DNA of 64,000 nt from the NCBI GenBank assembly GCA_977862235.1, contig OZ374561.1, positions 2,294,001 through 2,358,000 on the forward strand, in the 5' to 3' direction. The DNA is from Dudresnaya verticillata (lineage: Eukaryota). How positions within the stretch are numbered: the first letter of the stretch is position 1; each line of letters starts with the position of its first letter. This document shows, piece by piece, positions 1 to 64,000 of the stretch. Below the pieces are notes generated by a model, which worked only from the letters and a program-made list of their open reading frames with translations, had not been told where the DNA came from and did no database searches. Both the position numbers and the translations under genes were made by a program.

Positions 1-3000
1 AACTACAAAGTATACGCCGACCTGGGCGTAACTGTAGGTACCTTGGCACGTAAACATACTGTCCTCGACACGGGGGCTGGTCCGAATTTCATTCGCATTG
101 ACGACATTCCGCTAGAAGCGCGACCACGGATCGTATCCAAGAGTCTCCCCGTCATATCAGACATTAGCAACAAGGCGATTCAGACCCGGGGTACTATCGA
201 CTTAGTCGTACGTCTCGGACGAAGGGTTGTCAAGTTGGAGTTGATCGTCTGTGAACGGCTCGCTGCGCCGGTCATACTTGGTTGCGACTTTTGCGACCGC
301 TTTGTCGAAGCGATTTATCCGCGGAGTCGCGAGATTGAGTTGGATGACGGGACCCGTGTCCCTTTAACGCACCGCCTGCTGCGCTGGCCCCCGTCGTACC
401 CCCCGTTTCCAACGGAACAAGAGTACGGCACGGCTGAAGGGCGAACGTCGCCCAAGATACGCGTTGCGGAACGGACGATCATCCCGCCGCAGGCGCAAAA
501 GTGGATCTCGGTGACGACCGAGCGAGCAGGGGTCATTACCATCCAACCGTTTGGAACGTTATATGATCGGCAAGCTTTGGCCGTTACTAACAGGGTCGCT
601 CAAGTAGAGCAGAGTGTTCCGGATTCTCGTCGCCAACTTCTCCCCGCGCCCGCAAGCGCTCGTTAAAGGACAAGCCGTCGCTACCGCGTTGCCACATCCC
701 ACAGCAGTGTTCCCCAGTCACATAAGTCTGGCCGATGGCCTAGGTATCACCGAGGAACAGGCAGTGGAGGAGGAGGCGAATCAGGATTTCCGTTTTCAAA
801 CGAATGATGGGGTAACGGCGCAGCCGGATACATTCGCTAAGTCGATCGCAGCAACTGTAGCTAAATCTCCTTCAGTGGACGAGTTGGACCTGAGTCATCT
901 CTCAGCCGAACATCAAGGACGGCTGAAAGAGATGCTGCGCAGGTACTCGTCGATGTGGGACGGTTCATTAGGAGAAACCGCAACCACGGAGCACTATATT
1001 GACCTGCTTCCCGGCTCCAGGCCGATTTCATCCCCACCTTACCGCGCTGACCCAAAACAAAGGCAACTCGCTCAAGCGGAGGTGGATCGCATGTTGCGTC
1101 AGGGGGTTATCGAACCCGCACAATCTCCATGGGCGTCGCCGGTCGTCTTTGTTCCCAAGAAGGACGGTACACTCCGCTTCTGCGTTGACTACCGTCGCTT
1201 GAACGCGGTAACGGTACGAGGTACGTACCCTCTCCCGCGAATCGATGAATGTATTGACAGCCTAGGGGAAGCGAACGTCTTCACCACCCTAGACTGCAAT
1301 AGTGGTTACTGGCAGGTGCCCATCAATCCGCGAGATCGCGACAAGACGGCGTTCACGTGCCATGCCGGGTTGTTCCGCTACAAGCGTATGCCCTTCGGAC
1401 CTACTAACGCACCGGCCACGTTTCAACGGACCCTCGATATCCTGCTTGCTGGTTACAAGTGGCGCTCATGCCTCGTCTACCTTGACGATGTGATCATCTT
1501 CTCGAACGATATCGACAGTCACTTCCGTCATGTTTACGAGATCCTTTCGACCTTGCATCGGGCCGGGGTGACGTTGAAATTAACCAAGTGCGACGTCTTC
1601 ACCCCGACCGTCAACTATCTAGGCCATGTGATACGTCCGGGACGATTAGGAGTAGACCGTACGGTCACAGCCGCGTTACGCGAAGCCAAGCATCCGCGGG
1701 ACCAGAAGGAGTTACGGAGCTTTCTCGGATTGTGCAACGTCTATAGACGGTTTGTATCGCGATACGCGCACGTCGCCGCTCCCCTCAACAAATTGTTGAG
1801 GAAAGAGCAAGACTTCCAGTTACAACCGTTCACCGAGGAGCAAGCTCGGGCATTCAGCACGCTTGTCGAAGCGGTGATTCACCCGCCCATCCTGGCGTTG
1901 CCACAGCAAGGACTACCGTACTCCGTCGATTGTGACGCGAGTGAATACCAAGTTGGCTGCGCACTCTTTCAAACGCAGCCTGACGGCGAACGGAAGCCGC
2001 TTGGCTTCTGGTCACGCTTTTTAACCGCTCCGGAGCGCAACTACTCGGTATCCGAAAAGGAATGCCTAGCAGTAGTCTGGTCGATCACGACGTTGAGACC
2101 GAACCTTCAGATGGAGTCCTTCGTAGTCCATACGGATCATTCGTCGTTGAGGTGGCTCATGGAAATTAGCGACCCCTTGGGACGGTTAATGAGATGGCGC
2201 CTTCGCCTCTCTGAATTCGACTTCGTCGTGAAGTATAAAAAGGGATACTTGAATACTCAGGCAGATGCCCTCTCATGTCTACAGACGAACGGCGAAACTG
2301 TCGAACCAATCGACGATGATATCCCGTGTTACCACGGAAGTTGCGTCGAGGACGAGGATCACTCGTCAGAAGACGGCTACGCTCACGCAGAAAGCGATAT
2401 GTCAAACGCCAAGGGCGAAGTCGATTTCTCCGAACGAGACTTCGAGGAGTTTGACCAGATGTTGGTTACCAGCGCGCCACCGGCGGATGACGTGCTCCTC
2501 TGTCAATTGACGCATGAAGAGTTGGTGCATGCTCAGGGCAGTGAGCAGTACTGCTCCGAGATCCGGAAACGTCTAGACGACGGAGATACCCTACCGTTCG
2601 CAACGGATGAACAGGGACTATTGGTTCGGACCGTCGAGGCCTGACCCCAAGTCGTTGTACCATCCGTGTTACGCGTTCGATTGCTCCATCTCCGGCATCA
2701 GGCTAAATTAGCAGGACATCCCGGAGGGCGGAAGCTGTACCATACGCTTCGACGTGAGTATTATTGGCCGTCTATGTCGGTGGATTGTTACGCGACCGTC
2801 CGCAATTGCGTTACTTGCGCGAAGAACCGGGTACTGATGCGAAAGAACGTGAAGGAGATGAAACTGTTCCCAGCAACCGAGCCTCTCGAGTTTGTGTCCA
2901 TCGATATACTCGGGGAGCTCATACGCACTAAGCGGGGGAACAAGTTCCTACTCGTCATCGTGGACCGCTTCTCGAATCTGGTCCGGACGGTTCCCTTACG

Positions 3001-4580
3001 TAAGATTACGGCATTGGAAATGGCTAGGGCGTTTGTTCGACACTGGGTGTTTTTGTATGGCCCACCCAGGAAGCTGCTGTCCGACAATGGGCCGCAATTT
3101 GTAGCCAAGTTGTTACAGGACGTCTGCCGCATCTTAGGGGTGGAGAATCTCTTCACCACTACGTACCATCCGCAGTGTAACGGCCAGGTGGAACGATTCA
3201 ATCGAACCATCTTCGCCTCCCTGCGTCACTACGTAGCAGACCACCCCAGGGACTGGGATTTGTTCACCGATGCCCTGACGTTCGCGTACAATACGCAACT
3301 GCACTCGTCTACCCACCTCGCTCCATTCGCGCTGGTGCTATCTAAGCCCCCGCGGCCATTTTCGCTGGAAGCGGAGCCGTCGCTTGAAAGCGTGCCCACT
3401 GCCGAACAGTACTACACCAAATGGCGAACCTGGCTGTCCGCATTGATGGGAACCGCTAACGCGTCGATCGCGAAAACGTCGGCGCGTTACAAACGGAACT
3501 TCGATACTCGTCTGAGGAAATCGAAGGAGAACATCGCTGTGGGCGACTTCGCATTCGTGCAGAAGGAATACTTCGCCCGCGGCGGGAGCACCGATCGCTC
3601 AGAGCGCAACCACAAGCTCGCGCCTGTGGCGGATGGACCGTATCGAGTAACTCACGTCGACGAAGGGGCAGTCACCGTCGACAACGGACGTTGAGAACGC
3701 GAACGTTTATCCCGGGACCGCGTGGTATGGGCGCCAACCCCACCAGGGCACCCCGCCCACGCAACCGTGCAACCACCGGGACCACCTCATGTACCGGGGC
3801 CCACAGCCCCCATGTCAACCGACGAAGGAGCAGGAACCCCAGACACGCCACAGGCGGACCCAGTAGGAGACACAGGGGCACCGCGAAGCACGGACGACTC
3901 GCAGGAGCGAATGAATGCAACGCCGCGAAGTCGCGGGTTAGCAGAGCTCTCGCCCTTCGCCGCTAACCCCGACGACGGTGTATCGCAATCCGTCTCCGAA
4001 GAGGAGGAGGGTCCAGGCATCCGTACGCGAATGGGACACGCAACCTCGGCTTCGCCGGCTACCAAGGTAGGTCCCGCTTCGAGCGCATCGACTGACGATG
4101 AGGAAGACCGCGCTAACGCCAAGGACGCCGCTAGAAGCGACGAACCAGTACGCAAAAGCGACAAACCACAACCCGCTACGCAAGCTCTCGGGGCACCGAC
4201 CCAGCGACCCAGAACCACAACCCGCTACGCAAGCGCTCGGGGCACCGACCCAGCGCCTTAGGCGATCAACTCGTCCAGTACGGTTTGCAGAACCGGTGCA
4301 GACGCCCATCACGCAACGAAGTGAACCACCCCAGGCGTTAGAACGGTAGGAGCCCACGTCGACCGTTAGAAGCGCGAAGGAGTACGTTATCGAACGGGTT
4401 GAGTCGCACGCACACGCGGAAGACGGCGAGATCCTCTACCGCGTCAAGTGGTTTGGATACCCCGCTTCAGCGAATACCTGGGAACCAGTGTCCAGTCTAC
4501 CGCGATCGCACGTTGTGCGGTATCACCGTCAGAAGCATACGCGCCTGCCGCCAAACATCGACGACGCGCAACGTGGGTAA
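1..4580 (+). pseudogene. pol: Gypsy pol (aspartic protease, RT, RNase H, integrase, chromodomain), disrupted
   Basis: LDTGAG protease (43-666); frameshift ~612; YLDD RT and DASEY RNase H (614-2644); in-frame TGA 2642-2644; H-H-C-C zinc finger, SDNGPQF, GQVERFN integrase (2666-3694); further frameshifts; chromodomain EYVIERVESH..YRVKWFGYPASANTWEP at ~4377-4580. Confidence 0.95.
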
Positions 4581-5821
4581 CCCTAGTCAGGATGGACGCT
4601 GGAAGCGAAAACACACGCCACATACGGGTTGACGCGGACGTGCACTCGTTACGGACGACGGGGGCGATAATCAACCGGATCAAGGACGATTGGGTCGGCG
4701 ACACGCGAATAGGCAACCCTCTTCGGAGGGGGTCCGTAAGGAAAGAACGGCTGACAGTAGTCAGAAGGCATGGAGGGCGCACGCACCACACGAAATCGGG
4801 CAACAAACGAAATGGAAAAGTTTAATGTGAAAACAATAACGCGAAGGCACCAGCCAGGCGGCGCCCAACAAACGAGAACCTGACAAGTGTGTGCCCCAGC
4901 ACTACGAGCGCCCACGAGGCAACCAAGCACGGACGCGACAGACCGTCTCCGACGTCCTCGCCCAGGCGCGCCACCCACGGCCAAGTCCGAAACGCGTCAC
5001 CCTTACGGGCGGCGCGCGCAACCGCCTCGAGGGTGACGCCCGCGAACGTCAACGACGTGTCTCAAGTCGACAAAGGGTCGCCCGCAAACACGAGAGAAGA
5101 AACAGTCGTCGAAGACGGAGTTGGGCTACGCTTCGTGCACGACGCGCTAATCGCAAAAATGACTCCGCCGCTGGGCGCGGCAGCCGCACCCAGGAGTCGC
5201 AGGAAACGCGTCCAACGCGCGGCGCATCGCCAACCTAACCGTCCCCGACGCTAACCCAACATGCCCTACGTCAAGGACGAAAAGCCAACCGACGAACGGC
5301 TCCCCAACTACATATTCGCTTAACAAGCGGAATCACGATTTGAACAAAACGACTAAGTCGGCATAAGAACATGGGCCCTCCCAAAAGGGCTTACGCTACT
5401 GTAGCGGCATCAAGAAATGGGAAAAAACGCCATCAAGGCGGCACCGCCCCAAGCTTTTACGCAAACGCTACTACAGCGGACAGACAACAACAACATCTAT
5501 ACGAACAGGACCCGTCGGCTACCTACTATTCGCTATCGCAGCGCTCTACATCAAGCGGACACATAAGCAACTACGTTTGACAACGATCAAGTTTATTCGG
5601 GCTTCACAAGCGAGGGTAATCCCCGTGCCCGTATGACCTTCCACTACGACCTACGTCGTGAGACACGGCACTAACCGTCTATGACGTATGAATCCCTCGC
5701 TCGCCGTCCGGCTGCGGGGCAAGCGGAGCGACACTACACGCACTCTCGCGCCCACGAACCGTTCTTAACGATCCAACAACGCTACGGCTTTTCCGTCGCA
5801 GACGGCCCAGATGGGGCATCA

Positions 5822-8063
5822 TCACCGACGCCACTGGCGGATTCTCTTAACGCCTCTTCTTAGAGGTCGTCTTCCGTCACCGACGGTGCGCTCGGAGCAG
5901 GGGCAGGGACGGACCGCAATGGGACCCGCCACAGCCACTGCTGTCGAAGTCGCGACATCCGCCACTGGCGACGCACCTGGCTCACAATCCGCCTTAGGCG
6001 ACGACTGTTCGTCAACCGCCATAGGCGCAGCGTCAGAGTCATTATCCGCCTTAGGCGCTACACCAGGAAGCTCACTTGCCTCTGGCGGCGGAGCATCCTC
6101 AACCGCCTTGGGCGAAGTCGACGGCCCCGGCACCTCCGGTGACGGGACCGCATTAACCGCCAAAGGCGTTGAACGATCAACATCCGTCATCGACGAAGAG
6201 GCCACTGGAGCCTGCGAAACCGCCGTAGGCGCTGCCACCGCACTCGCCTTTAGCGAACTTTTGTTAACAACGTCAGTGGACGCAATGGCGGACGAACCCG
6301 CACAACCCGCCTTATGTGACAAAGGCTTTTTTGCCACTCCGTCATTAGACGCCGCACCTTCATCGTTAGACGGCATGGTCGCAACGACGGTCGACGCCGG
6401 AACCGCAGCAACGCTGGGATGCAGAGCAGCCAGTAGCGAGTGCCCGAGGGGCGTCGTGGATGACCCGCCCGACCCGTCAGTGACGACATCGGTGGCTCGC
6501 AAGAATGCGAGCACCGTGCGGCGCTGCTCCTCAGTCCACTCGGGCACTGCAGGAGGGCAATTCGCACCGTCAGCAACGTTGGACAAGCCGCCTTGAGGCG
6601 TAACTGCAGACGCAAACTCGCCATGGGCGCAGCCATGATGGCATCACCATCACCGTCATTGACGAGCGCCGAGAGATCCAATGGCACAACAGCCGACGGT
6701 CCTACCGCCGCTGGCGAAATCTTCGTCGGAGCTGTCGCCCCCGCAGTAAGCTCAACCGCCATAGGCGTAATGACGTCCGTCCCAGACGGGTTAACCGGTC
6801 CGCCGTTAGCGTGGAACGCATCCTCCTCCGCCATCAAGGCGCTCAAGTGGGGTGGGAAATCCCCCGCAAAGTCGCAATTCTTGCGCAACCCACGAGGGTG
6901 GTTCGCTGCCGTGAAGCGGTCCGTACGACGATGACTCTCAGCGATGTTCTCCGTCGTAAGACGTTTGGTCCACGGGTTGTACCACACCCAATCGCCACAG
7001 GCGGAATGATTTCTACTCTTCGCGTAACGCGGACGGTTTGCCTTACTGCGCCTGTTTCCCGGCTGCACAGCAGCCGGGTCGTCCCAGTTGACGTTATCCG
7101 CCACATGGCGTAGATCCCAGAACTCTTGGCAGTTCTTGGCACCGCCCAGCACTTCAGCCAAGTCAAGCCCGCCAAGGAGTCTAACTACGCGTGGCGGCAC
7201 ACAATAGAGCCGGAAGGTGTCATACACCTCCCACATCCATGCGTAAGTTACGTTGATGACCCACTCGGTGAAAAACACGATCCAACATCGGGAGTATGGA
7301 TCCGTCCGCAACTCGGAGCCAATATACGTGACACACGGAGGCAATTCAGCCGCAAAGCCCTCGCAGACCTCAAAGTCCCGCCACAACGGCGGGACGCGAA
7401 TGAAGCAATGCGGCAACTTTCCCGCTCAATGCGATCGACTTGCATATCTTGATACGGCACAAAAACGCCTTTACGGCAGCGCGTTTCGCACTCCCAACGG
7501 ACGCAGCGCTCCCAATAGAAGGTGCCCGTCCTATGCAAGTATCGGAAATCCGCTTTCGAGCGTACATCAAGGAGGTTAGCCTCCTGAAGCACCCGCGGCT
7601 CAGCCGAAACAGCCACATGGCTTAGTGACAACGTCCCAAGACGGTCCCCATACCCAACCTCGCCATTTGTGCGGTACTGCCCTGCGTCAAATTCAAAGAC
7701 GGTGGGCGTCAATACCGACCCCGGATAGCGGGTAAACCGCGGATACACGTCAACGACGAAACGCGCATGTGCATCTGCACGCGTCTGACCGGGGGCAATA
7801 CGCAGCCAACCTCTCGGAATGGCGCACCAATGGCGCCACTCGTTCGTCCACACGACGGCCAGGGGCAACTCCCCTGGCAAAAATCCGCTCACAGCGTAAT
7901 TGGTGATGAGGTCCTCGTGCCGCAGGGCCTCCTGGTCGAACCAGGGGGCCCGCGAGAATAATCGCGTATTGTTGCGGCGAGTCCTCCCGACAAAGTCGAA
8001 TGGTGACGGATACACCGGCGCCGCCGAAGGCGCAGCCACTTGTATGACATTGAACTGTGCCAT
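5822..8063 (-). pseudogene. Antisense orphan ORF of Gypsy A (frameshifted into 7248-8063, 6250-7416, 5822-6586)
   Basis: Colinear peptide similarity to 58790-60472 (GFLPGELPL/GFLPGDLPL, YRTNGE, CEGF, WEVYDTFR/WELYDTYR, CGDWVWYNPW/CGDWAWFDPW). Confidence 0.85.
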
Positions 8064-8523
8064 TACGTCTGAGACGTTGAGTAATCACGCGCCACTGGCG
8101 GAATTCACACGATACGTCAACGACGGTTTTGGACTCCGAAGTCGAGTCAACTACGCCAAAGGCGGAAGCAAACAAAAAACACGTTAACGACGCTGGACGA
8201 AACAACGCCGAAGGCGGACCTCAAAGAAACGCCCTAGGCGATAAGCGCACGCACGCGTGCATTCATACGACGTCAAAGACGGGGTTTCACGCACGCCACT
8301 GGCGAAGTTAGTCAACGACACGTCTTCGACCGGAATTGTTCCTACGCGAAGGGCGGGGGAAACTGCACCGGAGTCTTTGACGGGGCTCACCCAACGCCAA
8401 GGGCGGGTAAATGCAGACGCGAAGGCGCGGGTGACCGATGCGAACGGCGCTGGAAGACGGCGCGGACGCAGGAAGGCGGGCAGGCTGAAACAAATGGACG
8501 TGTTCGCGTTTTCGGAGGGGACG

Positions 8524-9425
8524 TGTAGTGCCAGGGGGGTCCCCATTTTCGCTTTCAAGCGGGTTGATATGCAGCGTCTACCGACGGACGACCGCCAACG
8601 GTGCGCTCAACCCGCCCGCGGCGCAAACACGTCACCGACGCATGCCGCTGGCCACTTGGGCCAGAACGGCTCGCTTGGCGTGCAGACCGCACGCCTGAAC
8701 CCGGGCACTGTACGGCGCCACACGTACGCGCATGGTGCAGTGGCAGGAACGTTCGCTGTAAGCGTGGCCCGAATCCGGATCCAATCGGGATCCCACATCG
8801 GGATCAGACATCGGGATTAAGAGGTGTAAGGCACGCGCCTGTAAGCCTGGCGCATCCGCATGGCTGGCCCGAATCCGGACTGGATCGGGATTGGTGCGGA
8901 TCGATATCGCACGCGCCATGGGGCGCATGCGGCTGTAAGGAAGTAATCCACGTGTAGGTGTAAGGACTCGAGCGGGGAAGCTACGCGTGATCTGTCAGGA
9001 GCGCGGCTGCATAACGGACGGATCTGTCCGACGCGCCTCGGGACAACACGTGTCCCGAGTTCCCGCGTAGCGCGTACACACGCGTCGCCGCCGCTAGGTA
9101 ATTCTATACTTAGTTGATCCGTCTCAGACGTCACAGTAAACCCCGGCAAGCCGGCGTTGGTCCAGACTTCCCCGCGCGTACCCTACCGCTGCCTACGGCT
9201 AAGCGTCTACCTCCCGTGCTTCCACGTCTCTACCCGTCTTCGATGTGTTCCCTTTTTGTTCTCGTTTGTTCTTCCTTTCCGCCTCGGGCGTTTACAGTCC
9301 GCCCAAGGCGAGTCAACTGCTCTACCACAAGTCGCCCAAGGCGAGCCTACTCACCGCCACGGGCGTCGCTACCCACCGAGCCCCGAACTCCTCGGCGGTG
9401 TTCCGTCTAGGACGTTTGCACTACA
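8524..9425 (+). repeat. 3' LTR of Gypsy A
   Basis: TG...CA ends with 8-bp inverted termini, preceded by PPT; closely similar to 22450-23361. Confidence 0.95.
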
Positions 9426-10009
9426 GAAGCAACAACACGAACGCCACGGAGCGGAGCGAACGATACGAGAAGAGACGCGAAAGGACATACCAGCGCACAC
9501 GAAGGAGCAAACGGACTGCGAAGACCGAAAGCCAAGGAGCTGAAGCGAGTTGTGTGTGAGCGCGCTGACCGAAGACGCAAGGGGCTCGGACCCAGCGCAA
9601 CACGAAATTGAAATCACCCACGCGGCTCGAGCCCCGTCTCCGTGATCCGCACGCGCACGCGTCGACGGACGGCGCCGAACCCTAACCCGTTCTACGTACG
9701 CAAAAATATCTTCGTGATTAGCCAATACGAAGGCGCCATCGCACACGTGATCGGAATTCAAATTCGTAAGCCCCGAGGCACCGCTGCGCGACGACGTGAG
9801 CTCGAAGCAATCTTCGCGCCGCCACTCGGATGGCTCCATCCGCGCTCCACCGAGGGAAATCGGGACAAGCCAACTCGTGATTCGTAACCCGCGACCGGGA
9901 CGTTCGCTCTTGAGGGGGACCGTGTGGTATAGACGCTACCCGCGAGACGACTCCGTGGTCTACGTGAAAATAATCGAGAAATACGAATTTCGAAGTGACT
10001 CCGTGAATG

Positions 10010-10205
10010 CGCACGCCACGATGGCAAACGTATTACAATGCGCATATTCTGCGCGCGCCACGATGGCATTCGCATTACAGCATGCACGTGATACGAAATC
10101 GCTGACACCTCCGGACGAATCCCGAGCTGACTTCGTGATCGCGCGCGCCACGATGGCATTCGCATTACAGTGCGCCCCCGATACGAAATCGCTGACACCT
10201 TCGTG
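10010..10205. repeat. Degenerate tandem repeat, probably within another TE/LTR remnant
   Basis: GCCACGATGGCA three times; GATACGAAATCGCTGACACCT twice. Confidence 0.75.
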
Positions 10206-10544
10206 ACTTTTCCGTTGTCTCCCGCGCGTAACGACACCGGGGCCCACGAGACACGCGCACCTCCGTATGCATCGCTGGCGCACTTCGTAACCGCCACCAT
10301 ACGTCAGGCGACCGTTCGTTGGCACCGAGGCCGTTACGAATCATTCGAGTACGAACCGTCTCCCGCGTTGACGTATATTCGTGCTCACGTAGTATTACTT
10401 AGCCAGTCGTCTGGCACAACCTCCGAGAGTTTCCGGTAAGCGACTAGCGCCCGGACCTCGGAGTCTTCGGTAAACGCCTGTCTATTCAAGTTCGGTGTCT
10501 TCGTCTTCGTGACCGCGGATACGGTCGAGCCTCGCTTTCGACCA

Positions 10545-10910
10545 TCATTCGCAAAGTGATTCCTAAAGCATTGCAGGATATATTGTAGTCCTTCTTGAAC
10601 GTCTCCCCATTTCAAAATTTCGCTGAAGCTCTCCCTTGACGACAGATAAAAGTTTGTAAAAGCAGTTTCTACTCATGCGGTAAGCAGAATGGAACATATC
10701 GTCAGTGTAGAAAGACGAGATAGATTCAAAAGTGACACAATCACGAAGGGGATATGCTACAGAACTTCTCCGCTGCCGTTTCCGAACATTCTCGCTATCC
10801 TTCAAATGTCTCAATAATCGTGCGCAAATAGCAAATGCACTGGTCACCACCAATAGTTTCTTCCATCTTCGGCGTCGTTCGTGGGCCTGTAGATCGCGAA
10901 CAGAAGTCAT
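10545..10910 (-). pseudogene. PIF/Harbinger transposase N-terminal fragment
   Basis: FHSAYRMSRNCFYKLL followed after a frameshift by LGITLRMM, the typical Harbinger N-terminal helical region; no catalytic core visible. Confidence 0.6.
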
Positions 10911-12537
10911 AGAGCAGGGAGAAGGGATCTAACACAATAGCATCAAAGCGATTGAGCGGTTAGCAGGTTAGAATGACGAAAAGATTGTGACAGAGACCCC
11001 GGACTCTAATCCCGTATACGGCGACAGCAGCTTTGTCCATTGAGGCTGCACATGGACGCTTGCTCATCTGGGCGCCCAGTAGTGCGCGCGTGCTTTTGCT
11101 GCGATAGAAACCATTAGGTCGAGACGCGTTGTGGGGCGGGGAGCGGAGGGCGGAGGGGGGCGTAACTTTACGCATTGTCCATCGGCGTACGCGTTGTAGA
11201 GTGATAGGTGTGTACAGAGGCGGTTATCGGGAAGGTGGGGAGCGTCTTAAGTGCTTCGGCTGCACGCCGGCAATAACTGTTCGCGGGCGACCTGGTAAAA
11301 ATCCGTAGACCGCAGACAAAATTCAAAAAAGCAAACCTCCTCGTCAATCCGGACCAGCCCTACTGGAGGCGCTTCGAGAATAATCGCATTACAGTAATGA
11401 GACACAGTGAGACACCGTGGCACGCGCTCTTTTTGTGAAGAAATTAATAAAGGGGGTGGGGTGACAGCGGATTCTGCCCTGTTGCAACCGGCCCTGAATG
11501 GGGTGTGAGGGATGCGGCGTGAGAGGAATGGTTGATGGGGGAGTGGGACACGTGTCTTTAGCTGGGGACGAAACGGATATCTGGCTGCTGATTGGCCGAT
11601 AGTGGTCAGTTAACTAGGTGGGGACGAAACGAGAGAAGCCAATGGGAGACCTGGATTACCTGGGGACGAAAGGCTATTGACCAATGAAATGGCTGGGGAC
11701 CAACTTGATTGAAACCCGTGGCACTCCGGGTGCCGCGGTACAACCCCGCATAGCGGTTTCCATTAAAATGCCCAAACGCGTCATGCGGGCTCACAGCAGT
11801 GCTCGTTATGTTAACAGGAAAGTCTTTGCGGTGCTGGTGAGATATATGTGGCATGCCGCAAGAGAATGGCAGGAAAAGTTCATTTATTCATGCAATTCTA
11901 GACGTTACGGACTACTACGGCCGCTACACCCGCACCAAATTGGTAACGGTCGAATGCGGGTGCCCGCCGTCCGCAGCGCGCTATATTAGAACCAAGATAC
12001 ACTATAAAAACCCTCCCCCCACGCGCTGTAGTCACCCCCCCACCCCGGCAGGGGTCAGTGGGGCTGATCACCCCCCTGGATTCCCATCCGGGCGTCCGTA
12101 CACTGAAGCGATCGCATTAGGATCATCGCGGCAGCGCGGGACGTCACGCGCTATACAAATGGCCTCAGCGGTCGTTAGTCCCTCAGGGAGGGACGAGGGA
12201 AAGGCCTCGCTCCCTTGGGCAGCAGTGGGGTTGGTCTCCCATTTCACCAAAATGAGACCAGATGGGCGCGGTCCCCCATCCCAAAAAAGGACTATTGGGC
12301 CTAATCTCCCATCTGCGAAAACAGACAAACCGTCCCCCGCGATGAACCCCTGAAGTCGAAAAATGCTTGTAGCCACTGCGGTGCGGCTTGGGTGGGTCAA
12401 AATCCTTACACTTGTAATAGCTGTACCTTTCCAGCAATCAAAGAAAATTGACGTTTCCAAATATGGCCACCGACGTGGCCAGCAATGCAAACCAAAGAGA
12501 GAGGCATGGGTGCGTAGGCACAGGGCGGGTGGGTGGG

Positions 12538-12729
12538 AAAGAGAGAGGCATGCCCAGATTTCTCCGGGGGCATAGCGTCGACCACTCTTATGACGAAGTT
12601 GCGTCCAAGAAAAGCGCGCCTTTTTCCCGGAAATTTGACACGTACGCATCGTGTAGCATCCTCTTACAGGATCGCCCTCGCTATTCATTGAGTACGTTTC
12701 ATGCGTATAAACGAGTCTACACATCACGA
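12538..12729. repeat. Direct repeat copy at 3' side of DIRS/PAT element
   Basis: AAAGAGAGAGGCATGCCCAG...ACATCACGA nearly identical to 25621-25811. Confidence 0.92.
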
Positions 12730-12869
12730 AATCCCAACAAAAACACCGCCCCAACATGGGGCGGAGAGAACGATGCCCCCGAGTTTTCGCTACGCCAACG
12801 GCGGCGGAATGGAAGCGGTGCCGGCAGTAATGCCGGTTCCGAAAAACCAGAACGACGCGGCGGTAGGCC

Positions 12870-14111
12870 TTATTGTCCTGTCAAAGTACAGGGACGCCAT
12901 AGAAGCATTGTCAGGACCCATCCGAATCGAGCCATGCGGACCTCTAGCGGAATTCCACCCAGAACCTGCTCCGTGTGCGCACCGATGCGAAGGGAATGCG
13001 ATTTATACTTTCCATCGGGTGGTGGCCGAATTGCACCCAAGTCCAATACCCGCGTAAGGGCACGAGAGAGGGTGTGGCTCTGCGGCTGAGCAAGTTCGCC
13101 TGGAAGACCGAAGAAGCGTGGATGAGAACCTCTGCTGGACTTCCAGCGGTTGAAAAGGTCAAGAGGAGAAGAGACGTCTTCGACCCGGTGGTAGGAGAGT
13201 ACCGGTTCTCGACTGACGGTGCGACCCTTCCAAACACTAGCTCTAGCGTACAGCGTAGTGTTCTCGAACCAGACTTTTTCGGTCTTCAAAGTAATCACGG
13301 AGCTCTCGCGACGGCCGTTAAAGCAGTAGGCAAACACGCAAACTGCGCAGTCTCGTAGAAGGCTCTGCGATGCTGTACCAATTCCTAAGGCCCATATGCG
13401 TTGTATCTTATCGGCAGAGCGTCCGCAGAGAACCGTCTCCAGAGGGAAGTTTGAATCCTCCCAAGTTCGATAAGCACGTACAACATGGGAGGCAAAAGGC
13501 AGCGGCGGCAGAGTAGCACCGGTGAAGAGCAAGTACATCTGTCGAACGGCCGAAAGGTATTGCTGAAGCGAGACGCTGCTAACTTTGCGTCGACCAGCCT
13601 CGCGCTCGAGTCGCATCCATCCGATAAAGGCCAGGATACTACCTTCCGAGACCGGCAACGGAGCTCGGTTTTCTGAGCTACAGAACTCAAGCCATGCATT
13701 CCACTGAGAATTCAGAGAAGCCGTCGTACGGTTGCTCCACGCGAATTCCGACACCATGGGAGCCGTCATCTGGGCTCCTGCACTGGAACCTGCGACGAAT
13801 GCTACATGACCCGCGGCAGCATGTCCAATGGTATTCATCCGAATACCAGAGCGTGTATTCACATGTTCTCCTCCAGCTGCAGGAGCCGCCAAAGAGGGTT
13901 CAACTTCCGTTAAGCCGTCCACAGCTCCGAGGGTGGGCATGGAAGTCGTTCCACTCGACTCGCCAGGTGAACCGTGGCTTGGTGCCAGGGCTGCCGAGGC
14001 CAATCCGGAATGAGAAGCAGGGCCGGGGCTCCGGTCCGAACAAGCTTGTTGACCGTAGCCCCGATGAGGTCTACTGGAGGGCATAACAGGCGGACTTCCT
14101 CTTGTCCCCAG
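12870..14111 (-). pseudogene. Tyrosine recombinase (phage-integrase family) of DIRS element, overlapped upstream by the MT-like tail of pol
   Basis: SAM-like domain (WNAWLEFC, SLQQYLSAVRQ), FNGRRESS, HSLRIGA, RFGW; catalytic Tyr (SMASLYFDR) only after a frameshift near 12915; overlapping frame gives LLCPPVDLI...IPDWPRQPWH. Confidence 0.88.
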
Positions 14112-14726
14112 TGTGGTGCAATTCACCGGTGCTCATTTGCCTCAAATCGCGGACTCCCCGCCAGCAATGCACTTGGGGACTGCCCCTGTAAGGCTCCCGG
14201 CCTGTAAGTCCTGCGCGCCGGCGGCAACGGGTGGCAGATTATGGTGGCGGATCTTCGCTACTGTACGCACTGTCAGCCACCCTTAATTTTAGTTAATTTT
14301 AGTTAATCCCTTTTCGCGTGTCACGAATCTCCACATGGCACGCTCCCTTCCCCACTTCATTTGTGGCGCACCCGTGTGTACATAGTATATTAGAGCTAGG
14401 GCGCGCCCTCATTCAGTAAACAAGCCAAGCTCGGGCTCTACGACACACACCTCCCTACCCTTGACCGACATCTTCGTCGTCAGGAGGGACTCCAGTGCGT
14501 GCGTACCCCTTCTTCATCATACAGAACCCTGTTTTCCCCTTTTTCCTTTGCTTTTCCGCTATTTTAGGGTTCCTCCCTTTTTCTTTCGTCTCGTGGCGTT
14601 CTACAGTCGCGCTACGGGGCTACTCCCCACGCTCTACCACACCACCCCCTACTACCGCTACCCGCGGGTCCCGAACGCCCGAGGTGTGTCCTCTGTTGTT
14701 GTTTTCAGCAGTGGATTTGCACCACA
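14112..14726 (+). repeat. 5' LTR of element C
   Basis: TGTGGTGCAA...TTGCACCACA. Confidence 0.97.
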
Positions 14727-15265
14727 TTTCGTCTCCCGACCTAGAAGTTCGGAAATTCCGATTGGCTACGTTATCTACGCTACGGAACTACCGTTCTTCA
14801 CATTCTACCTTCTACATATATCGCAGAATTTCTGCCATGCCACTCCGTCGACAGCCGTCGTCGGCAAGGCCCGCCCCATCGCAGCCCGGAGCTGCTGTGG
14901 TTACGCGAGCTCGTGTGCAGGCATTTCCTGCGGTCCAAGCCGCCTTTTCAGCAATGCCCAATGAGGGGGTTCCTTTTGTACCGCCCTCGGTGGAGATAGT
15001 ACCTCCTGACCCAGCCGGGGCTCTCCCGACTGGCCAGGTCCAAGGCGGGCAGCCGGCATCTCCGCCTTCGCTGCCCATTCCACCATCGCCGATTTCGGCA
15101 TCACTTCCGCCTATTCGGGAATGGGGTGTCATCCCAAGTCATTCGGGATACACCCGTCACCACGCGGATATCCGCTCTGCCGTCTGGTCCGAACAATGTA
15201 CATGGCCACCACAGAGGAACTCCTAATATCCTTATCCGCCCCCTGCGGCGTGTCTTTCTCCATCC

Positions 15266-16822
15266 ATGCGAGGGTCTGAGACAGTCTCGTTACCTTCGGG
15301 AGACTCGACCTGGTGCTCAGCCACCTCATCACGGACCTTCGGGTCATCACAGTCGTCAAGCGACAATTTCAGCAGGTGCTATTCACCTTCAGAGTCGTCA
15401 ATAGACGCCTCCATGAGGTCATCCTCCTGTTCATCCTTGTGGAGTTCCACATCTTCGGACCTGTCCAACCCGTGGTCCGACGAAGAATCAGAGATAATCT
15501 CGTTAGCCGGCTGCCGCCGAGGTGAGCATCTCGACGCGTACGCGACGCACCGCGAAAAACCTGAGGATTACCTCATGACGACTCAACCGGATTTCCCGGA
15601 GTACACTGGGCATGGGCTATGCAGCCAAGACCCTAAACGGTGCGAGACCACCATGGTCCCAGTGGGAATCAGATGGAGACCTGCTTCAGAAACCGGGGAA
15701 AGACCCCTTGTACCTTCGCACGTTGAACTTCAACCTTCCCAGTCACAACCTGCGGAAGTCGGCACTGCCATTGAAATGGCAACTGACATTCCGGCTCATG
15801 GCTATGAGGAAATCCTCCCATATCTCGCCCCTCGAGTCCTCACGCGGAGAATCACGAGGCATTCCTCTGTACTGACAAGGGACTATGCCCTACGAAGACC
15901 CTGGAGAAGACTTCCACAGCGTGCTAAGCGGGGAATCCGCATCATGCGTGGACGGAATGCTGCGGTCTACGCCGATTTCGGCTTATCAAAGGTGTCAGTG
16001 ACACGCTCTGTCACAGTGATAGACATTTGTTCTGACCCGAACTTTATTCGGCAGTCGGAGCTACAACGGGTACTCCTGAAAGAAGAAGCAACAGTGCGGT
16101 ACGGTCCGCTGCTAGACTACCGAGACGAACGCGGAAAGCCGCTGAATACCTTCGGGATTACCAGCCTTCATGTGGCCATCGGTAACGTCAATACAGAAGT
16201 TGACTTCATAGTTGTTGGAGATCTCTCCGTGCCTGCCGTATTCGGCGCTGACTTTTGTGACGATTTTGTCGAGGCCATATGGCCTGCCCGGAGAAGTGTC
16301 GAGTTAGCTTCTGGGCTCTCCGTTCCAATAGTTCGGAGAATGCACAAACGCGTGCTTCGAGGACCGCCCCTTCCAAAATATCAGGAGTACTCTCGACTTC
16401 GCGGTCGTGTATCGCCTAAGATGCGAGTCACCCGTCCCGTTTGGCTGCGTCCGCAAACGACGACCTGGGTCGAAGTGACGGCAAAGCGTCATGGTATTCA
16501 AGTGGTAATCCCACAGTCAAGTTTCCAGAAAAAGAACTCGTGCGCTGTTCACGCGGGCGTTGTTCAGGTTGAACCTGACAAACCCTTCCTGGTGCTTGTC
16601 ACCAATTTCGGTCAGCTACCACAGAGCGTTTCTCCTCAGCAAAGCATTGGCAAACTCGCGCCACATCCCAGCATACGGTGGTCCATATCTCGTTCCCTTG
16701 CGGACCCGTTCGACGAAATGGGAATTCCCAATGTTAGAGTTCGCCTTTCTGACGGTTCTACACTCGACGGTTTTGACTACCGGAGCATCATTGTGGGAAA
16801 GCCACTTGATACTGGGAATTAG
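15266..16822 (+). CDS. Divergent Gypsy protease-region protein (probably catalytically dead)
   Basis: VIDICSDPNFI aligns with VLDTGAGPNFI and FGADFCDDFVEAIWP with LGCDFCDRFVEAIYP of ORF 43-666; DTG triad altered; start uncertain. Confidence 0.7.
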   Translation: MRGSETVSLPSGDSTWCSATSSRTFGSSQSSSDNFSRCYSPSESSIDASMRSSSCSSLWSSTSSDLSNPWSDEESEIISLAGCRRGEHLDAYATHREKPEDYLMTTQPDFPEYTGHGLCSQDPKRCETTMVPVGIRWRPASETGERPLVPSHVELQPSQSQPAEVGTAIEMATDIPAHGYEEILPYLAPRVLTRRITRHSSVLTRDYALRRPWRRLPQRAKRGIRIMRGRNAAVYADFGLSKVSVTRSVTVIDICSDPNFIRQSELQRVLLKEEATVRYGPLLDYRDERGKPLNTFGITSLHVAIGNVNTEVDFIVVGDLSVPAVFGADFCDDFVEAIWPARRSVELASGLSVPIVRRMHKRVLRGPPLPKYQEYSRLRGRVSPKMRVTRPVWLRPQTTTWVEVTAKRHGIQVVIPQSSFQKKNSCAVHAGVVQVEPDKPFLVLVTNFGQLPQSVSPQQSIGKLAPHPSIRWSISRSLADPFDEMGIPNVRVRLSDGSTLDGFDYRSIIVGKPLDTGN

Positions 16823-18321
16823 TCATGCCGGACAGAGGTATCCTGGCAACGGCAGTGTGGTCTGAGTCCACAATTATTGGGACTTTCAGATAGTCCCAAC
16901 CAAAACCAGAGCGATTTCGCTACTTTGTTTACTTGGGGTGGTCCCCAACTTGTTCCTGCTCCCGCTTCTCAAGCAGCAGCAGAAATACATATTGTGGATG
17001 GCCACGATAATCCTGACGAGGAATCCTCGAGTGACACATCATCGCGGAAATCCGCAAGCACCTGGGGACAAACCCTTTTCGCAGCCTCTGAATCAGAGCA
17101 ATCAAGCGGAAATTGTTCCGCAGTCTGCGGTGAGCGGGGGAAAGTTCCCATTCCGAAAACGTCGATAGTGCGAACGGGATTTCCCGAGGATAAAAGCGTT
17201 TGCGATGGCACTTCCCTACGGGATTACCCGACAAAGTTGGCAGCCAAAGTGGGCAATTGTCATCTGCAGATGAGTTCCGTGATGAAGTAGAATGGGCTCC
17301 TCGTGTTAGCCAATTGCAATTGGGGGAATCCCCTGTGATCCTTACTCCCGAGCCCAACCATGCTCCTCGCGATCACCAAGGCAAGGTGGATGCTTGCCGG
17401 CAGTCGGCTTTTCCTGGACGTGGTCGCAGAATTGCGAAGCGCCGGATGGGTCTACAGATCAGGGACTGCTCTCCAGGCTCGGGGAAAGGATTGGCTGCTG
17501 CGTTGGCCCCAAACATTGGAGCCAATCAGATCCCAGGATTTGGCAACAGTCACCCTTGACCCCGGCGTGCGCACCATCGTGCGCCCCACCGATGAGACGT
17601 CGCATTTCGGCTAAGTCCCAGACGGGCTACGCGAAAAACGGATATCCGTAGATGCTGCGACTAGCCGGCAACGGCCAGGTCAGCGAGCACCTTCACATGA
17701 TAGGGAGGTACCCTGAGGAGGCCGATGCGGCATATCGTTGTCGGTTTTCCAACGGCTTCGCCTGTTCGGTTACCGGATAAGCCCGTTTCATCGCGACGCA
17801 TGCGGCTTCATCCGCCAAAACTTCGCCCTCAAATGGAATCATTCCATACTTTCGCTTTACCTGCCGTGTGCAGTAGAGGAGCTCATTTAGCGAGGAAGCC
17901 ACATATCAGCGGGTCTACGCTGCGCTACGAAGTTCATCGCTCCAGCGGAAATCCGCAGTCAAGAAACAGCGCAACAAGTCGCCTCCGATAACTTCACCCC
18001 GCGGGGCCCCGCCCATCCGGATGGCTTCGTGCGCAATTGCACCACCCAGGGCGTGATTTCGCAACAACACCGCGGATGGCCCGCAAACCGCTCACCCCTG
18101 TTCCGGTGCAGCTTCTGGAATATCCAGTCAAGTCCCCACTACGCGGGACTCCGCTCTCCAGGAACCGCCGTAAGGCGCTTTCAGAAGAAGCCGCCGAATT
18201 TCGGCAACTCTGGCGTCGCCCGCATCGCGGCATGACACGCTGCAAGAGGATCTCCCTCACCCACCTGGGCCCGATGTCGCGCTGATACAAGCGCCAGGCC
18301 ATAATACGGACACCCCGCAAC

Positions 18322-18505
18322 ACGACGAATATGTCATTGAAAAAGTGGTAAGCCACGGATATTTTGATACAGAACTTCTGTTTGAGATCAAGTGGTACGG
18401 ATGTCCGTTCGCGCCGCAGACATGGAAACCCATTCACAACTTGCCGCGGAGTCAAACCGCATCCTATCATAACATGACGCGGCTTTGTGTACCCGCTACG
18501 ATGAG
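18322..18505 (+). pseudogene. Chromodomain remnant
   Basis: DEYVIEKVVSHGYFDTELLFEIKWYG matches DEYVIEKVVNHSYDNTQLLFEVKWYG of element E. Confidence 0.85.
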
Positions 18506-21486
18506 TGTGGCCATGACGGGATAAATCCACGGAGATACTCATGCAGGGCATCTGCTCAGTTCGAATCGTTGCGGACTTAGCCGCATTGGGGAGATAGACG
18601 AGCAACTGCAATGTACCAGTCGTCCAGCGACTCGGCGACTGTACGCCAAGATTGTGACTGCGATTGGCTTCCGTTTAGCCAAAAATAATTTTGGCCAATC
18701 AGGCGCCGGAATTTCGGCAGCAGTCACCTTCGGTGGTGTCGAGCTCGATATAAGTCGCTCCACCGACACAAAGTCGAATTTCGACTAAGTGCCCGACTGG
18801 GTATGCCCGAAACGGAATTCCGTAATGACTACCCCGAGCCACCAACGACATGGAGCATCCGTCCCCCCCATGGATTGGGCGACGCCTTTGCGCAGGTCGT
18901 ACAAGAGAAGTGGAATCCCACATCGCGGAACGTTCGCGTCAAAACCGACGCGACGCTCCCTACCAATCTAATGTGCGGCGCCCCGCAGAACCCATTAACG
19001 AAATCATGTGGGGCACACCCCTACACAGCCTACGGCAAACCGCTGCTGCCTCCCCCAAGCTGTCTGCGGCTAAATCGAAAAAGGCAACCCTGTTCAAAAC
19101 GGAATTCCGTAACAGCTAATCTGAGCCATTAATGGCCTTGAGCATTCACACACCCCAACGGTCAGGGAATGCCCCCGCGCCCGTCATTCGCAAAAGTGGT
19201 ACCCCACACGACAGGAAGTTCACGCCCAAGTCCATTGGCATCAATTGGAATTGCTAGTGCGCGGCATTCCACAAGCGCTCCCAATGCAGTTACCTGCTGA
19301 GGCACAATTGGCGTGGTCAAACCTCAACGAGAAGCCGCTGCCATAGTGCGGACAGTCCTGGCAAGTTACGCACTGTACGCCAAGATTGCGAGTTCGATTG
19401 GCTGCCGTTTGCCCAAAATTCAATTTATCCAATCAGGTGCCACCATCTTGGCAGTAGCGACCCTTGGGCGAATCCTACTTCGCCGACTCGCTTCCTCGAC
19501 ACAAAGTCGGATTTCGACTAACCCATTATCGGGTTATGCCAAAAACGGATACCCGTAGTTGCTGCCTCAAGCCGACGGAGGCCAGGTCGGTGACCATCCC
19601 GACACAATTGGGAAACTACCTTAGCAGGAAAAAACGGGATTGCGTGCATGGGTTTCAATCGGCATGCGCCTGTTTGTTACCACCCGGAGCACCCGGGTCA
19701 TGCCCGATCGAGAATGACACAATGTGTCGACACACGTGACCACGTCATGCGGGTGCTCCGCTGGGCTCTAAATGGAATCATTCCATGGATTCTCCCACAA
19801 ACGCCTGGGCATTTGGAGACATCCCTCGGCTCGGTTTCCATACCTCTAAGGCGCTCCTTCTGGCGTTCCCCACGGGAAACCGTTTTCATACTACTCAGAA
19901 ACTCCTGTTGGCCTATTTGCCTTTCATTAATCGCGATACCGGCGTTTTTGAAGTTCGCAACGAGTCTGCAAACGAGAATTCTCGTTGCTCAGCGTAGCCG
20001 AAACCCGCTTTGCACAGAGCCTGCTTCGTCCATGACAAACGCGGTGTTTTACGGGTTTGGCCCGATAGGCCCATGCTGGCCCAGACGGTCCCAACGACCC
20101 CTGTCAAGACGAAGTCGTCATGAAGAAGAAAACTTCTTTGAAACACCTACCAAGCAGTGTATCTACAATACGCTTCCCGGGATTCCGGTTCTAAGCCCGA
20201 AGAACCTTGGCTTGTTGGTTTCAACTTGCAAATAATTGCAGAATGCTGCTCTAGGGACGTTAAATCTACGCAAACAACGGGCTATGGAAATGAAAATGTT
20301 GTATTCAACTGTACTTTAAGTCTGGCGTACGCGCCTTGAGCTGCTGCATTTTTATGGCCGTGAAATGGGGAATACCCCAATGCATTTGACCGCGGACGCC
20401 GTTTCGCAACAACTGCAATGCGGAATTGCCGCCTTTTCCCAACCGCGCCCGGTTCGGCATCGGGAAGACCGAGTATTGGGGAACGCCCCATGCTGAAGTC
20501 TATTCGTGGGTTTCCACTTTTGCAGCTGCCATTCTGCGGTGACATCCGCTTGTTCGCCCGCACCTGTATTTGCCGTATTCGGCTGTTTGCTGTTTTATCC
20601 CCCGCGTTGGGGCCCCGGATGCCCCGGTCGACTACAGATGATGCCGTTTTTCGGCTGTGAATGCAGTGACAGGCGACAACGTCGAAGTGGCAGTGACTCT
20701 GAATGCTCTGAACTTGTCGATTTTCGACTTAGTGCTCTGTTAGAGTGTGCAGTACTGCACAAAGGGGCAATGTCTCATACACGGCCCATCTATGAAACAA
20801 ATGGGAAAAGGGCCGCAAGAGACCGGAAGAGGGGCCGCGGCAACCCCTGAGTAGCCGAAAGGTTATCACGGTTACTGTAATGTGCTTACAGCGGTCCGGA
20901 CCGGGCGGTCCACTGGAGGACCAATCGGGGCAAGATAAGGACCAGTCGGTCCCCTTTGTGGACCGATTTGAGGAAACTGGTTGCGCATGGAAAGGAAGGT
21001 TTCATAAGCACGAGTGCAACGAGAGGGTGTGCGGTACAAGCCGTCTACCAGCCTACACCATCTGATGATGCCGACAATAAGTTTAGAAGTCGTATTGCGA
21101 CATGGGAAAATGGCACTATTGCAGTATGTGCCTGCTGAGAGACACGAGGCAATATTAATAGGTATACCCACATGGTGTTGGGCATGTGCATCCAAGCACA
21201 CGATGCAAAGCCGGGAACCCCACCCCCTGAAATACCGAGGGTCGCGCCAGTTGCTCCTAAGCTCCGAACGCGTATTGCGGTTCATCCGCTTGCAGTACTC
21301 ATATCGCCATGATGACCAACGCCGGAAGCAGACAATCTGCAAATTCGCGAACCGGACGGGGAAGTCCCCCATTTTCGAAAGGGCCCCCTATTTACTCATA
21401 GGGGCGAGCTCAGACAGCGGAAATCCGCATTCAAGATGGATTTAGTGGGTTGGGCTCGCAGGGGCTCACCTCTTAACGGGGGGAGA

Positions 21487-22102
21487 TGTGGTGCAATTCA
21501 CCGGTGCTCATTTGCCTCAAATCGCGGACTCCCCGCCAGCAATGCACTTGGGGACTGCCCCTGTAAGGCGCCCGGCCTATAAGTCCTGCGCGCCGGCGGC
21601 AACGGATGGCAGATAATGGTGGCGGATCTTCGCTTCTGTATGCACTGTCAGCCACCCTTAATTTTAGTTAATTTTAGTTAATCCCTTTTCGCGTGTCACG
21701 AATCTCCACATGGCACGCTCCCTTCCCCACTTCATTTGTGGCGCACGCGTGTGTACATAGTATATTCGAGCTAGGGGCGCGCCCTCATTCAGTAAACAAG
21801 CCAAGCTCGGGCTCTACGACACACACCTCCCTACCCTTGACCGACATCTTCGTCGTCAGGAGGGACTCCAGTGCGTGCGTACCCCTTCTTCATCATACAG
21901 AACCCTGTTTTCCCCTTTTTCCTTTGCTTTTCCGACATTTTAGGGTTCCTCCCTTTTTCTTTCGTCTCGTGGCTTTTTACAGTCGCGCTACGGGGCTACT
22001 CCCCACGCTCTACCACACCACCCCCTACTACCGCTACCCGCGGGTCCCGAACGCCCGAGGTGTGTCCTCTGTTGTTGTTTTCAGCAGTGGATTTGCACCA
22101 CA
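21487..22102 (+). repeat. 3' LTR of element C
   Basis: Near-identical to 14112-14726, preceded by PPT. Confidence 0.97.
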
Positions 22103-22449
22103 CCCAGTCCTTCTCCAGCTCCTGATACAGTGCCCGGCGAAGATAGGATGGGTGTTCGCCGAGAGGGCGAAACTTGAAAACGTCTACTGGAGCCGACATC
22201 CCATCCACGACGGAATGCCGAAGCTGCTTCCTGATCTGCAAGTCTCCGCGGGGGAAGCGTCGCGAGAGGCGGTCTGCGAATTGGTTGACAGCTGAAGGTA
22301 TCCAGGCCGAGCGGATGCGAATTCCCAAGCGGTCCATTACGACCTTGAGTCGACGAAGTTCGCGCATCATAGGTCGGCTTGCCGAAACCCGACTGTTCGT
22401 AACGTGTACTACAGCCTGGTTGTCGATGTGCAAAAGAAAGTCTTCTATG

Positions 22450-23361
22450 TGTAGTGCCAGGGGGGTCCCCCATTTTCGCTTTCAAGCGGGTTGATATGAA
22501 GCGTCTACCGACGGACGACCGCCAACGGCGCGCTCAACCCGCCCGCGGCGCAAACACGTCACCGACGCATGCCGCTGGCCACTTGGGCCAGAACGGCTCG
22601 CTTGGCGTGCAGACCGCACGCCTGAACCCGGGGCACTGTACGGCGCCACGCGTGCGCGCGTGGCGCAGTGGCAGGAACGTTCGCTGTAAGCATGGCCCGA
22701 ATCCGGATCCAATCGGGATCCCACATCGGGATCCGACATCGGGATTAGGTTGTGTAAGGCCCGCGCCTGTAAGCCTGGCGCATCCGCATCGCTGGCCCGA
22801 ATCCGGACTGGATCGGGATTGGTGCGAATCAAGATCGCACAAGCCATGAGGCGCATACGGCTGTAAGGAAATAGTCCACGTGTAGGTGTAAGGACTCGGA
22901 CGGGGACGCTACGCGTGATCTGTCAGGAGCGCGGCTGCATGACGGACGGATCTGTCAGACGCGCCTCGGGACAACACGTGTCCCGAGTTCCCGCGTTACA
23001 CGTACATCCGCGTCGCCGCCGCTAGGTAGTCCTGTACTTAGTTGATCCGTCTCAGACGTCACAGTAAACCCCGGCAAGCCGGCCTTGGTCCAGACTTCCC
23101 CGTTCCGCACGCGCGTACCCTACCGCTGCCTACGGCTAAGCGTCTACCCCCGTGCTTCCACGTCTCTACCCGTCCTCGACGTGTTCACTTTCTGTTTTCT
23201 TTTGTTCTTCTTTTCCGCCAAGGGCGTTTACAGTCCGCCCAAGGCGAGTCAACCGCTCTACCACCAGACGCCCACGGCGAGGCCATTCATCGCCGCAGGC
23301 GTCGCTACCCACCGAGCCCCGAACTGCTCGGCGGTGTTTCGTCATCGACGTTTGCACTACA
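22450..23361 (+). repeat. Solo LTR of Gypsy A family
   Basis: TGTAGTGC...GCACTACA, TSD CTATG at 22445-22449 and 23362-23366. Confidence 0.95.
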
Positions 23362-24065
23362 CTATGCATTGTCGTCGAACTTCCGTACCGATCAAACCTG
23401 TGAGGAGTTTTCGAACGGCCCGCAGCTCTCGTAAGGTTATCGATTCGCTGCGGTCGTGCCAACGCCACACCCCCTGATCCGACCACATACCCGCCACTCC
23501 AGGACGGTGGTCCTGTACGTTCAACGTTCCACCATATCCCATGTCTGCAGCATCGGTATGCACTGCAGCCTGTGGTTTCGGAGGGACAATCGGGCGGCCC
23601 TCTGACGCTTCTTTGGAGAGCCGAGGCCAAAAGAGCAGTTCCCGTATGGACTGGTGGGAGAGCCGACAACGACCACGCGAGTCTCGGGCTCGCGTGGAGG
23701 ACATGTCCCAATACAGAGACCTGGTATAGAACCTTGCCCAGGGCAAAGCTAGCATTAGCGAGATGCACGTCCCGCAAAAACCCGCGATCATCTGAACGTT
23801 GACCCAGGGCTTCCCTAACATCACCTGTTTCAGAAGCTTTCCCGCCAGGTTCCGGACCTTTGCCACTTTCCTTGGCACTACGTAGAATACCATACGGATG
23901 CTGTCGACCATCACTCCTAGATGCTCTATGTCACGCGATCCCTCCCACTCGCCCTTGTCCGTCTGCCGACTGATTCCCAGGCGACGCATCAACGATTCGA
24001 TCATATGCTTTGCCTGGTGGCAGTCCGAGGCACTTGCGATGATCCCGTATGGGGACGGCTATTAG

Positions 24066-24162
24066 TAGGTTTTAGGGGTTTTAGGTTTAGGGGTTTTAGG
24101 GGTTTAGGGGTTTAGGGGTTTTAGGGTTTTAGGGGTTTAGCCCCTAGAACCCCTAAATTCCC
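24066..24162 (+). repeat. Interstitial telomere-like tract (TTT(T)AGGG(G))n with a short inverted tail
   Basis: About 9 G-rich units then CCCCTAGAACCCCTAAA; GCTATTAG duplicated on both sides. Confidence 0.9.
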
Positions 24163-24836
24163 CGGCGCTATTAGAAAGTCGTCGATGTACGCCAGCACTC
24201 GAAACCCGTAGGACCGCAACTTGCGTACGAACGGAGCCATGAGCGACACGAACCAAAGAGGGGAACGCGTCCAACCGAACGGCAGAGCGACTCATCTGCA
24301 GTATCTTCCACCATATCGGAAAATGAACCAGTCGCTCATGAGGGGATGCAGACGCAAATGGCGAAAGCCCTTCTCGATATCCATTGTCAAGAAGTGGTTC
24401 CCCTTCTGCACGTTCACCGCAAATTCCGGTAGAGTCTCCATTCGGACAGACCCCTTCGCTCAATACTTCGATTGAAGGGCAAGGTTCACTACGAACCGGC
24501 CCTTTGCTCCTTCCTCCTTCTCTTGCCAGACGGTGAATGCGGAGGATATCACAGCTCCCTTCTCTTTCGCACTCATAGCATGGTCTTTCGACACTTCCTG
24601 GTAGATACCGCTGGAGCAACCCTTCTCCAAATCGGCAGCGGCGAATTCCCGATCCTCCGCTAACTGTGGAATATCCGCCAACTCGACAGCTTGACCCGGT
24701 TGGAACGGATCGAGGGGAGCGTCGAATATTCCAAACTGGATGGCTCGGCATAGGTAATCCGAAGCCCCCAGTTGGCGTCATTCTTCGACACGCGATTGCA
24801 CCGCGCGCCATAGAGGGCGCCTCTTTCCGATGGCGA

Positions 24837-25520
24837 CTAATGTCTATCGGCAGCTCCACCCTTACCTTTTGCCCGCTTCGTTGCGTTACTAGCATTTAGG
24901 GTGGCGACTGCCTTCATCAGCTGGGTAGTCATATGAGACTCAAGTTCACCGAGAGGACCTTCAAGGTCATCAGCTGCCGCGACATCACCACGGCGTTCCA
25001 AAGCGGGAAGAACCATCTTAGCGTATGTAGGGTCCTCTGCCGCTAAGCGATAGAATTCGGTACGTAGCCCCAGTACTCTCAACGTGTATCGTAATGCAAT
25101 AATTGCCCAAACGTCAAAACGGTTTGACTGGTCGACCTTGTCGTCAGCAATACATTCTCGGCGCAGATCGATAGCCGTCTCATGAAACGCATAGCAGTAC
25201 CCAGCTGCATTAACATATTTGGCTTCATATTCGGCTACTACCCGCATGCTCTGATGCCTTTCGAGGGCCTTGCGAGGCGCCCACTCTCGGTGATCGAAGA
25301 AGCCGCCCACGAAGGCTCCAACGGCAGGTCCTGCCTCGTATGGATATCGGCTCAACCCGTATTGGCCATCACGATCTGCCCGTTCGGCGATCTGGCCATA
25401 GGCGCTCATCCATATCGGCTCTATTCCAGCCTCATGGAGTGTCTTTCCCTTGGCGATCATCTTAGCCTTCATGAGCAGCGTGTCAGCTTGTTCTGTACTT
25501 GATGTAGACGGAGAATCCAT
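24837..25520 (-). CDS. DIRS ORF1 (gag-like), 227 aa
   Basis: Open ORF between terminal repeat and RT; positional assignment only. Confidence 0.6.
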   Translation of the reverse strand: MDSPSTSSTEQADTLLMKAKMIAKGKTLHEAGIEPIWMSAYGQIAERADRDGQYGLSRYPYEAGPAVGAFVGGFFDHREWAPRKALERHQSMRVVAEYEAKYVNAAGYCYAFHETAIDLRRECIADDKVDQSNRFDVWAIIALRYTLRVLGLRTEFYRLAAEDPTYAKMVLPALERRGDVAAADDLEGPLGELESHMTTQLMKAVATLNASNATKRAKGKGGAADRH

Positions 25521-25620
25521 AGCGATCTTGATTCCTGAACTGCAGTCTTCTGCAGTCCTTGGTCTTGTCCTTTTGACCAGCTAGAAATGTGCCTACCGCC
25601 AGTCGTTCTGGGGACTCTCG

Positions 25621-25811
25621 AAAGAGAGAGGCATGCCCAGATTTCTCCGGGGGCATAGCGTCGACCACTCTTATGACGAAGCTGCATCCAAGAAAAGCGC
25701 GCCTTTTCCCGGAAATTTGACACGTACGCATCGTGTAGCATCCTCTTACAGGATCGCCCTCGCTATTCATTGAGTACGTTTCCTGTGTATAAACGAGTCT
25801 ACACATCACGA
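25621..25811. repeat. Direct repeat copy at 5' end of DIRS/PAT element
   Basis: Matches 12538-12729. Confidence 0.92.
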
Positions 25812-25824
25812 CAAATGTATTTTT

Positions 25825-27040
25825 TGTAGTGCTATACAATCTTTCCTGCTATGACTAAAGCTACATCCTATGACTTATGACTTACGAAGCCGGCATACGT
25901 TTGTATCTAGGCATCACGTAAGCCGCATGCACTCCGCAACGCACAGCAACCCCACACGGTCTCGAAACCTATCCTGTCGGGGCGACATGTGGGACGCTGC
26001 GACGCTATACCGACTGCGGTGTTGCCAATGATGATAAAGAAAGAAAGGTAAATGCCATCTCGACGTTGACACTGCCATCCGTGCCATCCGCCTGTCGGCG
26101 CCAACCATGCCATCCGCCTGTACCAACTGTGGAAGAATGAGCCGCGGCAGAAGTGCTGGCGCACTGTAAGTCCTGTGTGCGCATCAAGGTGTAAGACGTG
26201 CACTCGCATCAAGCTGTAAGGCGCGCACAAGCGCAGTGCGCTGTAAGGAGGATGGGCCCCGCTGGCGTCCCTGCTGGCACCAAATTTGATGGCGAATTGC
26301 CATTGGGTAATTTATTGTGGCCGCTCACGCGGCCCGACGCGGTACTACCACTCATCCGTATTTCTAACTGACAACAGTATTATTAGAATAATAATTACAG
26401 CGAGAATAGCTTAGATTAGCTCATAGGAGGTATGAGCATTTCCGGCTCTGTTATACTTAATAGGCCCCTGAGTAGCAGGGGCCTCCTGATTAGAACACCA
26501 CGGTGGGTTTGGGTCTTTTTCCCTTTTCTGGAATTCACGGACTCACCGTACCTTTTGCCCCTTTCAGGCGCTCTACGAGCCTATTCTCCGCGCGACGGAA
26601 GCTCTGCGCGAGCTGGGTAGCGCCACCTTTCCCTTTTTCCCTTTTTCCTAGGCTTTGTGCCCTTTTCCCAAGTCTCTACCAACACCCCTTTTCCCCCCGA
26701 GCTACCGAAGCTAGTGTTGGCCATAGGACAGGTGTCCTGGTGGTTTCCGTTCTACCTGGCCCCGTGGCCATTCTACTACACCAACTCTGCCATCCGCCTG
26801 TCGGTGTCAACTCGGTGGCAGCGCAGCTATGCCATCTGCGACCGGAGTCACGGTCACGATCACGTTACTGACATTTACCCCCAGCATTACAGCTTCCTTT
26901 CTATTTCTACCCCTGGCAACCCCGCGCCCTTTTTCCCGCCCTAGCGGCTTCTACAGTTTCCCAATAGAAGAATCTGCGGAGACCGCCACGGTCCGTACGG
27001 AAGGGCGCGGGGCCGCCACGTCCTTACAGATAGCATTACA
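25825..27040 (+). repeat. LTR-like segment, right boundary uncertain
   Basis: Starts TGTAGTGCTA, candidate end TAGCATTACA; clustered TGTAAG motifs, AT-rich core and pyrimidine-rich U5-like part as in the other LTRs; no TSD found. Confidence 0.45.
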
Positions 27041-28396
27041 GAAACATTTTGGCCAATAAGATTGCTTGTATGCATGTGTGTGCTGCGTCGTCGCCGCCGT
27101 CGCCGCGCCTTCCGTGCCGGCACACGAAGACCCACCCACGGGCGCACGCCACGGGCGAACGCACATTCACCCGCACGCGCGTGGGCAGGCGCGCCGCCAC
27201 GAGACCCTCCAAGCGGCGCGGGCCCTGCGTCCGCCACGGCGCCGGCAGAGGTACTGTAATGCCATTGCCAGCGGATGCCAGAGGCACCGTCACGGTCACC
27301 CACTACCATGACGACCTCTACAACATGGCATGACGTCAGACATATTGCCATTAATGGCTGTCGTCACCAGCGCCGTATCGACACGGTGCCAAACATGCCG
27401 TTACGGTCACCTAACCAATGACCTGCCCCTATTTCAGTGTAATAAAAGGCCTTACTGCTATTTCTGGCGCCATTTGTCCGGCATGAATTTAAGGTAGTAA
27501 ATCACCGACGCAAGACATATCCTGTCTGGGAAAGTGGCCAGGCTGTTCCCACCCTGCGTGCACAAAGGTATATCCCACCGCCCAGCTGCTGCCCGTACCT
27601 CCTAGCACCACTGTAGTGAAGTGAGCTTCGGCATTCGAAACGATGGAAATGCGTATAGTGTGGCCTGAACCGTTGCGGGATGTGTGCACGTGTACCCGTG
27701 TCGGTTTTGGGTGCATTGTTGTGTGCTGGCGTACATTGCTGTGCAGTAGTGAAGCGCACCAACCGAAGCGGAGTATTTGTAGTATTTATTCTTTATTTTT
27801 AGTGAGTCTGTGTACAGTGTGTAGAGTAGCGCGCCAGCCAATGAGAACGCTGCGCATGTCCGTGTCGGAGATTGGGACCAGCAGGGCCGATTCCACCACA
27901 GGACCAGACCACTAGGGTCTGGCCCCCACGGACCGGACCGCTCGGTACCACCCTGACTTGTATATCAGGGCGGCCCCGCAGCGGATCCTAAGGTAAACGG
28001 GTAAGCAACCTTAGTCCAATCCTTTACGGTGTTCCCCGCGCCGAGCCCGTTGCGGTCTACCACCACCACCGTTACGGAGTCCTTCCCGGTACTTGTACCA
28101 CCCCCTTCTCTGTTGCTTCCCAATATCTGTCTCGGTTAGCCGCTCGCTGTTCTCCCATTTCGGTGCGAACTGCTCTACCACCCCGTGGAGGTAGTGTTGC
28201 TCTCGTCCGTCAAGGAAAGTCAGGCCAGCTGTCCGTCTCGGAGTTCGTGGGTTTTCACTACACCACAACCACGAAACCCACGTACCCTACACTCGCCCAT
28301 AGATATCTGTGCCACAACCGCCACCTCCATCTCCGTACCGCAGCGTCCATCCTTTCACAAGCCCGACTCCCAACACGCCTACACCGCCCACGTCTC

Positions 28397-28565
28397 TCAA
28401 GCCGCGCAAGTCGCGCAAGCCGATCTAGTTCCAGACTCCCCAGACTCCAAGCAACTCGACCAGGCCCCGTAAGCCTCCGCAAGCCCCGCAAGCCCCACAA
28501 GCCTCGCAAGCGTCCGTAAGCCTCTCAAGTCCCTGAATCCCCTAAAGTCGTTCAACGCTCTCAAG
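28397..28565. repeat. Degenerate 9-bp minisatellite (CAAGCCCCG-like)
   Basis: GCAAGCCCC-GCAAGCCCC-ACAAGCCTC-GCAAGCGTC array. Confidence 0.75.
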
Positions 28566-28717
28566 TAACGTGAAATTCAGAAGCTGCAAAAGACCCCAAG
28601 CCCGCCGAACATCACAAGACTCCTGGGCAGTCCCACACTACCTCTTGCAGAGCGCCTTCGCAGGCGCTCTCATTTCAGTTAGGGCCTCTCGAATACTTCA
28701 ACTTGTAGCGTCATCCT

Positions 28718-31090
28718 ATGTCGCAAGACATATATGTCTCGAAGGCTACGAATTTGCCTGAGATGAAAAGCAGCAGCACAGGCGATCAGCCGATGCAGGT
28801 TGCGGTGCGACACGTTGGAAGAGCACGTTCCGTCTCTCCAATTACCCACGCAGTTCGTACAATTGAGCACGTGCCGAACTTTGACAAGATCATCCGTCCG
28901 GTTAGCTAGTTCCGAATGTTGGGCTATACTGCATCTATGTGCAAACAAGGTTTCAAGTTTGACGAGCCGATTGTCTTCAGCGAGCCCATCTTCGAATGCG
29001 ATGGGCACCGCGTATTTCTGCCCGAGTACGCTCTGTGCGGGAACCACCGCACAGGGTCAGCTCGTGATGCTGGGCTGCATATTTTATACGGTCACATCAT
29101 CCGGAGGAAGCAAGTTATTGATGTGTACTACAGCATCAAGGCACTAGAAGGAGTGCTGGAGGGACGAGCTGAGGAGAAGAGTGTCGTCGTGGATCGGCTG
29201 TATAGGTCAATTCACTTCTATGTGATTGTGACCAACACGCAACAGGCCTCTCCAACACCTTACTCGGCTTTACAGCAGGCTGTTGTTGTCTGTACGATTG
29301 TTCGAAGCCACCCGTTGGTCTCCAAAGGGAAGACGAAGGACAAAAAAATCTACGGCGGGGCGTTGTTTCTTCGAGAGCGCTTGTTCGCGAATGCGTTTGA
29401 AGCCCACGATCGTAATCACTTCCTTTTGTGCACAACGTACCATCCTCGCCATCTGAACAGGATTCCACAAGGTTGCTACGCGCTAATCGAGACGCATGTC
29501 AAGGAGGAAGACCCTGTTATGGGCAGTAGAACGAACATCCTAGATGTTCTACTGTACTGGGAATCTATCTCCCGCATCCCGAAGTTTGAGGATACATACA
29601 TTTCATATGCCTCGGACATGCCTGTGTCTGACATGCGTACTATTATCCGGTAATGTTGCAAGGCGATTCGTACGTGCAATCACAACTTCAAGAATGGCGT
29701 TGTATTTCCTGCGCCGTTCGGCACTGCCCATTTCAACGCTGCCAAGAACGGCAAACTGGAGGAGTGGTTTGCAGGGACGGACAAATCGCTTCGCGGCGTG
29801 CTGGCCAAACGGATGACGGATATGCAGATTCGCGAGCAGCACGCTGGGAAGAAGCCGAAGAGCAGGGATTCCGAAGACGAAGAACCCGGCGATGAGGTGA
29901 GGATGAAGAGGAAGGCTCGAGCGTTTAAAGCAGCCCAGACACGCGCAAGAAACAAGAAGAAGCGCGAGGAGCTTGCTCTGGCATCCAGAAAGAAGAAACG
30001 TAGGAGGGAGAATGAGAAGAAGGCTGAAGTTGAGAAGGAAAAGACGAAGAAGAGCAAGGTTTCAAAAAGCCCTGCAACGGCGAAGCTGAACAAGAGGAAG
30101 ACGGATGTGGCTGACTCCGAGGAAGATGCTCCAGTAGTCTTCCACGGTGTAATTGATCTCACACTTTCCGACTACGAGGAGTCCGCAATCGTTCCCGTCG
30201 AGAGAACTACCCCCGTTGAAGTGAAGCAGGAGCCGACTGACGACAGTTTGGCTCAGAAGGGCCCTTCTGTCGCCGCCGACACTCAAGGCCCCGAAGCTAC
30301 AGCGGCAAGCAAAAAGAATGTCGGGCAAGACATATATGTATCGGAGGGCCATAACATGCAGGAGTCTCAGAGGGGCGATGAGACCCAAGACATAGATGTC
30401 TTAGCGGGCCACTATCAAGGACCACAGAAGAAGAGTGGAGCGCAAGACATACATGTCTTGGCAGGTCAGAAAGGTTCAGCCAAGGGAGCTGAGAGACCAG
30501 ACACCGCTCTTGACTTCGGGAAAGCACTTGACTCCACCGCTCGTGAGAACAGAGCTGGAGGCAACAAGATTTCTGAACTCCGGGATGCGCCACCCGTTGA
30601 TCCCCGCGATAAAGTGATAGCCGACCTTCGTCGCCAGGTAAGCGCACTTACGGCGAAGGGGAATCCCAGTATCAACGTCGCTTCGAGTGAGTATTGTGCT
30701 CCAGTGTTGGATACAGTTGGAGGTTCACGAGATGAAATGTTCGAGAAGAGGATACAACTAGAAGTGGAGAAGCGCGTAGCGGAGATGCGAACGAAAGGGC
30801 TTTTAAGTGAGGCTCTAGCACCGTTTGGAACTGCCGCTATCAAGAAAAGTGAGGCCGAACCCATATCATGCTTACAAGCGGAGAAGAACCAGATGGAATC
30901 TGAATTCAAGAAGATGAAACAGTTGTTCGAAAAGAGAAATAAGGAACTGGCTGCTGCGAAGAACCGTCTAGCACAAACCGTTCCCAGTGCCATTGCTCCA
31001 CCGCGAACGAGACGAAGTACTAGACGAACTGCGGGGACTGCAGATACTGCAGTTACTGCAGGCATTGATGTATCGGAAGTTCCAGTGTAG
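28718..31090 (+). pseudogene. Orphan gene (~790 codons), globular N-half, Lys-rich/coiled-coil C-half
   Basis: ORFs 28718-28909, 28916-29653 and 29798-31090 are all in one frame, separated by single stops (28907 TAG, 29651 TAA). Confidence 0.7.
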
Positions 31091-31385
31091 TCATTTTCAA
31101 GGGAGCAACTTATCGAGCTGCAGAATCGTATCTCGAGTACACTAGGAATGCTGTAGTTAGCCGGTGATCGATTTTCTCAAAGACATTTTATCTCATTGCT
31201 TGGGACATGTCACAACATGCAAATACCACAACTCCACCATAAACTCTTTTGAGCTATAGCTAGCTCGATTCAACACATTTGTTCAACTTGTCTTCAAGAC
31301 AGATATGTCTTGAACACAACCATATACCTCAGTGATTCCACACAATTGCAAACAAATCCAAGAGCCCATGTAATGCATTCTGGAT

Positions 31386-33213
31386 TCAATCGGAATCCGG
31401 CTCGAATTCCGCTGCGGCAGAGTAGTCCTTGTCATCTGCATTGGAGGACTCTTCTTCCTGAGCAGCTTCCTCGAAACGCTCATCCAAATTTTCAGGCACT
31501 CCGGCGAGAATACGCTCACGGGCAGCACGGATTTCTTGCGCATATTCCTTCCTCGTCCCCGGTATGAAAGCTAGGCCTCTCAAATGATGCTCTGCAGCAT
31601 CTGATCCCGGAGCACTTCGATTTGGCGCAGCCCGACCGGAATCTTGTGGACGGACTGCACTTGTCCCACACGTTTCCGATTCCTGCACATCCTTCTCCTG
31701 ACGGTCACCCTCAACCCCCTCTTCGACTGACACCGCGCCCACACCTACACCTCTCCCACCTTCCTCCTGCTTCTTTTTCTTCTTCTCCGGAACGAAAACC
31801 GTGTCAGAGCCGCTTTAATCATCAGGACTATCCGATTTCGTGGCTTTAATAGATTTAGTGCTCCGACCTTTCTGACAAGCGGGTCTAGCACGATCCACAG
31901 TTCCGGTCTTGGCGCGAGACATATATGTCTTGACGGGGATTTCTTCGACTGGTTCATCTTCATCAGTGGTGAAGTTCATATCCAGGGATTCACCTGACGC
32001 GACACTCCACCCAGATGATGGGGAAGTGTTCGCTATACCGCACCAGAAAGATGGCTGGTGAATTTAGAGGATGTCTTGCTTCTGCAGCCCTCTGGCGACT
32101 GAGGATGAAATATCTACATCTTCGAAGCAGCCCGGTGTGACCCTCATAGAATCTAGGATAGTGCGTGGCACATTGAGATGGGCTTCTTTCTCCAGACGCC
32201 CCATCTCTTCCATGTATATTTCACGTGCCGCGTCGTATTCTGAAGCATATTCCGAGATGGGGGTATCGGTATAGCAGCAACGGGACAAACGATGTCCTCC
32301 CGAGGGTTGTAGTGGTGCGACTCCGGAAACGTTGCAGCGGCCTTGTCCACATCGAAAAGACACCAGGAAACGAGACGACTGGAAGCCACGCGAATGTCGT
32401 GTGGAAGGTCAACCGTGAAGGGACGGTCGCCCTGTACGATGAGAATATCGCCGGGGTACAGTCTTCTTTTTCATCCCCCTCACGGTAGAATGCGGTATTA
32501 CTCATTGCGAGACGGTCTGGCAGGTTCTCGCCACTAATAGTGATGACAGAGTCTGCAGACGAAGCAGTCACCATGTCAAAACGTAGATGTGGACTAAAAA
32601 GGACATTCTTTCCCTGCTCCGGCACGGATGACGGGATCATCAACTCGAGTTCCGAACCGAGGTAGAGGAAGCACCGAAACGACGGCGGGTATTCACAATC
32701 TTTGAAGAAAGAGTTACAAAACCCTCCCGTAGACGGACTGAGAAGTTCGGGTGGTGATGCGTAGAAAGCTCGCCCAAGCCCTGCACGCATGAACTCGGCA
32801 ACTGTTGCCATCACATTTGTGAGGTGCATCTTCTTGTCGAAGAACTTTTCTTTCACGAGCCAAGCTACGTCCGGTTTAACGTTAAACGGGCTGAACATGG
32901 TTTTCTTCTCGGCGCAATCAGGACCGGCCTCATAATCCTTCCTCCACATCCCCACAGTGCGCCTCGAGCGCAGATCCCCGTCTCTGACTGAAAACGTTTC
33001 CGGCTCACACCAGAGAAGATACTTGGAGCCTTCCGCGCGGAGGGCGTTGAACCATACTTGATGATTTCCCTTGGCATACAACGACACCTTTCGGCGCCGG
33101 GCCGAGGGAGCGTTAACGGACCGAAGTGAAGTTCCTAGCACGCCGTAGTCGCGGCTTCGACTCTTCGTCGAGGCGTTCGCGTCCGACGGTTTCATCACCG
33201 TATCCACCTCCAT
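31386..33213 (-). pseudogene. Orphan gene, frameshifted, acidic C-terminus
   Basis: 330-aa ORF 32221-33213 continues through shifted frames (32153-32389, 32064-32363) into acidic ORF 31386-31742. Confidence 0.5.
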
Positions 33214-33782
33214 GCTCGTATGTGTAGGTCTTGTGTTCGTCCTTGGACAGCTGGTACGCTAATCTCACATTAGTAGGCGCGTGAGGATGGAGAGGAAAGC
33301 TCGAAAGGGTATGCCGTTGTCAAAACGACTTGCCAGTCGAACGTGGCTTGCGAACCGGGCAATTTGAGGTAGACTCTGGAATCAGGTCCAAGACATAATA
33401 GGTCTTAAACGTTATGATAAAAACTCGCGTTTCAGACGGTCCGGAATTACACTATTTTTAGGACTATGTTTTGCTGCAGTGTACCGTTGGAGCCCAGATG
33501 GAATACGAATTTAGATTGGATTACTGCTGTTCGACGGGCCCGTGGTCCGGGCCTACGGGCCCGTCGTACAGCTGTCCCGTGGCCCCTGCCCAAGGGCCCG
33601 TCGTACAGCAAGCCTGTGGAGCTGGCTCGAAGTGAAGTGATTTCAACGCTGCGGTTGCAAACGCATGGCCTCGACCCGGCTCAATCTCCAGACTGCTTAG
33701 AGAGATCAACCGATAAGACCGCGGCCGAACCGCGCGGTTCCAACGACGACCCGCGGAAGCCCGCAGATCTACATGCGAGTGT

Positions 33783-35232
33783 GTGCACGCGCGCTTTCTC
33801 ACACGTGTGACACCTGCGAACGACTTCGGCACAAGCATGGAGGACAAGGATGAGGGTATGTTTGGATACCTCCAACGTTCCATGTATTTGGAGCAGGAGA
33901 AGTGGGGAGATGAGGAGATGTTTGAGGAGGGGGAGGGGCAGCTACCACGGAACGGGAGAGGAGGGCTGCTGCGCGACGTGCTCTCAGAGAGGCGTAGAGT
34001 TCCGCTGCAGCTGTTCGCGGAAGCCGGAACACTACAAGGCTCACGACAAAGAGGGCGCAGGATACTACAGGGGTTGAGACATATATGTCTCCCCCACTTC
34101 CCCGGACTGAGCTCGCGCGCGCCCTCAGACAGTACTCGCCATACTACAGTGGTTGAGACATACATGTCTCCCACGCTTCCGCGGACTGAGCGCGCGAGCG
34201 TGCGCCCAGACAACACTCGCCGTACTGGAGGTGTGGTTGCGACAGTAGCTCACCGACGAAGAGATCCTGTTCTCAACCCGCTGAATGCAGAAGAGAAGAA
34301 GAAGCTAGTCGACTGCGAAGACGATGAGCTGCAGGTTGGGAGAATCACCGTTGAGCCTGGCATGCTTCGCAACTTGCGAGGCTCGTTTGACCCAGAAGCT
34401 TGGATGAATGACGACATCATGGATAGCTTCGCTACGAGGTTAAACGAGAGGTCCAAGCGTCGACGTGACAAGTACGGTTTCGGAAAGAAAGTTCACATCA
34501 CTTCAGTGCACGTGAAGAGCTTCGTACATCGTGAGAAGACTAGAGCGACCGACGGCTGGATGTTTCTACAGCATGCGTTATTTTCTTTAGAAGAACTTGA
34601 CGTCATAATGTTTCCGTATAACCAGAACAACGAGCACTGGGTTCTAGCTGTATTTGACATGAAAGCGAAAACAATTCTGCTGCACAATCCTTATCACTGC
34701 GAAAAACCGGACGTTGTCCCATTACAGAATGTTTCTTTCCTCCGTATGGGCCGAGAAGACCTCGCTTAAAATCAAGTTCGAGAGCTGGAGTGTTTATCTC
34801 AGCAAGGCTTTTCCCAAGCAGAAGGATGGTGGGTCCTGTGGGGTTTTCGTCATGTGGGTGATGGAATTCATGGAGCGCGGGGCCGTACCGTCTTTCGTTC
34901 AAGCCGACATAGAATTGCTCAGGCAGAAGACAGAATTGTTGCTAAGGGGTCACGATGTTCTCCCTCTTCAATGGCAGGGATCGGCTTTGGGCAGCGAGCG
35001 TGCTTCTGGTGTTTTAATTAATGTTCAGGACAAGGTTGCTAAAGCAATCAGGGCGGAAATCGCTAGTATTGCGAAGAAAGAAAAAATTGTGAAGTCAAGG
35101 GGTAAGAAGGCTTCTGCTCCAGCGAGAAATGCGCAAGGGTCCGATAGGGTCGCTGTGTCTGCCGGTCCGACTTATGTCGACAGCCCAAGGCCAGCGCAAA
35201 ATGAGAAGACAGCAAAGGGATCTCCCCTATAA
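33783..35232 (+). pseudogene. Ulp1/SENP (peptidase C48) SUMO protease, frameshifted near 34720-34760
   Basis: WMNDDIMDSF, MFPYNQNNEHWVLAVFD, then PKQKDGGSCGVFV (His-Asp-Gln-Cys catalytic set). Confidence 0.9.
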
Positions 35233-35528
35233 GAAACGGCTCCTCTCTCGCAGATGGAATCGAGTCAGGGTCGTCCAGCTGTAACTCCCGCGCGAGTCTG
35301 CACGATTTCCAGCCTACCGTAAGCAAGAAGAGTCCTGTCGAAGGGGAAAGCGAGGAAGCTCTAAGGCTCTTAACGGCTCTCCAGCCCATTAAGCGGATCG
35401 AGAAAGGCCGCTCTCACGAAAGCGGCCTTGCGCGGCCGCGTACTCGTGAGGGTGGGCAAAGCACTGCGACGGTATCACCTGCTACTGTCGCACCTGTCAC
35501 TGTCACAGTATCCTTCGACGCGTCTTCG

Positions 35529-36257
35529 TTGCTCCGACGAGCGGTGCGAAACAAGAAGGTGAATCTAGGCCGAAAGACCCACACGTCGCGTAAAGCGAGG
35601 GACAAGAAATTCGAGACGAGTGGAATAGGGCTTTCGCGCTCCGCCATAGAAGACATTGTTATCCCGCGGAGGCATAGGACGTGCAATATTCCTCACACAC
35701 GAACAGTGCAGGAAAAGGAGAAAGACGAGAGAATATCTGATTTAGAACTTCCCGTTCTATCAGACTTGCCCCCGCTAGATGAACCTGTCTCGATGGTCGG
35801 CGTTGTGGACAGGAAGGCTCCTACGGATGTCCGGAAGCCTGTAGACATATCTGTCTCCTATCCCAAGCCCGGCCATCGACAAGAAGTTGAGATGGGCAAA
35901 GAAGATTCCGAGAAGGTCGCCGTGAAGGGTCGACCCTTTCTCGATCGAGACATACCTGTCTCCCCAACCACTGCTGGGGATGAAGATGCGGGCGAAGATG
36001 GTGAGGCGCCCAAGGGAGGTGCTGAGTGCGCCGTGAAGGGTCGAGACATATCTGTATCCCCAACCAAGTCTGGGGATGAAGATGCGGGCGAAGATTTGGA
36101 TGTACGGAAAGGGATGCAGGCGCCCAAGGGAGATGCCGGGAAGTTCATGCACGAGGCGCGCCCACCCGCGGGTGACAGATCAGTGTCGTCTGCAGATGGA
36201 GAAGATTCAGGGCAGGATAAGTACGTTGAAGTGTTCAGGCCAACTCCTGAGTCGTGA
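35529..36257 (+). CDS. Low-complexity repetitive ORF, probably the C-terminal tail of the Ulp1 gene
   Basis: Repeats DI(S/P)VSPT..GDEDAGED; same strand, directly downstream of Ulp1. Confidence 0.4.
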   Translation: MLRRAVRNKKVNLGRKTHTSRKARDKKFETSGIGLSRSAIEDIVIPRRHRTCNIPHTRTVQEKEKDERISDLELPVLSDLPPLDEPVSMVGVVDRKAPTDVRKPVDISVSYPKPGHRQEVEMGKEDSEKVAVKGRPFLDRDIPVSPTTAGDEDAGEDGEAPKGGAECAVKGRDISVSPTKSGDEDAGEDLDVRKGMQAPKGDAGKFMHEARPPAGDRSVSSADGEDSGQDKYVEVFRPTPES

Positions 36258-37268
36258 GGGAGGCGTAACCCTCGCAAACCACGCAGAGTAGGAAGTGCTC
36301 AGCAGGTTGCTTCTGTTACAGATGGACCGCGTATCGACAACAGAAGCGATAACAGCGAAGCGTCCCTGTGACCGAAGCGCAACAGGAAGAAACCAAAACG
36401 CTATCAGCATTGATAATATTCATATTGCAAGAGAGCGTACGTCCGAACGTGGTGTCGTGGACGTACTCTTGCTGCTAAACTTTGTAAAGTGGGCTGTATG
36501 TGAATAGTGTCGTGTGTGTCGTGTGAAGATCGTGTCGTGATGTTTTGTGTGGGCGAACAGGCGAAGCTATATATAGCCTGTTCGCTGCAACATGATACTA
36601 ATGTGAAGGAGAATGTGCGTGCGCTGTAACTATGGCACACCTTGTGTGGCTGTAGCTCTCATGGCACACTTCCATAAGAGTGCATCTGTTGTCGTTGTGC
36701 AGTGCACTCTGTTACACATGTGGGAATGAACACGTGCACACGAGGACATAGTACAGCATCTCTTGATATGGTATGACTTTCTCCTAACATGTTGTAAAAG
36801 AATGGCAATTATTCTATCAGTTGTTGATCAGTTCCGTTAGTCTAATTGTATTTAACTACATATTTCGCTCAATTGAAGTACAATTCCACACGGACAATAG
36901 GAGTGATTGTGGTGCCGAGAGCAGCTGCTACCGAGCTAGCTCGCCAGCAATTTCTTAAGCTTCAGTGAGTCAATTATTACGTGCTTGAGGGTCATCGTGA
37001 CGTGACGCGCAGGGTTCTGCTCTCGGTACAACACGATCGATGGATAGACACAGACTAGAGTCTATCGATAGAGCGTGTTAAACACTACTTATCACTACGT
37101 CGTCTTCTTTCTCTTCGATTCGTTCGGTTCCAGTGTGTACTCACACTGTACATTACGTTGTAAGACTTTCAGCCGAAGCCGATTACGCGTTCTTGAGATA
37201 CTAGGAAAAACAGCCTCACGCGAAACAATTCTTGACGGAAAATGCTCTCGGAATCTTTCCAGGTACGT

Positions 37269-38755
37269 CTACAGATACCCCTTCGCAGAAGCACATATTC
37301 TGATGAGGTTTCGACTCAGACCCGAAACGCATAGTCCATCCAATGAAGTGCAGAGAGAAAGTGCGGTATATACCATGCCAGGTGGTTTCCAAAAACGCGT
37401 CCTGGAAAAGTCGACCGATACCCACTGCAGTGTCATTCCTTGACACTTGTGAATAGCTACTGCATATCCAGGTATAAAAGCGAACTGTGTGCGGTATGCC
37501 AGTACTTGCGCCCCTCGATCCCTTACTGAAAATTCTTGTGGCCACATCTCGAAGTGTTGTGTGGAAGATCCCAGCAATTTTATCCGATACTTCGTACGAC
37601 ACCAGCAGAAGTACCAGGAACAACCGCTGTTATCTATACGATCGTTCCCGGTAGGTGGGAGCCTGTTCTCCTGGTCAGAATGACGTGAGAACCCACTTTC
37701 ATCCTCACTTCATCTGGGGCAGCATTCCTCAATCGTCTTGATGTAGTTTCATCACACCCCAGGACATATCTGTCTCGGGCTGAGTGAGTAAATGACTTCG
37801 ACGGGATCTTATCCAAAATATCGTTGCTATATCGAGACACATCTGTCTTATACAAAAAAAGTTCTGTTCGGTGAATGAATGGCTGATCACGGGACGCAAC
37901 TCGACTCCGCCCAGTACCATTGACGGTTTTGATATCATCATCCGTACAACTACCGTCGTGAAAACGCTGAAGCATCTCGAAGAATTCCTTGTCACCCTTT
38001 TGTCTGTGATTCGTATAGAGAATCCAAATGACACCCGTACCGAAGCCTCCAAACGTGAGAAACCACGGACTGGATAGATGAACAGGCAGATTTTCATGCG
38101 GTAACGAATCGTGCTGTGTAATGGGGCCCAGCTGAAGTGGATCCCCGCATAGCACGACTTGTCGGCCGCCAAACGGAAGTGCTACAGAGGCCTTCGAACT
38201 CCCGTAGTGACGAAGGACTGAATCTACAGCCTCTAGAACCGCGGAAGGAATCACAAAAACCTCATCGATAATAAGTACCTTAATTTGCCTGATCTCTTCC
38301 ACTCTTCTCTTAGATTTCTTCACTTCCTGCAGCAATACTTCCTTGCTGGCGGCCCAATTATCAGAAATCCCAAACATACTGCTGAGGCTCTGACCGCACA
38401 AAGTGGTAGCGGTTGCGTTGCTGTACCCACAAGCGGCAACAACCGGAAAATCTCCAAAACGTTCACGGGCGAACCTTAGCATGTACTCCAGCAGGAACGA
38501 CTTCCCGCTCCCAGCACCCCCCATCAACGCAATTGACTTCCCTGCTCTGAATAGGTGGTAAATGCACTCCTGAACGGGGTCAAGGCAAGGAAGCTCAGTA
38601 TCAGCACTTGGAGGGCAGGTACATGCTTCCACCAAAATGGTCAATAATTCTCGAAGCTTCGACGCGTCGGTGCAAGACGCAGGGAGCACAAGCCGAAGAC
38701 AGAATTGTGTCACAGGAATCCGTTGAAGGAAGCACAGATATCCCGAGGCTTCCAC
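37269..38755 (-). pseudogene. Pif1-family SF1B DNA helicase, disrupted near 37580-37640
   Basis: GGAGSGKS, IIDEV, PFGGRQVVLCGDPLQLGPI, NHRQKGD, KVGSHVIL, AIHKCQGMTL, GMVYTALS. Confidence 0.93.
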
Positions 38756-39571
38756 TGCTACCGGCGAGAAATATCACTGCCGTCGGAGAGTACGGGATCC
38801 AGGAGATCCAAAATGCGTTCGGGCACTCCGAACGCGATCCGGTAGAATACACGGAGCCCAACGAAGGCAGGGGCACATGCGCGGCGGAGGAAACCGGGTT
38901 AGGGAGCACGGGAGATGTGTTTGGGAGAAGGTGGGGGGTACCGGCCGGACTGTGCCCGGGGATACCTAGCTGTGAAAGAAAAAGATGGCAGTCGCGCCAT
39001 TACGATGCGTAAACGTTTGCTTTTCGGCGAGATGTCGGCTGAATTGGCGGGAGAACCACGGATGAAAAGACACGCTATCAGTTACATGACCTCCATGGAA
39101 GGGCCTTTCTAACGCAACGTGGACATATGTGCATATGCACGTGCGACCATATCCACAACTCGGGAGACTAATTTTAATCTCAACTCTCGAGAGTACGGTA
39201 AGGATGCTTAACGTTTCAGCTCTTCCAATCAAAAATTCGAGATCAAGACATGTATGTCTCGGCTGGTGCCACTTGTCGAAATATTGTCTGAGAAAATAGC
39301 CTTCTGCTACATGACTTGGAAACTGGGCCAGAGACACAGCAATGCATCATATATCGAGAGTCTGAGGCATTTGCGGGAGATGTCGTAGCCGTTACATATG
39401 CCCCCATGGCGCTTTCTACAATTTCTAGAACTTGATCATGAATGATGGCGCGGCTGCGCGCATCCTACGATATATTGTATACCAGGCTAGTCCTACAGCT
39501 ATCAGAACGTGGATATCCCGTCGTCCCCACTTCAACAAAGTCCCCATTGAAACTACTACAACAGGACACAT

Positions 39572-42500
39572 ATGTCTAGCGCTACCGGTTGGTCCTCAGA
39601 GGATATCCATCGCATACCATCCACACTTCTACAGGAACAGAATTGGTCTAGTACTCCGCTCCACGATAGCTCCATTCATCATTCAGTGAAACACACAGAA
39701 ACTACGTCAATTGATGAAAGTACTGTACGTGCTATTCAAAACGTTTTGCTCTTGGAGAGCGCTCATGCCGGCGACCCGAGTGAACAATATTTCCAGGGAA
39801 TTGCCCTGCCGCACACGTCAGAACTCACCTACGGCGTAGTGATTCAGCAACGGCCAGGAACGAAGCATGGTCACGGTCGACGTCCCTTCGCGGGCGATCC
39901 AAAGGAGCGAAGGAAACGAATACCAAGGCTTTTGTCAACATTGATATACAGAACAGTGGTAGATCTCTTCGGGGGAAGCATCAATTCAGTACTGAATGAG
40001 ATGTCTGGCATTATTACAGATGTATTGAACCAAGAACAAGACCGGATCTCCCCTACTTGGAGACAGGATATGTCTCAATGTCTCACGGAGGAGAAGTCTC
40101 TTAAACAGAATGAGAGGAATTGGTTTCATGTACTCAGCCGGTGCCCACTTCTATGCATCTCCACACGGCTACCTTACTCACAAGTAGGAATAGCCGGAAC
40201 GAGATCCATGGATCGACACGTCGTCAGCACTTGGCTTGGGGTAGACCATGTCTTTTACTGCAGCTGTGTCGGTATCACTGAGTTTCGCATCAATGGCGCA
40301 AAACCCCAAAGTGAAGACAACTCTTGCATTCACGTGCAGGGTTTCCGACTGGCCTTAGCAAAACTCGCAAAATGCTGCGGTCTTTCCCTTGACAAGTCTG
40401 CACAAATTCTCGCTGAGCTGTATTCACGAACTTGTCAGAACGACATCGAGACATATATGTCTGGGTGTCCAGATATACAAGATATGTTTGACAAGAGGGC
40501 GCGTCTCGTCTCAATGAAAGTTCAATTCCCCTCCGATGAATTTCTTCACTTTATCCCGGTGCGAGCTCTCAAGAAAACGTTACATGTCTGTGCATTCTGT
40601 GACACTACGTTTTGTGGCGGCTGCATGCACACACGTGTTGTTCAGACACTCCGGAAAGAAGAAATGTGCCCGGAAGATGACGAAGAGAATCCCATTACTC
40701 CATCACCAACTGTCCACACCACGGACCTCCCACCGTCAATCTCCAAGCTTCCAGTTTCCCCCGTTAATTGCAAGAGATCCATAGCAGTAGACCTTTCGAT
40801 TGGGTTGCTTGCAAGACAAGGGAACCCATTCCTATCTCTTGCCCCCAGAAATTGTCAACGCTGCCAATCATCAAGGAAAGAGAATTCTCGAAAATTATGG
40901 ACTGACGGAGTGCTCATGAGCACAATCGGTCCTTGTGCACTACATGTCGAAGAGTTTCAATGCTCTCGTGAGAACTGCTATGCAGTGATAGTGGCTGACG
41001 GTCGGGAACACTGTATTCTCCTAGAGTCCGTTACCTCTGCTGCCACACACGCTCTGTTACGCCGAGAAATCACTGGGGTTGTGGTTGGAAATGGAACGAT
41101 CAGTAGCCGCCTCAAGCACTATCACTCTCAGGCCACGGGTGTCATCACCTGCGGTTTCCTGCCTTCCACCGTACCTTGCCGCTCAACGCAAAAACTACAA
41201 GACCTATGCTCTTGGATGATCAGGTTGATGACTTTGCGTCCTGATCCATGTCTCTTTGAGTGCGAGACATGCACATCAGACACAGACGATATCCCCGCGC
41301 TTTGCATCGACGGCATTCAGTTGGGATATGTAAAAAGCAAGCAAGTACCGCTGAAGAATATTCATCAAGCCTGGGAGCCAATACCGCTATCGAATTCATC
41401 TAGGAACGGAACAACTCATCACCCACTAACCGGATTCTTCAGACGTGACGGTACATTTAAGACAATTCTCTCAGGAATCAAGGGGTCCACTGTGGACTGT
41501 ACATCCAAAACCGTTAAGGATGTCACGATGTGCATTCGGTTATTGTCAGAGATGGATTTCTTGGGCACTTTCCTCATGGAATCGATATGCGGTGCAACCC
41601 CTAACGAATACAGTAACGACATCGGGGAGAGTAGCTATATCCGCTCTATACGCAAATTGACGTTGTCCATATTTGACAAGGATGTCATCATGTGCAGGAT
41701 TTTTAAAACCTCTTCACGGATTCGTATCACAAACCTCCGTGGATTATATGAGAAGAAATGGAGCTAATCTATCTGGAAACATACCATCTCTGACTCTATG
41801 CCTGCAGCGGGAGCTTGCCTACCTGGAACGTCTACAACGCTCTGTTAGAAAAACAGGTGTAGCATGGGGTAAATTGGGTAGATAATTCTTCAGAGTGGAA
41901 CAAGGATGTCTGTCACGATCTCTTGAAAATGTACTCCATGTTTATTCAAGGACCCCTCTGTCATTTCATGCGAAGAACAGACATTATGTCTTTGGAAGCT
42001 CTAGGACATATATGTCTCCGCGGTGAACATTCCTCACTGCGCGATGCAATTGGAAATCCTGGCACCTTGCGTGCAGGAGAGGACGAAACAAGTATTCTAC
42101 AAACGTCCAGACTCATTCAAGCGGCCCTCCTCACTGTCTGCGAGATTGAGGCTCTGAAAAATGCCTTGGCCGGAAAGACTATGCGTACAGCCTTGGGTTC
42201 CGTCTTTATTTCCAGTGCTAGATGCGTCACCAGATTTTACATGTACTACCATGACCCCGTGTGTTCTAGTTCCGCGGTGTTATATGCAGAAATGTGGAAG
42301 TCCCAAGACAGAAATATCTTGCTCTCGAAAATGTCAGAGAGGTTCCCCCGTCAAACGGACTCGGCTGCAACTGACCTGGAATTGGCTTTGAAAACAGGGC
42401 AGTACTTTCCAGGACGAATGCAAGTGCGACCACTTCCCTTCAACAAGGATGAGATCACATCTCCTAGGGCAGAATCTGTTGGTCCATGTGCAAAAGACTA

Positions 42501-43074
42501 CTTACAACAGCAACAAAGCTATACCCCAGGAGCAATGACAATATCATGCGCTTGCACCAGCCCAATTACATTTGGTTCTAAGATTCTATACAGAAACGAA
42601 GGTCCAAAGATTGTTCCGGATATGCTCATGTCAAGATTTGCTAAGATCCCGAGATTCGTCATATATGACTTTGCCTGCGGCTTGTACAGCAGTGCTGTCA
42701 ATTCCCTCTGGTGGGCCCTCGAAGAAACTAGAATCCTTAGCGACAAGTTTCATGTCGGTAATCACAAGGCCTGCTCACCGTCTTTTAACCCGAATCACTA
42801 CACAGAACTGGATTCCAAGAACACTGTTTGTCACGAGCAGAGAAACAGTTCCATCCAGCAAATCTCGCCTTCTCTCCGGAACTGTGGTCACGTCCTCTAT
42901 ACTTCCTTACTAGCGTATCACACAATTGTTGCTAACATCAAAGCAAAAGCACGAGCATCCCAGAGATATGCTGAACGAGAAGCTCTTATGTCCGAACATG
43001 ATTTAGAATGGGCGTACTTCCACTGCTTGGACATCACCTGCCTCTGTTGCGCTCCCGTAGATAATGACAAGTAA
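39572..43074 (+). pseudogene. KDZ-superfamily transposase with SWIM-like finger and CxC cysteine clusters (two frames: 39572-41767, 41923-43074)
   Basis: YCSC...SCIH; CQRC...FQC...C..ADG CxC-like domain; FECETC..ALCIDGIQLG; PRFVIYDFACGL; SDKFHVGNHKAC; NTVCHEQRN; break may be a frameshift or an intron. Confidence 0.8.
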
Positions 43075-43374
43075 TTACTTGACCCCTAAACGTTAAAGTT
43101 GGTATGACTATGCCATAGAACTGAAATTAATAATAAGCTCATTAGTATTCAGGTGTTAATCCATTGCAATTGATCAATCAACCGGATGAAATTGCACCAA
43201 GCATATTCCTACTGACATAGCTAGAGTTCTGTTGAGCAGGGCTTATGCCACAAATAATTATTTTTAGCAGAACGTCGTAGGACGTTCTGCACGGAGCAGG
43301 ACATATATGTCCTGAGCACAAGTATATACATTGAATAGGACATATATGTCTACAAGTCGTACTTGCCCACTATG

Positions 43375-43560
43375 TATTTCACACGCATATACACGTACAC
43401 ACACACATATACATATATATATGGTATATATGTTTGTGTATGTGCATATGTGCAGATATATATCTGATATGTATAAGATATATATCTGCACATTCTCCAC
43501 ATACATGCGCATATGTGCGATTGCACCAAACATATTCATTCTGACATATGTAAAGCTCAG
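43375..43560. repeat. TA/CA-rich low-complexity, partly self-complementary tract
   Basis: ACACACATATACATATATATATGGTATATATGTTTGTGT etc. Confidence 0.8.
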
Positions 43561-43806
43561 GTGAGCATTCTGACATAGTATGTCAGAATGCCGGACGTTC
43601 ATGAACGTACTGCAGCACGGGCCTAGGGCCCCAGGGTTACTAGTAATGAAGCTTCACTTTGTGTACCGGAGTTTATACCGGAGCAGGACATATATGTCTT
43701 GATCAGAAGTATATTAACATGGTTCGAACAAAGCAGATCTGCTCAGGCTCGCCCAAGGACCAAACGTTGGCATTCGTTTATTGAAAGTAGTAAAGCAGTG
43801 TGCATT

Positions 43807-46612
43807 CTACCTACTACGGCCGTTGAGAAGAAGATTTGCATCCAATGCATCTGTACTACCGACGACAGGGGCCCTTCCTATAAAAGAAGGGCTTTCAGTA
43901 CCTGTCAAAGCCGGCGGAACCTGAGATACTCCCTCGCGCTCTGGCAGAGTGGGTGGAGAACGTGATGACTTCAGGGGTAGTCTAGTATTCTCAGATGAAG
44001 CGGGTTCTACAATGTCCATATGGTTTCCGTTCCACAAAAATGCCGCGCTTCCCTCCAAGTCCGACATGAACTTGGGGAACTGAAGGAAATGTCTCTCCCT
44101 TAGTCTCTGTGTGTATTCCCCAGCACTATACCAGTCTCGAAACGGATATAGAATAATATTAGCATCCAGCTTTTCTCCATTCCTCATTGTGGTTCCGTCG
44201 TTCTCTTCACAAGTTCTGGCTTTGAAATCACAAAGCTCAACAATATAATGTATGTTAACATTGCTGTCGTGTACTCCTCGATCTGGAACAAGAGCTTTTG
44301 TCATGTTAACACGCTGTCGGACGAGAATTGCGGTGCCAAGACCATCGGGTAACTCGTAGTCAATATTGACCCGTCCGATGGCGTCCTTCTTCCAGATAAG
44401 CGGTAGTTTCAGAAGTTGAGTTCGATCCAGGCCCGAAAACTTCGTACCTTCAAAAGCTTTAGTTCCCGTACTGTATGAAGACGCACGACTATACAGTCCT
44501 CGGGAACGCGTTCTCCTAGTACGTAGGAAGTGAAAGGGTCAACACTTCCATGACCAACGATGCTGTCCTTGTCATGTGTGCTTCCCAAATATATTTCACA
44601 GAAGGCCTGTGGCTTCTCTCGACAGCGCGGCAGGCACGCCTTTATCCCCCCGCAACTATCGGAGAGGAATGATTTTCTAGCATGTTCGTTCAATATTCGG
44701 CACAAATCAGCATAGTGCGCTTCATTAGAAAGCATGAGGGCCAGCACCGCGATGCATTCTTTCTTTCTATTCTTGCTTGCTTTCTTAATGTGAAGAGAAA
44801 CTTTGAAGTGACCTGTCACTTTGTATGCTTGTCCACGATGTCTTGAAAGATTTATAGCCGGAATGGCGACTACCTTACCTCGCAGTTGGTCTGGTATAAG
44901 TGTCTTGTACCGCATCCCTCCAGTTGTCCTTCCGTCCTGTCTTCTATGCGCTCTTTGCCGGGTGTAAAAAGCGCTTAGAACTTTGCTTGCAACGTGCGCG
45001 TTTACACAATCCAACGTTTTCGGTCTCGTTGATGAACTGTGCTTCGTCTCATAACTTGCGTCAAGAAGATACGAAATACATGAAGCGGTAGCCTCAGCAG
45101 AGAGAGTCATAACCCCTGAATTACCCAAGGGGCCATATTCTGCTGTTCGAACAAGGCATCCTCTTCTCGGAGTATTGTTCCTTGGTAAGACATGTATGTC
45201 TCTGACTCTCTCCTGGATCACTCCATTGTCTCTACCATCTCGAGCAGCTGATGCCGAGACAGTTCTGTCTTGGGCAGTCGGCGTGGGTGCCGAGACAGTT
45301 CCGTCTTGAGCAGACGGTGGCGGCACAATTTCTTCCTCATTGCCTCCGGTACCCCTTGAAGGTTCTATTAGGTGCTCCTGGGAACGCCCAAGTCCTGTGC
45401 GTGACCCGCTGGCCCCGAGAACAGGACCAGGACCAACCGAAATATCGGCCTCAGTGACGGGATGTGTAGACGGTAGCTCAGGTCCCTGTCGTACAAACGT
45501 CGTGCTGAAGACGGAGAACACCTCCGGGCCGTTCGGGAGCCCAGTGGGTAGCCGCTAATAGCGAACTTGGTAGAGCAGGTTGAACACGCCTCGGGCGGAC
45601 TGTAAACACCCAGGGCGAGCGGACAAAGGGGCAAAAAAACCCAAAAGGAAACACGTTAGCAACGGTTAGGAACGTGGAAACACGGATAGGTAGACGCTTA
45701 TGCTTCCGGGCAGCGGTAGGGTGCGCGCTGTCGCGGAAGGGAAGTCTAGACCCAAACTGGCTTGTCGGGGCTCTACTGTTACGTCCTGGACGAGGTACCT
45801 AAGTAATACTATGGAGCCGCGGCGCGGCGGCTGCATGACGTAGTGCGCGGGAACCCGGGAAGCGTGTCGCGTGGAGGTGCGTCTGACACGTCCCGGGACA
45901 ATGCAGCCGCTGTGCACCGGCACGTGCGTCTTACAGAGGCGCGCTCGCACGGTGCTGTAGGCGATCCGGATTCGGATCGAGATTGGCACCGTATTGCAGG
46001 CTCGTTTCCCTTACAGCGGATCCCGATGTCCGATCTGGATGTCGGATCCGGATTCGATCGGGATCCGGGCCAATCTGACAGTCAACTCCCTTACACCTCG
46101 TTAATCCCGATGCATCATCCAGATCGGCCCTTCAGCGTTGCGCCGTACAGTGCATCGGGCGTGCGCGACGCTGGGTTGTGGCACCCGCGCTCCCGTAGAC
46201 CAATCATCGATGACGTGTTCGCGCCAACAGCGAATGAGCCGTTCCAGGTGACCGTCCGTCGGTCGACGAGGTTCTCGGCGCCCATGGCGAGGAAATAAAA
46301 GCTCGGTCCCCAGTGCGCCACAGTCCCCAATGGCTAAAAAGGGAAGTACTTTTCCCGTTGTCCTTGTCACAATCTGTTCGCGCATAAAGTGCAAGAGAGA
46401 CGGCCAAGGTTTGAATCCTTCTGCACGTGGCGCTCGAGGACAGCTGCCAGATGCACTAGGGAGTTCAGTGAGGCAGCAACGAAATCACAGTCTGCATCGT
46501 CAACTTGTGCAAGACTGGTGGCGCATTCCGATATTCCTTCAAACGAGCCCATTTGTGCAACACCAGTTACTATTAATTCCAATGCTGATGAAGGGGACGG
46601 CGGGCAAGGCAA
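43807..46612 (-). pseudogene. Orphan gene interrupted by a solo LTR and frameshifts
   Basis: Removing LTR 45487-46322 and one TSD joins ...KSTSLFSHW|GPELPSTHP; 44409-45521 continues after a frameshift into 43807-44304; 5' end uncertain. Confidence 0.6.
45487..46322 (-). repeat. Solo LTR, divergent relative of the Gypsy A LTR
   Basis: TG...CA ends, TSD GTCCC at 45482-45486 and 46323-46327, reverse-strand similarity to 8524-9425 (TTTACAGTCCGCCC, CTGCTCTACCA). Confidence 0.92.
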
Positions 46613-46993
46613 AGCTGATTAAGGGGACCGTGGGCAAGGCCAAACGAGGGCACGTCTAATAACTGAAGAAGACGGCGATAAATGGAAAGGGAAGCACAAT
46701 TGGATATAATGGCAAGTGCGACATAGGTATACAATTAAAAAACGGAGTAAATTGCAAGTACAATACCACAAGATATTAATAGAATCTGAGTATTATTCAA
46801 GGGTATCAAGTAGCATCTGGAAGCAGATGTTCGTGGCTTTGGACGGTTACGAAGGCTAGATGGGTATTGTTACTGTTAACGGTATCCCAATTATTTTTTG
46901 TCAACGGTAAGCACTCCTTGCACTCCTTTGTTACCGTTAAAAGCATTGATGAGAGAGATTTTGATATTTTCTAAGGCACTGGAGTGACCAGCA

Positions 46994-49786
46994 GTGTTAT
47001 CAGGGAGTTATGATACAAATGGCTCTGATTGGCGGGTTGGGGGAACCCATATCGCCATGATATACCTCCGCCCCCATCTACAGAAGAGCACCTTCTTTGA
47101 TTGTCTGGACCGCGTACAGTCCTCCACTCGCGGTAAGACAGTTATCATGGGCGACTTCAATGCCCGTCACACACGTTGGGACACTACTTCGAACCAACAT
47201 GGTAAATGGTTGGTTGAATGGACGACCGCGCATCGTTGGTGCGTCCACGCCCCGCCCTCACCAACGTTTGCAGCTCATCAAGGCACCAGTACTGTTGACC
47301 TCTTCCTTACTAAGGGTGTTGACATCCCGGATGCCAAAATTCATTCCGGTCTGTGGGATGGCGCCAGTGATCATTCTGCAGTTCGAGCAAACATTGTGGA
47401 CACCCCCGTTTACAAACTTGGCATACCCCGCATACCCCAAAGTCAACGTCGCCAGCCGACCTTTCTTCGTCAGGCAGCCGATCTCTATCGTCAAGAGATT
47501 CCGAACACTGCCAGTGAAATCACGTCGTGCACAACATCGCAAGAATTGGAGGACGCGTATTCGCGGCTGAAAGCCATGACTTTGCAACCTTGGGAGTCTG
47601 CCCGCAAACATCGTCCCCGTCGTTACAAGTACTTTTGGGACGGGCACCTCGATCATCTGAAGAAATTGCGGTCGAAGAAGTACAAACAAGCCACTCAACT
47701 CATGACGTCGGAGGCTTGGGAACAGTACAAGACCCTCAATCGACGGGTTCGCGCACTTGTGCATCGCAATAAACGGCGATGCAAGTTGCGTTTGACAGAA
47801 GCTCTCCTGTCCTCCGACCCTACTGATGGTCCCAAAATGGTTAAGGCCGTGCTCCGAAACGCATCCGGCCCACTTGGTTCTCGGAGAGACCAACCAATTG
47901 GGAAGTTGGACCTGGCCAACTTTACAAAACACCTCGCGACAGGGGCTGGAAAAGGACATATTCCGCCCATTGTGCCCTTCGAAACTTCCCGAAACTTCGA
48001 ATCTCACGTTTTCCGTGCTATAGTCAAGGCCAAACCGAAGAAGGCCACAGGCACGGATGAAGTCTTCAGCGAAGCATTCAAGGTCGCCCCAAAGTCCTTT
48101 GCGCATGTCTTGGGACTCTTTTGGGTGAAATGCAGTCAGCTCGGGTACCTATTGCAAGATTGGCAAACATCCCTGCTGGTGCCAATTTACAAACGGGGTC
48201 CCAAATCGGACCCAACCAGCTATCGACCGATTGCGCTAGTGTCGCACGGACGACAAATGCTTTCAAAGGCAATCGCGTCTATGATTCGTAAGGAGTACCA
48301 GTTTCATCCGACTCAGTTGGGGTTCCGTGAGAAAACTGGTACCGAAACCGCCATCTTAAGGCATGCAGCCAGCACAAAAGCTGGATTCCGGTACACGGCC
48401 GTGCTCGACTTGAAGTCGGCATACGATACAGTACCCCGCGAGCGGTTGATGTCGAAAGTGAATCAGAAGATGTCACCTACCACGGCGGCAATGGTCGCTC
48501 TGGAGTTACAACCAGCAACAGTAGTTACCAAGGGCGATATCACCGGCACCACTGCAATTGTGTCACGGGGTGTGCCTCAAGGCGTGTCTTCGAGTCCGAC
48601 TTTGTACAATGTCAACATGGACTCGTATCCTGAGTTCATGGATTTGTCAATGTCGGCCTCCGAAAGTGCTGAAGAAATCGACATTACGATCTTTGCTGAC
48701 GACGTCAAGCTCCGATCCAAGACTAGTACCGGCCTCCAAACGGCCTTAGATGCGTCCACGAAATGGGCTGATCTTGAAGGTATGCAGTGGGGAACTTCAA
48801 AATGCCATGTTTTGGAGCCCGAAAACTGCACCAAACGAGCAATGTACTACCTGAATGGTCAGAAAATTGACGTGGTAGACACTGCAAAGTACCTGGGAGT
48901 GACTCTGAAAGGTACCAAACTGGCACCTGACAAGAATTTGGAACGAGTTAAGGCGGCTCATCAACGCCTAAACTTACTCAAGGCGGTCGGCGTACACCGC
49001 AAATATGTGCCTAGCGCACGACTTGTGGACATCTGCCGCACGTATATCTACCCAGTTGCGGACTTTAGCACCCATTTGATGCCGATCGACACGGCCGGCA
49101 AGTGCGATTTGAGTCATCAACTCGAGTTGCTGGACTACAAAGTGGCAGAATTTGCACTTGGGTGCATTGCCAAAGAGCCTATGTGGCCTCGCAGTGGCCG
49201 CATCCGCGGGCGCCTACCACGTCATTTGAAGATGGCCAAGCTGCCGGACTGGTTGCAGCGTATCCGTCTGCGCCTTCGCAGTCTTGGTAAACGCCTCACA
49301 AAACGAGCTCACCGCAACCGTGGCGACGTGCTCGCCATGACAGATATGTTAGAATTCCGAAGTTTCCGGGCGCAGAATAAGAGTCCTCTGGACATGAGGA
49401 ACCAGGATCTCCGTGATTCGTGGGAGGGCCTGTGTCGCCAACGTCGGCGGCGCATTCCAGTTCCCGACTCTGGATTCGTTCCGATTCTACACATTAGGGA
49501 TCGTAAGCTGCGAGATGCCGGGATTCGATGGTATTGTGGGTCATTTCCCGGAAAACCGGATGTCCTCAAGACTCGACTTGGTCCCGAGGTCTACAGGTTG
49601 CACAAAGCCCGAATTGAGTCTGGATTGAGTGTGAAGCGTTGGAATGCGGGCGTGCAAGCCCGACTCCTAGATAGTCTGAAGGCATTTCTGGATGTCTTAG
49701 ATGACCAAAACTCTGTTGGTCAGAAGCGCAAACGCGAGGATTTGAGTCCCGTGCACAGAACGACCAAGAAGCGCAAACCAAGTTAG
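46994..49786 (+). CDS. LINE ORF2: AP endonuclease (N-truncated) + reverse transcriptase; first ~13 codons are flank
   Basis: MGDFNARH, VDLFL, SDHSAV; YRPIAL, QLGFR, LDLKSAYD, GVPQG, FADDV; uninterrupted frame. Confidence 0.93.
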   Translation: MLSGSYDTNGSDWRVGGTHIAMIYLRPHLQKSTFFDCLDRVQSSTRGKTVIMGDFNARHTRWDTTSNQHGKWLVEWTTAHRWCVHAPPSPTFAAHQGTSTVDLFLTKGVDIPDAKIHSGLWDGASDHSAVRANIVDTPVYKLGIPRIPQSQRRQPTFLRQAADLYRQEIPNTASEITSCTTSQELEDAYSRLKAMTLQPWESARKHRPRRYKYFWDGHLDHLKKLRSKKYKQATQLMTSEAWEQYKTLNRRVRALVHRNKRRCKLRLTEALLSSDPTDGPKMVKAVLRNASGPLGSRRDQPIGKLDLANFTKHLATGAGKGHIPPIVPFETSRNFESHVFRAIVKAKPKKATGTDEVFSEAFKVAPKSFAHVLGLFWVKCSQLGYLLQDWQTSLLVPIYKRGPKSDPTSYRPIALVSHGRQMLSKAIASMIRKEYQFHPTQLGFREKTGTETAILRHAASTKAGFRYTAVLDLKSAYDTVPRERLMSKVNQKMSPTTAAMVALELQPATVVTKGDITGTTAIVSRGVPQGVSSSPTLYNVNMDSYPEFMDLSMSASESAEEIDITIFADDVKLRSKTSTGLQTALDASTKWADLEGMQWGTSKCHVLEPENCTKRAMYYLNGQKIDVVDTAKYLGVTLKGTKLAPDKNLERVKAAHQRLNLLKAVGVHRKYVPSARLVDICRTYIYPVADFSTHLMPIDTAGKCDLSHQLELLDYKVAEFALGCIAKEPMWPRSGRIRGRLPRHLKMAKLPDWLQRIRLRLRSLGKRLTKRAHRNRGDVLAMTDMLEFRSFRAQNKSPLDMRNQDLRDSWEGLCRQRRRRIPVPDSGFVPILHIRDRKLRDAGIRWYCGSFPGKPDVLKTRLGPEVYRLHKARIESGLSVKRWNAGVQARLLDSLKAFLDVLDDQNSVGQKRKREDLSPVHRTTKKRKPS

Positions 49787-49926
49787 CAAATCATCGCATT
49801 GGAAGCATGTAGTACCGAATATGTTTTAGAGTTTGCATGAAGGTTGAAGACGTACTCCCTTGCCACATAGTGTAGCGTAGCTACAACTTAGGACACTGAG
49901 GCGTCTCTAAATAAATCACACATTTC
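47034..49926 (+). mobile_element. 5'-truncated non-LTR retrotransposon (LINE)
   Basis: TSD GATTGGC at 47027-47033 and 49927-49933; AATAAA near the 3' end; APE-RT ORF. Confidence 0.92.
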
Positions 49927-50048
49927 GATTGGCTGAGAGGGGTTCCTAGCGGCCTTTTTTGGTCGCTAGTGGCCTGTTTTGGTCGCTAGCGCCAAAAAAG
50001 GCCGCTAGCAACCCCTCTCAGCCAATCAGAGCCATTCCTATCATACCT
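49927..50048. repeat. Long inverted repeat (hairpin/MITE-like); left arm continues at 47006-47033
   Basis: GATTGGCTGAGAGGGGTT.CTAGCGGCCTTTTTTGG pairs with CCAAAAAAGGCCGCTAG.AACCCCTCTCAGCCAATC. Confidence 0.9.
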
Positions 50049-50230
50049 ACAATTCGTGGCAAGGGGACATAACTGTCTGCACTTCCTGCACCTCCCTCGC
50101 CACCGAAAAGCTCATCAGCCCATCAGAATCATACTCGTGGGTTTTGGCATACCGATTTCGGTGCCACTTCGGTGATTTATTCGGCATATATTTACAGTAG
50201 GCAGAAAATACCGAAGTCACCACACAGAAA

Positions 50231-51382
50231 ATGGGCATTCCCGGACCAACAGCGAAGCGCAGTTCGCAACCAAAATTGGCGCGAACCCCATTCTGTGCTC
50301 TCCAGATAGCCCACCCACCTCCTCGTGGAGACGCGCATACAAACCGCCCACCGACGCCTTCTACCATGCTGACATCATCTTGCCAGCAACAGGCGCCTTC
50401 CGGCGCCATCGTAGTGGATGAGGACGCCGATCCCACTAACGCGCCCCCACCAACGCCGCAGAGCGACATCCTCGAGCTGGACACGCCGTCGCCGCCGGCA
50501 GGTCCGTCGCCTGCTACGCCGAACAGTGCGCCACCTGCGCCCTCGACCAACACCGCGACGCGGGCTGCTCTGAAGCCGCGTCGCATCTGGAGGGACGAGC
50601 ACAACATCCCCCTCATGCAGGAGATCATGGCCTGCGGTGCGCACGTGCCGGGGAAATGCGAGGTGCTCACACAGTTTTCGGAGGTGGCTGTCAAACTGAA
50701 TGCCAACACGCACCTCGCGTTGCCCTAGAAGACCGACAGCAAGCACTGTCGCAACCGCTTTAAGCTGCTGATGGACAAATGGAAGTCGCAGGACAGCACC
50801 CGGGCTGCTGCGTCAGGTGGCGGGGAGGAATTCGGGGAGTTCGAACGGTTGTGCAGCGATATCAGGGAGGAGATGGATGCGCATAAGTTGGAACAAGAAG
50901 AAGCCCTTAAGGAGAAGGAGAACAAGGCAGAGCTGCTGTTGGGCGCTGGTGTTGCCGTTCGGGAAATGGCGCTTAACCGACATGCGGCGCGGAACCCAAC
51001 ACCAGAGGCGAACGACGACAGCCCAGTGGAAACTCCGTCTAAGAAGCGTCGCGTCGGCGTAACAGAACGCGGCAGGGATGTAGGAGCTGCTATAAGGGAA
51101 CTTGAAAGTGGCGAGCGCGCTCGTAGTGAGGTGTTACTGGCAGCAGCGGCACGCGACGACCGACGTCTAGCCATTGAAGAGCGCCGTCTCGATCGCGAAA
51201 CGGCGAGTGCAGAGGCTAGTCAAGCTCTCAACCTCCGCCGCGTCGCTCTTGAGGAGAAGCGAGCAGCTGATGACGCCAAACGCAACCGAGACCACGCCGA
51301 AGAACGCCGAATGCAGCTGCGCATTCAGGCCAGCATGCTCGAATTCCTCTCCAAGTTCGCGGACAAGGGCAAGAAAGAGTAG
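50231..51382 (+). pseudogene. Harbinger Myb/SANT-like DNA-binding protein with in-frame stop at 50726
   Basis: RRIWRDEHNIPLMQEI...FSEVAVKLN...KHCRNRFKLLMDKWK...SGGGEEFGEFERL then coiled coil; convergent with transposase; start uncertain. Confidence 0.78.
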
Positions 51383-51520
51383 AAAAACGGAAGTAAAGTT
51401 TACTTTAGATCATTCGATCGCTCCTCGTCCGCCCGCGCGAGCGGGCGACAGAGCGTTTTTGGCGGGCGTTCTGCAATCTGACACCACTTGCGGTATCTCA
51501 AACACGTCCGAAACACTGTT

Positions 51521-51736
51521 TCAGAGCGTCGCAATGTACGATTCAAACGACGCTGCGGGGCACTTGAAGAATCGCGCGCTTTGCGAGCCGTACATACAGG
51601 CTCGAAAGTCCCAGAGGACAGCGGAAACGAGGTACCACTTCAACACGGCAACCCTCGGCAGCACCATCTTGCGCGTCGCGTCGACGTGCGTGAAATACTT
51701 CTTCAAGTCCTTGAATGCCCATTCCACCGACACCCG
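51521..51736 (-). pseudogene. Harbinger DDE transposase C-terminus, cut by a Gypsy LTR
   Basis: RVSVEWAFKDLKKYF...CMYGSQSARFFKCPAASFESYI. Confidence 0.8.
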
Positions 51737-52532
51737 TGTAGTATAGCTGTCAGCACACTATCAGCAGCGGCTGTAAGGTATGCTGGTAGCGCCGCACTGC
51801 AATGGTGCACACGATGACGCCCGCTGGCGAGTCGTGGTTGGGCAGCGTGCCCTTCGTTTTTTCGTTGAATTAGTAGCGGTCGACCGCATTGCTGCCGGCA
51901 GCGGCCGCGCGCCGTGCCGCACACGGCACGCCCCTGTAACGCTCTCCGGCATCGAGCCGATGAGAGGGCCGCTGCCCGTTACGCTCCGCCCGCGCCCACG
52001 GGTTACCGTTACCCGGACGTGTCGACACGTGTATGGGCGCGCGCTCGCACACCTGCCGCGTTGGTGTTGTGGGGTGCACCTACTGTAGAAGTAGTCGTAG
52101 TGCACATAGTGTAGGGTATTTAAGACCGTCGGCCATCGACGGCTCAGTAAACCGGGCAAGCAACAGCTCGCGCTGAAGCTTGCCCCCAGCCTTTTCGGGT
52201 TCGATCCCTTTGCCTTACGCCAGCGGGCGGTTTCCCTTTTCCCCCTTGCCTCGCTAGGCTTTCCCCTTTCCTTTTCCTTTCCGTCGGCTTCGTGCCGCCC
52301 TTCGACAGGGACGCTGGGATCCGGCCGCTGCCTACCCGCGTACGGTACGCCCCGTGCGCGCTCCGGCATCGACGCCGTCGATCCGCACCTGCGGGGCGCA
52401 CGCGGCCGACACCGCTCTACCAACCCCAACAGCTACCCATCGACGGGTCTGTGTGGCGGCTTCGGACCAGCAAGTATCAGACTCACGAAGGAACAGCAGA
52501 CGTACTGCGCGTATGAGAACTGCAACCATCGA

Positions 52533-53120
52533 ATGGAAACGCAGCCGCATTCGCGCAATATGCTCCAACAGCTCATCGACGAGCGCGCGCCAGCGGGTGC
52601 AAGGACAAGGAACCCCGCACGGCGCTACGACGCGCCGCGGGGTGGGGACCGACGCTTTGACGCGAGAGGTCCCCCGCAGCGCATGGGCGCACCAAGGTAC
52701 CGCGGAGAGCCACAGGGGTACCGCGGGGATCGTCGAGATCCACGCCGCGAGTACCGCCAAGGCGACGCACCGCGGTTCCTGCTGCGCGATAAGCGGGTCG
52801 GCTTCGACGAGCCCGCTGGCCGTCAACCTCAGGCATCGACGCCTCCGAGGGCCGACTCGCGCGGCGAACTGCTCCGAGCAGTTATGACGGTGCAGAAGCA
52901 CACAGGCCTCACCGCCGAGGAGTGGCTTCCGCAAGCGCTCGACGCGCGGCACAAGGGAGAGACAGCCAGCGGGCAGGGAAGCGATTCCCCTCTCCTTTTT
53001 GACACGCCTCCGCGATCGAAGCGAGGCGCCTCGGGGGTTACGAAACACCCAATCGTAATCGAGTACGAAAGTTCGGATTCCGAGGATAATTCTGACCGGG
53101 TCGATCCGGAAAAAGAATAA
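52533..53120 (+). CDS. gag: gag C-terminal remnant
   Basis: Arg/Gly-rich ORF ending at GGAAAAAGAATAA, with pol in the -1 frame; positional assignment. Confidence 0.5.
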   Translation: METQPHSRNMLQQLIDERAPAGARTRNPARRYDAPRGGDRRFDARGPPQRMGAPRYRGEPQGYRGDRRDPRREYRQGDAPRFLLRDKRVGFDEPAGRQPQASTPPRADSRGELLRAVMTVQKHTGLTAEEWLPQALDARHKGETASGQGSDSPLLFDTPPRSKRGASGVTKHPIVIEYESSDSEDNSDRVDPEKE

Positions 53121-53455
53121 AGGCGGCGCCGCTCGTGCGGTCGCGCGCACCGTCTTGTCCAACACCAGACCCACCTTCCCTTTCACCTTCGACGGCGTTG
53201 GGGGCAGCGAGCCCCCACGTCGAGCGCAGCGGCGCTTCGAAGGACTCGAGCGACGTCCCGGTCGACGGGACGTTGTGGAAGACGCGTACCAAACCACCCT
53301 GGCCGCCGCGGCGTCGACGCAAGCGACAGGCCAGGCAACAAGGGCGCAGCTCCCCAACGGCGGGACAGGCGGTACCCGACGCTCGACGCGAGGGTACCGG
53401 GGCTCCATGCATCAACGCGGAGCCGGCCACTACCCCCGATGGGTACGTGTGACTC

Positions 53456-56400
53456 GTGTACTCCGAGATTTACCGAGTGTCCGGGTACCTCGGTGCGGAC
53501 CCGCGGGTTATGATACCCCACACCCTCGCGGTGGACACCGGCTCCGGGTACAACCTCATCGCTCGAGGTGCCCTGCCCGCAGGCTGGGAGGAAAACGCGT
53601 CAGAGATCGATTCCGCGCCACGCCTGGCAGGCGCCGACAAGACTCCGCTGAGGCTGTCCGGCGTCGTCCACCTCTCGATGAGGTTGGGGAACACGACGTT
53701 CCGCATACCTTTCATCGTCGCCGACAAGCTCGCGGTTGACGTACTGATAGGCACGCAGTTTATCAACGCACACGTGCGCGGAATCGACGTCGAGTTGAGA
53801 AGGCTGACGCTGAGGAAAGGAGGCTCGGTACCCATCCTCAGCCGCAGGAACCCTAGCGAGGGAACCGGTCCGGCAACGCAGCCGAAGAAACCATCGAAGG
53901 GTTTGTCGAAGAAGCACCAGCGGGAGCTCCTCGACTGGGATCACGATATCCTCACCATACGCCTCGCTAGGCAGGTGGTTGTCCCAGCCTACTCGCAGAG
54001 GCTCGTCTCGGTGACGTCGGGGGCTAGTGGGTTAATCCACACGGAGCCCAAACCCTCGTTGCAGTTCCGCCATGGCGTGAGACTGACCAACGGGGTGCAC
54101 GACATCGAGTCGGGGCGACCCTTCGGGGTTATCTTGGGCAACTGGACTGACAAAGCCCGGACCCTACCGAAGGGTACCGTGGTTGGCTATGCGGTCCGCA
54201 ACCCAGTCGCCCTAATATCCCCGGACCGCGACGTCGCGGAAGAGTTCGGGAAGGTGATGAATATCACCACCCTTCCCCACAAAGGGCAGCGGCCCAGGGG
54301 TAAGGGGAGCAACGACCCCCCAGTCACGCCGTCGATGGCAAGGGGGCCCGAGCCCACAAAGCTCCAAGGGGCAGCAACCGCAGCGGCGGAGAAAAGAGAG
54401 TCCGTCGAGGACTGGGAGTTGCAGGTGGAACTTTCGTCTATCGAAGACAAGGTCACCCGCGAAGAAGTCTTCGCCATGCTTCGGAAGCATCAGTCCATGT
54501 GGGACGGGAGCCTAGGCACGATTGCCGCTACGCAACACCACATCGACGTGGAACCCGGCACGCGGCCGATTCTCTCAATGCCCTATCGACAGGGCCCCGC
54601 TATGCGGAAGCTCGTACAGAACGAGGTCGAGACCATGCTGCGTGCAGGGGTAATCGAACCCGCCACGTCGGAGTGGGCATCGCCAGTCGTTCTGGCGCCC
54701 AAGAAGGATGCCACGCTCAGGTTTTGTGTGGACTATCGACGTCTTAACACCAAAACCCTGAGCGATGCGTACCCACTCCCACGCATGGATGACTGTATCG
54801 ACAGTCTTGGTAACGCTGCCATTTTCTCAACGCTGGATTGTAACGCGGGTTACTGGCAAATCCCTGTCGCAGCGGCTCACAGGGATAAAACCACGTTAAT
54901 GACGTTCCTAGGGATGTACCGCTACCTGCGGATGCCCTTCGGACTGAAGAACGCCCCCGCGACTTTCCAGCGTGCACTGGACATCATACGCAGCGGAGTT
55001 AGATGGCAGTGTTGTTTGATCTATCGCGATGATGTGATCATATTCTCGCGGTCGATCGCGGAGCACGTCGGTCACCTAGACCGCGTGCTGACTCTGCTTC
55101 GCAAGGGCGGCGTGTCCCTGAAGCTGAAGAAGTGCCACTTCTTCCAGTCCCGCGTGGACTACCTCGGTCACGTGATCGAGCCGGGGAAACTACGCATGGA
55201 GAAGACAAGCATCGACGCGTTCCGCCATGCGCAGTTCCCGACCTCCCTAACGAAGGTGAGGTCGTTCCTCGGGGCGTGTAACGTTTACCGCCGCTTCGTC
55301 AGGAACTTCGCGAAGATCGCTCGTCCGCTGACGGATATGAGCCGCAAGGATGCGGATGTGGATTTCGATAATCCAAGCGCAGCGGCGCTAGAGGCATTCG
55401 AGACGCTGCGCGCGACACTCTTATCACCTCCTATCCTACGGCTCCCTCACGAGGGCAACCCGTACGTCCTCGACACGGACGCATCGGCGTACCAGCTCGG
55501 ATGCGCCCTGCTACAGGAGCAAGAGGACGGCCAGTTACACCCCGTTGGGTACTGGTCTTACTCACTAAGCTCAGCGGAGCGAAACTACTCGGCCACAGAG
55601 CGCGAGTGCTTTGCAGTGGTGTGGTCGATCACAACCCTGCGTCCCTACATCGAAGGGACCCGGTTCCCGGTACGAACCGACCATGACGCCTTGCGCTCAC
55701 TCATGTCTTTGACCGATTCGTCCGGTCGCCTCACCCGCTGGCGGTTACGACTCGCGGAATTCGACTTCCAGATCGAGTACCGCCCGGGTAGGGTACACCA
55801 GGTGCCGGAGGCGCTTTCCCGCCTGGTGAGGCCTCGACAGCAGCAAGAGGAGGTTGATGACGACGTCCCTACCTATGAACCCCCGGCGGTCGACCGCCAG
55901 AAGGAGGGTGCCTCGAGTACCGAACCCAAGGCACCGTTGGTCTTGCTAACCACGCGGTCCCAAGCCAACGCGTCGACGCGGAAGGCGCCGGATCGACCGG
56001 CTGCAGTGGGCGGCACTGGCAGCGAAGCCAAGGAGCCCTCGGAAAGCGACGAGCCACCGGGTCTTGCCGACGACGAAGCCTGGGACGACTGCGACAACGT
56101 CGACCTCTTCGACCTTTGCCGCATCGACGCGAGCCAAGAGCCGACGGACCTCACCCGGGTCGAACCGATGAAGCTCCCTTCACCAATAACCGTCGAGGAA
56201 TTGGTGGATGCGCAGCGGCGCGATTCTTTCTGCCAAACAGTGTTGGCACGGCAGTCCCGTCGACGGGATAGCCACTTCTTCGAGGACGAGGACGGGCTCT
56301 TGTGCCGGCGTCACCCCGTCATCTCCTCGTTGGAGCAAATAGTGGTGCCCGAAGCGCTACAGCCGCGGCTTCTCACGCTCGCGCACCACTCCCTTCTGGC

Positions 56401-57676
56401 TGGCCACCCTGGCCAGAACAGGATGTTCTACACGCTCCGCGAGAGCTACTACTGGCCTCACATGTCAGCGGACATAGCCATGACAGTTCGGAACTGTCGG
56501 CACTGTGCCAGGAACCGAATACGCTTGCGGAGGTCCCTTCATCGGTTGAAGTTGTTCCCGGCCACGAGGCCGCTCGAGTTGCTCGCGATCGATATCCTAG
56601 GGCCGCTGCCCAAGAAGAAGTCAGGAAAGCGATTCCTGCTCGTCATGACGGATCGATTCACGAAGCTGACTCAAGTAGCACCGCTGCGCACCGTCACAGC
56701 GTACCACGTCGCAGTGGCGTTCTGTGAGAGGTGGATCTTCGACTATGGACCACCGAGGTCTCTGTTGTCCGACAACGAGAAGCAATTCACCTCTAAGTTC
56801 TTTCAGGCAGTGTGCTGCTACCTCGGACTGAAAAACGTGTTCACGTCCGCTTACCACCCGCAGGTGAACGGACAGGTTGAGCGCTACAACCGGCCCGTCA
56901 TGGCCATGTTGCGGAGTTACATCAACGATCACCAGGACAACTGGGATCGATACGCAGCGGCGTTGACGTATTCCTACAACTGCCATGTCCATCGCACGAC
57001 GCGGACGACACCCTTCAGCCTCGTGCTGTCCCGGCCGCCGCCGGAGTTCACTAAGTTTCATAAGGCAGCGGCCAGACCGAAACCTAGTGAGGACGTGCGC
57101 GCGGACTTCCTCAAGCGGCTCGACGCCGCCTTCGCAAGCGCATCGAGCGCTCTCGACAAAACGCAGCGGCGTTACAAGAAAGATTTCGACAAGCGTGTCA
57201 GAAAAGTCAACTCCCGCATTCGAGCGGGAGACTACGTCTTCATTGACGCGAGCGACGGGGTTAAGAAACCCAAGAAGCTCCAGAGCCCAGCGATAGGGCC
57301 CTACCGCGTGCTGCTTAACGACAAGCGCACGCTGTTTATCGACAGAGGCGGCTTGGTCGAACGCATCGCAGCGGACCGCGCCGTCTACTGTCCCCCGCCG
57401 CTGCGGGAGGATACTGCGCAGCGCAGCGCTTACTTACCCACCTCTGAGGAACTCGCGTCCAAAGCCGTCGACGGCCCGCGGTTCGTGGTGGATAAGGTCC
57501 TTGACCACCGCACTGCCGACGATGGCACGCTCGTGTTCAAGGTGAAGTGGACCGGCTATCGCAAGCCGACGTGGGAGCCACGTTCCCATCTCCCCGAGGA
57601 GATGGTGAGCCACTACTTCGCATCGCAGCGGCGGCGAAACACCAACCGGCTCGAAGCCGTTCTCTCCTCCTCATAA
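53456..57676 (+). CDS. pol: Gypsy pol polyprotein PR-RT-RNaseH-INT-chromodomain, 1406 aa
   Basis: VDTGSG, YRDD (variant of YLDD), TDASAY, H-H-C-C, SDN, GQVERYN, GPY, FKVKWTGYRKPTWEP; in-frame TGA just upstream at 53450. Confidence 0.96.
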   Translation: MYSEIYRVSGYLGADPRVMIPHTLAVDTGSGYNLIARGALPAGWEENASEIDSAPRLAGADKTPLRLSGVVHLSMRLGNTTFRIPFIVADKLAVDVLIGTQFINAHVRGIDVELRRLTLRKGGSVPILSRRNPSEGTGPATQPKKPSKGLSKKHQRELLDWDHDILTIRLARQVVVPAYSQRLVSVTSGASGLIHTEPKPSLQFRHGVRLTNGVHDIESGRPFGVILGNWTDKARTLPKGTVVGYAVRNPVALISPDRDVAEEFGKVMNITTLPHKGQRPRGKGSNDPPVTPSMARGPEPTKLQGAATAAAEKRESVEDWELQVELSSIEDKVTREEVFAMLRKHQSMWDGSLGTIAATQHHIDVEPGTRPILSMPYRQGPAMRKLVQNEVETMLRAGVIEPATSEWASPVVLAPKKDATLRFCVDYRRLNTKTLSDAYPLPRMDDCIDSLGNAAIFSTLDCNAGYWQIPVAAAHRDKTTLMTFLGMYRYLRMPFGLKNAPATFQRALDIIRSGVRWQCCLIYRDDVIIFSRSIAEHVGHLDRVLTLLRKGGVSLKLKKCHFFQSRVDYLGHVIEPGKLRMEKTSIDAFRHAQFPTSLTKVRSFLGACNVYRRFVRNFAKIARPLTDMSRKDADVDFDNPSAAALEAFETLRATLLSPPILRLPHEGNPYVLDTDASAYQLGCALLQEQEDGQLHPVGYWSYSLSSAERNYSATERECFAVVWSITTLRPYIEGTRFPVRTDHDALRSLMSLTDSSGRLTRWRLRLAEFDFQIEYRPGRVHQVPEALSRLVRPRQQQEEVDDDVPTYEPPAVDRQKEGASSTEPKAPLVLLTTRSQANASTRKAPDRPAAVGGTGSEAKEPSESDEPPGLADDEAWDDCDNVDLFDLCRIDASQEPTDLTRVEPMKLPSPITVEELVDAQRRDSFCQTVLARQSRRRDSHFFEDEDGLLCRRHPVISSLEQIVVPEALQPRLLTLAHHSLLAGHPGQNRMFYTLRESYYWPHMSADIAMTVRNCRHCARNRIRLRRSLHRLKLFPATRPLELLAIDILGPLPKKKSGKRFLLVMTDRFTKLTQVAPLRTVTAYHVAVAFCERWIFDYGPPRSLLSDNEKQFTSKFFQAVCCYLGLKNVFTSAYHPQVNGQVERYNRPVMAMLRSYINDHQDNWDRYAAALTYSYNCHVHRTTRTTPFSLVLSRPPPEFTKFHKAAARPKPSEDVRADFLKRLDAAFASASSALDKTQRRYKKDFDKRVRKVNSRIRAGDYVFIDASDGVKKPKKLQSPAIGPYRVLLNDKRTLFIDRGGLVERIAADRAVYCPPPLREDTAQRSAYLPTSEELASKAVDGPRFVVDKVLDHRTADDGTLVFKVKWTGYRKPTWEPRSHLPEEMVSHYFASQRRRNTNRLEAVLSSS

Positions 57677-57862
57677 CCCCTCGGCGGGGGCGCCTCGCGC
57701 TTGAGGAGGGGGCCGCAGGCATTCGTTGCCTTTTTGCGCGGGCATTCGTTGCCTTTTTGCGAAGGCAATCGATGCCTCACCCTACCCTGCACTGGGCATC
57801 GAGCCGAGACAGGTCACCCTTGCGCCTGCAGCAGCGGCAGTAGCACAAGAGGGGGCAGCAGA

Positions 57863-58634
57863 TGTGGTGCAATCCACTCGGTAGAATTGAGGGTGCACCT
57901 CAGGCGGTTCGGGGGCCTGGCGGTAGCAGGTGAGGTAGTAGCGGTAGAGCAGGGGAGTAGCCCCGTAGTGCGCCTGTAAAACACTACAAGGCCGAGAAAG
58001 GGGGTTACCCTAGAAAGGAAGAGAAAAAAAGGAGAAATAAGAGAAAAACAGGATTCTGTACGATGAAAAAGGGTAGCGGATGTACTGGAGTCCAGCCTAG
58101 AGAGGGAGTCGATAGGGTAGGAGGGTACGTCTCGCTGGGCCCAAGCTTAGCCGTTTATTGTATGAGGGCGCACCTCAGGGCCTTATTATGCTATGTAGGA
58201 GGCGGGTGCCTTGGTGGCGGATTAAGGTAAGGGAAGGGGGTGCGCCACTTGGCATTACGTGGCGCGCGCAATCCTATAATTATCTACTAAATATCAACTG
58301 TCAGCCTAGTGGTAGTGTGGCTGACGGTGTGCGCCAAGGGGGCGCACGTGTGCACATGTACGCGTTGTTGCGTTGCGGGGCCATCCTTGCTGGCAGAGGG
58401 CGCCGCATACTGTCAGGCCGGGCGCCTTACAGAGGCAACTCCCCATTAGCATTGCTGGTGCGTGCGCGTGGTGCCAGAGCTCATTACAGAAATTGGCTCT
58501 GAGCTCAATCACCCGCACAGCGGTTGATCCGCACGAAACGGTCGCTGTGCGTCCGTCGTCCGCGGTCGCGTGAGCCGCGGGTGACGGTATTATAAAGAAT
58601 TCTTCAGCAGGGCGCCAAGGCGATTTGCGCCACA
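57863..58634 (-). repeat. 3' LTR of Gypsy E
   Basis: TGTGGTGCAA...TTGCGCCACA followed by TCTCCCCCCCGTT (PPT on minus strand); similar to element C LTR. Confidence 0.92.
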
Positions 58635-58789
58635 TCTCCCCCCCGTTAAGCGGCGAGTACCCGCACGAGCCCACACGGTTTCGGTCAAGCTCACGCACTT
58701 TGCGACCTGGTGTCGGACTTTTGGTGGCATATTGCCTTTCGTAACTGCGGAATTCCCGCGTGTTGGTCTTGCGTTGGGCGTTTAACACG

Positions 58790-60472
58790 ATGCCGCCGAA
58801 CTTCTCGCCAGCGGAGTTAGACCGCGTGCTGCTCCATGCACCGTAGAGTTCTGCATTATACCCTACCCCTGCCGACTTCGAGGGCAAAACGCCGTGACAC
58901 GACATCATCGAGTTTGCCAACGCGCCGTGGATGTTCCACACGAACCTAGGCAAGCACGACTTGATCGAGCAGTACGTTTCTGCGGATGGGTTCCTGCCTG
59001 GGGACCTTCCCCTTCGCGTCTTGCGGACACCTGACTGGCGCCGGCACGGAGCGATTCGTCCGGAATGGATCCGGCGCCATGGCGGTGAGGACGTACGGAA
59101 AGCGCGACTGCGGTATGTCCGCTTGGTGTTACAGCACTTGACGCGTACGCCGGGTCGTGAGGTCATCCCCCATGGGTATTGGTTAGACCTTGGCGTATAC
59201 CGCACAAATGGGGAAATCCCCTATGCTGACGCCCTCGAGTATCTCCCTATCCCGCATGAGTGGGATGGTGTGGAGCCTCGTGTCCGTCAGTCAGCCCTCT
59301 TGATGGGCGTGCAGTTGCGTGCGGAATTCCGCTTTGTGCGGAAGCGCGATAATAACGCATACTGGGATAAGGTGCGTTGGGAGCGGCGCGCCCGTTCCCG
59401 TTTGGGCTTCCTAGTGCCGTACCCAAATGTCGAAATCGACGCAATACGTCGCAACTACCAGGAGAGGTGCTACGTGCGCCTGCCGGTCCCACAATGGGGC
59501 TTGGTAGAGAGTTGTGAGGGATTCCTCGTTGAGTTGGCGCCGGCGGTGAGCTACACCATGTCCTCTGTTGGGGGCTACCCGCAATCGGGACTATGGGTCG
59601 TCTATTACACGGAATTCGTGGCGAAGACGGCGGTTCAGTGGCTATGGGAACTCTACGACACGTACCGTATGTAGTACGTGTCGCCCACAGTCGTGGAGTT
59701 CTTCGCCTCGTTGGACTTGAAGATGGTCCTCGGTGGGATAAACAATGAAGCGGAATTCCGCGTTTTGCTGGGGTTCTACGCCCAGGTGGACTGGGATCGT
59801 GACGAGCAGCGCGTGCCGTTGCGCAATAATAAGAGGAGCTCCTCATCGACCAACTTCTCTCCTGGTCGCCGCCATCCGTCATGCGGCGACTGGGCCTGGT
59901 TCGACCCGTGGTCGAGGACCTTCGTTTCTGCGGACCGCGCCGCTTGGTTGCGCGACAATCCGCGTTCGATGCCCCCCGGGCAGCCGCGGGGTTATCTATT
60001 AGATCCCGAGGCTGGCGGCGGCAACGTGTCGGACCGAGATGGGGAATCCTCCGACGTAGGCAGCAATGGGGAAATCCCCGAAGATGATGCAATGACGATC
60101 GATGCGTCTGTGGGGGAAGACTGTCCGGCCGTGCCATCTCCTACTACCGCTGATGCCCCGGTCGCGGCGACGGAAGTGGCGACTGACGCGGGTGGGTGCA
60201 GCAGCGGCGGCGCTGTCATAGCGAGCGTGCCGATCGTTCGGCCGCCCGCTATTCGGACGCCGTCACCTGTCCCGGAAAGCCAATCTCGTGCACGGCGCGT
60301 GCGACTGAGTTTCAGTCAGCGCATTGCCGTAATCGGCTTTTTGCGTAGGATGGGAATTCCCGAGAGTGCCATCCGCGGCAGCGACGAGGAGCTCCTCGAG
60401 GTCGCTGTCGATAAGGGATTTAGTTTGGATGACGAGGATGAGGCAGGCCCAAGCGGGCCTGCCGATATCTAG
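58790..60472 (+). pseudogene. Antisense orphan ORF of Gypsy E (single frame, three in-frame stops)
   Basis: ATG 58790 in frame with 58931-59674 and 59678-60472; LYPTPADFEGKT aligns with VYPSPFDFVGRT of element A. Confidence 0.85.
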
Positions 60473-62180
60473 TCGAGTGGCGACATATGGCGTGGGGCAA
60501 CCGACCCTGTGGGACTAGCCCATGCGTTGTAGTAGGGAGAGCGTCGCCATAATCAGGACTTATTAAAAGTTTGCCTGTTTGTTTTCTTGCTTACCATAAT
60601 GCGGCGAGTCGCTCTTAGGGGAGGTTCCCTGAGTGGTGGTAAAGCGCGGTGATTCGCATACGTAGATGTCGGCGAGCGCGGGGGTCGCAATATGCCATCA
60701 TTGAGGCATACGCCGCGTAGTGTGGAAGTCCACAAATCGTAAGCGGCTTGCACGTGAGTGTGCTTGACCACTTGGCGTGCGGTTGCTCAAGGCCTTTGGC
60801 GGCTTAGAGCGGTAGGTACGGATTTCCGTTCTGGGCATGGCTCGCAATTCCCACTTAGTCGTGAACGACTTGGGGGAGGAGGTGCGGCGTGATTGCGGTC
60901 GTCCGCTAGGGTGGCCCTCCGCGTGGATACGCGGCAGATGATTGGTGCGGAATACGCCGGCACCATGATTGTCCAATGGATGTCCATAGAGTGGCGCATT
61001 GCACGTGACCTGCATGCTCACTGCCACGGGTACAGTAGACCAAAAGTGTACTGTGGTCCAGCCACATTAATTGGTGATACAGAAGTCTGCTATCGCGTGC
61101 GTTTGCCTATGTCGCATTCTGACCCGGTTAACCGGACGCATGTGCGTAAGCGTCTACCCGAGTAGCTGGGTGATAGGGCGATCCAGCTCGTTTAGCTAAG
61201 TGGAATGCCACGCGAGATCATGGCATGCCCACTGTAGGGGTGCCGACTGGCCTGTGCCCGAGCTCTTGGTCGTGTGAGATACCACTTTTGTCAAACACTT
61301 GCAGTTGTAGGTGCCGCGTGAGCACGCGCAGGCAGAGGCACTCCCCTAGCGTTGGGGAGTGGTACCCCAGTCCGTCGGTGGCTCTTGTTTAGTGTTTACG
61401 GAATTCCGTTCAGTAGAGTTGCCTTTGCAGCGTGAGTTGTAGGCGACGGGGAGGTGGCGGCCTTTGTAGGGGTGTTCCCCAATCGTTGGGCATAAGAGGG
61501 GTTCCGTGGGACACCACATTAGAGTGAGGTTTAGGTGTAGGTATCCCCCTTTTCATGGGGGAGCGGATGCCAAAGGCCATCGACTGCTCAGCCCCGTGAT
61601 TACGGAATTCCGTTGTAAGGATGGCAGCTTTGGTAGGCTCCGCCGCAGACGGCTTGGAGACGGCCATAGCGTACGACTGCGCTCTGCTACAGTCCACGCG
61701 GAGGAGTTCCCCTTTGGATTCGCTACAAAGGCGGTATGGAGCGCCTCATGTCATGGGGGTCGTGAGCGTCGCGTTGTCGTTGACGCGAACGCCCTGCGAT
61801 GCGGAATTCCGCTTTTTGTGTACAGCCTACGCCACGGCGTTCCCCTTCGGGTGGGGGAACGGTATCTCAAAGCCGTTGGTGGCTAGGAACAATCGCTACG
61901 GAATCCCGTTTTGTGTATGCTCGAGTCATTAACTTAGTCGTATTCGACTTTGGGAGCGACGATGGCGACCAGTTGCGGTAGACCGCTAGGATGAGTGGGT
62001 GCGCATAACGAGCATCTGATTGGTGCGGCGATAATTAAAATAGCGTCTGGCCAATCAGGTGCTATACCGTGGCGTACAGTACCTCCGTCGTGCGCGCAGC
62101 AACCACTGTGGCATCGACTCCTGGGCCCGACTCTTCAATGTGGTGTCTCCACTTCATTTGGACCTGGTAGCGTTTGGGGG

Positions 62181-63998
62181 TTAGCCCACCATTGCCTTGG
62201 TGATGGTGGAGGGGACGCCGAGACGTCTCCTCTTGCAATATGAGATAACTTGACTCCGCGGTAGATGTTGTATGGGCTCCCATGTATTTTGCGAAGACGG
62301 ATAGCCGTACCATTTGACTTCAAACAGAAGTTGTGTATTATCATAACTGTGGTTCACCACTTTTTCGATGACATACTCGTCACGCTGCGGAATGTCGGCA
62401 TGGTGTCGGTGCCTTGATGACACGGTGTCATCAGGCCGAGGGTCCGATTGTGACACGCGTGGAGCGGCGGTAGCTATACGGCGACTCCGTCTGGGGCTTG
62501 GCGTGCCAATGGTCGCGGTTGTGACTTGATTGCGGTCTGCCGCTTCTGATCCGAGGATCCGGCTCACGAGAGGCCGCGTAGGGATTTCCCTAATGGTGTC
62601 GTCAAACGTGACGTTCTTTCTTGGTGGGCGTGGAGAATCCTCCTGGTGGTTTTCTTGCGTTCTAGACGCGTCTGGTGACACATCGCGTGTCTCTCCTTCA
62701 GGAGCGGGGCCCTTCCCGTTAGCGGGTAGGGTTTCAGCCTGACTATGGGGCCGTGACTCATCCACCTGATTGATGTCAGCCGAGTTTGCGGCAGGTGTTA
62801 GGCGATGGGTGTGTAGTGTCCCGGATGGGTGTGGCTCGAGGTCTTCCGCTATCCGACGAATAGGCGAGCCTTTGCGGAGTATATCCCGCGTCGCTGCTTC
62901 TTGTGGAGTACTCTCCTGGGAGGCGGTTATGCCGGTATTCTACGTGGGTTGCCGTTGACGAGGAGTTTCCTCCGAGTGGGGGTCGTCGGGCGATATCGCT
63001 GGTGCCTTTGGTGAGGTATCATGAGGAATTCCCTCTATTGTACCGTTGACGGCCTTGGTGCCTTCTGAGACAGCGTGCGGTTGATCCGCGATGGGGTGTC
63101 CATTTGCGCGGGCGCCGTTCGCTGGCCTGGATTCCGGCTCCAAACTTGCGTGAGCAGGAGTTGGAGTGGGAGCGGCGGCGTCAGCGCGTGTGGTGGGTGG
63201 TGAGTGAATTGCGGTAGTCCGCGTGCGGACGCCAGCGGTGCGTCTGGGTACTACGGGCGGCGGTAAATCCGCCAATCCGCGATCATTGCGTGGCTGTAGG
63301 GCTGGCGCCACAGCATGAAAAGTAATTGGGACATTTTCCCCGTGAGACACAGTAGCTCCGTCAGCGCGCTGCATTCGAGTATGATCGTTATTGAGATCGT
63401 CCGTTGGCGGTAATTCCGCATCTGTCAGGTCTGCCGTCCCTTCGGCGTTGGCTTGGTTGGTCGCGTCCCTTGGTGGGGCGGGCGCCAACACGACTCTGTC
63501 GCGGGAAATCCGCTCGTATTCAGGCCCGTCCTTCTCGACGGTGACCGTCTTGTCATTTGCGTCACTCACGCGATAGGGGCCGTCGGCGATAGGCGCCAGT
63601 TTTTGTTTTGGGGTATCCTTCCCATAGTACTCCTTACGTACGTAGACGTAGGAGTCTACTCCGATGACGTTGCGTGAGGGACGTACCCTGTTATCGAAAT
63701 TGCGTTTGTATCGCGCTTGTGTCTGTTCAACGCCTTTGGTGGCAGTTGACAGTAGTCCTGTGAGCCAGGACTGCCATTTGGCGTGGAATGTAGCCGAACT
63801 CGGCACTGGTTCCAGTGAGGGATGTGCCTCGACGCTTAGAGCGGGTGGAGGTCTGGAAAGTATCAGTTGAAAGGGGGCCAGGTTCGTGGTAGAATGAACT
63901 TGCGTATTGTACGCGTAGGTGATGGCATCTGAGAATAAATCCCATTCACGCGGATGGTCCGCAACGTAGTGCAGTAGCGCGGCGCGCATTGTATGCAC
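62181..63998 (-). pseudogene. pol: Integrase C-terminus, linker and chromodomain of Gypsy E
   Basis: YAYNTQVHSTT, ADGPYRV, in-frame stop at 62940, FEVKWYGYPSSQNTWEP. Confidence 0.93.
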
Positions 63999-64000
63999 CG

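Follow-up and report, generated by a model that had tools for sequence, protein, structure and literature searches.

In the stretch of Dudresnaya verticillata DNA analysed here (64,000 nucleotides, hereafter the window), a Gypsy retrotransposon (element A) carries, in antisense orientation and between its pol and 3′ LTR, an open reading frame (ORF) that is real, selected and element-borne, and that is undescribed within the literature searched. Our preferred reading, to which we assign a probability of about 0.42, is that it is a decayed accessory gene, encoded antisense in a chromodomain Gypsy and belonging to a large unnamed protein family, and that its product would bind the element's own inverted repeats in trans and thereby promote expression or replication. 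A preliminary description of this DNA had drawn attention to the ORF; it did not notice the arrays of inverted repeats, each of a family-specific type, that extend along element A and along the second ORF-bearing element, E.

An antisense ORF between pol and the 3′ LTR

Nested eukaryotic transposons make up the 64-kb window (Table 1). The pol of element A is broken and its 5′ end lies beyond the window. Its chromodomain-like end resembles a segment of element E that matches Pfam Chromo (E = 4e-12), and 4.0 kb separates it from the 3′ LTR, which opens with TGTAG after a purine tract (GGAGGGGA, 8514-8521). Element C, a recent insertion with LTRs that terminate in inverted repeats (TGTGGTGCAA...TTGCACCACA), retains a gag-protease region and a chromodomain; domain, translated and sensitive six-frame searches found in it no match to RT, to the integrase core or to the antisense ORF. 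In element D (50100-57860) a purine tract ~170 bp beyond pol abuts the LTR end of E, so E may have inserted at the 3′ LTR junction of D. Interrupted by E, element D may be without a long 3′ region and ORF.

Also in the window are a 932-aa plus-strand ORF of a LINE (46988-49786), which encodes an endonuclease and an RT domain, and, within the transposon nest, a telomere-like TTTAGGG tract (24068-24140). A 420-aa minus-strand frame with no Pfam match (12870-14132), interrupted by element C, ends in SHSLRIGAHT, a motif that we take to be typical of tyrosine recombinases (DIRS or Crypton-like). Two long Cys/His-rich ORFs of 738 and 403 aa on the plus strand (39551-43074), also with no Pfam match, are possibly a broken transposase-like gene.

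As first reported, the ORF of element A is on the minus strand; it runs from an ATG at 8063 to a last stop at 5822 and is split over three frames by two frameshifts, near 7420 and near 6620. Its start had been placed ~460 bp inside the LTR boundary: the distance holds (461 bp from the edge at 8524), with the start internal to that edge and outside the LTR itself. The C-terminal helix already proposed is present in the third frame, followed by a low-complexity, palindrome-dense tail. The spacer between the ORF start and the LTR is likely an antisense promoter or leader. No TATA-like match was found in this spacer, Rfam gave no match over 3600-9500, and no tandem arrays were found between 4213 and 8771.

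Element E carries a homologue that is antisense to its minus-strand integrase and chromodomain. Position and orientation are the same in both copies in the window (2/2), antisense and between pol and the 3′ LTR, and a sensitive six-frame search of the window, element C included, found no third copy. When the two ORFs are compared by tblastn, 215 aa align at 39.5% identity (E = 6e-43) and 267 aa at 31% (E = 4e-37). Smith-Waterman scores are 384 and 338, the highest value among 300 shuffles for each being 62, and all the motifs that the preliminary description listed as colinear with element E are present in the alignment. Over 382 codon pairs, amino-acid identity is 39.5%, nucleotide identity at codon positions 1, 2 and 3 is 55, 62 and 31%, dN is 0.62 and synonymous sites are saturated (pS 0.75). 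Retention of ~40% protein identity with saturated synonymous sites indicates that selection acted on the protein. The integrases of A and E show a pattern like that of the ORF (69, 75 and 37%), and therefore purifying selection acted on the ORF over the same span as on pol. The ORF of A and E was under past purifying selection, which bears out the earlier suggestion; where a dN/dS near 1 with no intact copies had been envisaged as the opposing outcome, we found purifying selection here and intact copies elsewhere. Chance or a frame artefact as the origin of the ORF is ruled out by the shuffle scores and the codon-position pattern. The DNA flanking the ORFs gave no alignment between the two elements, and their LTRs share no blastn similarity.

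Table 1. Coordinates of the principal features, in positions of the window.
Feature	Position	Strand	Remarks
Element A pol, Gypsy (protease region, RT, RNase H, integrase)	1..3694	+	Pfam RVT_1, RT_RNaseH, Integrase_H2C2, rve
A-type repeats, 68 perfect CGYY-N3-RRCG	110..9414	.	dispersed through A, 7.2 per kb
Element A chromodomain-like pol end	4419..4583	+	tblastx 45% over 55 aa vs element E segment
A antisense ORF piece 3, first helix of C-terminal module, then tail	5822..6621	-	helix at 6526-6497
A antisense ORF piece 2, C-terminal half of core and start of linker	6622..7425	-	7/7 near-invariant residues
A antisense ORF piece 1, N-terminal half of core, 214 aa	7422..8063	-	11/12 near-invariant residues of this half kept
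Spacer, ORF start to 3′ LTR of A, 460 bp	8064..8523	-	densest palindrome cluster
Element A 3′ LTR (TG...CA)	8524..9425	+	92% to solo LTR
Element C, non-autonomous relative of E	14112..22102	+	LTRs 98% identical, duplication CCCAG
Solo LTR, A family	22450..23361	+	target-site duplication CTATG
Element D long pol	53453-57676		Pfam
Element E 3′ part (integrase tail, chromodomain, antisense ORF, LTR)	57864..64000	-	Pfam; LTR end at 57864
Antisense ORF homologue in E	58790..60472	+	560 codons, one frame, three internal stops

The protein family and its predicted structure

The protein had been called an orphan, a label that did not survive profile searches. A full profile scan (clusters at 50% identity, with the best 150 of 1,643 listed) returned 1,643 related clusters at E ≤ 0.001, 786 at 1e-10 and 191 at 1e-30. 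Earlier profiles had reached 4 clusters from three rows and 31 proteins from eight rows, and a single-sequence word search found no homologues. The named family members, three among 21 proteins looked up, are all from the red alga Agarophyton chilense, whose accessions are CAN8067188.1, CAN8068179.1 and CAN8074799.1. Intact multi-copy versions are 637–692 aa long. Clusters contain near-identical intact copies (three of 637 aa, two of 692 aa and four of 648 aa) together with many truncated ones, as expected for a transposon gene. Median pairwise identity in the core is 31% among 61 long members. The family appears to be linked to LTR elements through the two copies in the window. Scans of viral, metagenome and prokaryote contigs found no homologues; four metagenome motif loci were rejected as motif-only matches, and locus L003 as an off-frame match inside a bacterial permease-like gene.

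Consistent with the earlier failure to recognise a domain, neither the ORF pieces of the window nor 58 long homologues matched any Pfam family above its cut-off (including TRP28 PF04195, Smc and DUF1985/DUF287), nor did Pfam provide a match to a described accessory family. PHROGs and NCBIfam gave nothing over cut-off for the family, and the PDB, searched by sequence or profile, gave weak or chance matches only. Neither the family nor the repeats are described in the literature searched (including the available text of PMC6431247 and PMC12477816), a scope to which Repbase and subscription journals do not belong; Repbase may annotate the ORF.

Members of the family have a ~380-aa core, then a disordered linker, then a small two-helix module. 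Near-invariant residues in 61 rows (P0028 numbering) are P92, W93, W128, D178, R183, E187, L195, F225, R226, E242, R243, R246, E283, G287, Y298, W312, Y332, L357 and G358, with 19/19 kept in E and 18/19 in A. The preliminary description had emphasised retained Trp, Cys and Gly motifs: tryptophans and glycines are among the near-invariant residues; the cysteines are not conserved, that of CEGF occurring in 9/61 family rows and that of CGDW in 4/61. The two-helix module was detected in 20/54 held-out homologues at 5 bits or more (best shuffle −0.4). The structure model predicts two helices in it, of which element A clearly retains only the first. The Pfam family Ish1, one of the HeH/SAP/Ish1-like helical modules, matches the module weakly, in 2/9 segments (best E 0.002; 18.9 bits, below the cut-off of 26.6). 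Hydropathy over a 19-residue window exceeds 1.8 in 4/61 members (median 1.35), and none of 10 sequences examined has a hydrophobic N-terminus. Judged by sequence, the core is soluble and most family members lack a membrane-like segment.

Our first structure model, from 3 rows, had a pLDDT of 29. A model from 25 rows has a pLDDT of at least 70 over 277/547 residues, with most of the core between 70 and 90; residues 164-188 and 219-245, which are rich in invariant residues, are of low confidence. With the whole 547-aa model as query, Foldseek returned nothing at E ≤ 0.001 from the PDB and BFVD, and a VIA structural search returned no Z of 5 or more (best Z 4.3, unspecific, in a list dominated by the C-terminal helices). 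Misses with the whole predicted model as query would not amount to a new fold.

Family-specific inverted repeats

Perfect 4-bp inverted repeats occur at ~7 per kb in each element family (A; E and C), and each family has a type peculiar to it. Those of the E type, RNGG-N4/5-CCNY (a pattern defined post hoc, from C and E), number 46 in the E part of the window (7.5 per kb) and 56 in C. In elements A, C, D and E, respectively, A-type sites occur 68, 0, 0 and 1 times and E-type sites 5, 56, 5 and 46 times, with the E type nearly absent from the rest of the window too. An unbiased spaced-palindrome scan ranked CGCC-N3-GGCG and CGTC-N3-GACG top in A. For the former, the window has 41 matches where 2.3 would be expected, and 31 of these lie within A. 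The density of these two main types rises from 2 per kb in pol to ~20 per kb in the spacer before the ORF, whose 460 bp hold nine CGYC-N3-GRCG sites.

The two arms of a site go together. In A, CGCC pairs with GGCG 31 times and CGTC with GACG 22 times, with one mixed site, and CGYY-N3-RRCG is perfect in 68 cases versus imperfect in 9. Such coupling favours a paired structure over independent half-sites, and the absence of G-T/G-U wobble variants is a slight pointer to DNA. Pairing in the A repeats stops at 4 bp, and the loops are diverse. The solo LTR of the A family retains the palindrome arms with altered loops: relative to the LTR of A, arms differ at 1/72 positions and loops at 8/27 (Fisher p = 1e-4, in a test that took in only sites perfect in A). 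Between C and E there is one double compensatory change, at 18910. Site counts are above the highest value given by 200 synonymous-codon shuffles for 5/6 coding segments of A and 2/2 of E, and this excess rules out a protein-driven origin of the palindromes. The conserved peptide AEFR in E is encoded twice by a perfect E-type palindrome (59322 and 59751), so protein and site constraints overlap. The xPxA linker imprint of A was strong in only 1/52 outside homologues scored, and the peptide-imprint test was uninformative.

A diverged LTR on the minus strand (45568-46081), 70-82% identical to that of A, carries a few A-type palindromes, and in the LINE inverted repeats at short spacers are not in excess. 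In element D, perfect 4-bp inverted repeats with spacers of 4-7 reach a twofold excess, and no stem dominates. The region 28727-45270, with PIF1 helicase and Ulp1 protease ORFs, is another transposon with its own palindrome array, in which GACA-N4-TGTC occurs ~20 times, often inside a longer GAGACAT..ATGTCTC. Given the excess in D and the separate palindrome in the unrelated region 33001-45500, the presence of short inverted repeats is not confined to elements that bear the ORF.

Candidate function and relation to known systems

The orientation of the ORF means that it needs an antisense transcript of its own. By analogy with Grande gene 23, this would very probably be a separate transcript from the 3′ LTR or the spacer. 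The Arg/Trp/Tyr-rich core and the two-helix module of the product would probably bind nucleic acid. We propose more tentatively that the candidate ligand is the family's own mini-hairpin or palindrome. The outcome could be VANC-like, with anti-silencing at the DNA, or Rev-like, with handling of RNA; the two are not separable here. Weighing against a specific link, element C has the full density of E-type sites and no ORF, a combination compatible with a cis signal for any trans factor, including Gag. A bolder proposal, which we regard as unlikely, is one of self-recognition in red-algal Gypsy, in which ~7 mini-hairpins per kb, spread over the entire element and its coding regions, would serve as a family barcode read by an antisense-encoded, new-fold protein that protects or mobilises its own family, with non-autonomous elements such as C parasitising the system through the barcode they have kept.

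The alternative that fares best, a real possibility that we nonetheless place below even odds and close to our preferred reading, accepts the ORF as a true accessory gene and assigns the repeats to another reader (Gag, RT, integrase or a host factor) or to reverse transcription, in which they would arise; the protein would then be without site specificity, as an enzyme or a general RNA-silencing suppressor. Element C keeps the sites and the gag-protease region and not the ORF, as such a reader would allow, and the sites extend from one end of the element to the other, pol not excepted, in the manner that a packaging mark might. The diffuse excess in D also fits, and the invariant acidic, basic and Tyr residues (D/E/R/Y) of the protein could form a catalytic site. 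Against a purely mutational origin of the repeats, however, stand the fixed stem class and loop length of each family, with conserved arms and variable loops, and D, which is without a dominant motif, may also be without the long 3′ region and the ORF.

It is improbable that the ORF is cargo, whether as a host gene that was captured or as a portion of a nested DNA transposon, perhaps PAG1 of red-algal Plavaka elements, even though the available text of 10.1101/2025.02.11.637652 reports red-algal PAG genes moving among TE families and gives PAG1 no known domain. The ORF keeps the same position and orientation in A and E despite unlike LTRs and non-aligning flanks, its divergence is comparable to that of the integrase, and in the ORF lists and translations no transposase or PAG2/PAG3-type gene was noticed beside the two copies. 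An Env-like or cell-to-cell movement protein is highly improbable: env in retroviruses occupies the same location, but the ORF here is antisense, a hydrophobic N-terminus is lacking from the 10 sequences and high hydropathy is confined to the 4/61 members noted above, and cysteines are not conserved, although a soluble movement protein would still be compatible with these features.

Returning to our preferred reading, an antisense accessory protein that binds its element's repeats, its parts have counterparts in several known systems. Plant Retand aORFs and maize Grande gene 23 are described in the available text of PMC11963269 and PMC7264820 as antisense, non-Env ORFs between pol and the 3′ LTR with a proposed regulatory role, and these sources leave open what antisense ORFs do in LTR retrotransposons. 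Element A resembles them in its long pol–3′ LTR region with an antisense non-Env ORF. As described there, Retand and Grande are non-chromovirus elements of flowering plants, mostly with the TRP28 (PF04195) domain, whereas the family here has no Pfam match. Unlike the Retand lineage, its host elements bear chromodomains, an assignment made by chromodomain (Pfam Chromo in E, the 45% identical segment in A). The family here also has red-algal relatives and dispersed inverted repeats, in contrast to the tandem arrays reported for Retand and Grande.

The same two sources (PMC11963269 and PMC7264820) also summarise HBZ, APH-2, Rev and Tat, which are antisense and accessory proteins of retroviruses. 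As far as those summaries go, the likeness lies in an antisense gene driven from the 3′ end and in a trans-acting protein that reads cis elements of its own genome, here by analogy. The protein described here is much larger than these and gave no sequence or fold match in the searches above, and its candidate sites occur by the dozen along the whole element, as opposed to one retroviral response element in those accounts. The Plavaka genes PAG1-3, in the available text of 10.1101/2025.02.11.637652, are likewise accessory genes of red-algal transposons; PAG3 adjoins inverted-repeat arrays and is a proposed binder of them, and PAG1 is described as without a known domain. Unlike the present ORF, the PAG genes are on DNA transposons, and the domains of PAG2 and PAG3 (methylase/SET and ParB/oxygenase) were not detected here.

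The closest working analogy, which is not a family match, would be VANC, the anti-silencing accessory protein of VANDAL transposons that brings about hypomethylation, for which the available text of PMC5735166 reports demonstrated binding to a motif in non-coding tandem repeats. On that description, both are accessory proteins with conserved and variable regions, and both elements are dense in their own short family-specific motif, with C- and T-type variants. VANC, however, has DUF1985/DUF287 and is carried by Mutator-like DNA transposons, whereas the family here is in an LTR retrotransposon and has no Pfam match; and VANC motifs are non-coding tandem repeats, whereas the candidate binding sites here are paired inverted repeats that also lie in coding DNA (pol and the ORF). 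Were the link between protein and repeats true, an LTR retrotransposon would have a system of the VANC or Rev kind that uses a code based on structure. Should the link fail, these elements are still under an unexplained constraint, the barcode of covarying inverted repeats. Because the candidate ligand differs between families and the protein belongs to a large conserved family with intact members, a swap test of specificity is possible. Antisense ORFs at this location are already known from Retand and Grande; the family-specific repeat arrays are new here.

What the first reader, a model, noticed from the sequence alone, without database searches (positions are those of the whole stretch)
27513..45270. 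About 20 copies of a private palindrome RGACA-N4-TGTCY (consensus AGACATATATGTCT) stamped through the KDZ-like gene cluster
Seen: matches start at 28726, 30388, 30445, 31297, 31917, 34077, 34156, 35843, 35948, 37762, 37835, 39246, 39564, 40449, 42004, 43299, 43338, 43686, 45188, 45257, plus near-matches at 27513, 30328, 36044, 40061, 41979. I saw none in the other ~45 kb. A rough random expectation is about 1 per 260 kb. The motif sits in intergenic DNA and inside nearly every gene (orphans, Ulp1, Pif1, transposase) and is read in different frames and strands (QDIYV, RHICL, ETYMS), so the constraint is on DNA, not protein. Inference: binding sites for a dimeric element-encoded factor marking the whole element as self. 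Known analogue: Arabidopsis VANDAL elements encode a transposase, a Ulp1-like protein and the anti-silencing factor VANC that binds short element-specific motifs.
Basis: partly seen in the sequence, partly recalled or inferred. Interest (0 to 1): 0.88.

Follow-up and report, generated by a model that had tools for sequence, protein, structure and literature searches.

The report
Seaweed transposon stamped with private palindrome
A broken 19-kb jumping gene, probably from a red seaweed, carries 20 evenly spread copies of its own short DNA palindrome even inside its genes, likely as docking sites for a still unidentified protein of the element that would keep it from being silenced, and unrelated jumping genes beside it carry private tags of their own.

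Summary
RGACA-N4-TGTCY occurs 20 times in 28726-45270, once elsewhere (50065), against 0.26 expected; only spacer 4 is enriched. The carrier is a decayed KDZ/Zisupton-type transposon (transposase, Pif1, Ulp1, a conserved gene Y, two orphans), nearest named relative Chondrus crispus. Ends were not found. Sites arose in place without indels, exceed synonymous-codon shuffles (13 against 0.8; 66) and are evenly spaced (P about 0.006; 99). Eighty related loci hold one match. Unexpected: three neighbouring Gypsy families carry other private tags, whose arms covary like 4-bp stem-loops; the KDZ motif shows no such compensation. Best reading (0.5): double-strand sites for a dimeric element-encoded factor covering the element against silencing, working like VANC, TnpA or the proposed red-algal PAG3, but not a member of these. 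No binding protein was identified, and no second copy or genome was available. Main rival (0.28): stem-loop tags read on RNA or single-stranded DNA. New variant of a known kind; interest 0.66.

The parts
28726..45270 (.). 20 exact copies of RGACA-N4-TGTCY (28726, 30388, 30445, 31297, 31917, 34077, 34156, 35843, 35948, 37762, 37835, 39246, 39564, 40449, 42004, 43299, 43338, 43686, 45188, 45257), in 14 clusters; 18-bp consensus CAAGACATATATGTCTTG
27513..45306 (.). Variant sites: spacer 5 at 27513, 32283, 40061; spacer 3 at 41979; spacer 6 at 29614; one-mismatch sites at 29614, 30328, 35651, 36044, 38697, 41898, 42306, 45293
27400..46990 (.). Approximate extent of the KDZ/Zisupton-type element; termini and target duplication not found
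   Evidence: outermost variant site 27513; gene Y similarity runs to 46404; LINE begins 46988; terminus scan negative
28763..31090 (+). Orphan ORF1, about 775 codons with two in-frame stops; globular N part, basic stretch, motif-bearing repeats, coiled-coil-like tail; candidate binding factor
   Evidence: (read with X; no homologue among proteins of 426-1357 aa)
31386..33258 (-). Orphan ORF3, frameshifted; acidic tail carries the 31917 site; candidate binding factor
33837..36257 (+). Ulp1/C48 SUMO-protease-like gene in three frames with low-complexity flanks (four exact sites)
   Evidence: Pfam PF02902 E 7.8e-4 and 4.4e-7; homologue in L002
37216..38773 (-). Pif1-like helicase, C part in other frames (two exact sites)
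   Evidence: Pfam PF05970 E 3e-22; hits in 46 of 80 related loci
39572..43074 (+). KDZ-type transposase split over two frames (39551-41767, 41863-43074); probable start ATG lies inside the 39564 site; SWIM-like and Cys clusters, CIDG, YDFAC, DKFHVGNH, HEQRN
   Evidence: relatives match Pfam KDZ/CxC4/CxC5 and KDZ/CxC4 Atlas clusters at 0.96
43807..46404 (-). Gene Y, conserved companion gene of red-algal elements of this group; frameshifted and interrupted by a solo LTR; C domain predicted, weakly, as a small beta barrel
45487..46322 (-). Solo LTR of the Gypsy A group inserted in gene Y, 5-bp duplication GTCCC; carries Gypsy A tags, not the KDZ motif
50065..50078 (.). 21st exact match, beyond a LINE; either chance or a remnant of the element's right end

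Best explanation
The 20 palindromes lie in a decayed KDZ/Zisupton-type DNA transposon and are likely double-strand binding sites for a dimeric protein encoded by this transposon family, which would coat the element from end to end and keep its chromatin open against host silencing. Shown: the sites are sequence-fixed on both arms with a fixed 4-nt spacer, private to this element, gained in place by substitution (single sites in folded domains, locally duplicated pairs in low-complexity stretches), indifferent to frame, strand and coding status, and more evenly spaced than chance. Inferred: that a protein binds them; that it is element-encoded (candidates: orphan ORF1, orphan ORF3, gene Y, or the transposase itself); that each site protects a stretch of 1-2 kb, so that selection fills gaps; that the target is silencing, possibly helped by the Ulp1 SUMO protease. 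The host probably drives several transposon families to such tags, since three Gypsy families in the same 64 kb have their own.
For: 21 matches against 0.26. Spacer 4 only. 18-bp symmetric consensus, 24 sites inside and 0 outside at 14 bits. Half-sites behave nearly independently: 8 single-arm mismatches against 1 compensatory double change in the element (2 and 5 in the other 44 kb); R:Y pairing 15 of 21, as base frequencies predict. 13 sites in tested frames against 0.8 after synonymous-codon shuffling. No indel at the 4 exact sites and 2 of 3 variant sites aligned with homologues, whose residues differ (at 37762 two distant homologues are 3 residues longer, the closest is not; the 40061 region aligns poorly). 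14 clusters, largest gap 2160 nt against 3785 at random, P 0.006. 1 match in 80 related loci of 36 families. Precedents: VANC and TnpA bind family-specific motifs and reverse silencing, and transposases can do so themselves (PMC5735166, 10.64898/2026.08.24.746577; passages); a ParB-like gene with inverted-repeat arrays is proposed for red-algal elements (10.1101/2025.02.11.637652; passages).
Against: No DNA-binding domain was identified in any frame; the ORF1 model failed (pLDDT 33.7) and gene Y gave Z at most 4.0. The closest relatives with DNA (L001, L002) share transposase, Pif1, Ulp1 and Y but lack dispersed sites; L002 has only a tandem-like subterminal repeat. The neighbours' tags covary like stem-loops, which a degenerate dimer site does not predict, and weak pairing excess exists at two KDZ flank positions (p 0.015 and 0.024, duplicates included). 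Post hoc, spacer position 2 is A on the sense strand at 6 of 6 informative coding sites (p 0.016, about 4 independent). CpG is not depleted in any element (o/e 0.95-1.29), so VANC-type demethylation has no footprint here. One copy only.
Confidence: 0.5

Rival explanations
1. The motif is a stem-loop tag (5-6 bp stem, 4-nt loop) read on the element's RNAs or on single-stranded DNA, one of a set of family-specific hairpin barcodes in this genome; an element-encoded protein would license tagged transcripts or intermediates.
For: Gypsy A: 68 of 77 CGYY-N3-RRCG have complementary arms against 24.4 expected, and the stem stops at 4 bp (8 of 68 pair further). Gypsy B+C: outer pairs 20 and 20 of 24 against 11.5 and 8.5, next position 1 against 8.3; Gypsy D: 15 and 13 of 17 against 6.6 and 5.1. 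Compensatory changes at homologous LTR positions. The KDZ motif folds (RNA mean -3.0 kcal/mol; stem probability above 0.5 at 15 of 21 sites), occurs in every gene, tolerates spacers 3, 5 and 6, and shows the sense-strand A bias. The element has a Pif1 helicase. RGACA equals the m6A consensus (recalled).
Against: No compensatory changes in the KDZ arms (1 against 8 single-arm); both arms and most of the spacer are sequence-fixed; sites are as dense between genes as in them; any such palindrome folds by construction; a DNA transposon packages no RNA.
Confidence: 0.28
2. The sites are internal transposase (or helper) boxes that condense a 19-kb element and bring its ends together, with no role in silencing.
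For: Even spacing; SWIM-like and Cys-cluster domains in the transposase; L002 has repeated subterminal boxes; no clear terminal inverted repeats here.
Against: Related elements of similar gene content lack internal sites; retrotransposons without such an enzyme carry tags too; no enrichment towards the ends.
Confidence: 0.1
3. The sites are for a host transcription factor that the element has recruited to be expressed.
For: Spaced GACA/TGTC half-sites resemble sites of several eukaryotic factor families (recalled: p53 quarter-sites, ARF, SMAD). The window holds no host gene, so host-gene density is untested.
Against: No concentration in promoter-like intervals; uniform over coding DNA; none of the other elements in the window uses it.
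Confidence: 0.08
4. The sites are by-products: footprints of small insertions, tandem-repeat spread, protein sequence, or assembly artefact.
For: Some pairs are local duplications (34077/34156 share 32 of 40 flank bases, 43299/43686 25 of 40).
Against: No indels at coding sites; codon shuffles give 0.8; most flanks are unrelated; no tandem array covers a site; no Rfam match.
Confidence: 0.04

Closest known systems
VANC/VANDAL anti-silencing system of Arabidopsis (Hosaka et al. 2017, PMC5735166; Sasaki et al. 2023, PMC10398659; passages read)
   Same: Family-specific short motif accumulated inside a multi-gene DNA transposon, partly by local duplication; proposed self-recognition by an element-encoded factor.
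   Different: VANC motifs are 8-9 nt, non-palindromic and in non-coding tandem repeats of a Mutator-like element; here an 18-bp palindrome runs evenly through coding DNA of a KDZ element, and no VANC-like domain was detected.
TnpA of Spm/CACTA and AtMu1 transposase as sequence-specific activators (bioRxiv 10.64898/2026.08.24.746577; abstract and passages read)
   Different: Motifs cluster at termini and are non-palindromic; other superfamilies; binding is shown there, not here.
PAG3 (ParB-like plus 2OG oxygenase) of red-algal Plavaka and Zisupton elements (bioRxiv 10.1101/2025.02.11.637652; passages read, supplements closed)
   Same: Red-algal giant transposons with inverted-repeat sites and a proposed self-binding accessory protein; PAG genes are reported on Zisupton elements of Bangiophyceae.
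   Different: There tandem arrays lie beside PAG3; here sites are dispersed and in frame, and no ParB, methylase, SET or oxygenase domain was detected.
Zisupton/KDZ transposons (Kojima 2025, PMC12730594, passages; Ectocarpus giant KDZ, PMC12477816, passages)
   Same: Transposase type, large size, accessory genes, nested insertions.
   Different: Termini and 8-bp duplication not found here; element-wide palindrome coating is not mentioned in the passages read.
Plant Mobile Domain proteins of retrotransposons and MAIL2 palindromic motif (bioRxiv 10.1101/2024.09.27.615353; passages read)
   Same: Retrotransposon accessory proteins related to an anti-silencing fold; a palindromic target. An analogue for the antisense accessory frame of the neighbouring Gypsy A and C.
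   Different: No PMD or DUF1985 match for the Gypsy accessory protein or the KDZ orphans.

Membership tests
KDZ (Kyakuja-Dileera-Zisupton) transposons | KDZ-type DDE transposase with Cys clusters | tested here: met
   Full-length relatives of about 1190 aa align over both frames; D, D, H, E motifs shared; relatives hit Pfam KDZ/CxC4/CxC5, mostly below curated cut-off (7 of 26 scanned had any such hit); homologue P0015 maps to KDZ/CxC4 Atlas clusters at 0.96. The window protein itself has no Pfam hit.
Zisupton subgroup of KDZ | Terminal inverted repeats and 8-bp target duplication | tested here: inconclusive
   Scan of 25800-28720 against 46323-47060 and 49780-51800 gave only chance-level matches; ends are buried in nested insertions.
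KDZ transposons | Multiple dispersed copies or mobility | not testable with these tools
   No genome held.
VANDAL/VANC system | Mutator-like transposase | tested here: not met
   The transposase is of KDZ type.
VANDAL/VANC system | Target motifs concentrated in non-coding tandem repeats | tested here: not met
   14 of 20 sites are coding, in proportion to the 80% coding span; no tandem array covers a site.
VANDAL/VANC system | VANC protein (DUF1985/PMD-like domain) | tested here: inconclusive
   No Pfam hit for ORF1, ORF3 or Y; ORF1 fold failed; ORF3 was not folded.
VANDAL/VANC system | Protein binds the motif and removes silencing marks | not testable with these tools
   Needs binding and chromatin data.
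PAG3 (ParB-like) self-binding elements of red algae | Accessory gene with ParB-like and 2OG-oxygenase domains | tested here: inconclusive
PAG3 (ParB-like) self-binding elements of red algae | Tandem arrays of inverted repeats next to that gene | tested here: not met
   Sites are dispersed over 16.5 kb, at most three together.
Stem-loop tags like those of neighbouring Gypsy A-D | Complementary covariation of the arms | tested here: inconclusive
   Core arms show 1 compensatory against 8 single-arm changes; two flank positions show weak excess (p about 0.02); one copy only, little variation.

The most novel reading that the evidence does not exclude
In this red-algal genome unrelated transposon classes each carry a private barcode written through their coding sequence: an 18-bp palindrome in a KDZ DNA transposon and exact 4-bp stem-loops with compensatory changes in three Gypsy families, two of which share an unknown antisense accessory protein yet use different tags. 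These are read by fast-evolving element-encoded proteins as a self-versus-non-self code that works across DNA transposons and LTR retrotransposons, on folded single strands.
Probability: 0.3. Interest if true: 0.87.

Novelty: new variant of a known kind. Interest (0 to 1): 0.66.

Why it matters
Transposon self-marking against silencing is proven only in flowering plants (VANC, TnpA) and proposed for red-algal PAG3. Here the marks are written evenly through protein-coding DNA, which means selection strong enough to change conserved enzymes, and four families in one 64-kb window have distinct tags. [quoted passage not shown]

Tried and rejected
No whole genome was held, so no genome-wide scan. 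Sequencing runs: none was listed, so no reads were laid. Word-index protein search missed the transposase relatives; the full HMMER search found 894. ORF1 residues 40-330: no homologue among proteins of 426-1357 aa; other lengths not searched. Viral contigs: no relative of the transposase or of the Gypsy accessory protein; the exact 14-mer there gave scattered single matches. Apparent palindromes in L024, L035, L049, L070, L078, L079 are tandem-repeat products. My first control 'Gypsy D has no tag' was wrong: D has GCAGCGG. D's RTCGAY excess is mostly codon usage (21 against 12.4). Single-sequence fold of ORF1 unusable. Gene Y fold searches gave no match with E at most 0.001 and Z at most 4.0, Sm/SH3/WYL-like barrels. 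No link between the Gypsy accessory protein and ORF1 or ORF3. Profiles of other companion genes of the 60-68% GC loci found no window orphan. Termini not found; the 12-of-13 match 27496/50181 is at chance level. No Rfam family. Earlier-finding look-ups by place, sequence and a long word list were empty. Four Gypsy-like viral loci showed no comparable dispersed tag in three and a TGACGTCA excess in L204, too few and too distant for a control. The identity with the DrdI restriction site (recalled) was rejected as irrelevant.
Full report
1. Observation. With one mismatch there are 31 against 6.6. Of spacers 0-20 only 4 is enriched; spacer 5 has three copies inside (27513, 32283, 40061), spacers 3 and 6 one each. 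The consensus is an 18-bp palindrome, CAAGACATATATGTCTTG, and a matrix built from the 20 sites finds 24 sites at 14 bits in 27400-46990 and none outside.

2. The carrier. Pfam gives Ulp1/C48 and Pif1. The frames 39551-41767 and 41863-43074 are one transposase: 894 representatives score E at most 0.001, and the best, about 1190 aa, align over both frames. Seven of 26 relatives scanned hit KDZ, CxC3, CxC4 or CxC5, mostly below cut-off; homologue P0015 maps to KDZ/CxC4 clusters at 0.96; the D, D, H, E motifs are shared. In a quick tree (the careful search did not finish) the window protein lies in a 16-row set with support 98 that includes P0008, whose cluster holds a Chondrus crispus protein; the sister set holds Porphyra umbilicalis proteins. 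A florideophyte red alga is therefore the probable host (inference). The best 80 of 197 metagenome relatives were fetched; Pif1 is in 46 of them, Ulp1 in L002, gene Y in L001, and Y's C domain aligns with a conserved exon of the GC-rich loci (profile E only 0.093, top of 410 frames). Orphans ORF1 and ORF3 have no hit in these loci. The copy is dead: stops, frameshifts, a solo LTR in Y with a GTCCC duplication (Y similarity resumes to 46404) and a LINE at 46988. No termini or 8-bp duplication were found.

3. The constraint is on nucleic acid. In the frames tested there are 13 sites against 0.8 after synonymous-codon shuffling (the 3' part of ORF3 with site 31917 was not included, and one Ulp1 segment without sites was mis-framed). 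Against homologues, sites 40449, 42004, 37835, 37762 and variants 41979, 42306 show no indel to the closest relatives and different residues, so they arose by substitution. Pairs in low-complexity stretches are local duplications. 14 of 20 sites are coding, matching the 80% coding span. Merged at 110 bp, a threshold chosen after seeing the data, 14 clusters have a largest gap of 2160 nt against 3785 at random (P 0.006).

4. Privacy. One match occurs in the 80 related loci (L063), which fall into 36 families. Their own top palindromes are tandem-repeat products, and no dispersed word of comparable strength appears. L002 has a repeated box in non-coding DNA only. These contigs are partial, so orphans and ends may be missing.

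5. The neighbours. An unbiased scan showed that other elements in the window have their own tags. Gypsy A (1-9425) and its solo LTRs: CGYY-N3-RRCG, 25 against 2.6 in pol, 43 against 3.6 in the 3' extension, 9, 10 and 6 against under 1 in LTRs. Gypsy B (14112-22102) and C (57853-64000): GGRWWYCC, 20 against 2.9 and 17 against 1.7. Gypsy D (51751-57852): GCAGCGG, 11 against 1.3 in pol after codon shuffling, 15 on the sense and 5 on the other strand. The LINE, the DIRS-like and the Harbinger-like stretches have none. A and C share an antisense accessory frame (41% identity; one full-length relative) but use different tags; D has a tag without that frame. These tags covary: 68 of 77 A sites have complementary arms against 24.4, the stems stop at 4 bp, and homologous LTR sites show compensatory changes. 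They are stem-loops or perfect inverted repeats, not degenerate dimer sites.

6. Duplex or hairpin for the KDZ motif. Its arms do not compensate: 8 single-arm mismatches against 1 double change, against 2 and 5 outside; R:Y pairing is as frequencies predict. Weak excess pairing at two flank positions (p about 0.02, duplicates included) and a post hoc sense-strand A at spacer position 2 (6 of 6, about 4 independent) point the other way. With one copy this stays open; the duplex reading fits better.

7. None was identified. ORF1, ORF3, Y and the Gypsy accessory protein have no informative hit in Pfam, NCBIfam, PHROGs or PDB sequences. ORF1 folded at pLDDT 33.7; Y's C domain at 58.5 with only weak small-barrel matches. 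CpG is not depleted in any element, so the silencing opposed need not be CpG methylation; H3K27me3 marks transposons in distantly related eukaryotes (10.1101/2022.10.24.513474; search listing only).

8. Mechanism. Most likely (0.5) a dimeric element-encoded protein binds the palindrome, each site protects a limited stretch, and selection fills gaps even inside genes. Rivals: stem-loop tags on RNA or single-stranded DNA (0.28), internal transposase boxes (0.1), host factor sites (0.08), by-product (0.04).

9. Known systems. VANC binds 8-9-nt non-palindromic motifs in non-coding tandem repeats (PMC5735166, PMC10398659; passages); the Ulp1 likeness of a VANDAL gene is recalled, the word being absent from both texts. 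TnpA and AtMu1 transposase bind clustered family motifs (10.64898/2026.08.24.746577; abstract and passages). Petroll et al. propose that a ParB-like PAG3 binds inverted-repeat arrays of red-algal elements and report PAG genes on Zisupton (10.1101/2025.02.11.637652; passages); its supplements were closed and may list elements like this one. Zisupton ends are from PMC12730594 (passages), giant algal KDZ from PMC12477816 (passages), PMD from 10.1101/2024.09.27.615353 (passages). Iyer et al. 2014 was not held and is recalled. Unchecked notes of this scan describe other transposons coated with own palindromes, with ParB-like or zinc-cluster genes; they are leads, not support. Searches found no paper on coding-embedded private palindromes in algal KDZ or on family-specific dispersed hairpins in Gypsy elements; subscription journals and Repbase were not searched.

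10. Verdict. Real feature; works like VANC/TnpA/PAG3 self-marking but is not a member of those systems; new variant of a known kind. Interest 0.66, raised by the even, in-frame coating and by the neighbouring hairpin tags, limited by one dead copy and no reader.

Noticed in passing
window 1-9425, solo LTRs 22450-23361 and 45487-46322: Chromodomain Gypsy A is stamped with CGYY-N3-RRCG (77 sites in 9.4 kb), arms complementary in 68, stem stops at 4 bp, compensatory changes between LTRs.
   Followed up: yes
window 14112-22102 and 57853-64000: Gypsy B and C carry NN-GGAWWTCC-N'N' with covarying outer pairs and strong avoidance of a further pair (1 of 24 against 8.3), plus GGG-N5-CCC.
   Followed up: yes
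window 51751-57852: Gypsy D, with a nearly intact 1407-codon pol and no antisense accessory frame, carries NN-GC[AGCG]GC-N'N' stem-loops, 15 sense and 5 antisense; candidate dispersed RNA signals.
   Followed up: partly
window 5825-8084 (-) and 58898-60469 (+): Unknown Trp-rich accessory protein of about 520 aa, antisense to pol in Gypsy A and C; one full-length relative P0163; no family hit; candidate reader of the Gypsy tags.
   Followed up: partly
window 24068-24140: About nine telomere-like GGGGTTT(T)A repeats inserted in the reverse-transcriptase region of a DIRS-like element.
   Followed up: no
window 49927-50048 and 47006-47042: A 36-bp inverted repeat (97%) just after the LINE, whose outer arm resembles, inverted, the LINE's 5' edge; possibly a small TIR element split by the LINE.
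   Followed up: no
window 50201-51750: Myb/SANT-like frame tail to tail with a transposase-like remnant, Harbinger-like by my reading (recalled features; no Pfam hit), cut by Gypsy D.
   Followed up: no
window 43191-43591 and 33523-33610: AT-rich nested palindromes between transposase and gene Y, including TTCTGACATA-G-TATGTCAGAA, and a GC-rich hairpin between ORF3 and Ulp1.
   Followed up: no
L002 6444-6630 and 8592-9170: Repeated box TATCAGTG-N4-ACCTCAGA at about 73-nt spacing in non-coding DNA of the closest relative; probably subterminal repeats.
   Followed up: partly
L003-L080: GC-rich relatives (Porphyra-type) have a three-gene core: transposase, Pif1 and a long third gene whose last exon matches gene Y.
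   Followed up: partly
L082 1705-1740 and 2979-3014: A viral contig has two tandem pairs of AGAC-N6-GTCT sites, like repressor operators; unrelated to the element.
   Followed up: no
window 39564-39577: The transposase's probable start codon lies inside a motif copy.
   Followed up: no

Follow-up and report, generated by a model that had tools for sequence, protein, structure and literature searches.

Giant KDZ (Kyakuja-Dileera-Zisupton) elements and DDE transposons carrying a RecQ helicase are both already known, the latter including AcademH. In Kolobok-1_CCri, which originates from a red alga, the RecQ helicase is encoded on the strand opposite the DDE transposase, and KolobokH likewise combines RecQ with DDE (PMC9587614). 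Giant algal KDZ transposons reach up to 30.3 kb in Ectocarpus and 31.7 kb in the Chlamydomonas element Zisupton-3_cRei, with KDZ1 and KDZx1 of Cryptococcus as further described cases (PMC12477816, PMC9977147, PMC11343200). Red-algal Plavaka elements carry a PAG cassette of ParB-like, methylase-SET, and 2OG oxygenase genes, their accessory genes also occur with Zisupton in Bangiophyceae, and their inverted-repeat arrays were proposed to be self-binding sites; the terms “helicase” and “Ulp1” have zero occurrences in the main text of that paper (10.1101/2025.02.11.637652). None of the full-text literature matches listed combines KDZ or Zisupton with Pif1, although elements of this kind may already be present in Repbase or in the supplements on Ectocarpus and Bostrychia.

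Here, we analyzed a cluster at ~27.5-46.6 kb of the window, i.e., the entire 64,000-nucleotide stretch of Dudresnaya verticillata DNA under investigation. Six genes follow one another in the order A, B, Ulp1, Pif1, transposase, C (Table 1), and the originally predicted ~19-kb cluster with alternating orientation was thereby borne out by the ORF and gene calls. Each of the six genes is disrupted by stops, frameshifts or an insertion. We consider it probable that the cluster represents one dead ~19-kb KDZ-related DNA transposon with Pif1 as a stable partner.

Gene content and nested insertions

The palindrome described below marks the same span as predicted for the element (27500..46660), but ~1.5 kb of it is foreign because 27612-~28265 and 45487-46322 are nested solo LTRs. 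The former is flanked by a duplication of 4 bp (CCAC), or of 5 bp (ACCAC) if its end is set to 28267, while the latter resembles two further LTRs, at 8523-9425 and 22449-23361, at ~70%. Overall, elements are nested within one another across this region.

Termini and target duplications, proposed as a check in the original prediction, did not emerge, as the terminus and duplication scans of the window gave chance-level matches only. This applied to Zisupton/Dileera-type ends (terminal inverted repeats, 8-bp target duplication) as well as to Kyakuja-type ends (CA..TG, no inverted repeats, 7-bp target duplication), for which 21 pairs at chance level included a single CA..TG candidate that did not stand out from noise. 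The right end of the element may be buried beneath further insertions.

Table 1. Features of the element and of the insertions nested in it (window coordinates)
Feature	Position	Strand	Remarks
Tentative leftmost stretch of element	27480..27611		palindrome variant with 5-bp spacer at 27513
Nested solo LTR (TGTAGTG...CACTACA)	27612..28263 (end about 28265)		foreign to element proper
Orphan gene A	28718..31090	+	~790 codons; in-frame stops at 28907, 29651; 4 palindromes, one 8 bp past ATG
Dispersed palindrome (C)(R)RGACA-TATA-TGTCY(Y)(G)	28726..45306		24 sites at >=12 bits: 19 in ORFs, 5 intergenic
Orphan gene B	31386..33258	-	broken by a frameshift near 32300 and by two stops; 1 palindrome
Ulp1/C48 protease gene	33838..36413	+	two frames match Pfam Peptidase_C48 (E 7.8e-4, 4.4e-7); 5 palindromes
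Stand-alone Pif1 helicase	37269..38773	-	Pfam PIF1 E 3e-22; 2 palindromes
KDZ-related DDE transposase	39572..43074	+	assigned by motifs, D-D-E, relatives; 4 palindromes, one spanning start codon
Three near-perfect palindromes, clustered	43299..43699		3' of transposase and 3' of gene C
Orphan gene C, 3' part	43807..45486	-	frameshift near 44410-44500; 3 palindromes
Nested solo LTR in gene C	45487..46322	-	GTCCC target duplication
Orphan gene C, 5' part	46328..46620 (about 46600)	-	beyond solo LTR that interrupts C

The C48 protease was recovered as predicted. Its gene has a long low-complexity tail and retains the catalytic H, D, Q, and C, with a frameshift within the domain near 34700-34760. 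Work of Bohne from 2012 reportedly associated Ulp1 with Zisupton; among the related transposase loci compared here, an Ulp1 relative was found in L002 only. Genes A, B, and C had no match in Pfam, NCBIfam or PHROG, no DNA-binding domain was identified in any of them, and the homologue search returned no protein homologues of B and of C within its length limits. The C-terminal half of A is basic and coiled-coil-like. Relatives of A or B were found next to none of 38 related transposase loci. A relative of gene C adjoins the transposase in L001 (E 1e-14, 2e-8, 1e-6), and the 5' part of C matches this L001 gene weakly just past the LTR junction (E 0.014, 680-bp target). For its C-terminal part, structure prediction gave an uninformative model (pLDDT 37.9). 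A resemblance, seen by eye, of this C-terminal part to the C-terminal domain of the CACTA TnpA type, shared by a gene that converges with Pif1 in the marine loci, was not confirmed: the two had neither a mutual profile match nor a Pfam match. A nuclease-like motif in C was discarded, since L001 does not retain it.

Transposase and Pif1 helicase

Two frameshifts, near 41700 and 41865, break up the transposase reading frame. The predicted motifs (CIDG, YDFAC, DKFHVGNH, EQRN) are all present, and D-D-E as well as DxxH are intact. As to the SWIM-like and CxC clusters of the original prediction, pattern search found a SWIM-like CxC...CxH at 40259 and a CxxC..CxxCxH at 40589 but Pfam found no such families, as neither half of the protein matched KDZ (PF18758), CxC or SWIM (E <= 0.05 / 0.01). 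The KDZ identity had been made dependent on a profile match of the 41923-43074 protein, which has none; lacking a direct PF18758 match, the transposase is filed as KDZ-related and not as a canonical KDZ member. The relatives do establish a connection to KDZ. Intact ones comprise 1180-1190 aa and share 39-43% identity with the window transposase; P0003 (39% identity) matches Pfam KDZ below cut-off (E 8.2e-5), and P0004 (E 2.3e-7 to the window transposase) above it (E 1.1e-9). Within 46 aligned relatives, four matched KDZ, five CxC4, and three CxC5, and tblastn with the transposase reached loci that match CxC4, match KDZ weakly, or do both (E 4e-13 to 1e-7). Across 62 aligned rows, D579 is conserved as D in 46 (15 gaps), D1052 in 59, and E1108 in 60. 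As judged through these relatives, the transposase core is homologous to KDZ transposases, its clade being distinct from the CxC4-bearing loci.

The structure predicted for P0003 (pLDDT 81) had exclusively DDE transposases or integrases as its best 24 VIA-align rows (Z 6.0-7.7). The ISCth4 transposase ranked highest (Z 7.7, rmsd 3.4, 212 aligned), followed by integrases, TnsB, and Hermes, which are to be considered tied given Z differences within 1. Foldseek, run with the whole 1180-aa model, returned no structure at E <= 0.001. The fold predicted on this relative is of the RNase H-type DDE class with D-D-E residues.

The Pif1 helicase, predicted to lack a HUH/Rep domain, proved consistent with this description. 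None of the 35 ORFs scanned with Pfam belonged to a Helitron Rep family, the six frames of 36400-39550 contained no Rep HUH motif and nothing closer to one than a lone YxxKY 5-mer within a frame full of stops, and only ~75 residues precede Walker A. The window copy carries a frameshift near 37640 and an Arg to Leu exchange in motif VI. A Pif1 gene adjoins 14 of the 38 related transposase loci, corresponding to approximately six families after collapsing, as most derive from near-identical marine contigs; all 14 fall within one 36-row clade (support 95/92) and there into three deep sub-lineages. The associated transposases are 29-54% identical to that of the window, with Pif1 in three different positions and orientations. 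In L023 and L024, the next conserved gene follows the transposase without an intervening Pif1. None of 14 more distant loci outside the clade has an adjoining Pif1, with L032 alone among them offering 9-10 kb on both sides.

Another assembly contains the loci L001 and L002, which share a 277-bp overlap at 99.6% and, once joined, repeat the gene order of the window for C, transposase, Pif1, and Ulp1, each gene in flipped orientation. This joint recurrence supports assigning these four genes to one element, in line with the predicted single decayed unit; genes A and B are tied to it by the palindrome alone. The L002 Pif1 is an uninterrupted 507-codon frame. Scores of the window or L002 Pif1 against the marine Pif1 amount to 114-138 bits, similar to those of L002 against solved eukaryotic Pif1 (115-122 bits), while L002 against Helraiser reaches 55 bits, far below cellular Pif1. 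Because of its recurrence across the transposase clade, Pif1 is probably not chance cargo. The viral contigs searched yielded no transposase relative, no close Pif1 relative, and no double-palindrome match.

The dispersed palindrome

The shared palindrome had been put forward as a sign of one unit, and its distribution supports this. Allowing at most two mismatches to RGACATATATGTCY, 21 of the 22 matches in the window fall in 28726-45201, compared with an expectation of 0.30 and a maximum of two in 100 shuffles. GACA-N4-TGTC was observed 21 times versus 0.66 expected, the highest value of all spaced palindromes tested. A match at 50065, which borders a Harbinger-like element and scores 10 bits, was rejected as part of the element. 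All six genes carry the palindrome, its sites occupy all three reading frames, and 15 coding sites face 1.5 under synonymous shuffling (maximum six in 500 shuffles). Its density over A and B is equal to that elsewhere (6/24 sites), and it ceases at both edges of the span. ACA/TGT is invariant in 21/21 sites, an invariance that is partly circular because these very sites also served to construct the site matrix, and the flanking pair is Watson-Crick in only 9/21.

The sites at 40449 and 42004 and both Pif1 sites align gap-free to relatives without palindrome, and according to these alignments the palindromes arose by substitution. At 34062/34141 and 35945/36041, some of the sites form part of short local duplications. 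Relatives almost entirely lack the exact palindrome, with 0-1 match per locus. Two of the LTR families present in the window bear palindromes of their own, composed of different words. The palindrome is likely a docking site for an element-encoded protein.

Proposed mechanism, alternatives, and known systems

Pif1 acts in break-induced and long-tract repair. In the sequence of events we propose, the DDE transposase would likely cut and paste the element, a chemistry inferred because the predicted fold of P0003 is of the DDE type. Pif1 might then support long-tract repair synthesis at the donor site, recopying the element into the excision gap, whereby an element of 15-20 kb would gain copies; we regard this role as plausible, though slightly less than an even chance. 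For Ulp1, the removal of SUMO as counter-silencing is a proposal for and against which we would argue equally. Somewhat better than even are, in our judgment, the prospects of a two-fold symmetric element protein coating the element via the palindrome and thereby maintaining its activity or joining its ends, with the gene C product or the transposase as first candidates. Far more speculative, and rather doubtful as a whole, is the generalization that an undescribed lineage of KDZ-related transposons in algae relies on its own Pif1 for copying elements of 15-20 kb, and that in this genome several unrelated families, namely this element and two families of LTR retrotransposons, have each inscribed their genes with a private palindrome, a self-tag to be recognized by a protein that the element itself encodes, i.e., a VANC-like arms race across transposon classes and into coding DNA.

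The ISCth4 family uses a replication-dependent pathway. As this transposase is the best structural match of the P0003 model, and Pif1 recurs across the transposase clade, the helicase of the same element might serve replicative (copy-out or nick-and-replicate) transposition instead of post-excision repair. We consider this unlikely, given that ISCth4 is tied with integrases, TnsB, and Hermes, that excision was reported for the KDZ element Zisupton-3_cRei (PMC9977147), and that target duplications of 7-8 bp were reported for KDZ elements (PMC12730594). A little less likely still is a core element (Ulp1, Pif1, transposase, C) abutting an unrelated second one (A, B), with the palindrome spread over both via one binding host or element factor. 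The equal palindrome density over A and B with its end at both edges, the different words of neighboring families, and the alternating orientation extending through A and B all oppose such a junction, even though no related transposase has a relative of A or B next to it, the region consists of stacked nested elements, and the scans found no termini.

That Pif1 is a Helitron remnant or a captured host gene without a role in transposition appears improbable. Giant KDZ elements often harbor fixed nested insertions (PMC12477816), and the bit scores are compatible with more than one origin of these Pif1 genes, but no Rep/HUH family or motif is found nearby, L002 Pif1 is closer to cellular Pif1 than to Helraiser and uninterrupted, the gene bears the palindrome of the element, and its transposase neighbors are highly divergent with three arrangements. 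Least credible of all is that a small inserted element left the palindromes behind as footprints or relics, or that they are a by-product of amino-acid composition; the TA-rich center and the local duplications would fit, in contrast to the missing gaps at four sites, the use of three reading frames, and the excess under synonymous shuffling.

The single KDZ-related element with a stable Pif1 partner, our preferred reading, bears on the poorly understood copy gain by giant cut-and-paste elements. A DDE lineage keeping a separate Pif1 across transposases ~30% identical permits a direct test of helicase-assisted donor repair or replicative transposition, and it cautions that a Pif1 gene in a repeat does not always indicate a Helitron. 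Family-specific palindromes in coding DNA provide a handle for element boundaries and recognizing proteins in algae, in which transposon silencing is little studied.

In comparison with known systems, the element resembles red-algal Plavaka with PAG1-3 in being multi-genic, Plavaka measuring 17-19 kb (10.1101/2025.02.11.637652). The repeats of the present cluster are dispersed, whereas those of Plavaka are tandem, and no ParB, methylase, SET or 2OG domain was detected in the cluster, with A, B, and C searched in Pfam, NCBIfam, and PHROG and Plavaka PAG3 itself having required HHpred. Arabidopsis VANDAL/VANC shares the principle of a family-specific short motif repeated within the element, there bound by an element protein (PMC5735166). 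VANC motifs are, however, 8-9 bp long, non-palindromic, and located in non-coding tandem repeats (PMC5735166), unlike the dispersed 14-18 bp palindrome with 19/24 sites in ORFs and a putative binding protein. A Pif1-family helicase in a mobile element is common to Helitrons (PMC8788227), in which respect the present element differs by having no HUH Rep domain or fusion and a DDE transposase as mobility gene. Like KolobokH, Kolobok-1_CCri, and AcademH, it is a DDE transposon carrying its own helicase, yet this is Pif1 (superfamily 1B) instead of the RecQ (superfamily 2) of KolobokH and AcademH, and its transposase is KDZ-related. With KDZ elements it has in common the homologous catalytic core, a long transposase whose N-terminal part bears putative Cys/His clusters, a large overall size, additional genes of obscure function, nested insertions, and a pseudogenised transposase (PMC12477816, PMC9977147, PMC11343200). 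It differs from the known ones by a transposase too divergent for a direct Pfam KDZ/CxC match and forming its own clade, by a separate Pif1 gene, and by a palindrome running through all coding regions.

Coding content and decay of the element

From 28718 to ~46600, the element hosts six coding regions in alternating orientation, as the original prediction had described for the orphan genes, the C48 protease, Pif1 and the transposase. Its decayed state was likewise recognized correctly, with stops, frameshifts or an insertion in all six genes. In-frame stops interrupt gene A, gene B carries one frameshift plus stops, and frameshifts break the Ulp1, Pif1 and transposase genes, Pif1 having also lost the motif VI arginine. 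Gene C is split by a solo LTR of 836 bp, flanked by a GTCCC duplication; past this LTR the frame of C resumes, weakly matching the relative at the metagenome locus L001. Among the element ORFs, Pfam analysis detected C48 (in two different frames) and PIF1 (3e-22), but no match for A, B, C or either transposase half. The element termini were not found by a scan for ends and target duplications.

The C-terminal half of the transposase has four long protein matches in a 5.8-billion set and 894 representatives at E <= 0.001. Both halves align to the same intact relatives, 1180-1190 aa long, so that the window transposase represents one gene with two frameshifts. The expected match of the 41923-43074 protein to KDZ profiles applies to its relatives but not to the protein itself: Pfam KDZ, CxC4 and CxC5 gave no match with the window transposase, while the relatives P0003 and P0004 match KDZ below and above the cut-off, respectively. 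Among 46 aligned proteins, KDZ was assigned to four, CxC4 to five and CxC5 to three. An alignment of 62 rows is near-invariant at the D, D, DxxH and E positions, all of which are intact in the window transposase. An AlphaFold model of P0003 (pLDDT 81) found no match with Foldseek; the best 24 rows in VIA-align were DDE transposases and integrases with middling but mutually consistent scores (Z 6.0-7.7). We class the window transposase as a KDZ relative that the canonical profile does not cover.

Linkage of Pif1, Ulp1 and gene C to related transposases

One metagenome scan provided 38 loci. L001 carries gene C and the transposase, L002 the transposase end, an unbroken Pif1 frame and Ulp1, and their contigs (JADWZK010024873.1 and JADWZK010058083.1) overlap by 277 bp at 99.6%. 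Read backwards, the composite shows the window order Ulp1-Pif1-transposase-C, with every gene inverted relative to the window. The notion of one element with Ulp1, Pif1 and orphan genes is thereby upheld for transposase, Pif1, Ulp1 and C. A and B, which have no relatives at any of the 38 loci, are linked to the element by the palindrome only.

Pif1 adjoins the transposase at 14 of the 38 loci (~6 families once near-duplicates are removed), an adjacency count that does not imply a common origin of these Pif1 genes. Of 79 catalytic cores gathered, 10 were left out as near-identical. In the tree of the other 69, for which the software flagged long branches near the root, all Pif1-bearing loci fall inside one 36-row clade (support 95/92). 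They are spread over three deep sub-lineages, and Pif1 may lie upstream of the transposase, downstream of it or convergent with it. Outside this clade no Pif1 was seen beside any of the 14 loci, among which L032 alone has long flanks on both sides. No Pif1 match was obtained in 10 loci of the L001-L024 set; most of these are short contigs, but L023 and L024 extend from the transposase to the next conserved gene with no Pif1 in between.

In high-GC marine elements, long tandem repeats separate transposase from Pif1, and a conserved orphan gene without Pfam match is convergent with Pif1 (see table; also L008, L011, L014, L015, L023, L024). A trypsin-family gene, cargo or flank, lies directly upstream of the transposase at the marine locus L008 and likewise at L007.

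Palindromes and neighbouring repeats

The palindrome had been proposed as common to the whole cluster, which is now corroborated: 21 of 22 window matches to it (up to two mismatches) lie within 28726-45201 (0.30 expected), and GACA-N4-TGTC ranked top in an unbiased spaced-palindrome scan (21 vs 0.66 expected). A matrix derived from the same sites it scores gave 24 sites at >= 12 bits, none outside the element, with 19 within ORFs and all six genes represented. Two sites lie at start codons. Coding sites (15 vs 1.5 under synonymous shuffling) occupy all three frames; four in conserved protein regions align gap-free to relatives without the palindrome and therefore arose by substitution. ACA and TGT are invariant in 21/21 sites, centre and flanks being variable with pairing not kept; therefore, predicted binding by a two-fold symmetric protein fits the variation better than a hairpin. 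The palindrome is almost absent from the relatives. L001 has four GAC-N8-GTC words directly 3' of gene C, the place of the window palindrome cluster, and these two cases give only a hint that the gene C product may be a candidate reader.

Among the many repeats of the window (gypsy LTR elements, LINE and others), two LTR families bear other palindromes, largely confined to their own family. The gypsy element contains CGCC-N3-GGCG 31 times, CGTC-N3-GACG 22 times and mixed forms only once, a near-absence that suggests pairing or two separate words. Its antisense ORFs hold 20 sites vs 3.4 under synonymous shuffling, and their proteins have no match in Pfam, NCBIfam or PHROG. In the second LTR-type family, ACGG-N4-CCGT / GGAATTCC palindromes are concentrated in the long non-pol region.

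The 37-bp inverted arms enclosing the LINE ORF perhaps reflect insertion into a small inverted-repeat element. A Myb/SANT-like gene opposite a transposase fragment, which by eye we take to be a Harbinger-like pair, had no Pfam match for the single ORF scanned. An ORF that by eye looks like a tyrosine recombinase shares a 97% repeat with related fragments next to a telomere-like tract; ORF and fragments are likely DIRS-type remnants. This TTTAGGGG-type tract is similar to a telomere unit known from a red alga, according to the excerpt covered (10.1101/2025.02.11.637652), a likeness from which we infer a probable red-algal source.

Coordinates of features in the window and at related loci
Feature	Position	Remark
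Gypsy LTR element	1-9425	also 22449-23361 and 45487-46322
Extra antisense coding region of gypsy element	~5822-8084	between pol and 3' LTR
Tyrosine-recombinase-like regions	12870-14132 (-); 24137-25850 (-)	
97% repeat	12537-12729 / 25620-25811	
Second LTR-type family	17600-19900; 58700-63100	
Telomere-like tract	24068-24140	
Solo LTR	26128-26780	CCAAC target duplication; adjoins element on left
Second solo LTR	27612-~28265	inside element span
LINE ORF	within 46990-50050	932 codons, intact-looking; endonuclease and reverse transcriptase
37-bp inverted arms	47006; 50012	
36-bp hairpin	49927-50027	
Harbinger-like pair (presumed)	50201-51750	gypsy element interrupts near 52070
17-bp repeat	L002 6446-9091	five copies, non-palindromic
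Trypsin-family gene	L008 1403-3112	
Orphan gene convergent with Pif1	L006 9143-11263	
Orphan gene convergent with Pif1	L010 10859-12571	
Orphan gene convergent with Pif1	L013 8431-10734	

Possible roles and known systems

Pif1 acts in break-induced and long-tract repair. In the element, we propose, its most likely role would be to support long repair synthesis restoring the donor site, help of particular value to an element of 15-20 kb. The chief alternative would be replicative transposition. Cut-and-paste movement by the transposase would follow from the predicted fold of its relative together with the excision and target duplications reported for KDZ elements in excerpts of PMC9977147 and PMC12730594.

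Judged by the portions covered, giant multi-gene KDZ elements (PMC12477816, PMC11343200) and DDE elements with RecQ, one from a red alga (PMC9587614), are already described, whereas KDZ with Pif1 is unreported in the literature searched: it appears neither in the parts covered of PMC6431247, PMC8788227, PMC5751038, PMC3706591 and PMC12062965 nor among the matches listed. By analogy, Ulp1 may act in counter-silencing and the palindrome may serve as a self-recognition site, roles for which the Arabidopsis anti-silencing system VANC (PMC5735166) and PAG3, an accessory gene of red-algal Plavaka elements (10.1101/2025.02.11.637652), provide the models, as far as the excerpts of these sources extend.

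Follow-up and report, generated by a model that had tools for sequence, protein, structure and literature searches.

The window, by which we mean the whole 64-kb stretch of DNA analysed (GC content 55%), is a nest of transposons. One of them, the Gypsy LTR retrotransposon designated E, carries an open reading frame (ORF) on the strand opposite to its pol gene. Read along the minus strand, the order is integrase core end, linker, chromodomain, 1.7 kb of non-coding DNA, ORF, polypurine tract (PPT) and LTR. The ORF, on the plus strand, thus lies between the chromodomain (62184) and the PPT and LTR (58634), and the order is identical in a second element, Gypsy A. Coordinates of all features are given in Table 1.

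Table 1. Features of Gypsy E and of related elements in the window.
Feature	Position	Strand	Remarks
3' LTR of Gypsy E	57863..58634	-	772 bp, TG...CA, 71% like element B LTR
E-type mini-hairpins of Gypsy E	57863..64000		46 in 6.1 kb, median spacing 100 bp, 10 inside ORF
TATA-like box facing ORF	58591..58596	+	200 bp upstream of ATG, in U3; weak, possibly chance
Polypurine tract of Gypsy E	58635..58650	-	adjoins LTR
Antisense accessory ORF of Gypsy E	58790..60472	+	family profile match, iE 5e-141
Conserved core domain	58832..60001	+	approximately residues 15-404; largely helical; matched no known family or fold
Acidic Pro/Ala/Ser-rich linker	60002..60301	+	poorly conserved, likely disordered; low pLDDT past core in homologue
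Small conserved helix-loop-helix domain	60302..60436	+	approximately 35-45 residues, near C-terminus
Non-coding 3' region of Gypsy E	60473..62180		~70% like matching region of B; mini-hairpin-rich
Polyadenylation-like signal	60560..60567	+	88 bp past ORF stop; weak
End of Gypsy E pol	62181..63998	-	integrase core end 63519-63998, long low-complexity linker, chromodomain 62184-62393
Antisense ORF homologue of Gypsy A	6250..8063	-	broken by two frame changes (~7420, ~6600)
3' LTR of Gypsy A	8524..9425	+	element A = 1-9425
Element B, non-autonomous Gypsy relative of E	14112..22102	+	8.0 kb, LTRs 97.9% identical

The frame of the Gypsy E ORF opens with an ATG and extends over 560 codons free of frameshifts, with three internal stops (codons 19, 36 and 295). 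A preliminary description of this DNA had reported a single frame of about 560 codons with nonsense changes only, antisense to pol and starting some 155 bp from the LTR, and this was borne out, the ORF start (58790) lying 155 bp inside from the 3' LTR (end at 58634). When the sequence was shuffled, a mean of 18.0 stops was found, and three or fewer occurred in only 1 of 5,000 shuffles; a chance ORF was therefore rejected. A shadow of an opposite-strand gene was also rejected, as the two minus frames of about 300 codons gave no family match and the homology lies in the plus frame. This copy is itself dead as a gene, and any function would come from intact copies elsewhere. Transcription may start at the edge of U3 in the 3' LTR, from a promoter that points in the antisense direction. 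The U3 stretch containing the TATA-like box is absent from the LTR of element B, which also lacks the ORF.

The chromodomain at the C-terminus of the Gypsy E integrase was matched by Pfam Chromo at 4.2e-12 (46.2 bits vs a cut-off of 25.1), and chromodomains were likewise matched in elements A, B and D. E is termed a 'chromodomain Gypsy' after this domain; its reverse transcriptase (RT) falls beyond the window, and chromodomain Gypsy lineages are described outside the chromovirus clade as well (PMC12477816). Approximately 370 low-complexity residues (62400-63500) separate integrase core and chromodomain in E; the linker of Gypsy A is long too. Gypsy D (51800-57862) has a near-intact pol of 1407 codons with RT, RNase H, integrase and chromodomain. 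Element B, flanked by a 5-bp target duplication, retains a protease-like region, a chromodomain and about 60 E-type stems (see below); no RT, RNase H or integrase core was found in it, and its 3-kb 3' region is without antisense ORF.

Minus-strand ORFs at 12870-14132 and 23400-25580 resemble, by reading, pieces of a DIRS-type element, the first without Pfam match and the second with weak RT similarity (E 3e-4 at 24169-24498). Interstitial telomere-like repeats (T3-4 A G3-4; ~24060-24145), resembling the Bostrychia unit, are inserted in an RT-bearing region. A large Helitron-like element (~28000-45400) encodes a PIF1 helicase (37634-38773), a weak Ulp1 protease match (33717-34769) and several long ORFs without Pfam match. 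A LINE ORF2 of 932 codons with endonuclease and RT (46988-49786) is followed by an isolated 101-bp inverted repeat (49927-50027; 86% self-complementary).

Gypsy A lies on the plus strand with pol at 608-4600 and its ORF on the minus strand. Comparison of the A and E ORFs by tblastn gave E 6e-72, with 40% identity over 215 aa and 31% over 267 aa. The local alignment scores (377 and 345) far exceeded the maxima from 1,000 shuffles (63 and 73), so that the E ORF is indeed a second member of an antisense ORF family, as had been proposed. When the six reading frames of the whole window were searched with a family profile, only these two copies were detected; among the three window elements with a visible 3' region the ORF is present in two, A and E, and absent from the non-autonomous B. 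As to the claim that placement is the same in both hosts, order and orientation agree; the distance of ~155 bp does not, the A ORF starting (8063) about 460 bp from its LTR (8524). A solo LTR of family A (22450-23361; 5-bp target duplication, 92% identical to the A LTR) also lies in the window.

Over 386 aligned codon pairs the A and E proteins are 39% identical. Codon positions 1, 2 and 3 are identical at 55, 62 and 31%, four-fold sites at 30% (25/82), with pN 0.42 and pS 0.79, and 88 of the 138 residues identical in both proteins are encoded by different codons. Synonymous saturation combined with a retained protein indicates that the ORF is old and has been under purifying selection as a protein. 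Elsewhere, A and E are 52% identical in the integrase-core ends and 45% in the chromodomains. The LTRs of A and E, said to look unrelated, gave no alignment under strict scoring (24 vs a shuffle maximum of 30), and a faint match appeared under lenient scoring (30 vs a maximum of 25 in 300 shuffles). Unalignable LTRs are usual at such a depth of divergence, and their dissimilarity is no sign of exchange.

The conservation of the ORF, close to that of the pol domains (39% vs 45-52%), would suit a cofactor of the particle or of integration, acting in assembly, nuclear import or target choice together with the chromodomain, and unrelated to silencing and to the hairpins described below. Such roles have been proposed for plant antisense ORFs (aORFs) (PMC7264820). 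We regard this role as unlikely for the present protein. A separate antisense gene is, as generally known, not co-translated with Gag-Pol, and most Gypsy elements transpose with no such gene.

The preliminary description had left it between an ancestral gene and one exchanged between lineages. That the gene is old and common to distinct chromodomain-Gypsy lineages stands. Judged from the sequences, an accessory gene inherited with the element is favoured, since synonymous sites are saturated, the ORF is more diverged than the integrase-core end, and a quick tree of 51 N-half sequences, weak in its deep branches, did not place A and E side by side. Recent exchange between lineages is not supported by these comparisons; an old exchange between Gypsy lineages may have taken place. 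We are highly confident that the ORF represents a real inherited accessory gene.

The family profile was built from A, E and one intact homologue and searched among 1.84 billion sequences clustered at 50% identity. It returned 1,072 representatives at E<=0.001, of which 450 also passed 1e-10 and 106 passed 1e-30; stop-free copies, which had been sought, are many among these 1,072 relatives. Out of 21 clusters looked up, only one was named, a four-copy hypothetical protein from Gracilariopsis chorda whose members (PXF40140.1, PXF49255.1, PXF40362.1, PXF47852.1) each lie on a different contig; the remaining clusters came from ENA, Logan and JGI assemblies. Near-identical multi-copy clusters such as this are as expected for a mobile gene. 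The relatives probably sit in Gypsy elements as well. The hosts of the carrier elements are likely red algae, as indicated by the G. chorda cluster and, weakly, by the telomere-like repeats near 24060. Of 137 aligned relatives, 59 span most of the core, with a median pairwise identity of 31% and a 95th percentile of 42%. Word-index searches for proteins returned 1, 0 (restricted to short lengths) and 9 matches, and three loci (L001-L003) were dismissed as chance pattern matches rather than homologue loci.

Searches of 52 + 35 family members gave no Pfam family above weak single matches. NCBIfam and PHROGs (five proteins each) yielded weak sub-threshold rows only, and no usable match to the family was obtained from PDB sequences or an ESM Atlas features search. 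In the literature searched, with Repbase and most subscription journals outside its coverage, no account of the protein family or of the hairpin code was found.

A recent move of the ORF between Gypsy lineages, or a captured host gene or nested element useless to its carrier, would present the gene as a passenger. The 39% identity between A and E is indeed near the top of the family range, and movement from one family to another has been reported for the red-algal accessory genes PAG1-3 (10.1101/2025.02.11.637652). Synonymous saturation and an ORF identity below that of the integrase speak against recent transfer, as does the finding that each ORF copy bears the hairpin type of its own carrier (see below), and the want of matches to host families speaks against capture. 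We consider a passenger origin very unlikely.

The protein has a two-domain layout, in which a linker joins a large core and a small C-terminal domain (Table 1). For the core, an AlphaFold2 model was obtained with pLDDT 92.0 and pTM 0.90, using as query P0006, the intact relative closest to E (44% identity), and an alignment of 137 sequences. It predicts a compact core of 390 residues, within which invariant Arg, Trp, Tyr, Glu and Asp residues cluster. When the whole core model (411 residues) was submitted to Foldseek, none of 27 rows from the PDB and none of 13 from BFVD reached E<=0.001. The best Z in a wide VIA search was 2.4 (rmsd 4.2; 61 aligned), where unmatched models typically reach Z 7 to 8. 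The model thus suggests a new fold. The charge of the homologue core is near neutral (R+K 41, D+E 43), and no DNA-binding domain was recognisable in the family sequence.

A profile seeded with 20 sequences of the small C-terminal domain matched 49 of 180 family proteins, and its model consists of two helices (pLDDT 79.6). By eye we took this domain to resemble SAP/HeH, an identity that found no support: the best Z was 3.5, and a SAP domain ranked among tied rows at Z 3.0. Foldseek returned no row under E 1 and no clear fold match emerged. The candidate for this domain in Gypsy A was non-significant.

The position between pol and the 3' LTR recalls an env-like protein for cell-to-cell spread. 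The ORF is antisense, though, the model is compact and soluble, and the cores of 15 proteins show neither a transmembrane stretch nor a signal peptide-like start; the highest 19-residue hydropathy is 0.9-1.6 in 14 of the 15 and 1.84 in one tail. The protein is, as judged from its sequence, soluble, and an env-like gene was rejected as extremely improbable.

A layout in which a disordered linker connects a large conserved core with a small helical tail would suit protein interaction. The accessory factor could then act on a host protein or pathway, for instance as a suppressor of RNA- or chromatin-silencing, with the hairpins read otherwise, most simply by Gag in packaging. Many host partners have been predicted for the accessory proteins of transposons (PMC13547354). 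The viral and PDB fold searches showed no similarity to known suppressors, which is weak evidence against such an action. Taken as a whole, action on the host combined with another reader of the hairpins appears rather unlikely to us, for reasons that include the properties of the hairpins themselves.

All four Gypsy elements of the window (A, B, D and E) are studded with mini-hairpins with 4-bp stems, which differ between A, E/B and D. The A-type (CG-N-C, 3-nt loop, G-N'-CG) occurs 61 times in the 9.4 kb of A. The E-type (RN-GG, 4-5 nt mostly A/T loop, CC-N'Y) is common to E and B. In D, free 4-bp stems surround the fixed loops AGCG/CGCT and ATCGAC/GTCGAT. These classes were defined after viewing the data, and a motif-free count of perfect 4-bp stems against dinucleotide shuffles served as a guard. 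It gave z 15 for A (loop 3), 12 and 10 for B and 8 and 8 for E (loops 4 and 5), and 6-9 for D (loops 4-7). The LINE, used as a control, showed no such excess (z at most 1.4). A smaller one (z up to 6) in the element at 28-45 kb comes from a fixed palindrome: the Helitron-like element holds 21 copies of GACA-N4-TGTC, some inside ORFs, and offers another instance of a dispersed palindrome specific to one element.

The stems covary. The variable stem pair is Watson-Crick at 61/68 sites in A (24.9 permuted), 34/65 in E (16.9) and 46/75 in B (20.7), compared with 7/39 (10.0 permuted) in Gypsy D as E-type control, and pairing ends after four pairs. Between the A LTR and the 92% identical solo copy, all eight A stems are kept and four loops are changed; the solo LTR has two further hairpins, each broken in A by one base. 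A distant inverted fragment of a family-A LTR (45568-46300; 70-72%) has kept three A-type hairpins. Compensatory stem changes were seen by eye at matching places in E and B.

Hairpins are also imposed on coding sequence. There are 10 E-type hairpins in the E ORF vs 1.7 after synonymous shuffling, 16 vs 1.6 in the E integrase stretch and, for the A-type, 10 vs 1.1 in A pol, while foreign types in D pol (3 and 1) stay close to the shuffled values (1.8 and 1.0). The E ORF holds no A-type hairpin, and the two main frames of the A ORF contain 11 A-type and four E-type. The hairpins are a strong and unexplained selection signal overlaid on Gypsy coding sequence.

Whether they are read as DNA or as RNA was approached through loops and G-U pairs. 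The loop AGCG occurs in perfect stems at 13/54 sites in D and 0/55 in A, its reverse complement CGCT at 8/51 in D and 0/71 in A. G-U pairs are found at 1/68 sites in A, and in E seven GU face seven AC. That D employs a loop as well as its reverse complement, and that G-U pairs are not in excess in A and E, suggests that the hairpins are read on DNA. On the sense strand of the 5-nt-loop sites of B, GU 9 vs AC 2 leans towards RNA.

A protein binding hairpins in the genomic RNA, as a Rev-like export factor or a stability or packaging factor, would fit the covarying stems, which are the usual sign of RNA structure, as well as the B counts just given and the E-type stems, which fold as RNA with energies between -3.3 and -5.0 kcal/mol. 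One of the common A-type stems, however, is barely stable as RNA (-0.2 kcal/mol), and this together with the D loops in both orientations and the G-U counts of A and E makes an RNA-binding role quite unlikely. If Gag read the hairpins as packaging signals, as considered above, their spread over whole elements, including D and the ORF-less B, would be accounted for; the two-way loops of D and the near-absence of G-U pairs in A and E again fit an RNA signal poorly.

A family-specific signature under selection needs a reader that co-evolves with the element. If the hairpins are DNA-read, the accessory protein is the strongest candidate for their reader, on the analogy of VANC21 and PAG3 (see below). 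In the mechanism that we put forward, the accessory protein would act in trans on its own transposon family by recognising the family-specific mini-hairpins that cover the element DNA. This recognition would keep the family active, protecting it from host silencing, and non-autonomous relatives such as B would be served in trans. Both the protein as reader and protection as outcome are putative, and the mechanism as a whole, an antisense protein reading the hairpins of its own family in a VANC-like manner, is offered as a tentative proposal, which may well prove wrong. B retains E-type hairpins; the ORF is missing from it, as is the part of the LTR that bears the antisense TATA-like box. CpG o/e is 0.96-1.29 in the window elements, showing no depletion, so there is no footprint of a methylation that would need countering. 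It also counts against the mechanism that ORF and hairpins are linked in two carriers only, A and E, and that the hairpins could instead be read by Gag, by integrase or by a factor of the host. The near-neutral charge of the core, the want of a recognisable DNA-binding domain and the differences from the VANC motif (see below) weigh against it as well. The 3' region of D is cut by the insertion of E, 186 bp after the D pol stop.

Should the mechanism hold, it would represent VANC-like self-recognition by a retrotransposon, resting on structure instead of a fixed motif, and would help to explain LTR-driven genome growth in red seaweeds. The fuller claim, of a self-recognition new for retrotransposons in which an antisense protein with a new fold reads a code of 4-bp DNA hairpins every 50-100 bases, in coding sequence too, and so labels the family, non-autonomous relatives among it, to escape silencing, is speculative and, on our present estimate, somewhat unlikely. 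Even without the protein as reader, the hairpins remain a strong selection signal on Gypsy coding sequence. A large family (>1,000 clusters at 50% identity) with intact natural members and a confident model can be studied directly, the hairpins are a concrete candidate ligand, and the A-, E- and D-types provide a built-in specificity control.

A class of antisense ORFs lying between pol and the 3' LTR is already known, and its function and origin are described as an open question (PMC7264820, PMC11963269). New here is a large unannotated accessory-protein family without structural match, in elements with an unexplained hairpin code. Described examples of the class, termed aORF-3R, are maize Grande gene23, rice RIRE2, Silene Retand and bean PvRetro13 (PMC7264820). 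The present ORF resembles these, as described, in position, antisense orientation, conservation across lineages and a likely promoter of its own near the 3' LTR. It differs from them in the chromodomain of the Gypsy E host element, in a host that is likely a red alga and in belonging to no Pfam family; the text of the aORF review is silent on algae (PMC7264820). An identity with TRP28 was rejected, no Transposase_28/PF04195 match being found in the 52 + 35 proteins. Retand, in turn, is described as a non-chromovirus limited to flowering plants (PMC11963269), whereas a chromodomain is present here at the end of the E integrase. Like brtn of the Botrytis Boty-like Gypsy, compared by description only, the ORF is an additional gene on the antisense strand of a Gypsy element from outside the plants; none of the 21 family clusters looked up carried a fungal name.

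Accessory genes of red-algal transposons have also been described in Plavaka DNA transposons, where PAG1 is, as here, without known domain and PAG3 is proposed to bind the inverted repeats of its own element (10.1101/2025.02.11.637652). PAG2 and PAG3 are set apart, by description, through their methylase/SET and ParB/2OG domains, which were not seen in this family. A parallel to the proposed mechanism is VANC of the VANDAL/MuDR elements, for which VANC21 is reported to bind a dense family-specific motif of VANDAL21 (PMC5735166). No VANC/MAIN-like domain was matched by Pfam in the family proteins or listed in the fold searches. In both, an accessory protein accompanies a dense, family-specific short signature that is kept by non-autonomous relatives. 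As described, the VANDAL host is a Mutator-like DNA transposon and the VANC motif a fixed 9-mer, mainly non-coding and in one orientation; here the host is a Gypsy LTR element, and the signature consists of covarying hairpins that extend into coding frames too.
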